Notes under the pieces: generated by a model | The model's database searches: none | What the model was told of the DNA's origin: nothing | The model's input: only the letters and a program-made list of their open reading frames with translations | Origin: Geobacter metallireducens GS-15 | GTDB taxonomy: Bacteria; Desulfobacterota; Desulfuromonadia; Geobacterales; Geobacteraceae | DNA length: 32,000 bases | Reading direction: 5' to 3' | Assembly (NCBI RefSeq): GCF_000012925.1 | Contig: NC_007517.1 | Span: 660,001 to 692,000 of the forward strand | Translations under genes and position numbers: made by a program | In this document: one piece after another, positions 1-32,000 of the stretch | Numbering within the stretch: position 1 is the first letter of the stretch | How the letters are laid out: every line of letters starts with the position of its first letter

Positions 1-592
1 GATACGGTACAAGGGTGTGCGGATTTTCCAGGGGAAGTCCTACGGCAGGGCATTTTTCGTGAAGTTCACGGGACAGGACGGCCAGGAGCACGGCGAGGTT
101 TTCTCCCTCGACCAGCCAACTGACCGAAATACTGCCTCATACAAGGATTTTGTCCTCCCCTGGCTGCCGAGCGCACTCAAAACCAAATATTACGGGGATG
201 CCGACCGGCGTTCCCTTGACGGGAGCAACCCCCTCTTCGTGATGCGCCTCATGGAGGGCGGAAAGGCTGTCGCGGAGCTTCCCCTGAAGGTGGGGGAGAC
301 GGGGCGCTTGGGCGGCTACACGGCCCAGTTGGTCAAGGTGGAGCGCTGGGGGGGGTTGATTTTTATCGACACCACGGGCATGGCGGGAATTTTCCTCGGA
401 TTCTTCATCGTCTGCCTGGGCGGGTCGCTGAGCTATTTCTGCCCCCCCCGGGAGTGCTCCCTTTCTCCCTCAGGGGAAGGGTGCCGGCTCTCCTGGCGGG
501 CAACGCGCTTTGAACGGCTCTACCGCGACGAGTTTGACTATCTCCGCCGGCTGGCGGGGTTGCCCGTTGCGACGGATGAGCGGAATGTTTGA
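1..592 (+). CDS. ResB/Ccs1-like cytochrome c biogenesis (System II) protein, C-terminal fragment; the 5' end lies upstream of the window
   Basis: Frame 2 is open from nt 2, so the listed GTG at 17 is internal. The C-terminal pattern LGGYTAQLVKVERWGGLIFIDTTGMAGIFLGFFIVCLGG (last hydrophobic helix) resembles ResB C-termini from memory. A CcsA/ResC-type gene follows at 1194. Confidence 0.55.
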   Translation, partial: IRYKGVRIFQGKSYGRAFFVKFTGQDGQEHGEVFSLDQPTDRNTASYKDFVLPWLPSALKTKYYGDADRRSLDGSNPLFVMRLMEGGKAVAELPLKVGETGRLGGYTAQLVKVERWGGLIFIDTTGMAGIFLGFFIVCLGGSLSYFCPPRECSLSPSGEGCRLSWRATRFERLYRDEFDYLRRLAGLPVATDERNV

Positions 593-620
593 CTATCTAT
601 TTCATGGGGAGTTGCATGAC

Positions 621-1139
621 ATGATCAAAAAGAGTATTGCCTTGCTTTTGCTGGCCGTTGCGACGGCTTCCTGCAGCAGCGTCGATACGCGGGAAGCGGA
701 GCAGGTGCGGGAGACGGTGAAACGCTACAACACCCAATTGGCCCAGGGGTACGCGACCATGAACATGGGTGGGCTGGCCCGGGTGGCCGAGGAGCCCCAG
801 ACTGCCAAGGTCTACTTCCACATGGCGGCCCTGGGCGAGGGGCGGATCAGGATGATGTCGGAGCTCAAGGACATATCCTTCAAGGATATCCGTTTCGCCG
901 CCGCCACCTCCGCCTCGGTGAAGACCCGGGAGGTCTGGGATTTCCGGCATGTGAACATCGATACCGGGAAAGTGGAGCGGGACGAGAAGGGGTTTGTCTA
1001 CCGGACGAACTACCATCTCGCCAAGAAGAACGGCGCCTGGTGGGTCAGGGATGTTGCCGCGGAGGGCGAGAAGGGGAAAGGCGCCGACACGAAGGCTTCC
1101 CCGGCCGCGCCGGCTTCCGGGAAGGCTTCCGTGCGGTAG
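621..1139 (+). CDS. Hypothetical lipoprotein (about 172 aa) inserted between the ResB-like and CcsA-like genes
   Basis: The ATG at 621 is in frame with listed ORF 510..1139. The N-terminus MIKKSIALLLLAVATASCSS looks like a signal peptide with a lipobox-like TASC. The C-terminus is a low-complexity Lys/Ala/Pro/Gly tail. I recognise no family. Confidence 0.6.
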   Translation: MIKKSIALLLLAVATASCSSVDTREAEQVRETVKRYNTQLAQGYATMNMGGLARVAEEPQTAKVYFHMAALGEGRIRMMSELKDISFKDIRFAAATSASVKTREVWDFRHVNIDTGKVERDEKGFVYRTNYHLAKKNGAWWVRDVAAEGEKGKGADTKASPAAPASGKASVR

Positions 1140-1193
1140 GCGCCGGTTGACCCGGGGGCGGTACGAATCAACCGGCGATTTTTTCAGAGAGGT

Positions 1194-2030
1194 ATGCGTT
1201 TCATGGAAAGCTCTTTTTCGTCAATAACCATCATCCATTGGGCGGCAGTGGTCATCTACGTGCTCGCCACCATCTTCAACGTGGCAGGTCTCATCTTCCG
1301 CAAGGAACGCGCCACGGGGATCAGCTATCTCCTGGTGGGGGCGGGGCTTCTGGTGCACGGCATCGGCATCCTCTGGTGGTGGAAGATTGTCGGGCACGGC
1401 CCGTACATCGGCCGGTTCGAGGTCCTCTCTTCCCAGGCATGGATGGGGCTTTTCCTCTTCATGGTCTTTGCCCACTTCCTGCCGAAGATAAGGCCGGCGA
1501 GCATCCTGGTGTTTCCGGCCGCCTTCCTGATGATCGCCGTCGGCATCTTCTTCGAGCCCCAGGTGAAGATGCTGCCGCCGACGCTGCGCAGTGTCTGGCT
1601 CATCCTCCACGTGACCTTCTACAAGATTTCGGTCTGCACGCTCCTGGTGGCCCTGGCCTTTTCCATCTTCTTCATCCTGCGCAAGCGCACCGGCATCCAG
1701 TGGCTTACCCGCCTCCCCGACATGGAGACCATGGATATTCTCGCCTTCCGCTTCGCCGGCTTCAGCTTCACCTTTTGGGCCATCGCCATGCTGGCGGGGA
1801 GCATCTGGGCCTATGAATCGTGGGGGCGCTTCTGGGGGTGGGACCCCATCGAGACCTGGTCGCTCATTACCTGGGTGGCCTTCGGTATCTACCTGCACCT
1901 GCGGCGCTTCTTCGGGCTGAAGGGGGAAGCGGCGGCTTACCTCTACATCCTCTGCTTCCTGCTGTCGGTCCTCTCCCTCTTCTTTACGCCGCTGATCGGT
2001 GGCTCGGTCCATTCTGAGTACTTTAAATGA
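1194..2030 (+). CDS. ccsA: CcsA/ResC-type cytochrome c assembly (heme-handling) membrane protein
   Basis: 278-aa polytopic membrane protein carrying the Trp-rich WWD-type signature WGRFWGWDPIETWS, with conserved His residues nearby. The start could instead be the ATG at 1203. Confidence 0.8.
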   Translation: MRFMESSFSSITIIHWAAVVIYVLATIFNVAGLIFRKERATGISYLLVGAGLLVHGIGILWWWKIVGHGPYIGRFEVLSSQAWMGLFLFMVFAHFLPKIRPASILVFPAAFLMIAVGIFFEPQVKMLPPTLRSVWLILHVTFYKISVCTLLVALAFSIFFILRKRTGIQWLTRLPDMETMDILAFRFAGFSFTFWAIAMLAGSIWAYESWGRFWGWDPIETWSLITWVAFGIYLHLRRFFGLKGEAAAYLYILCFLLSVLSLFFTPLIGGSVHSEYFK

Positions 2031-2072
2031 TCCCGGCCCATGGCCGCTTTGCCTTGTACCTGGAGAGAACCA

Positions 2073-3320
2073 ATGAGTGATGACCGCCGGCGGGAGCTTT
2101 TCGAGACGATTCGTGACTACATCACCGACTCCCGCGGGGAGGACCGGTTCGAGTCGCTGGCGCTGGAGGTGTTCCGCTTCCAGTACGGGGCCAACGAGGC
2201 GTACCGTGCCTACTGCGACGGCAAGGGAATCAACCCTGCCGGGATTGGCCGCTGGGAGGATATCCCCGCCTATCCGTCGGACGCCTTCAAGAAGAACCTG
2301 GTCATTTCCTTCCCCTACGAGAAGACCGTCATGGCCAACATCACGGGGGGAACCACCGACCCTGACCTGCGCGGCATAATCTTTCGGGACGAGTATGGCC
2401 GCGAACTGGTGCTGGCGGCCAACCGCAAGGTGATGGGAGATTACGTCTTTCCCGAGGGGGAGCGGATGCCGATCCTGGTCCTTGCTCCGTCGCCGGAGAC
2501 GGCCCCGTCCATGGGAATGGCCATCGGCATGGCCGAGACAATACGTTCCTTCGGCACCGACCAGAGCGGCTTTTTCATCACGCGGCGGGGGTTCCTCATC
2601 CGGGAGTTCATGGACCGGCTCCGGGAACTGGTGGTGGCGGACAGGCCCGTGGCGCTCATCGGCTCCACCTCCGCCTTCATCTATTTCTTTAATGCCTGCC
2701 GGAAAAACGGCCTCCGCTTCGCGCTCCCGGCCGGGAGCCGCATTGTGGACGGCGGCGGGTACCGGGGTCGTTTCGGGGACTGCGGCCGCGATGAGTACTA
2801 CGAGCGGTGCCGCGACACCTTCGGCGTGGACCCCGCCTACTGTCTCAACGTCCTCGGCATGGCCGAGAGCGCCACGAACAGCGCCGATTCCAGCCTGAAA
2901 GACCTCCGCACGGGCCTCGACCGGGAGCGGATCAAGCCGGATCTTCCCTGGTGCCGCGTCGTGGCCATGGATATCGAGACCTGCTCGCGGGTGCTGCCGC
3001 CGGGGGAGGTGGGGCTCCTTCGCCACTACGATCTGGCGAACCTGCCGACGGTCCTCGGCGTGCAGACCGACAACCTGGGCTTCCGAACGGAAGACGGCTT
3101 CGAGATCATTGGCCGGGCCCAGGTGGTGGACGGCAAGGTGTCGCCGATGCCCTCGGAGAAGCCGGTGGGACCCATGGGGGAGAAAAAGATATTCTCCTTC
3201 CTCGATCTCTACATGAAATTCTCCATCGGCCGGTACGTGGCGAAGATCAAGAAGGATGATCCCCTCTGCCCCTGCGGCGAGGCCATCGAGGAGATGATCG
3301 TGCGGGAGGGGAATGAGTAG
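2073..3320 (+). CDS. LuxE-like acyl-protein synthetase / adenylate-forming enzyme family protein with a divergent nucleotide motif
   Basis: The N-terminal pattern FRFQYGANEAYRAYC...WEDIPAYPSDAFKK followed by a P-loop-like ITGGTTD matches my memory of the LuxE family layout (F.Q...N..Y...IP.LP...FK...SSGTTG). The SSGTTG motif is degenerate here. The ATG at 2073 has the RBS GGAGAG upstream; the listed ORF starts at 2040. Confidence 0.45.
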   Translation: MSDDRRRELFETIRDYITDSRGEDRFESLALEVFRFQYGANEAYRAYCDGKGINPAGIGRWEDIPAYPSDAFKKNLVISFPYEKTVMANITGGTTDPDLRGIIFRDEYGRELVLAANRKVMGDYVFPEGERMPILVLAPSPETAPSMGMAIGMAETIRSFGTDQSGFFITRRGFLIREFMDRLRELVVADRPVALIGSTSAFIYFFNACRKNGLRFALPAGSRIVDGGGYRGRFGDCGRDEYYERCRDTFGVDPAYCLNVLGMAESATNSADSSLKDLRTGLDRERIKPDLPWCRVVAMDIETCSRVLPPGEVGLLRHYDLANLPTVLGVQTDNLGFRTEDGFEIIGRAQVVDGKVSPMPSEKPVGPMGEKKIFSFLDLYMKFSIGRYVAKIKKDDPLCPCGEAIEEMIVREGNE

Positions 3321-3681
3321 AATGAAAAACAACATCCGTAGCATCGCCGTCATCCTGAACGGTTTTGTCCATGACTTCGCCGCCGGGATCTGGCTTGCCG
3401 CCATTGCCTCCATAGCCCTCATCCACCGGATGCATCAGCTCCGGTCGCCGGAAGTCGTCGCCATACTGAACCGGTTGGAGCATATTTTTTTCTGGACGAG
3501 CGTCGTTTCCATGGTTTTTATCATGGCCACCGGCGCCGGACGGACCTTTACCTACGTCGACAACTGGTACGGCGCCGACGCTGAGCGGGTTCGCCGCCGG
3601 ATGCTCATTATCAAGCATGTGGTTCTCCTTTCGGCTTTCGGCGCCGGCTATCTGTTCGTTTACCCGCTGGTGTTTCACTGA
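3313..3681 (+). CDS. Small hypothetical integral membrane protein (122 aa, about 3-4 hydrophobic helices)
   Basis: Its ATG overlaps the stop of the upstream gene (ATGAGTAG, 8-nt overlap), which suggests translational coupling. It contains hydrophobic segments such as FAAGIWLAAIASIALI, IFFWTSVVSMVFIMATGA and VVLLSAFGAGYLFVYPLVF. No family recognised. Confidence 0.55.
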   Translation: MSRMKNNIRSIAVILNGFVHDFAAGIWLAAIASIALIHRMHQLRSPEVVAILNRLEHIFFWTSVVSMVFIMATGAGRTFTYVDNWYGADAERVRRRMLIIKHVVLLSAFGAGYLFVYPLVFH

Positions 3682-3834
3682 CGGACATTGTACCTCCCAC
3701 CGGTTCTTCTCCATCCCCACTGTTCCGTCATAAGCCGGAGCGTTCCGCCAACTCGCGGTGTCCTCCGGTGCCACTCAAGTTAAAAAACTTGCGTTTTATA
3801 AGCAGAATGTGCATAAGCTAATGCTCTTTGGGGG

Positions 3835-3850
3835 CGGCCCGATTTTTGCT
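3835..3850 (+). promoter_or_regulatory. Candidate sigma54 (-24/-12) promoter upstream of the radical SAM gene
   Basis: CGGCCCGATTTTTGCT compared with the consensus TGGCACG-N4-TTGCW. GG sits at 3836-3837 and GC at 3848-3849, which is the correct spacing. 10 of 12 specified positions match. It lies about 40 nt upstream of the ATG at 3892. Confidence 0.4.
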
Positions 3851-3891
3851 TTTTGTCTGGCTCAGTTCCCAACCTCGTCGAGGAGAAGTGA

Positions 3892-5397
3892 ATGAAAATC
3901 AAGAGAATAGCCCTCATTACCCCCCCCTACCACGCGGGCGTTGTGGAGTCGGCCGGCACCTGGCTCAATGTCGGTTTTGTCTACATCGCCGGGGCACTCA
4001 GAGCGGCGGGGTACGAGGTGGATTACTACGATGCCATGTCTCTGTGGCACAAGTGGCCCGACATCCAGAAGCGGATCGAGGCGTTCCGCCCCGATATGGT
4101 TGCCACGACCGCCTATACCGCCTCCATTGTCGAAGCGGTGAAACTGCTCCGGTTCGCCAAGTCCATCAACCCCCGCATCGTGACGGCGCTCGGCAACGTC
4201 CACGCGGCCTTCTGTTACGACGAGGTTCTTACCCACGACCACGACGCCGTGGACTACATCGTCAGGGGGGAGGGGGAGGAGACGCTCCCCATGCTCTGCC
4301 ACTGCCTCAATGCCGGCGATGACCCGAAGAAGGTTCTCGGAATCGCCTACTGGCGCGACGGCGGGGTGGTGGTTACCCCCAAGGCCCCGTACATTCATGA
4401 CCTGGACAATCTTCCCACAGCCTGGGATCTGGTGGAGTGGCCCATCTATACCTACCGGGCCAAGAAGAACGCCCGGCTGGCCATCGTCTCCTCTTCCCGC
4501 GGCTGCAAATCCCAGTGTTCCTTCTGTTCCCAGCAGCTCTTCTGGGCCCAGTCATGGCGCGCCCGGAGCGCCGAGAACTTCGTGGCCGAGCTGGAGATGC
4601 TCCACAACGTCCACGGTGTCCAGGTGGCCATGCTCTCCGACGAGCTTCCCACCTTCGACCGGGAGCGGTGGGTCCGGATCCTGGATCTCATGGTGGAACG
4701 GGAAGTGCCGGTGAAGCTTCTCATGGAGACCCGGGTGGACGACATTCTGCGGGACGCCGATATCATGGACAAGTACCGGGAAGGTGGCGTTGAGCACATC
4801 TATGTGGGGGTCGAGGCGGGAAGCCAGGAAACCCTCGACCTCTTCAAGAAGGATACGGAAGTTGCCCAGTCCAAGCAGGCCATCGACCTGATTAATGGGG
4901 CCGACATCGTTTCGGAAACCTCTTTCGTCCTCGGCATGCCCGACGACACCCCTGAATCCATTGAGCAGACCATCGAGCTCGCCAAGCACTACAACCCTGA
5001 CATGGCGTTCTTTCTTGCCATCGCCCCCTGGCCCTATGCCGAGCTCTACCCCGAGCTCGAGCCCTACGTGGCCACCAAGGATTACCGCAAATACAACCTG
5101 GTGGAGCCGGTCATCAAGCCCAAAAACATGACCATGGAAGAACTGGAGCGCCAGTTGGGGAAAGCATCCCAGAAGTTCTTCATGCACAAGTTCCAGAACC
5201 TGGACAAGCTCTCCCCCTGGAAGCAGGAGTTCATGCTGTCGGTCCTCGATCTCCTCATTAACCACTCCTATCTGGCCGGCCAGATGAAGGCGATGCTCAA
5301 GGAGGGGAAGGAGATGCCCGCGGAGGTCAAGGCGCTCCTGAAAACGGTCAGCCAGCACAAGCATGTCCCCCACCAGACGATAGCGCCCATTCCATGA
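3892..5397 (+). CDS. B12-binding-domain radical SAM enzyme (class B rSAM, BchE/P-methylase-like)
   Basis: The N-terminal Rossmann-like region is IALITPPY...VGFVYIAGALRAAGYEVDYYD. The radical SAM cluster motif is SSSRGCKSQCSFCS (CX3CX2C). RBS GAGGAG lies upstream. Confidence 0.8.
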   Translation: MKIKRIALITPPYHAGVVESAGTWLNVGFVYIAGALRAAGYEVDYYDAMSLWHKWPDIQKRIEAFRPDMVATTAYTASIVEAVKLLRFAKSINPRIVTALGNVHAAFCYDEVLTHDHDAVDYIVRGEGEETLPMLCHCLNAGDDPKKVLGIAYWRDGGVVVTPKAPYIHDLDNLPTAWDLVEWPIYTYRAKKNARLAIVSSSRGCKSQCSFCSQQLFWAQSWRARSAENFVAELEMLHNVHGVQVAMLSDELPTFDRERWVRILDLMVEREVPVKLLMETRVDDILRDADIMDKYREGGVEHIYVGVEAGSQETLDLFKKDTEVAQSKQAIDLINGADIVSETSFVLGMPDDTPESIEQTIELAKHYNPDMAFFLAIAPWPYAELYPELEPYVATKDYRKYNLVEPVIKPKNMTMEELERQLGKASQKFFMHKFQNLDKLSPWKQEFMLSVLDLLINHSYLAGQMKAMLKEGKEMPAEVKALLKTVSQHKHVPHQTIAPIP

Positions 5398-5430
5398 GTT
5401 CTTTCCGTTTCACTGTACCGAACCGAACTC

Positions 5431-5446
5431 TGGCATGTGGAATGCT
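5431..5446 (+). promoter_or_regulatory. Candidate sigma54 (-24/-12) promoter upstream of cytochrome cassette copy 1
   Basis: TGGCATGTGGAATGCT compared with TGGCACG-N4-TTGCW. GG and GC are correctly spaced and 10 of 12 specified positions match. It would give a 5' UTR of about 160 nt. Confidence 0.45.
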
Positions 5447-5612
5447 AAATAGGTATTCAGTTGCAGCAAAATGTTTGAAATCAGTATGGGATGTTTAGAG
5501 GTATGCCGTCAAAGCACGGCGCGACCCCGTTATTAGGCGTCGTTTCCCCTCGGAGTGTCAACCACCAGTATTGGTTTTCAGATAAACAGTCCATTAAAGG
5601 AGGAGAAAGGGA

Positions 5613-8039
5613 GTGAACATGTACACTAAATTGAAAAAGTTGTTGCCGACGCTGATGGTGGCGGGAGCGATGGCGGTTGCGATGCTCCTCGGAACGGGCG
5701 CATCGAACAACGCCATGGCGCTGACCACGGACGACTGCCGTGGCTGTCATACCCCCCCACTGCCCGACACTATTGCCACTATGCACCATAGCCGGGCGAA
5801 TCTTAATGGATACGCGTGTGACTTTTGTCACAAGACTGTTTCCAACGGTTCCGGTGGCTTCGTTCTGCTCGATGTCTATAACTGCGGATCATGCCACGCC
5901 CTGGTTGACCACGCTGCTGCCCACGACAAGGCGTCCACCGCCCCTGATTGCGCCCAGTGCCACAGTCTTGGCATGGTGAACGAGCACCTCACGCGCACTT
6001 CCACTTGCTCCACCTGCCACAACAGCACGAAGCCCGAAGTGCAGAATACCATCACGATCGGCATGGGACCCGCCGGGCAGCCGGTCAACTGTCTCAATTG
6101 CCACATCAGCATCAACCACATCGCCCAGCATGACAAGGCCGTTCCCTCGGCCGAGTGCGTTTCCTGCCACGCCCAGGGGGTTGTCTACGAGCACCTGAAC
6201 CGTACTTCCACCTGTGCCACCTGCCACCAGAGTACCAACGCGGCGGTGGTGAAGGCGATCGCCGATGGCCGCGCCGGGATCACGGTCAACTGCGTTTCCT
6301 GCCACGGGGTGGTGAACCACATTGCCCAGCACGACAAGGCCACGGCTAACGTGGACTGCGCCCAGTGCCACAATCTTGGCGTGGTGAACGAGCACCTTTC
6401 CCGCACGTCCACCTGCGCCACCTGCCATTCCAGCACGGTTCCGGCGGTGCAGCAGACCATCGCAACCGGCAAGGCAGGCACGGTGGTTACCTGCTCCAAC
6501 TGCCACGTGAGTGTGAATCACATTGCCCAGCACAACATGGTGGTAACGCCTGCGGACTGCGCAGGGTGCCACACCCAGGGAGTGGTTTACGAGCACACGA
6601 ACCGGACCTCCACCTGCGCCACCTGCCACCAGAGCACCAACGCCACCGTTCAGAAAACGATCACCGACGGTCGGAACAATATCCAGGTATCCTGCGCCAA
6701 CTGCCACGGCACGGTGAACCACATTGCCCAGCACGACATGGCCCAGACCGCGGCCGAGTGCGCCCAGTGCCACACCAAGAGTGTCCTTGACGAGCACCTG
6801 ACCCGGACTTCCACCTGCGCCACCTGCCACTCCAGCTCCCGGGTTGAAGTCCAGAACGCCATCACCGCCGGCCGTGCCGGCACGGTGGTCAACTGCGTCA
6901 CCTGCCACGGCCAGTACAACCATCCCACGGCCCACACCGGCAAGGTCAGCGCTCCCTACGCCGACTGCAACACCTGCCACATCACCAACCTGACCGACCT
7001 GCACGCCCAGCGGGGCTTCCAGTGCGCCGCCTGCCACGCCAGCACCAACACGGCCATAACCGCGGCCGTCCAGAAAGGTCTCGGCGGTCAGCCGGTAGTC
7101 TGTGCCGACTGTCACAACGCCATCGGCGGCTTCGGTAACCATGCCGGCCAGCATGACAAAATCAGCCTCATCGACCAGACCGGCTTCATCGCCGCCCATG
7201 AAGAGAAAATGGTCTACTGCACCGCCTGCCACACCAGCACCAACGCCACGGTGGTCAAGGTCATCAACGACGGCATGGCCGGCATCCAGCAGAGCTGCAA
7301 CGCCTGCCACACCGTAGCCGGCAACAACCTGCCGCCGACCGCCAACGCCGGCGCCGACGTGACGGTTGGGGTCAACCAGGCGGTCACCTTCACCGGCAGC
7401 GGCACCGATCCCGACGGCACCATCGCCTCCTACGCCTGGAACTTCGGCGACGGCACCACCGGCAGCGGCGCCAGCGCCACCAAGACCTACACCACGGCCG
7501 GCACCTACACCGCGACTCTGACCGTCACCGACAACGCCGGGGCCACCGCCAGCGATACCGTCATCGTCACGGTCCAAGCGGCCCCGACCAGCAGCTCGGT
7601 CTTTGCCGACCAGGTTCTGTCCATGCAGCGGCTCTACTCCGTCACCTCCTCGGACAGCAACAGCAGCGATGTCACCGCCAACTTCCGCGACGGCAACACC
7701 ACCGACCGCTACCTGCTGCAGTATGGCAGCAGCGGCAGCAACTACGTCATCGCCATGAAACTGAACCGCGACGCCTTGACCGCCACCAAGGTGGTGCTGC
7801 GGGTGTACGTCTCCTCCATCAGCTCCTCGCGGACCCTGAGGATTTACCCGTACCAGTCTAACGGGACCTCGGTGAACACCCGCTACTACACGAGCTACAG
7901 CACGAGCAGCACCGGGTGGAAGGATATCGACGTCACCTCCATCGCCCAGCGGATGAACGGCTACGGCTGGATGAAATTCCGTGTCGCTCCCTCCTCGAGC
8001 AGCCTCTACGTTGCCGAGGGCGCCTTCCAGGTCCAGTAA
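5613..8039 (+). CDS. Secreted modular multiheme c-type cytochrome with 23 CXXCH motifs, a C-terminal PKD-like domain and an unassigned Ser/Thr-rich domain (cassette copy 1)
   Basis: Sec signal peptide ending in AMA. I counted 23 CXXCH motifs by eye. Five 67-69-aa triheme modules are present. The PKD-like segment is ANAGADVTV...YAWNFGDGTTGSG...YTATLTVTDNAGATASDTVIVTV. The start is GTG 5613 or ATG 5619, with RBS AAGGAGGA at 5598-5605. Confidence 0.9.
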   Translation: MNMYTKLKKLLPTLMVAGAMAVAMLLGTGASNNAMALTTDDCRGCHTPPLPDTIATMHHSRANLNGYACDFCHKTVSNGSGGFVLLDVYNCGSCHALVDHAAAHDKASTAPDCAQCHSLGMVNEHLTRTSTCSTCHNSTKPEVQNTITIGMGPAGQPVNCLNCHISINHIAQHDKAVPSAECVSCHAQGVVYEHLNRTSTCATCHQSTNAAVVKAIADGRAGITVNCVSCHGVVNHIAQHDKATANVDCAQCHNLGVVNEHLSRTSTCATCHSSTVPAVQQTIATGKAGTVVTCSNCHVSVNHIAQHNMVVTPADCAGCHTQGVVYEHTNRTSTCATCHQSTNATVQKTITDGRNNIQVSCANCHGTVNHIAQHDMAQTAAECAQCHTKSVLDEHLTRTSTCATCHSSSRVEVQNAITAGRAGTVVNCVTCHGQYNHPTAHTGKVSAPYADCNTCHITNLTDLHAQRGFQCAACHASTNTAITAAVQKGLGGQPVVCADCHNAIGGFGNHAGQHDKISLIDQTGFIAAHEEKMVYCTACHTSTNATVVKVINDGMAGIQQSCNACHTVAGNNLPPTANAGADVTVGVNQAVTFTGSGTDPDGTIASYAWNFGDGTTGSGASATKTYTTAGTYTATLTVTDNAGATASDTVIVTVQAAPTSSSVFADQVLSMQRLYSVTSSDSNSSDVTANFRDGNTTDRYLLQYGSSGSNYVIAMKLNRDALTATKVVLRVYVSSISSSRTLRIYPYQSNGTSVNTRYYTSYSTSSTGWKDIDVTSIAQRMNGYGWMKFRVAPSSSSLYVAEGAFQVQ
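5907..6917 (+). repeat. In-frame tandem coding repeat: five triheme modules (207, 201, 201, 201 and 201 nt) inside the 23-heme cytochrome gene
   Basis: The NHIAQH codon block recurs at 6114, 6315, 6516 and 6717, exactly 201 nt apart. A related DHAAAH block sits at 5907 and a degenerate NHPTAH block at 6918. Each module carries 3 CXXCH plus 3 additional conserved His. Confidence 0.9.
6525..7066 (+). repeat. Near-identical duplicated tract, copy 1 (partner 10048..10589)
   Basis: Manual alignment at a constant offset of +3523 nt gave one mismatch (near 6575) in 542 nt. Identity falls off sharply on both flanks. Confidence 0.9.
7578..8039 (+). repeat. High-identity duplicated tract covering the C-terminal domain, copy 1 (partner 11101..11562)
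   Basis: Manual alignment at offset +3523 found about 20 differences in about 460 nt. Most are third-position synonymous changes. Confidence 0.85.
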
Positions 8040-8087
8040 GGGAGGTGTGACGTGAACAGAATCCAGCGAACCGAATGGAGGAAAGAA

Positions 8088-9170
8088 ATGAAGCGCATCG
8101 TCATCACTACAGCCGCGCTCCTCGCCATGGCGGCTCCGGCCATGGCGGGACACACCGCCGCGGTTGGGCAGGGGAACTGCTCCTACTGCCATAAAGTAAA
8201 CCTGGTAACCCAGCACGGCGGCTTTGCCGCCACCGTCTGCCAGACCTGCCACGACATCCCGGCAACCGACGGCATGGCAACCGCCGTGAAGGACACTATC
8301 GCTGCCGGGGTAGCCGGCCAACAGTACGCCTGCTCCAACTGCCACGGGTCGCAGTCCCATGCCCAGAAACATCCCGGCTACGCGGCGAACTACTCCACGT
8401 ATAACGGGGTTGAGCCGGGCTACGGCACCACGACGTGGACCGGAGCGACCAGCTATACCCCGGCAACGCCGGCAGCCAAGATGTACCAACTCTGCGTCAA
8501 GTGCCACTCCTCCAACGGCCTTGGCGCCACAACCAATGCCACGTCTGGTGTTGTTGGTCCTTCCGGGCTCAACCTGACGGATCAGGCCTGGGAGTTCAGC
8601 CCCACCAACCGGTCCGCCCACCCGGTCATCGTCACCCTCAACAACCAGACCGGCTCCCCCGCACCGCGCGCCCTGAAAACAACGGAAATGAAGGCGCCGT
8701 GGCTGAATGTCGGAAACCAGACTATGACCTGCGCCGACTGCCACGACTTCGTCGATACCGGTATTCAGGGGGCGGGAATCACCTGGTCCCTGAAGGGGAC
8801 CAACAAGGCATGGCCCTACACTGTGGCCGGGGTTACCACCGGCACCTTCCAGACGATGAACAACAACTCCATGTCGTTCTGCTGGAACTGTCACAACTTC
8901 TCCGGGGCAGGCGAGGTTCACACCACCGGTGACCATAGCGGCGTCAAGTGTATCGACTGTCATATTCGGGTGCCCCATGGCGGCAAGGTGTCGCGGCTCA
9001 TTGGGACAGCCACCCCCGGCCTGCCTGCCCGTTACTCGGGCGACGGCAAGGGAGGCGAGATGCCTCACGTCACCGCCTTCAAGAAGGCCGCCTCGGGAAC
9101 GTACGGTACGTCCAGCTGCAGCACCAACTGCGGTGAGCATGGTTCCATATCAGGGGGCGAAACCTGGTAG
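8088..9170 (+). CDS. Secreted multiheme c-type cytochrome with 7 CXXCH motifs (partner gene, cassette copy 1)
   Basis: Signal peptide MKRIVITTAALLAMAAPAMA. The 7 CXXCH motifs are CSYCH, CQTCH, CSNCH, CVKCH, CADCH, CWNCH and CIDCH. The ATG at 8088 has RBS GGAGGA 5 nt upstream and matches the paralog's start; the listed ORF begins at GTG 8052. Confidence 0.88.
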   Translation: MKRIVITTAALLAMAAPAMAGHTAAVGQGNCSYCHKVNLVTQHGGFAATVCQTCHDIPATDGMATAVKDTIAAGVAGQQYACSNCHGSQSHAQKHPGYAANYSTYNGVEPGYGTTTWTGATSYTPATPAAKMYQLCVKCHSSNGLGATTNATSGVVGPSGLNLTDQAWEFSPTNRSAHPVIVTLNNQTGSPAPRALKTTEMKAPWLNVGNQTMTCADCHDFVDTGIQGAGITWSLKGTNKAWPYTVAGVTTGTFQTMNNNSMSFCWNCHNFSGAGEVHTTGDHSGVKCIDCHIRVPHGGKVSRLIGTATPGLPARYSGDGKGGEMPHVTAFKKAASGTYGTSSCSTNCGEHGSISGGETW

Positions 9171-9200
9171 AGTGCAATTGAGTTTGTTTCAAGAGAGAAT

Positions 9201-9224
9201 GGCCGGGGGAGCCTTCCCCCGGCC
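9201..9224 (+). other. Perfect 10-bp GC-rich hairpin (GGCCGGGGGA-gcct-TCCCCCGGCC) just after the cassette 1 stop
   Basis: The inverted repeat was read directly. It is followed by an A-run rather than a T-run, so it is not a canonical intrinsic terminator on the + strand. Confidence 0.5.
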
Positions 9225-9281
9225 TCACTGAAAAAACTCAACAGAAGAGGTCATAGTGGACGAACTCCATAACCTACTCAA

Positions 9282-9308
9282 GGCGGCAGATACGGTGCCG
9301 CCTTTTTT
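9282..9308 (+). terminator. Rho-independent terminator separating cassette copy 1 from copy 2
   Basis: GGCGGCA-gatacgg-TGCCGCC followed by TTTTTT. Confidence 0.8.
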
Positions 9309-9315
9309 GTACTTC

Positions 9316-9344
9316 TTGCAATATGTGTCACAAATAACTAATAT
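9316..9344 (+). promoter_or_regulatory. Candidate sigma70 promoter for cassette copy 2
   Basis: TTGCAA (9316-9321), a 17-nt spacer, then TAATAT (9339-9344). It lies about 80 nt upstream of the ATG at 9424. Confidence 0.5.
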
Positions 9345-9423
9345 TCGTTAATCAATGGTTGGGGCTTGATTCTTCTCGTTGGTCGTGTAAAAGGCTGTGT
9401 CACGGAGTTGAAAGGGGAAAAAG

Positions 9424-11562
9424 ATGAAGACTGAAGATGGCTCTGAAAGGGGGCGCCTGACCGTTTTTGCGCTGCTGGCACTGTTCCTGTTCGTGCCGAT
9501 TATGCAGCCCGAGGCCCATGCGCTTGTTGAGAACAATTGCAGGGGGTGTCATAACGATGCGCAGGGGAAAACCGCGGACCGGCACCATGCGCTGCTCAGT
9601 CTAGGAAAGCAATGTCTTGACTGCCACCAGATGGTTGGTCCGTCCGGAAGTCAGACTCCTGTTGTGGTTCGCGATTGCATTGCATGTCATGGCGACCTGA
9701 TTCACCAGGGACGACACCATCAACTGATCGCTGAGCGCGGTAAACAATGCCTTGACTGTCACCAGATAGTTGTGGACGCTTCCGGCGCCAATACGCCCGT
9801 TGTGGTCCGGGACTGCAGTGTCTGTCATGCGACCATGAACCCCAAGACCAATCACAATAATGCCATGGCCGATGTCAGTTGCGCCCAGTGCCATAACCTT
9901 GGTGTGGTGAACGAGCATCTTTCCCGCACGTCCACCTGCTATACCTGTCACAGCAGCGTTAATGTCACGGTGCAACAGACTATACTTTCCGCAAAGACAG
10001 GGGTCGTGGTCACCTGTACTTCCTGCCACGTTGGTTTTGATCACGTAGCCCAGCACAACATGGTGGTAACGCCTGCGGACTGCGCAGGGTGCCACACTCA
10101 GGGAGTGGTTTACGAGCACACGAACCGGACCTCCACCTGCGCCACCTGCCACCAGAGCACCAACGCCACCGTTCAGAAAACGATCACCGACGGTCGGAAC
10201 AATATCCAGGTATCCTGCGCCAACTGCCACGGCACGGTGAACCACATTGCCCAGCACGACATGGCCCAGACCGCGGCCGAGTGCGCCCAGTGCCACACCA
10301 AGAGTGTCCTTGACGAGCACCTGACCCGGACTTCCACCTGCGCCACCTGCCACTCCAGCTCCCGGGTTGAAGTCCAGAACGCCATCACCGCCGGCCGTGC
10401 CGGCACGGTGGTCAACTGCGTCACCTGCCACGGCCAGTACAACCATCCCACGGCCCACACCGGCAAGGTCAGCGCTCCCTACGCCGACTGCAACACCTGC
10501 CACATCACCAACCTGACCGACCTGCACGCCCAGCGGGGCTTCCAGTGCGCCGCCTGCCACGCCAGCACCAACACGGCCATAACCGCGGCTGTTCAGAAAG
10601 GTCTCGGTGGCCAACCGGTTGTCTGTGCCGACTGCCACAACGCCATCGGCGGCTTCGGCAACCATGCGAAGCAGCACGACATGGTCACCCTCAACAGCAC
10701 CACCGGCTTCATCGCCGCCCATGAAGAGAAAATGGTTTACTGCTTCACCTGTCACAACAACACTAACGCCGGCTACCAGAAAGCCATCAACGATGGCATG
10801 GCCGGCATACCGCAGACCTGCACCTCCTGCCACGCCGCTTACGGCAACCAGCCTCCGGTGGCCAACGCCGGCGCCAATGTGACCACCACCGTCAACAAGG
10901 CAGTGACCCTCTCCGGGGCCGCTTCCAGCGACCCGGACGGCACCATCGTATCGTACGCCTGGACCTTCGGCGACGGCACCACCGGCAGTGGCGTCTCCGT
11001 CACCAAGACCTACGCCACGGCCGGCACCTACACCGTGACCCTGACCGTCACCGACAACGCCGGCGCCAGCGCCAGCGCCACCACCATCGTCACCGTCCAG
11101 GCGGCCCCGACCAGCAGCTCGGTCTTTGCCGACCAGGTTCTGTCCATGCAGCGGCTCTACTCCGTCACCTCCTCGGACAGCAACAGCAGCGACGTCACCG
11201 CCAACTTCCGCGACGGCAACACTACCGACCGCTACCTGCTGCAGTATGGCAGCAGCGGCAGCAACTACGTCATCGCCATGAAACTGAACCGCGATGCCCT
11301 GACCGCCACCAAGGTGGTGCTGCGGGTGTATGTCTCCTCCATCAGTTCCTCGCGGACCTTGAGGATCTACCCGTACCAGTCCAACGGAACCTCGGTGAAC
11401 ACCCGCTACTACACGAGCTACAGCACGAGCAGCACCGGGTGGAAGGATATCGACGTCACTTCCATCGCCCAGCAGATGAACGGCTACGGCTGGATGAAGT
11501 TCCGTGTCACCCCCACTTCGAACAGCCTCTACGTTGCCGAGGGTGCCTTCCAGGTACAGTAA
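9424..11562 (+). CDS. Secreted modular multiheme c-type cytochrome with 19 CXXCH motifs, a C-terminal PKD-like domain and an unassigned Ser/Thr-rich domain (cassette copy 2)
   Basis: Signal peptide ending in AHA. I counted 19 CXXCH motifs by eye. The N-terminal third differs from copy 1. The central modules and C-terminus are paralogous to copy 1 and partly identical to it. Confidence 0.9.
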   Translation: MKTEDGSERGRLTVFALLALFLFVPIMQPEAHALVENNCRGCHNDAQGKTADRHHALLSLGKQCLDCHQMVGPSGSQTPVVVRDCIACHGDLIHQGRHHQLIAERGKQCLDCHQIVVDASGANTPVVVRDCSVCHATMNPKTNHNNAMADVSCAQCHNLGVVNEHLSRTSTCYTCHSSVNVTVQQTILSAKTGVVVTCTSCHVGFDHVAQHNMVVTPADCAGCHTQGVVYEHTNRTSTCATCHQSTNATVQKTITDGRNNIQVSCANCHGTVNHIAQHDMAQTAAECAQCHTKSVLDEHLTRTSTCATCHSSSRVEVQNAITAGRAGTVVNCVTCHGQYNHPTAHTGKVSAPYADCNTCHITNLTDLHAQRGFQCAACHASTNTAITAAVQKGLGGQPVVCADCHNAIGGFGNHAKQHDMVTLNSTTGFIAAHEEKMVYCFTCHNNTNAGYQKAINDGMAGIPQTCTSCHAAYGNQPPVANAGANVTTTVNKAVTLSGAASSDPDGTIVSYAWTFGDGTTGSGVSVTKTYATAGTYTVTLTVTDNAGASASATTIVTVQAAPTSSSVFADQVLSMQRLYSVTSSDSNSSDVTANFRDGNTTDRYLLQYGSSGSNYVIAMKLNRDALTATKVVLRVYVSSISSSRTLRIYPYQSNGTSVNTRYYTSYSTSSTGWKDIDVTSIAQQMNGYGWMKFRVTPTSNSLYVAEGAFQVQ
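9580..9843 (+). repeat. In-frame two-fold coding repeat of about 132 nt, each unit a diheme segment (RHH...GKQCLDCHQ...TPVVVRDC..CH)
   Basis: RHHALLSLGKQCLDCHQMVGPSGSQTPVVVRDCIACHG aligns with RHHQLIAERGKQCLDCHQIVVDASGANTPVVVRDCSVCHA. Confidence 0.8.
10048..10589 (+). repeat. Near-identical duplicated tract, copy 2 (partner 6525..7066)
   Basis: See 6525..7066. The ORF track independently shows identical spurious off-frame ORFs at 6650..6943 and 10173..10466. Confidence 0.9.
11101..11562 (+). repeat. High-identity duplicated tract covering the C-terminal domain, copy 2 (partner 7578..8039)
   Basis: See 7578..8039. Confidence 0.85.
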
Positions 11563-11607
11563 CGTAGTGAGACTAATCAGAGTCCAGGAACTGAAAGGAG
11601 AAACGAA

Positions 11608-12657
11608 ATGAAGCGCATCGGGATCACATTCATCGCGCTCCTCGCTTTGGCCGCTCCGGCCATGGCGGGACACGTGGCAACCATAGGGACGGGCACGTGC
11701 GGTTCCTGTCATCGAACCAATCTGGTCACCCAGCACGGCGGTTTTGTCGCCACCGTCTGCCAGACCTGCCATGACAGCACCGTTGCTGCCGTCAAGGATA
11801 CCATTGCCACTGGTGTGGCGGGACAGCCCTATACCTGCTCCAACTGCCACGGGGCCGAGACGCATTTGAGCAAGCATGGTGATTACGCCGCGAATTTCGC
11901 CGCCTATAACGGCGTGGAACCGGTTACCAGTGGGATCTGGACGGCACCGTCATCGTACACAAAGGTTACTCCTGCAACCAAGGAGTACCAGGTATGCGTC
12001 AAGTGCCACTCATCCAACGGTCTTGGTTCAACCACCAATAGCGTGAGCGGCGTGACGGGACCGTCGGGGCTGCTTCTTACCGACCAAGCCATGGAATTCA
12101 GCCAGTATAACCGCTCCGGCCACCCCATTGTCACCGGTCTCAACAATTACCCCAATTCTCCCGCGCCCAAGGCCCTTGTGAAGACTCAACTGTCTTCGCC
12201 CTGGAACGTCAACATGGGCAAGCAGACAATGAAGTGCTTCGACTGCCACGGCGCCGATGGCAAGTTGGTTGGCGTCGGCAGGGACTGGCCCTACAACTCC
12301 GCCACCGGCCAGCTCTGGAAGCTCGGTGACGCCAGCAACAGCAAGCTGTTCTGCAAGAACTGCCACCCCCTCGTCAATACGAACAACACGCACTCGGAAA
12401 GCAACCACTCTAAATACCCCTGCGTGTATTGCCACACGCGGGTACCCCATGGCGGCAAGGTAAGCCGGTTGATTGTGACCTTCACTTCGGGACTGCCAAG
12501 CCGGTACTATCCTGACGGGAAAGGTGGCGGGACCCCCAGCTTGCAGGACAAATTGTTGCGCTACACCAAGGCGACATCGGCAAGCCGCTATGACACGCCG
12601 TCCTGCGACGCGGATTGCCACGGCTCCCACCAGAACACAACCGGTGAGGCCTGGTAG
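11608..12657 (+). CDS. Secreted multiheme c-type cytochrome with 7 CXXCH plus one CX3CH motif (partner gene, cassette copy 2)
   Basis: Signal peptide MKRIGITFIALLALAAPAMA. The motifs are CGSCH, CQTCH, CSNCH, CVKCH, CFDCH, CKNCH and CVYCH, plus a C-terminal CDADCH. It is collinear with 8088..9170 but clearly more diverged than the large genes are from each other. Confidence 0.88.
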   Translation: MKRIGITFIALLALAAPAMAGHVATIGTGTCGSCHRTNLVTQHGGFVATVCQTCHDSTVAAVKDTIATGVAGQPYTCSNCHGAETHLSKHGDYAANFAAYNGVEPVTSGIWTAPSSYTKVTPATKEYQVCVKCHSSNGLGSTTNSVSGVTGPSGLLLTDQAMEFSQYNRSGHPIVTGLNNYPNSPAPKALVKTQLSSPWNVNMGKQTMKCFDCHGADGKLVGVGRDWPYNSATGQLWKLGDASNSKLFCKNCHPLVNTNNTHSESNHSKYPCVYCHTRVPHGGKVSRLIVTFTSGLPSRYYPDGKGGGTPSLQDKLLRYTKATSASRYDTPSCDADCHGSHQNTTGEAW

Positions 12658-12713
12658 GTCCTCTGGCCGGACAGTGAGGGTTGCCTTGCTGTTTGCCGGC
12701 GGTATTTAAACCC

Positions 12714-12747
12714 GGGGCGTCTGTCGTATGCGGCAGGCGCCCCTTTT
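12714..12747 (+). terminator. Probable intrinsic terminator after cassette copy 2
   Basis: GGGGCG(tc)...(gg)CGCCCC stem followed by TTTT. Confidence 0.55.
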
Positions 12748-12852
12748 ACGTCATCCCTTCCCATTGGTCTGCCCCTTCCCAATGCTCAATTTTCCTGCAG
12801 CTAATCAGGGTCTCCCCCTCGTTTGGGCTGATTTCACTTTGCCGGTTTTTTG

Positions 12853-12881
12853 TTGACAACAGAGACTTTGCTCAATAGCAT
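12853..12881 (+). promoter_or_regulatory. Candidate sigma70 promoter for leuB
   Basis: TTGACA (12853-12858), a 17-nt spacer, then TAGCAT (12876-12881). Confidence 0.4.
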
Positions 12882-12919
12882 TAAGTACTTTTGTATATTT
12901 CTTGTGCGGGGGTGTAGGG

Positions 12920-14008
12920 ATGTCTCAGGTGTTCAAGGTGGCGGTTCTTCCCGGTGACGGCATCGGTCCCGAGGTTATGGCCGAGGCGCTCCGGGTGCTG
13001 GACGCCATAGAGAAGAAGTACGACGTGAAATTCGAGCGGACCCACGCCAATGTCGGGGGCGCCGGTATTGACCTTGAAGGGAAGGCCCTCCCCGAAACTA
13101 CCATTACTATCTGCAAGACGTCCGATGCCATCCTCTTCGGCTCCGTGGGCGGCCCCAAGTGGGAGACGCTTCCCCCGGATGAGCAGCCCGAGCGGGGCGC
13201 GCTCCTTCCCCTCAGAAAGATCTTCGGTCTCTACGCCAACCTGCGGCCGGCCATCATTTTCCCGTCCCTGACGGGCGCTTCTTCCCTCAAGGAGGAGGTC
13301 ATCGCCGGCGGTTTCAACGTGCTGGTTATCCGCGAGCTGACCGGCGGCATCTACTTTGCCCAGCCCAAGGGGATCGAAGGCGAGGGGCGCGACCGGGTCG
13401 GCTTCGACACCATGCGCTACAGTGTCCCCGAGATCGAACGGATCACCCACGTTGCCTTCCAGGCGGCTCGCAAGCGGGGCAAAAAGGTCTGCTCCATCGA
13501 CAAGGCCAACGTTCTCTCCTCGTCGGTCCTCTGGCGCGAGGTGGTCACCGGCATTGCCAAGGAATACCCGGACGTGGAGCTCTCCCACATGTACGTGGAC
13601 AATGCTGCCATGCAGCTGGTCCGCTGGCCCAAGCAGTTCGATGTCATCCTCTGCGAGAACATGTTCGGCGATATCCTCTCCGATGAGGCAGCCATGCTGA
13701 CCGGCTCCCTGGGGATGCTCCCCTCCGCGTCGCTTGCCGAGGGGACCTTCGGCATGTACGAGCCCTCCGGCGGCAGCGCCCCGGACATTGCGGGGCAAGG
13801 GATTGCGAACCCCATCGCCCAGATCCTCTCCATGGGGATGATGCTCCGCTTCTCCTTCGGCATGGTGGACGCGGCCGATGCCATTGACAACGCCGTGGCC
13901 AAGGTGCTCGACCAGGGATGTCGGACCCGTGACATCTTTCAGGAGAAGCCGGGCGAAAAGCTCGTCAACACCAAAGAGATGGGTGACGCGATCATCGTGG
14001 CCCTGTAA
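12920..14008 (+). CDS. leuB: 3-isopropylmalate dehydrogenase
   Basis: The N-terminus [19 protein letters not shown], the LRPA...GGIYF segment and MLPSASL are typical of LeuB. The ATG at 12920 lies inside the listed ORF, which starts at TTG 12902. Confidence 0.93.
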
Positions 14009-14044
14009 CGGATTTACCTTATTCCCGAAAAAGGAGTTCTGCCC

Positions 14045-15145
14045 ATGAAAGTAGGAATCGTCGGTTGGCGCGGTATGGTCGGTTCGGTTCTCCTCCAGCG
14101 GATGGTGGAGGAGGGGGATTTCAACACCGGCATCGAGCCGGTTTTCTTCAGCACCTCCCAGGCGGGGCAGCCTGCCCCCATGAATGCAGGCACCCTCAAG
14201 AGTGCCGATGACATTGAAGAACTGAAAAAGCTCGACATCATCGTTACCTGCCAGGGTGGCGACTACACCAAGGCCGTCCACCCGGAACTCCGCAAGCAAG
14301 GGTGGCAGGGATACTGGATCGACGCGGCCTCCACCCTCCGGATGGAGCCGAATGCGGTCATCATCCTCGACCCGGTGAACCGCAACGTCATCGACGCGGC
14401 CCTGGCCAAGGGGCAAAAGGATTTCATCGGCGGCAACTGCACCGTGAGCCTCATGCTCATGGCCTTGGGAGGGCTTTTTCGGGCCGGCCTCGTGGAGTGG
14501 CTCACCTCCATGACCTACCAGGCTGCTTCCGGCGCCGGTGCCCCCAACATGCGCGAACTCCTCTCCCAGATGGGAACCCTCCACGGTTCCGTGGCTGACC
14601 TCCTCAAGAATCCCTCGTCGGCCATCCTCGACATCGACCGGGATGTGACCGCCACCCTGCGCGGCGACGCCCTGCCGACGAAAGAGTTCGGCTTCCCCCT
14701 GGCTGGCAGCGTCCTTCCCTGGATCGACCGGGAGGTGGAGGACGGCCAGAGCCGGGAGGAGTGGAAGGGCTTCGCCGAGACCAACAAGATCCTCGGCACA
14801 ACCACCCCGATCCCGGTGGACGGCATCTGCGTCCGCGTCGGCGCCATGCGCTGTCACAGCCAGGCCCTGACCATCAAGCTGAACAAGGACGTCCCCCTGG
14901 GCGATATTGAAGAGCTGATCAAGAACGACAACCAGTGGGTCAAGTTCGTCCCCAACACCAAGGCCGACACCTTGGCCGACCTGACCCCCGCCGCGGTATC
15001 CGGGCTTCTCACAGTCCCTATCGGCCGGGTCCGCAAGATGAAGATGGGCCCCCAGTACATGCAGGCCTTCACCTGCGGCGATCAACTCCTCTGGGGGGCT
15101 GCCGAGCCCCTGCGCCGGATGCTCCGTATCCTCGTGGAGAAATAA
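14045..15145 (+). CDS. asd: Aspartate-semialdehyde dehydrogenase, long enterobacterial-type form (366 aa)
   Basis: [53 protein letters not shown] (catalytic Cys), YQAASGAGA and [19 protein letters not shown] closely track the E. coli Asd sequence as I remember it. Confidence 0.9.
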
Positions 15146-15148
15146 GTA

Positions 15149-16168
15149 ATGGCAAAACTGTGGAACGTGGCCGTCGTCGGCGCCACTGGCGCCGTCGGTG
15201 GCCAGATGATCGAATGCCTCGAAGAGCGCAACTTCCCTGTGGGGAAGATCCGCTACCTGGCCAGTGCCCGGAGCGCCGGCGAGGTGCTGGAGTTCAAGGG
15301 AAAGCCGGTGATGGTGGAAGAGCTGACCCGCGACTCCTTTGAGGGGATCGACATCGCCCTCTTTTCGGCTGGCGGCGACCGTTCCCGGGATTTCTGTCCC
15401 GCGGCGGCAGCTGCCGGCGCCGTTTGTATCGACAACTCCAGTGCCTGGCGGATGGATCCGGACGTGCCGCTGGTGGTTCCCGAGGTGAATCCCCACGCCA
15501 TCGCCGACTACCGGAAGAAGGGTATCATCGCCAACCCCAACTGCTCCACCATCCAGATGGTGGTGGCCCTGAAGCCGCTCCACGACCACGCTGTCATCAG
15601 GCGGATCGTGGTCTCCACCTACCAGGCTGTTTCCGGCACCGGCAAGAAAGCTATTGAAGAGCTACAGAAACAGGTGGTCACCCTTTTTCAGGGGAAGTCG
15701 CCGGAAGTGGCGACCTACCCCCACCAGATCGCCTTCAACTGCCTTCCTCAGATCGATTCCTTCGGTGACAACGGTTATACCAAGGAAGAGATGAAGATGG
15801 TGCACGAAACCCGGAAGATTCTTGAGGCGAACATCGGGGTAACCGCCACTGCAGTTCGAGTGCCGGTCTTCTACGGCCACTCCGAGTCAGTGAATATCGA
15901 AACCGAGAACAAGCTGACCGTGGCCACGGCCCGCGAACTTCTGGCAAAGGCGCCCGGGGTGGAGCTGGTGGACGATCCGGCCACGTCATCCTATCCCATG
16001 GCCATCGACGCTGCCGGCCAGGACCTGACCCTCGTGGGGCGAATCCGTGAGGACGAGTCCATCGCCAACGGCCTCAACCTCTGGGTGGTGGCGGACAATA
16101 TCCGCAAGGGTGCGGCCACGAATGCCGTCCAAATCGCCGAGATTCTGATCGAAAAGTATCTCAGGTAG
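15149..16168 (+). CDS. asd: Aspartate-semialdehyde dehydrogenase, short Bacillus-type form (339 aa); second asd in tandem
   Basis: VAVVGATGAVGGQMIECLEERNFP, ALFSAGG, PLVVPEVNP, IIANPNCSTIQMVVALKPLH (catalytic Cys retained) and YQAVSGTG. It starts 3 nt after the stop of the first asd. Confidence 0.88.
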   Translation: MAKLWNVAVVGATGAVGGQMIECLEERNFPVGKIRYLASARSAGEVLEFKGKPVMVEELTRDSFEGIDIALFSAGGDRSRDFCPAAAAAGAVCIDNSSAWRMDPDVPLVVPEVNPHAIADYRKKGIIANPNCSTIQMVVALKPLHDHAVIRRIVVSTYQAVSGTGKKAIEELQKQVVTLFQGKSPEVATYPHQIAFNCLPQIDSFGDNGYTKEEMKMVHETRKILEANIGVTATAVRVPVFYGHSESVNIETENKLTVATARELLAKAPGVELVDDPATSSYPMAIDAAGQDLTLVGRIREDESIANGLNLWVVADNIRKGAATNAVQIAEILIEKYLR

Positions 16169-16251
16169 GGCCTGTTCGTATATCCCCCAGCCGGGACGCA
16201 TGGCAACATGTCACCATGAGCGGGACGCCCTCCAGGGCGTCCTTGATTTTT

Positions 16252-16986
16252 ATGCATACCATTAAACTTGTTCTCGAGTACGACGGCACAAACTACGCGG
16301 GCTGGCAGATTCAGCCCAACGGCATCTCTGTCCAGCAGGTGGTCGAAGAGGCGTTGGCGAGGCTGCTGAAGGAACCGGTTCGCGTGCATTCCTCTGGCCG
16401 CACCGATGCCGGTGTCCACGCCCGGGGCATGGTTGCCGCCTTCACCACTGCCAAAGGGCTGCCGATGCGGGCCTTCTCCGATGGGCTCAATGCGCTTCTT
16501 CCTCCCGATATCGCTGTGATGGAAGCGCTGGAGGCTCCGGACGGCTTTAATCCGCGCTTTGACGCCGCAGGCAAGCACTACCGCTATACCATACACCGGG
16601 GGGAGCGCCGTTCTCCCCTTTGCCGCCACTATGTCTGGCACGCGAGGGAGACGCTCGATCTGGCAGCCATGGAAAAGGGGGCCAGCCATATGGTCGGTGA
16701 GCATGATTTCGCCTCTTTTCGCACAGCAGGTTGTGCCGCGCGGACCACAGTCCGACGGATAGATGCCGTGGACCTGGCACTGGAAGGGGATCTCCTCCAT
16801 ATTGACGTAAAGGGTTCCGGATTCCTGCGCAACATGGTCCGGATCATGGTTGGCACCCTGGTGGAGGTTGGCCGGGGGAGGCGGAGTGCCGATGACGTGG
16901 CGCTTCTGTTTCGGTATCCTGGAGAACGTTTTGCCGGCCCGACAGCCCCCCCTCAGGGGCTGTGCCTCATGGAAGTCTATTATTGA
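16252..16986 (+). CDS. truA: tRNA pseudouridine(38-40) synthase
   Basis: IKLVLEYDGTNYAGWQIQPNG, SSGRTDAGVHARG (catalytic Asp) and GSGFLRNMVRIMVGTL. The ATG at 16252 is preferred over the listed 16216. Confidence 0.92.
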   Translation: MHTIKLVLEYDGTNYAGWQIQPNGISVQQVVEEALARLLKEPVRVHSSGRTDAGVHARGMVAAFTTAKGLPMRAFSDGLNALLPPDIAVMEALEAPDGFNPRFDAAGKHYRYTIHRGERRSPLCRHYVWHARETLDLAAMEKGASHMVGEHDFASFRTAGCAARTTVRRIDAVDLALEGDLLHIDVKGSGFLRNMVRIMVGTLVEVGRGRRSADDVALLFRYPGERFAGPTAPPQGLCLMEVYY

Positions 16987-17000
16987 CATATATTTTAGGG

Positions 17001-17029
17001 TTGACAGCTGCTGATAGCCATAGTATTAT
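17001..17029 (+). promoter_or_regulatory. Strong sigma70-type promoter for rplM-rpsI
   Basis: TTGACA (17001-17006), a 17-nt spacer, then TATTAT (17024-17029). A second TTGACA at 16983-16988 overlaps the truA stop. Confidence 0.6.
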
Positions 17030-17087
17030 CCGTCCTTCGCTGAGAAAAGTGTTTTACTCTTTATTCCATCCAGTTTGAGAGGGTTCG

Positions 17088-17519
17088 ATGAAGACGACGA
17101 AGGTTGCAAAGAAAGAAGAAGTAACCAGGGACTGGTTCCTGGTCGATGCTGATAACAAGGTGCTCGGTCGCATGGCCACCGAGATCGCCAATATCCTCCG
17201 CGGCAAGAAAAAGCCGATCTACACCCCGAGTGTTGACACTGGTGATTTTGTCGTTGTGGTCAATGCTGAGAAGATTCAGCTCACCGGCAACAAGCTCGCC
17301 GACAAGATGTACTATAGCCACTCCGGATTTCCGGGGGGCATCAAGTCCATCGCCGCAGGCAAGCTCATCGAGAAAAAGCCTGAAGACCTTATCCGCAAGG
17401 CTGTAAAGGGGATGCTTCCGAAGAACAAGCTTGCCCGTCACATGCTCAAGAAGCTCAAGGTCTACGCCGGTCCCGCGCATCCGCACGAGGCCCAGCAGCC
17501 CAAGACTCTCGAAATCTAA
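17088..17519 (+). CDS. rplM: 50S ribosomal protein L13
   Basis: [32 protein letters not shown]...[14 protein letters not shown]. Confidence 0.95.
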
Positions 17520-17554
17520 TCGGTTCAGAGAATATACGGATCAGGAGATAACGA

Positions 17555-17947
17555 ATGGCAGCAATCAGCTACTACGGTACGGGTAAGCGGAAATCGTCGG
17601 TCGCCAGGGTCTGGCTGAAGCCGGGGACCGGGAACATTGTCATCAACAACAAGTCCATCGACGACTACTTCGGGCGCGAGACTTCCAAGATGGTCGTCAA
17701 ACAGCCTTTGGAACTGGTTGAGAAAGTGGGCAACTTCGACATCTATGTGAACGTCCGCGGCGGCGGCGACTCTGGTCAGGCCGGCGCCATCAAGCATGGC
17801 ATTACGAAAGCTCTTCTCGAAGTGGACGTCGCCCTCCGCGGCACCCTCAAGAAGGCTGGTTTCATCACCCGTGACTCCCGCATCAAGGAGCGGAAGAAGT
17901 ACGGTAAGCGCGCCGCCCGGAGAAGCTGCCAGTTCTCCAAGCGCTAA
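17555..17947 (+). CDS. rpsI: 30S ribosomal protein S9
   Basis: [13 protein letters not shown]..., [19 protein letters not shown] and the C-terminus [17 protein letters not shown]. Confidence 0.95.
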
Positions 17948-17976
17948 GCGCATCATCTGCAGCCACGGCTGTTCAA

Positions 17977-18006
17977 GGGGAAAATCCATTCGGGTTTTCC
18001 CCTTTT
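17977..18006 (+). terminator. Intrinsic terminator after rpsI
   Basis: GGGGAAAA-tccattcggg-TTTTCCCC followed by TTTT. Confidence 0.7.
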
Positions 18007-18075
18007 GCTTTGCCAGAGTTTGCCCTATACTTTTGATACTTCGTGTCAGCCACCTTTTTTCTCAGGAGTTTGCCT

Positions 18076-19116
18076 ATGCTGAATGTTGCCGTCGTCGGAG
18101 CGAGCGGATACACCGGAGTCGAGCTGCTCAGGCTGCTTTACTGCCATCCCGAGGTGGCTGTCACCTGTATTACCTCTGAACAGAGCGCCGGCCGGCCCGT
18201 CGCCGCTGTCTTCCCGACGTTGCGCAGCCGCTACACACAGGTGCTTGAGAATCTGGAACCGGTCAAGGTGGCCCAGAAGGCCGACCTTATCTTTACGGCC
18301 CTTCCCCACAAGGCGGCTATGGAAGTGGTTCCCACGTTTCTGGAGCTGGGGAAGAGGGTGGTTGACCTCTCCGCCGACTATCGCTTCAATGATCCAGCCG
18401 TTTATGAGAAGTGGTACGAACCCCACATGAACCCCGAGAACCTGAAGGAGGCGGTCTACGGCCTTCCAGAGATCCGGCGGGAGAAGATCGGTGATGCCTG
18501 GCTCGTGGGTAACCCCGGCTGCTACCCCACGAGCGTCATTCTGGGGCTCATGCCGCTCCTGAAAAAGCGCCTTATCGACCCGTCGACCATTATTGCCGAC
18601 TCCAAGTCTGGGGTTTCGGGTGCAGGCCGGGGCGCCAAGGTAGAGAACCTTTACTGCGAAGTGAATGACGGGTTCAAGGCATACGGGGTGGGTGGAGTGC
18701 ACCGGCATATCCCCGAAATCGAGCAGGAGTTGTCGCTTCTGGCTGGTGGGCCGATCACCATCACCTTCACTCCCCACCTGGTTCCCATGGACCGGGGAAT
18801 CCTCTCCACCATCTACGCGCGGCTTACAGGCACTGACTCCGTCGCCGAACTGGTGAAGCTCTATGCTGAATTCTACGAAGGGGAGCCCTTTGTCCGTGTG
18901 CTTCCCGCCGGAAACGTCCCATCCACTGCTCACGTGCGTGGCTCCAATTTCTGCGACATCGGGTTGGCTGTGGACAGTCGCACTGGGCGGGTCATCGTGG
19001 TTTCCGCCATCGATAACCTCGTGAAAGGTGCCGCCGGCCAAGCCGTGCAGAACATGAACATTATGTACGGCTTCCCTGAGACGATGGGGCTGGAAGGGCT
19101 CCCCCTTTTTCCCTGA
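18076..19116 (+). CDS. argC: N-acetyl-gamma-glutamyl-phosphate reductase
   Basis: [30 protein letters not shown] (catalytic Cys) and [19 protein letters not shown]. The ATG at 18076 has RBS CAGGAG; the listed ORF starts at 18043. Confidence 0.92.
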
Positions 19117-19125
19117 CGGGTATCT

Positions 19126-20937
19126 ATGCCGTTTCTTCCAACCACAAGAGCCGAGGCGTTAAAACGGGGATGGCACGAACTTGACGTCGTTTTTGTTACC
19201 GGTGACGCCTATATCGACCACCCGGCCTTTGGTGTTCCGCTTCTGGCCCGATGGCTTGAATCCCACGGCTTCAGGGTCGGGATCATTCCCCAACCCGATT
19301 GGCGCTCCCGGGAGCCCTTCATGGCTCTTGGGCGTCCCCGTCTTTTCTTTGCCGTCTCTGCCGGCGCCATGGATTCAATGGTTGCCCACTATACCCCCCT
19401 CAAGAAACTACGCCACGACGACGCCTATACCCCCGGCGGCCGCCATGGCGCCCGCCCCAATCGGGCCACCATTGTCTATACCTCCCGACTCAAGGAAGCA
19501 TTCAAGGACGTACCGGTGGTTGTCGGCGGCATTGAAGCATCGCTTCGTCGTTTCGCCCACTACGACTATTGGGAAGACAAGGTCCGTCGCTCCATTCTCT
19601 TTGACGCCAAGGCGGACCTCCTCGTATTCGGTATGGGGGAGCGACCTATCCTGGAGTTGGCCGAGCGGCTGAGCGGCGGAGAACCCCTCGCGCAGCTTAC
19701 CGACATTCCGGGGACGGCGTATGCGGCCCGGGGAGACGTGCCTTCCGGCGCGATAGTGCTTCCCGCCTGCGAGGAGGTGATGGCTGATCCCCGTCGCTAT
19801 GCCGAAGCTTTCAGGCTCGTCACGCATGAAATGAATCCCGGTAGCGGCAAGGCCCTTGCTCAGCGCCACGGCGAGCGCCTGCTCGTTTGTAATCCCCCTT
19901 CCGTTCCACTCTCTGAAGCGGAGATAGATGCTGTCTATGCACTTCCGTTCGCCCGGACGCCCCATCCGTCATACAAAGAGCCAATACCAGCCTATGACCA
20001 GATCAAGTCATCCATCACCACGCATCGCGGCTGCTTCGGCGGGTGCGCCTTCTGCGCCATAACCCACCACCAGGGGAAGTTTATCCAGTCGCGAAGCGAG
20101 CACTCAGTTACGGAGGAAGTCGGGCGAATGGTGAAGATGCCTTGGTTTCGCGGGAGTGTCAGCGACGTGGGCGGGCCGACAGCCAACATGTATGGCCTGC
20201 GCTGTGGCAGTCCTGATGCAGGGAAGAACTGCCGCCGCGAAAGCTGCCTCTTCCCATCGGTCTGTCGACATCTTGTCACCCACGACCGACGGGCGGCTAC
20301 CCTCCTCAGGCGGGTGAGAGCGATTCCGGGAGTGAGGCACGTGGCGGTGTCGTCGGGCATCCGCTACGACCTCCTGGAGCGACAACCGGGGTACTTTGGC
20401 GAGCTGTTGGCCCACCATGTGGGCGGACTCCTCAAGGTCGCTCCGGAGCATACGGTGGATGTGGTCACCGATCTGATGCGTAAACCGGGGAAGGAGGCGT
20501 TCGAGCGCTTTCTTGCCCGCTTCAGGGACGAAAGCATGCGCCTGGGGCGAAAACAGTACGTGATTCCCTACCTGATGTCGGGGCATCCAGGTTGTACTCT
20601 TGATCACATGGTGGAGCTGGCCCTGTTTCTCAAGCGCCACAACATGCGGGTGGACCAGGTGCAGGACTTCACACCTACCCCTGGAACCCTTGCCACCTGC
20701 ATGTACCATACGGGTATCGATCCCTTCTCCGGGCGGAACGTCTATGTGGCGCGAAGCGACCGGGAGAAACGGCTTCAGAAGGCGCTGCTTCTGTGGCATC
20801 AGCCCGAAGAGCGGCGCAACGTTCTTGAAGCACTTCGGGCCTGTGGCCGCGAGAAGGAGGCTGCCGAACTCCTTGGGGGATTCCGGCAGAGGGAAAAAAG
20901 CCGCAGCGCGCCGAGAGGTGGCAAGCGCCGCCCTTGA
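19126..20937 (+). CDS. ygiQ: YgiQ-family (UPF0313) radical SAM protein
   Basis: The N-terminus MPFLPTT...[31 protein letters not shown] is typical of YgiQ. The cluster motif is [13 protein letters not shown]. The tail is basic. Confidence 0.85.
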
Positions 20938-21010
20938 CTCCGGACACGGATGCGATTTAATTAATTTAGTCCTATACAAGGGGCGTGCTGCCCCCATGGA
21001 GGAGGGCGCC

Positions 21011-21820
21011 ATGCTTGTCGTATGCTGTATCAAGCAAGTCCCGACACGACGCAGGTTCAGATTGATCCAGTTACCAACACGCTGGTGCGTGAAGGGATTC
21101 CATTCATAGTAAATCCCTATGACACCCATGCCCTGGAAGAGAGCCTTTGTCTCAGGGACCGTTATGGCCTGCGGGTTGCGGTCATAGCCATGGGGCCCCC
21201 AATGCCGAGGCCACCATTCGCAAGGCGATAGCCCTCGGGATCGACGAGGCAATTATCCTCTCCGACCGGTCGTTTGGTGGGGCTGACACCCTCGCGACCA
21301 GTAATGTCCTCTCTTCTGCCATCAGCTGTCTGGGTGAAAAGGACGAGGTCGTCCTCGTGATATGCGGAAAGCAGACCATTGACGGCGATACCGCGCAGGT
21401 AGGGCCGGGGATCGCTACCCGGCTCGGGTTTGCCCAGTTGACACTGGTCGATCGGCTTGAGGAGCTTGATCTCGGCGCCCGTAAATCAGGGTGCGGCGAA
21501 AGCTTGAGGGGCGCTACGAAATGGTGGAGGCACGACTGCCAGCCATGTTGACGGTTGTTCGGGAAATCAACCGCCCGCGATATCCTGCCGTTCCGATGCG
21601 CATAGAGGCTGCTGATTCGCCGGTGACTATGTGGAACAACGAGGTGCTCAGACTTGATCCAGCAACCGTTGGACTTAAGGGGCCTCCGACGTGGGTTAGT
21701 CGTATATTTCCCCCGGAGCGCGCCAAGGGGCAAATTATTGGAGACGGTGAAGCCGATCCGGCGGGAACGGCGCGCCTGATGGTGGAAACCCTGCAGAACA
21801 ATGACTTGCTTCCCTTCTAG
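21011..21820 (+). pseudogene. etfB: Electron transfer flavoprotein beta-subunit (EtfB-like) gene disrupted by three -1 frameshifts; no etfA partner follows
   Basis: An EtfB-like reading is split over four frames. The pieces are MLVVCCIKQVP | DTTQVQIDPVTNTLVREGIPFIVNPYDTHALEESL...VIAMGPP | NAEATIRKAIALGIDEAIILSDRSFGGADTLATS...CGKQTIDGDTAQVGP...ARK | IRVRRKLEGRYEMVEARLPAMLTVVREINRPRYP...VGLKGPPT. The breaks are at C-run 21040-21042, C-run 21196-21200 and A-run 21483-21485. Confidence 0.75.
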
Positions 21821-21871
21821 GAAAACGACGTTGGTATCTGGTGTGAAAGTAGGGCGGTTGGATTATTTAAC

Positions 21872-21900
21872 TTGACATGCATTATTCAGTGGTTTATATA
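21872..21900 (+). promoter_or_regulatory. tRNA-tuf operon promoter P1 (sigma70)
   Basis: TTGACA (21872-21877), a 17-nt spacer, then TATATA (21895-21900). An A/T-rich UP-like stretch (GATTATTTAA) lies upstream. Confidence 0.6.
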
Positions 21901-21925
21901 GAGTGTCTTCTTTGTGCTAAAAAGC

Positions 21926-21954
21926 TTGACCGTGAAATAAAAAGCAGGTATAGA
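21926..21954 (+). promoter_or_regulatory. tRNA-tuf operon promoter P2 (sigma70)
   Basis: TTGACC (21926-21931), a 17-nt spacer, then TATAGA (21949-21954). It ends about 10 nt before the first tRNA. Confidence 0.55.
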
Positions 21955-21963
21955 TTTTTTCGC

Positions 21964-22039
21964 GCTGGCGTAGCTCAACTGGTAGAGCAGCTGACTTGTA
22001 ATCAGCAGGTTGCGGGTTCAAGTCCTGTCGCCAGCTCCA
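21964..22039 (+). tRNA. tRNA-Thr (anticodon UGU)
   Basis: The cloverleaf folds by hand. The acceptor stem is GCTGGCG/CGCCAGC, the anticodon loop is CTTGTAA, the T-loop is TTCAAGT, and CCA is encoded. Confidence 0.9.
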
Positions 22040-22061
22040 TTTGAAACTCGCATCTCCGTCT

Positions 22062-22147
22062 GGAGGGATTCCCGAGCGGCCAAAGGGAACAGACTGTAAA
22101 TCTGTCGTCGTACGACTTCGGAGGTTCGAATCCTCCTCCCTCCACCA
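22062..22147 (+). tRNA. tRNA-Tyr (anticodon GUA), long variable arm
   Basis: The acceptor stem is GGAGGGA/TCCCTCC, the anticodon stem is ACAGA/TCTGT with loop CTGTAAA, the T-loop is TTCGAAT, and CCA is encoded. Confidence 0.9.
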
Positions 22148-22255
22148 TACAATCTTCAGAAGTCTTGTGACGTAGGCGTGCCCCAGGAGGTTGAGAAGCC
22201 GTTGGTACTGGGAGCGGTGGCGCTGCGGGGCTTCAAAAAGCTTCAGAGCGGTTCG

Positions 22256-22332
22256 GCGGGAATAGCTCAGTTGGCTAGAGCGTCAGCCTTCCAAGCTGAG
22301 GGTCGCGGGTTCGAGTCCCGTTTCCCGCTCCA
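22256..22332 (+). tRNA. tRNA-Gly (anticodon UCC)
   Basis: The acceptor stem is GCGGGAA/TTCCCGC, the anticodon loop is CTTCCAA, the T-loop is TTCGAGT, and CCA is encoded. Confidence 0.9.
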
Positions 22333-22345
22333 TACTTTGCATCAT

Positions 22346-22421
<76 letters not shown>

Positions 22422-22480
22422 TTTTTTTCGTTTTTAGCGAGAAGCAATTCTCAAAATAGATTGTCCGGGAGGAATCCTAC

Positions 22481-23671
<1,191 letters not shown>

Positions 23672-23688
23672 TTGTTGCTGGAAATTTC

Positions 23689-23712
23689 GCGAGCAGGCCT
23701 AGGCCTGCTCGC
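23689..23712 (+). terminator. Perfect 24-nt palindromic hairpin after tuf (terminator or attenuator)
   Basis: GCGAGCAGGCCTAGGCCTGCTCGC followed by the T-rich sequence ATTCTTTA. Confidence 0.55.
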
Positions 23713-23738
23713 ATTCTTTACTATGAAGGGTTAAGCCA

Positions 23739-23888
23739 ATGAGAGACATTATTACTCTTGCTTGCGCCGAGTGCAAGCAGAGGAACTATACGACCACTAA
23801 GAATAAGAAGACTACTCCGCAGAAGCTCGAGTTCAAAAAGTATTGTCGCTTCTGTCGTACTCATACCGTCCACAAGGAAACCAAGTAA
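23739..23888 (+). CDS. rpmG: 50S ribosomal protein L33 (49 aa; too short for the ORF track)
   Basis: Hand translation gives [49 protein letters not shown]. The CxxC...CxxC zinc-ribbon pattern and the position between tuf and secE are typical. Confidence 0.9.
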
Positions 23889-23934
23889 CCACGGTCACAG
23901 GTTTGGGGTTGCGATCTGCAGCCCCAGCGGACGC

Positions 23935-24011
23935 AGGCCAGTAGCTCTAACGGCTAGAGCGCCGGTCTCCAAAACCGGATGTTGGGGGTTCGAATCCCTC
24001 CTGGCCTGCCA
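23935..24011 (+). tRNA. tRNA-Trp (anticodon CCA)
   Basis: The acceptor stem is AGGCCAG/CTGGCCT, the anticodon stem is CCGGT/ACCGG with loop CTCCAAA, the T-loop is TTCGAAT, and CCA is encoded. Confidence 0.9.
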
Positions 24012-24037
24012 TTTTTTATCCATCCCGGGGTTCTCAC

Positions 24038-24223
24038 GTGATCGCAAAAGCCAAAGATTTTCTCACTGAAGTGAAGGCCGAGTTGGGCAAGGTGACTTGG
24101 CCTACCCGCAAAGAGACCATCTCAACGACGTGGGTCGTGGTGGCTATCGTTGTCATAATCTCCATTTATCTCGGGGCGTGTGACGTGATTCTGGCGAAGC
24201 TGATGCGCCTTATCCTTGGCTAA
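24038..24223 (+). CDS. secE: Preprotein translocase subunit SecE
   Basis: 61 aa with a GTG start. It has the KVTWPTRKE motif followed by a single TM helix, and sits in the canonical position before nusG. Confidence 0.9.
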   Translation: MIAKAKDFLTEVKAELGKVTWPTRKETISTTWVVVAIVVIISIYLGACDVILAKLMRLILG

Positions 24224-24238
24224 AGGACGCAAACTACT

Positions 24239-24766
24239 ATGGCAAAAAAGTGGTACGGGGTCCATACGTACTCCGGATTTGAAAATAAAGTAAGGCTCTC
24301 CCTTTCTGAACGAATAAAGAACCTTGGCCTGGAGGAGTCTTTCGGCGAGATTCTTATTCCTTCAGAAACAGTGGTAGAGTTGAAAAAGGGGGAGAAGAAG
24401 ACTTCCTCCCGCAAGTTTTTTCCTGGCTATATCCTTGTCAACATGGAGTTGAGCGATGAGACATGGCATGTAGTGAAGGAAACCTCCAAGGTTACTGGAT
24501 TTGTCGGGGGGAATAACCCTTTTGCCATACCTGACGAAGAGGTTGCGAAGATCACCCGTAGGATGGAAGAGGGTGCTGAGAAGCCCCGACCCAAGGTTCA
24601 ATTCGAGGTTGGAGAGACTGTTCGGGTGGTTGATGGTCCGTTCCTTAACTTTACTGGAGTCGTAGAAGATGTGAAGCCTGACAAGGGTAAACTCAGGGTT
24701 ATGGTCAGCATTTTCGGGCGCGCAACTCCTGTAGAGCTTGAGTTCATGCAGGTGGAAAAACAGTAG
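24239..24766 (+). CDS. nusG: Transcription termination/antitermination factor NusG
   Basis: [18 protein letters not shown]... (NGN domain) and a C-terminal KOW domain ([18 protein letters not shown]). Confidence 0.95.
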
Positions 24767-24830
24767 GGGATAACCCTCTGTCAGATAAACGGTATATCCT
24801 TCTCTGAGGAGAAGAACAAGGAGCACGGCA

Positions 24831-25253
24831 ATGGCAAAGAAGATTACGGGATACATCAAGCTGCAGATTCCGGCGGGCAAAGCAAACCCTTCGCCCCCGA
24901 TCGGTCCGGCTCTGGGCCAGCATGGTGTCAATATCATGGAGTTCTGCAAGGCGTTCAATGCCAAGACCCAGGGCGACGAGGGGACCATTACTCCCGTTGT
25001 CATAACCGTCTACGCAGATCGTTCGTTCAGCTTTATCACCAAAGTGCCGCCCATGTCGGTTCTCATCAAGAAGGCGGTCGGAATTGAGAGCGGTTCCAGC
25101 GTGCCGAACAAGAACAAGGTCGGAACGTTGACTGCGGAGCAGGTGAAAGAGATCGCGGTCAAGAAAATGCCCGACATGAACGCTGCGTCGCTTGAAGCTG
25201 CCATGAGAACGGTCGAAGGGACCGCCCGCAGCATGGGCGTTGAAATTGTTTAA
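24831..25253 (+). CDS. rplK: 50S ribosomal protein L11
   Basis: [36 protein letters not shown]. Confidence 0.96.
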
Positions 25254-25275
25254 TAGAGAAAGGGTGGATTGAGAG

Positions 25276-25980
25276 ATGCCGAAGACAGCGAAGAAGCATA
25301 GGGAAGCCTTGGCGAAGATAGACCGAAGCCGGACCTACCCCCTCGTTGAAGGTATAGAAAGTGTCAAGTCGGTAGCCTACGCCAAATTTGACGAGACCGT
25401 GGAGGTCGCTGTTCGGTTGGGCGTTGACCCCCGCCATGCCGATCAGATGGTTCGTGGCGCCGTAGTTCTGCCGAATGGCCTCGGCAAGGACGTCCGGGTA
25501 CTCGTTTTCGCCAAGGGCGAAAAGGAGAAGGAGGCCCGTGACGCCGGCGCTGACCATGTAGGCGCCGAAGACCTCGTTGCCAAGATCCAGGAGGGGTGGT
25601 TCGACTTCGACACCGCCATCGCGACTCCCGACATGATGGGTGTTGTCGGCAAGATCGGTAAGCTTCTTGGTCCCCGCGGGCTCATGCCGAACCCGAAGGT
25701 CGGCACGGTCACGTTTGATGTGGGCCGTGCGGTTAAGGAGTCCAAGGCCGGGAAGGTTGAATTCCGGGTCGAGAAGGCCGGTATTGTCCATGCGCCGGTC
25801 GGTAAGGCATCGTTTGATGCGGACAAGCTCAAGGAAAACCTTCTTGCGCTTGTGGAGGCGCTCGTTAAGGCGAAGCCGTCCGCAGCCAAGGGTACCTACA
25901 TCAAAAAGATCAGCCTCTCTTCCACCATGGGACCGGGGCTGAATCTGGATATCGCAGACGTCCAGTCGAAGCTTGTCTGA
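25276..25980 (+). CDS. rplA: 50S ribosomal protein L1
   Basis: [34 protein letters not shown]. 234 aa. Confidence 0.96.
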
Positions 25981-26155
25981 GCATTAGGTATATAAAGCCA
26001 AAGTCAAAGACAGCAGGTGCCCGGGCAGCATCCGGGCTTAATGGCGCAGGCAGCCTGCCGAGACTTGTGGTAGTCACAGGAAAGTACTAAACCCCGCACT
26101 TTCTGACTTTGGCTGGGGCTTCGGCCCTCAACCCGAACAGAAAGGAGGAAGGCGC
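25981..26155 (+). promoter_or_regulatory. rplJ (L10) leader, likely the L10(L12)4 autoregulatory mRNA structure
   Basis: A 175-nt untranslated spacer with a perfect 10-bp long-range pairing, GCCAAAGTCA (25997-26006) with TGACTTTGGC (26104-26113). It also contains a GGGC-TTCG-GCCC hairpin at about 26116-26127. The position matches the known L10 leader. Confidence 0.55.
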
Positions 26156-26680
26156 TTGAATAGAGAAAACAAGCAACAACAGGTAGCGGAACTGCACGAA
26201 AAGCTTAAACGGGCTAAAGCAGTGTTTCTCGCCGATTTCCGTGGTATGAGCGTAGAGCAGGCAACGACCCTGAGAAATGAACTTCGTGCAGCTGCCGTTG
26301 AGTACAAGGTTGCCAAGAACACGTTGCTGGAGCTTGCGTCCAAGGAGACCGACAAGGAATCGCTCTCTCCCCACTACGCCGGTCCGACCGCCATTGCGTT
26401 CAGCTATGATGATCCGGTCGCAGCTGCTAAGGTTCTGTCAAAGTTTGCCAAAACCCAGGCCAACACCTTCAAGCTTAAGGCTGCCGTGCTGTCCGGCAAG
26501 CAGATCTCGGTCAGCGATATCCAGGCATTGGCCGATCTGCCGAGCCGTGAAGTACTTCTTGCGAAATTGCTTGGAACCATCAATGCTCCGGTTGCCAACT
26601 TTGTGGGCGTCCTGGCAGCAGTTCCGGGAAGTTTTGTTCGTGCGCTCAACGCAATCAAAATCCAAAAGGAAGGCAATTAG
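26156..26680 (+). CDS. rplJ: 50S ribosomal protein L10
   Basis: TTG start with RBS AAGGAGGA upstream. Contains [35 protein letters not shown]. Confidence 0.93.
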
Positions 26681-26729
26681 TCCTTCCTTTACATTCAACA
26701 ACGAACGTTATTAACGGAGGAATACAGAA

Positions 26730-27113
26730 ATGGCAGAAATCACCAAAGCCGATGTCGTTAGCTTCATTGAGAATATGACCGTTCTTGAGCTCTCTGAGCT
26801 CGTGAAAGAACTCGAAGAGAAGTTCGGTGTCTCCGCCGCTGCGCCGGTCGCCGTTGCCGCTGCCGCTGCTCCGGCCGCTGCCGCCGAGGCTGCTGAAGAA
26901 AAGACCGAGTTTGATATCATCCTCAAGAGTGCCGGTGCCAACAAAATCGGCGTTATCAAGGTTGTCCGTGCCCTCACCGGTCTTGGCCTCAAGGAAGCCA
27001 AGGACCTGGTCGACGGCGCTCCGAAGTCCGTCAAGACTGGCGTTTCCAAGGAAGAGGCAGAGGACGCCAAGAAGCAACTCGTTGAGTCCGGCGCTGAAGT
27101 CGAGATCAAGTAA
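26730..27113 (+). CDS. rplL: 50S ribosomal protein L7/L12
   Basis: Ala-rich hinge [23 protein letters not shown], then [27 protein letters not shown]. Confidence 0.97.
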
Positions 27114-27140
27114 GGCTCGAGTCTACTGCGTCAGCACATC

Positions 27141-27169
27141 AGCCAAGGCCGCTTCATGCGGCCTTGGCT
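27141..27169 (+). terminator. rplL-rpoB intergenic hairpin (partial terminator or attenuator)
   Basis: A 12-bp perfect stem, AGCCAAGGCCGC-ttcat-GCGGCCTTGGCT, followed by the T-rich sequence CTTCTATTTTA. An attenuator at this position is well known in E. coli. Confidence 0.7.
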
Positions 27170-27275
27170 CTTCTATTTTAGTTCCGAATTCGTATCCGCT
27201 GGCTCCGGGCAATATCGGAGAAGGCACTAAATCCAGGGGGTTAGAGGCTCCATGAGCCTCGCCAAAGGAGAAAAC

Positions 27276-31388
<4,113 letters not shown>

Positions 31389-31462
31389 AGTTGGTCATCC
31401 AAGACATTGACCGCCTGAACGATCACATGAGCAGCAGCCACTCCTAAACAGAGGAGGATTAG

Positions 31463-32000
<538 letters not shown>

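What the first reader, a model, noticed from the sequence alone, without database searches (positions are those of the whole stretch)
5613..12657. Tandem duplication of a two-gene multiheme cytochrome cassette with no porin or anchor partner
Two collinear units lie head to tail, separated by a hairpin, a terminator and a promoter.
- Unit 1 is 5613-9170: a 23-CXXCH giant cytochrome plus a 7-CXXCH cytochrome.
- Unit 2 is 9424-12657: a 19-CXXCH giant cytochrome plus a 7(+1)-motif cytochrome.
- All four proteins have Sec-type signal peptides and none has a lipobox Cys.
- No beta-barrel porin gene accompanies them, unlike the known porin-cytochrome conduits of Geobacter and Shewanella.

The giant proteins fuse a long array of heme modules to a PKD-like domain and a further C-terminal domain. 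Together the four genes carry 56 canonical heme-binding motifs in about 7 kb. This suggests a dedicated extracytoplasmic electron-transfer or storage device, possibly a cell-surface or matrix-attached heme wire, with a cognate small partner. I do not recognise it as a characterised system.
Basis: partly seen in the sequence, partly recalled or inferred. Interest (0 to 1): 0.75.

Follow-up and report, generated by a model that had tools for sequence, protein, structure and literature searches.

The report
Known Geobacter multihaem cytochrome gene pairs
These are four already catalogued cytochrome genes of the metal-respiring bacterium Geobacter metallireducens (Gmet_0598 to Gmet_0601): two related pairs, each a long haem "wire" protein plus a small partner, one of which has already been shown by deletion to matter for reducing iron minerals and electrodes.

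Summary
Four + strand genes carry 23, 7, 19 and 7 CXXCH motifs (56 in total), have signal-peptide-like N-termini without a lipobox, and form two collinear big-plus-small units separated by a hairpin and a terminator.

The window is Geobacter metallireducens GS-15 and the genes are Gmet_0598 to Gmet_0601. They are annotated and expressed. A published Gmet_0601 deletion impairs ferrihydrite and anode reduction but not Fe(III)-citrate reduction. The cassette matches a G. sulfurreducens pair, inferred to be GSU2887/GSU2886.

The large proteins are chains of 67-residue trihaem modules with exactly two His per haem. They end in a PKD domain and an unannotated beta-sandwich module that resembles a carbohydrate-binding module and could itself be the anchor.

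Each small protein is one such trihaem module fused to a haem module found across many phyla. Elsewhere that module sits in clusters resembling the published uet cluster (NHL, PPIase, likely porin, ResB/CcsA).

The two cassettes are old paralogues (small proteins 54% identical), partly homogenised by gene conversion (a 491-bp exact tract). The tandem layout recurs in G. hydrogenophilus and arose independently in another genome, so it is not an assembly artefact.

Ordinary as a discovery; the biochemical mechanism is still open.

The parts
2..592 (+). 3' part of the ResB-type cytochrome c biogenesis gene (probably Gmet_0592). The window starts inside it.
   Evidence: tblastn of the G. sulfurreducens ResB from L001: residues 244-426 match at 51% identity, E 6e-63. 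The genome paper pairs Gmet_0592..0594 with GSU2891-2890.
1194..2030 (+). CcsA/ResC-type System II cytochrome c synthase subunit (Gmet_0594).
   Evidence: PF01578, E 1.7e-34. TIGR03144, 141.6 bits, below its 187.6 cut-off.
2040..3320 (+). LuxE-like acyl-protein synthetase (Gmet_0595).
   Evidence: PF04443, E 8.6e-19. The same family recurs next to related cytochromes in L001, L007, L009, L010, L036, L044 and L045.
3313..3681 (+). Small 122-aa hydrophobic protein (probably Gmet_0596), conserved between CcsA and the radical SAM gene.
   Evidence: ORF. Homologues in the same position in L001, L007, L009, L010 and L076.
3892..5397 (+). B12-binding radical SAM enzyme, BchE-like (Gmet_0597, ABB30840.1).
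   Evidence: PF02310 plus PF04055. NCBIfam BchE, 399 bits against a 481 cut-off. Accession; locus tag. It is 50-68% identical to syntenic copies in other phyla.
5619..8039 (+). Big cytochrome 1, Gmet_0598 (ABB30841.1). It has 23 CXXCH and 46 His. Layout: signal peptide, haem array of 67-aa trihaem modules, PKD, beta-sandwich C-terminal domain.
6165..6909 (+). Internal tandem repeat with a 402-bp period (two trihaem modules), 1.9 copies, 73% matches.
   Evidence: Tandem Repeats Finder. Module alignment.
6576..7066 (+). Exact 491-bp identity tract shared with 10099-10589 in big cytochrome 2; a gene-conversion tract.
   Evidence: Sliding identity and longest exact runs.
7326..7574 (+). PKD domain of big cytochrome 1 (residues 572-654).
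   Evidence: PF18911, E 1.8e-22. Foldseek matches to collagenase PKD domains with TM 0.9 normalised to the target.
7575..8036 (+). C-terminal beta-sandwich domain of big cytochrome 1 (154 aa, 19% Ser). No Pfam family reaches threshold.
   Evidence: AF2 model of PKD plus this domain, pLDDT 91. Best Foldseek hit is PKD-CBM44, 2c26, E 2e-11. CBM_11 scores only E 0.02. 94 representative clusters among 1.84 billion proteins.
8088..9170 (+). Small cytochrome 1, Gmet_0599 (AFR42802.1), 7 CXXCH.
9201..9224 (.). Perfect 10-bp GC-rich hairpin just after small cytochrome 1.
   Evidence: Fold -24.3 kcal/mol, z -3.9.
9280..9310 (+). Intrinsic-terminator-like hairpin plus T-run ending unit 1.
   Evidence: Fold -16.4 kcal/mol, z -3.5.
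9424..11562 (+). Big cytochrome 2, Gmet_0600 (ABB30843.1). It has 19 CXXCH and 39 His, with the same architecture as big cytochrome 1. PKD is about 10846-11094 and the C-terminal domain is 11098-11559.
11608..12657 (+). Small cytochrome 2, Gmet_0601 (ABB30844.1), with 7 CXXCH plus CDADCH. A deletion phenotype is published.
12714..12750 (+). Intrinsic-terminator-like hairpin plus T-run ending unit 2.
   Evidence: Fold -27.2 kcal/mol, z -5.4.

Best explanation
Identity:
- The region holds Gmet_0598 to Gmet_0601 of Geobacter metallireducens GS-15. These are two paralogous two-gene operons of the same family as a G. sulfurreducens pair inferred to be GSU2887/GSU2886.

The big proteins:
- Each is Sec-exported and receives its haems in the periplasm. 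A System II ResB/CcsA set is encoded just upstream.
- Each is a single-polypeptide haem wire: tandem 67-residue trihaem modules, 19 or 23 haems, with just enough His (46 and 39) for bis-His ligation of every haem.
- At about 1 nm per haem, by analogy with GSU1996 (my recollection, not tested), the wire would be roughly 20 nm long.
- Its C-terminus is a PKD spacer plus a beta-sandwich module like a carbohydrate-binding module. I infer this tethers the wire to the cell surface, the exopolysaccharide matrix or a mineral.

The small proteins:
- Each is one of the same trihaem modules fused to a four-haem module conserved across phyla.
- I infer it is the adaptor at one end of the wire. It would take electrons from outer-membrane conduits encoded elsewhere, or hand them to the acceptor.

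Overall:
- Together they extend extracellular electron transfer to insoluble acceptors.

Shown here or published: gene identity, architecture, homology, synteny, expression and the Gmet_0601 deletion phenotype.
Inferred: extracellular location, contact between big and small proteins, the anchoring role, and the direction of electron flow.
For: Identity:
- Exact protein matches to GS-15 accessions. Locus tags come from supplementary tables.

Orthology:
- A G. sulfurreducens protein of 884 aa with 27 CXXCH is 66% identical over 96% of the query.
- It is followed by a 7-haem homologue of the small protein. It is preceded by the same radical SAM, CcsA and ResB genes.
- GSU2887 is described as a 27-haem, predicted extracellular cytochrome.

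Architecture:
- Six Cytochrome_C7 stretches plus PKD.
- Periodic CXXCH spacing of 19/26/22 and aligned modules.
- His to haem ratio of exactly 2:1 in Gmet_0598 (46/23) and in the G. sulfurreducens protein (54/27).

C-terminal domain:
- The model has pLDDT 91. The best fold match is PKD-CBM44.
- A distant Nitrospiraceae homologue carries a true F5/8 type C lectin-like domain in the same place, followed by a small cytochrome.
- The domain also ends other multihaem cytochromes and occurs in multi-PKD or Ig proteins without cytochrome domains.

Small protein:
- Its N-terminal module is 42-50% identical to big-protein modules over 55-62 residues.

Function:
- The Gmet_0601 deletion lowers ferrihydrite and anode reduction but not Fe(III)-citrate reduction, and is complemented.
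- Gmet_0598, 0600 and 0601 rise about two-fold in some DIET comparisons.
Against: - Extracellular location rests only on predictions quoted in papers. No fractionation data were found.
- No secretion or porin gene lies in the cluster, so how a protein of about 80 kDa with 23 haems would cross the outer membrane is unexplained.
- Physical contact between the big and small proteins is untested.
- The small-protein model has low confidence (pLDDT 63) and no structural match.
- The C-terminal domain misses every CBM Pfam threshold.
- Only Gmet_0601 has a phenotype. Expression changes are modest, about two-fold.
Confidence: 0.6

Rival explanations
1. Periplasmic wire or capacitor. The big proteins stay in the periplasm and bridge or store electrons between the inner-membrane quinol oxidases and the outer-membrane conduits. 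This is what has been proposed for GSU1996-type proteins and for the 21- to 27-haem periplasmic PCC3 cytochromes. The PKD and beta-sandwich end would bind the peptidoglycan or the inner face of the outer membrane. Only the small protein would reach the outside.
For: - There are Sec signals only, and no lipobox, porin or secretion gene in the cluster.
- The haem modules hit the c7 family, whose characterised members are periplasmic.
- Long periplasm-spanning cytochromes have been proposed in other bacteria.
- Haem-rich proteins have been proposed as electron stores.
Against: - PKD plus CBM-like or lectin-like ends are typical of secreted and surface proteins. The same C-terminal domain occurs in multi-PKD or Ig proteins.
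- Published predictors place GSU2887 and Gmet_0601 outside the cell.
- The Gmet_0601 phenotype is specific to insoluble acceptors.
Confidence: 0.22
2. The small cytochrome is not a plain relay. It would be an enzyme or a carrier of a specially modified haem. Its conserved module would need its own haem synthase (ResB/CcsA) and a BchE-like B12 radical SAM enzyme. The big protein would merely feed it electrons.
For: - The module is conserved across many phyla, with near-invariant polar residues besides the haem ligands: K132, D159, E163, N168, M208, R287 and Y300.
- 41 of 61 loci with enough downstream DNA carry CcsA, 32 carry ResB and 19 carry the radical SAM gene, all in a fixed order.
- The radical SAM enzyme is closest to the tetrapyrrole-modifying BchE and is 50-68% identical across phyla.
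Against: - Every conserved haem has a canonical CXXCH, and there are roughly enough conserved His or Met residues for six-coordination.
- No match was found to any catalytic multihaem family above threshold.
- Geobacter has four ResB/ResC pairs next to cytochrome clusters, which the genome paper reads as aids to expression.
- The published phenotype is loss of mineral and electrode reduction.
Confidence: 0.12
3. The second cassette is an assembly artefact, a collapsed or mis-joined repeat.
For: - There is a 491-bp exact repeat, and the C-terminal domains are about 98% identical.
- Draft assemblies of related strains break these genes into partial fragments.
Against: - The two units differ strongly outside the converted tracts. 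The small proteins are only 54% identical, and the N-terminal haem regions and signal peptides are unrelated.
- G. hydrogenophilus has the same five consecutive genes, GLI38620 to GLI38624.
- An unrelated MAG has its own tandem pair.
- Both units are detected separately in RNA-seq.
Confidence: 0.01

Closest known systems
G. sulfurreducens GSU2887 (27-haem cytochrome) with the adjacent small cytochrome inferred to be GSU2886
   Same: - Full-length homology: 66% identity over 96% of the query.
- The same order of haem array, PKD and C-terminal domain.
- The same 7-haem gene immediately downstream.
- The same upstream ResB, CcsA, small membrane protein and BchE-like radical SAM genes.
   Different: - G. 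sulfurreducens has one cassette with 27 haems. G. metallireducens has two, with 23 and 19.
- Where the second cassette sits, G. sulfurreducens has the cGAMP-riboswitch-controlled NHL/OmcA/OmcH/OmcG operon.
- No GEMM riboswitch is present in this window.
- The locus-tag assignment is inferred from haem count and gene order, not read from a record.
Poly-c7 'nanowire' cytochromes such as GSU1996 (OmcQ family)
   Same: A single polypeptide built from repeated trihaem modules that hit Pfam Cytochrome_C7 (six stretches, 104 bits). A linear haem chain is expected.
   Different: - No significant sequence match to any solved c7 or GSU1996 chain.
- Different CXXCH spacing.
- The His count here is enough for bis-His ligation of every haem. 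From memory, GSU1996 domains have one His-Met haem.
- This protein adds PKD and beta-sandwich domains.
uet (undecahaem electron transfer) cluster of Tenderiales and Gallionella
   Same: - The C-terminal module of the small cytochromes is homologous to the C-terminal part of 10- to 11-haem proteins.
- Those proteins sit in clusters with NHL (two copies), SurA-like PPIase, a likely beta-barrel, then ResB/CcsA.
- This gene content matches the published uet cluster. A dedicated ResB/CcsA is also present here.
   Different: - The window has no NHL, PPIase or barrel gene.
- The small proteins have 7 haems, not 11.
- Direct comparison with Ca. Tenderia UetJ was not possible.
- The radical SAM and LuxE-like genes are not part of the published uet description.
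Porin-cytochrome conduits (MtrCAB, Geobacter Pcc and Ext complexes)
   Same: Multihaem cytochromes serving electron transfer to insoluble acceptors.
   Different: - No porin gene.
- No lipoprotein cytochrome.
- MtrA/DmsE and MtrC/OmcA family models score far below threshold.
PKD-CBM44 module of Clostridium thermocellum Cel9D-Cel44A (PDB 2c26)
   Same: It is the best structural match to the modelled C-terminal 244 residues, covering both domains (Foldseek E 2e-11).
   Different: - Only 20% identity.
- The two-domain superposition is poor (TM 0.34, rmsd 11 A), so the similarity is at the level of each domain.
- No CBM Pfam model reaches threshold.
- Ligand binding is untested.

Membership tests
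GSU2887/GSU2886-type cassette | Full-length homology of the big protein to the G. sulfurreducens 27-haem protein | tested here: met
   P0011: 66% identity, 96% coverage, 1264 bits. Separate hits for the haem region (8e-251), PKD (2e-33) and C-terminal domain (1e-72).
GSU2887/GSU2886-type cassette | A small 7-haem cytochrome gene immediately downstream | tested here: met
   L001 12709-13770: 7 CXXCH, E 5e-100 to Gmet_0601. The same holds in L005, L006, L007 (twice) and L042.
GSU2887/GSU2886-type cassette | Upstream ResB, CcsA and B12 radical SAM synteny | tested here: met
GSU2887/GSU2886-type cassette | The G. sulfurreducens genes really carry the tags GSU2887 and GSU2886 | not testable with these tools
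   Inferred from three published statements: '27-heme cytochrome gene GSU2887', OmcAHG = GSU2885-2882 and Gmet_0592..0594 = GSU2891-2890. L001 comes from a different strain and carries no locus tags.
OmcG/OmcH/OmcA (GSU2882-2884) | GSu_C4xC__C2xCH domain (PF09698) and homology to those proteins | tested here: not met
   PF09698 marks the downstream G. sulfurreducens cytochromes but is absent from all four window proteins.
cGAMP/GEMM-I riboswitch regulon | A GEMM-I riboswitch in the 5' leader | tested here: not met
   No Rfam hit at gathering score in the window. None at E up to 10 in 5300-5700, and none for GEMM in 9100-9500.
Porin-cytochrome conduit (MtrCAB/Pcc/Ext) | An adjacent outer-membrane beta-barrel gene | tested here: not met
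   The flanking genes scanned are ResB, an unknown 209-aa ORF, CcsA, a LuxE-like gene, a small membrane protein, the radical SAM gene, and further downstream two aspartate-semialdehyde dehydrogenase-type genes and housekeeping genes. The two genes right after Gmet_0601 are leuB and asd by the published tables and by cross-locus homology. The 209-aa ORF at 510-1139 has no Pfam hit and is too short for such a barrel.
Porin-cytochrome conduit (MtrCAB/Pcc/Ext) | An MtrA/DmsE-type or MtrC/OmcA-type decahaem, or a lipoprotein cytochrome | tested here: not met
   TIGR03508 scores 77 bits against a 192 cut-off. TIGR03507 scores 24-28 bits against 209. No lipobox.
Polymerising cytochrome filaments (OmcS/OmcE/OmcZ) | Sequence or fold similarity to a solved filament subunit | tested here: inconclusive
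   No PDB sequence hit for either small protein or for the haem part of the big one. Foldseek found nothing, but the model is poor (pLDDT 63).
Poly-c7 cytochromes (GSU1996 type) | Repeated c7-type trihaem domains | tested here: met
   PF14522: 104 bits against a 24.8 cut-off, six stretches. 67-aa modules with three CXXCH each.
Poly-c7 cytochromes (GSU1996 type) | Detectable homology to solved c7 or GSU1996 chains | tested here: not met
   phmmer against the PDB gives no c7 or GSU1996 hit, even at E up to 10 for three modules.
uet cluster / UetJ-like cytochromes | Gene neighbourhood of NHL (two copies), PPIase and beta-barrel, plus ccsAB | tested here: not met
   In the window only the ResB/CcsA part is present. 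The full neighbourhood is present around homologues of the small protein in other phyla.
uet cluster / UetJ-like cytochromes | Homology to Ca. Tenderia electrophaga UetJ itself | not tested
   No UetJ sequence was available. The paper says NCBI treats it as a pseudogene.
Carbohydrate-binding module (CBM44/CBM11-like) | A beta-sandwich fold following a PKD domain | tested here: met
   AF2 pLDDT 91, all-beta. The top Foldseek hit is 2c26, PKD-CBM44, E 2e-11. Surface glycan-binding proteins follow.
Carbohydrate-binding module (CBM44/CBM11-like) | A sequence-family match above threshold | tested here: not met
   CBM_11 scores E 0.02-0.03, about 15 bits against a 27 cut-off. The PDB sequence search with the domain alone gives nothing significant.
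Carbohydrate-binding module (CBM44/CBM11-like) | Actual glycan binding | not testable with these tools
   Needs binding assays.

The most novel reading that the evidence does not exclude
The small cytochromes belong to a haem-protein family found across many phyla. In those other phyla its genes are locked to their own ResB/CcsA haem synthase, a small membrane protein, a BchE-like B12 radical SAM enzyme and often a LuxE-like adenylating enzyme. The most novel reading is that this family carries a chemically modified haem or a radical-SAM-made crosslink that ordinary maturation cannot install. On this reading the Geobacter big-plus-small cassette is a porin-less offshoot of the uet-type conduit, in which a matrix-anchored 19- to 27-haem wire replaced the barrel, NHL and PPIase partners. 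I found no paper describing the link between the radical SAM enzyme and these cytochromes.
Probability: 0.15. Interest if true: 0.75.

Novelty: already known. Interest (0 to 1): 0.3.

Why it matters
As a discovery it adds little. The genes are annotated in a model organism, appear in several transcriptome tables, have G. sulfurreducens counterparts, and one has a published deletion phenotype.

What remains open is mechanism.
- Authors state that it is unclear what such large cytochromes do outside the cell.
- The analysis here gives concrete handles:
  - a modular wire whose His count (two per haem) is just enough for bis-His ligation of every haem;
  - a candidate anchoring module that no domain database names;
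  - a partner whose conserved module ties Geobacter to uet-like clusters in other phyla;
  - a conserved maturation set that includes a BchE-like radical SAM enzyme.
- If that enzyme acts on these cytochromes, it would be a new step in cytochrome c maturation.

Tried and rejected
- OmcG/OmcH orthology. This was my first guess, from the leuB/asd neighbourhood. I rejected it because those proteins carry PF09698 and lie downstream of the true orthologue pair in G. sulfurreducens.
- cGAMP (GEMM-I) riboswitch control. I expected it from the literature on OmcAHG. No Rfam hit was found at either leader.
- PDB sequence searches for the small proteins, the haem modules and the C-terminal domain alone. 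Nothing significant beyond PKD.
- AF2 model of Gmet_0601. Mean pLDDT was 63, and Foldseek gave no hit below E 4.8, so it is uninformative.
- Hematite-binding motif search ([ST][hydrophobic][ST]P[ST]). No occurrence in any of the four proteins.
- A 'bigMHC' cluster seen next to Campylobacterota homologues. It was a single-linkage artefact, because phmmer with the Gmet_0598 haem region found no hit there.
- The CX3CH of Gmet_0601 as an eighth haem. The two Cys are near-invariant among close relatives, but the following His is not (small 1 has CSTNCGEH). A disulfide is as likely.
- Smith et al. 2013 (PMC3568551), on G. metallireducens cytochrome deletions, is not held and could not be read.
- A first MAFFT run on untrimmed module sequences timed out, and a quick realignment was poor. 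It was replaced by hmmalign.

Full report
**Observation.**
- The four ORFs are real and lie on the + strand.
- The units are collinear. DNA 6357-8256 aligns with 9880-11776 at 88.6% identity. The big proteins are 77% identical and the small ones 54%.
- Between the units lie a perfect GC hairpin (9201-9224) and a terminator-like hairpin with a T-run (9280-9310). A stronger terminator follows unit 2.
- A sigma-70-type promoter is not confirmed. The best candidate, read by eye, matches 8 of 12 positions, below the scan threshold.
- All four N-termini look like Sec signal peptides with AxA sites and no lipobox. This check is heuristic.

**Identity.**
- The window is Geobacter metallireducens GS-15. 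Exact matches are:
  - ABB30841.1 and WP_011365692 for big cytochrome 1;
  - AFR42802.1 for small cytochrome 1;
  - ABB30843.1 for big cytochrome 2;
  - ABB30844.1 for small cytochrome 2.
- Published tables tie these accessions to Gmet_0598, Gmet_0600 and Gmet_0601. They tie the upstream radical SAM gene to Gmet_0597, and the downstream genes to leuB and asd.
- Gmet_0599 appears there as an expressed 'hypothetical protein'.

**What is already published.**
- The genome paper places Gmet_0571 to Gmet_0601 in a run of ten same-strand cytochrome operons. It notes dedicated ResB/ResC pairs, including Gmet_0592..0594 = GSU2891-2890.
- Gmet_0598, 0600 and 0601 rise about two-fold in some DIET comparisons.
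- A 2025 study deleted Gmet_0601. Fe(III)-citrate reduction was unaffected, ferrihydrite and anode reduction were impaired, and complementation restored activity. The protein is predicted to be extracellular.

**Orthology.**
- I first suspected OmcG/OmcH. That is wrong.
- In G. sulfurreducens the closest relative is an 884-aa protein with 27 CXXCH, 66% identical over 96% of the query.
- It is followed by a 7-haem homologue of the small protein and preceded by ResB, CcsA, a small membrane protein and the same radical SAM enzyme.
- Downstream come an NHL protein and cytochromes carrying PF09698. These are the cGAMP-controlled OmcAHG operon, GSU2885-2882.
- With '27-heme cytochrome gene GSU2887', the pair is GSU2887/GSU2886 by inference.
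- In keeping with this, the window has no GEMM riboswitch.

**Anatomy of the big proteins.**
- After the signal peptide comes a haem array built from a 67-residue module. Its consensus is roughly HIAQHD...C.QCH..GVV.EH..RTSTCATCH.ST...V...I..G..G..V.C.NCHG.VNH, with CXXCH spacing of 19/26/22.
- Gmet_0598 has about six such modules plus terminal haems. A 402-bp, two-module tandem repeat is still visible in the DNA.
- Relatives carry 19, 22, 23, 25 or 27 haems, so module gain and loss is ongoing.
- Histidines number exactly twice the haems in Gmet_0598 (46/23) and in the G. sulfurreducens protein (54/27). That is just enough His for bis-His ligation of every haem and leaves none spare. Whether any haem is open or catalytic cannot be decided from counts alone.
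- Pfam sees six Cytochrome_C7 stretches. No solved c7 or GSU1996 chain is detectably similar.
- A PKD domain follows, and then a 154-residue Ser-rich domain with no family above threshold.
- The PKD plus C-terminal region models confidently as all-beta (pLDDT 91). Its best structural match is the PKD-CBM44 pair of a clostridial cellulase, followed by surface glycan-binding proteins.
- A Nitrospiraceae relative has 11 haems, two PKD domains and a true F5/8 type C domain in the same position. It is also followed by a small cytochrome.
- The C-terminal domain is rare: 94 representative clusters among 1.84 billion proteins. It ends other multihaem cytochromes and also occurs in multi-PKD or Ig proteins without cytochrome domains.
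- I read it as a binding or anchoring module. This is inference.

**Anatomy of the small proteins.**
- The first three haems form one module of the big-protein type, 42-50% identical over 55-62 residues. The mature N-terminus begins Gly-His.
- The remaining four haems form a module conserved far beyond Geobacter. At least 487 genome hits span many phyla.
- There the module usually forms the C-terminal part of proteins with 7 to 43 haems.
- Its conserved features are CXXCH sites at C77, C130, C210, C249 and C272, together with H172, H281, M208, W199 and R287.
- The model of Gmet_0601 is poor and matches no solved structure.

**Wider context (outside the finding).**
- Across 80 loci the commonest gene order, complete in some loci and partial in others, is as follows:
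  - a cytochrome;
  - NHL;
  - a SurA-like PPIase;
  - a roughly 560-aa protein with a signal peptide and a C-terminal SRxF (a likely outer-membrane barrel);
  - NHL;
  - a 10- or 11-haem family member;
  - ResB;
  - CcsA;
  - a small unannotated protein;
  - a BchE-like B12 radical SAM enzyme.
- In gene content this matches the published uet cluster of Tenderiales and Gallionella, including ccsAB. I could not compare sequences with UetJ itself.
- The radical SAM enzyme is closest to BchE (399 bits against a 481 cut-off). It is 50-68% identical across phyla.
- I found no paper linking such an enzyme to multihaem cytochromes.
- G. metallireducens keeps the maturation genes and a 7-haem family member. 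It lacks the barrel, NHL and PPIase genes and has the PKD-bearing wire instead.

**History of the two cassettes.**
- The small proteins fall into three clades: the Gmet_0599 type, the Gmet_0601 type and the G. sulfurreducens type. Genomes with a single cassette carry one type. The two units are therefore old paralogues, or one was acquired.
- The big genes nevertheless share a 491-bp exact tract (6576-7066 = 10099-10589), and their C-terminal domains are about 98% identical. The flanking sequence is 60-88% identical. This is a gene-conversion pattern.
- G. hydrogenophilus has the same five consecutive genes.
- A Desulfuromonadales MAG has its own recent tandem pair, 25+7 and 19+7 haems, whose small proteins are each other's closest relatives.
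- Together with separate RNA-seq signals, this excludes an assembly artefact.

**Mechanism.**
- Best supported: a secreted haem wire of about 20 nm, tethered by its PKD and beta-sandwich end. Its small adaptor shares the wire's module at one end and the conserved family module at the other. Together they extend electron transfer from outer-membrane conduits encoded elsewhere to minerals, electrodes or partner cells.
- Identity, architecture, synteny and the Gmet_0601 phenotype are shown here or published.
- Location, pairing, anchoring and the direction of electron flow are inferred.
- The main rival keeps the big protein in the periplasm as a bridge or capacitor.
- A minor rival makes the small protein a special-cofactor enzyme.

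**Verdict.** But these are known, named genes with published expression data and one deletion phenotype, so novelty is low. The unannotated C-terminal domain and the conserved maturation set with the radical SAM enzyme are the parts worth following up.

Noticed in passing
window 3892-5397 (Gmet_0597), with 2-592, 1194-2030, 2040-3320 and 3313-3681; also L013, L025, L039, L040, L055, L060, L064, L071, L073, L078, L080 and L082: A BchE-like B12 radical SAM enzyme is conserved next to relatives of the small cytochrome in Nitrospirota, Verrucomicrobia, Elusimicrobia, Acidobacteria and others. It is 50-68% identical across phyla and keeps a fixed order with ResB, CcsA and a small unannotated protein. 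A LuxE-like acyl-protein synthetase recurs as well. I found no paper on this link.
   Followed up: partly
L013 3400-5079, L016 3479-5158, L053 3958-5733 and 13 other loci: A protein of about 560 aa with no Pfam hit has a signal peptide and a conserved C-terminal ...SR[PAT]F. It lies between a SurA-like PPIase and an NHL propeller, upstream of the 10- or 11-haem cytochrome. It is probably the outer-membrane barrel of uet-like clusters. Geobacter lacks it at this locus.
   Followed up: partly
window 7575-8036 and 11098-11559: The 154-aa Ser-rich C-terminal beta-sandwich domain has no Pfam or NCBIfam family. It forms a small family of 94 representative clusters. It ends several other multihaem cytochromes and occurs in multi-PKD or Ig proteins.
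   Followed up: partly
window 6576-7066 = 10099-10589: A 491-bp exact identity tract lies inside paralogues that are otherwise 60-88% identical. This points to recent gene conversion between the two big cytochrome genes. The small genes are untouched.
   Followed up: yes
L007 5157-12519 (Desulfuromonadales MAG GT-UBC1): An independent, recent tandem duplication of the same cassette (25+7 and 19+7 haems). Here ResB/CcsA lie downstream rather than upstream.
   Followed up: partly
L042 6060-9101 (Nitrospiraceae MAG): A distant version of the pair. The big protein has 11 haems, two PKD domains and an F5/8 type C lectin-like domain, and is followed by a 7-haem small cytochrome. It lies downstream of CcsA and the radical SAM gene.
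   Followed up: no
window 510-1139 (+) and 17525-17989 (-): Two ORFs (209 aa and 154 aa) with no Pfam hit. The first lies between ResB and CcsA and is probably Gmet_0593.
   Followed up: no
window 14045-15145, 15149-16168 and 18043-19116: Two ORFs scanned here carry semialdehyde dehydrogenase domains, and they lie close to the annotated asd gene (14045-15145, not itself scanned). The window may therefore hold up to three such paralogues.
   Followed up: no
window 21964-22418 and 23935-24008: A cluster of five tRNA genes (Rfam). From memory of typical gene order, the ORFs beyond them look like the tuf, nusG, ribosomal protein and rpoB region. That was not checked with tools.
   Followed up: no
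Gmet_0598 annotation: Papers list Gmet_0598 with 22 haems and Gmet_0601 with 8. The sequence has 23 CXXCH in Gmet_0598, and 7 CXXCH plus one CX3CH in Gmet_0601.
   Followed up: yes
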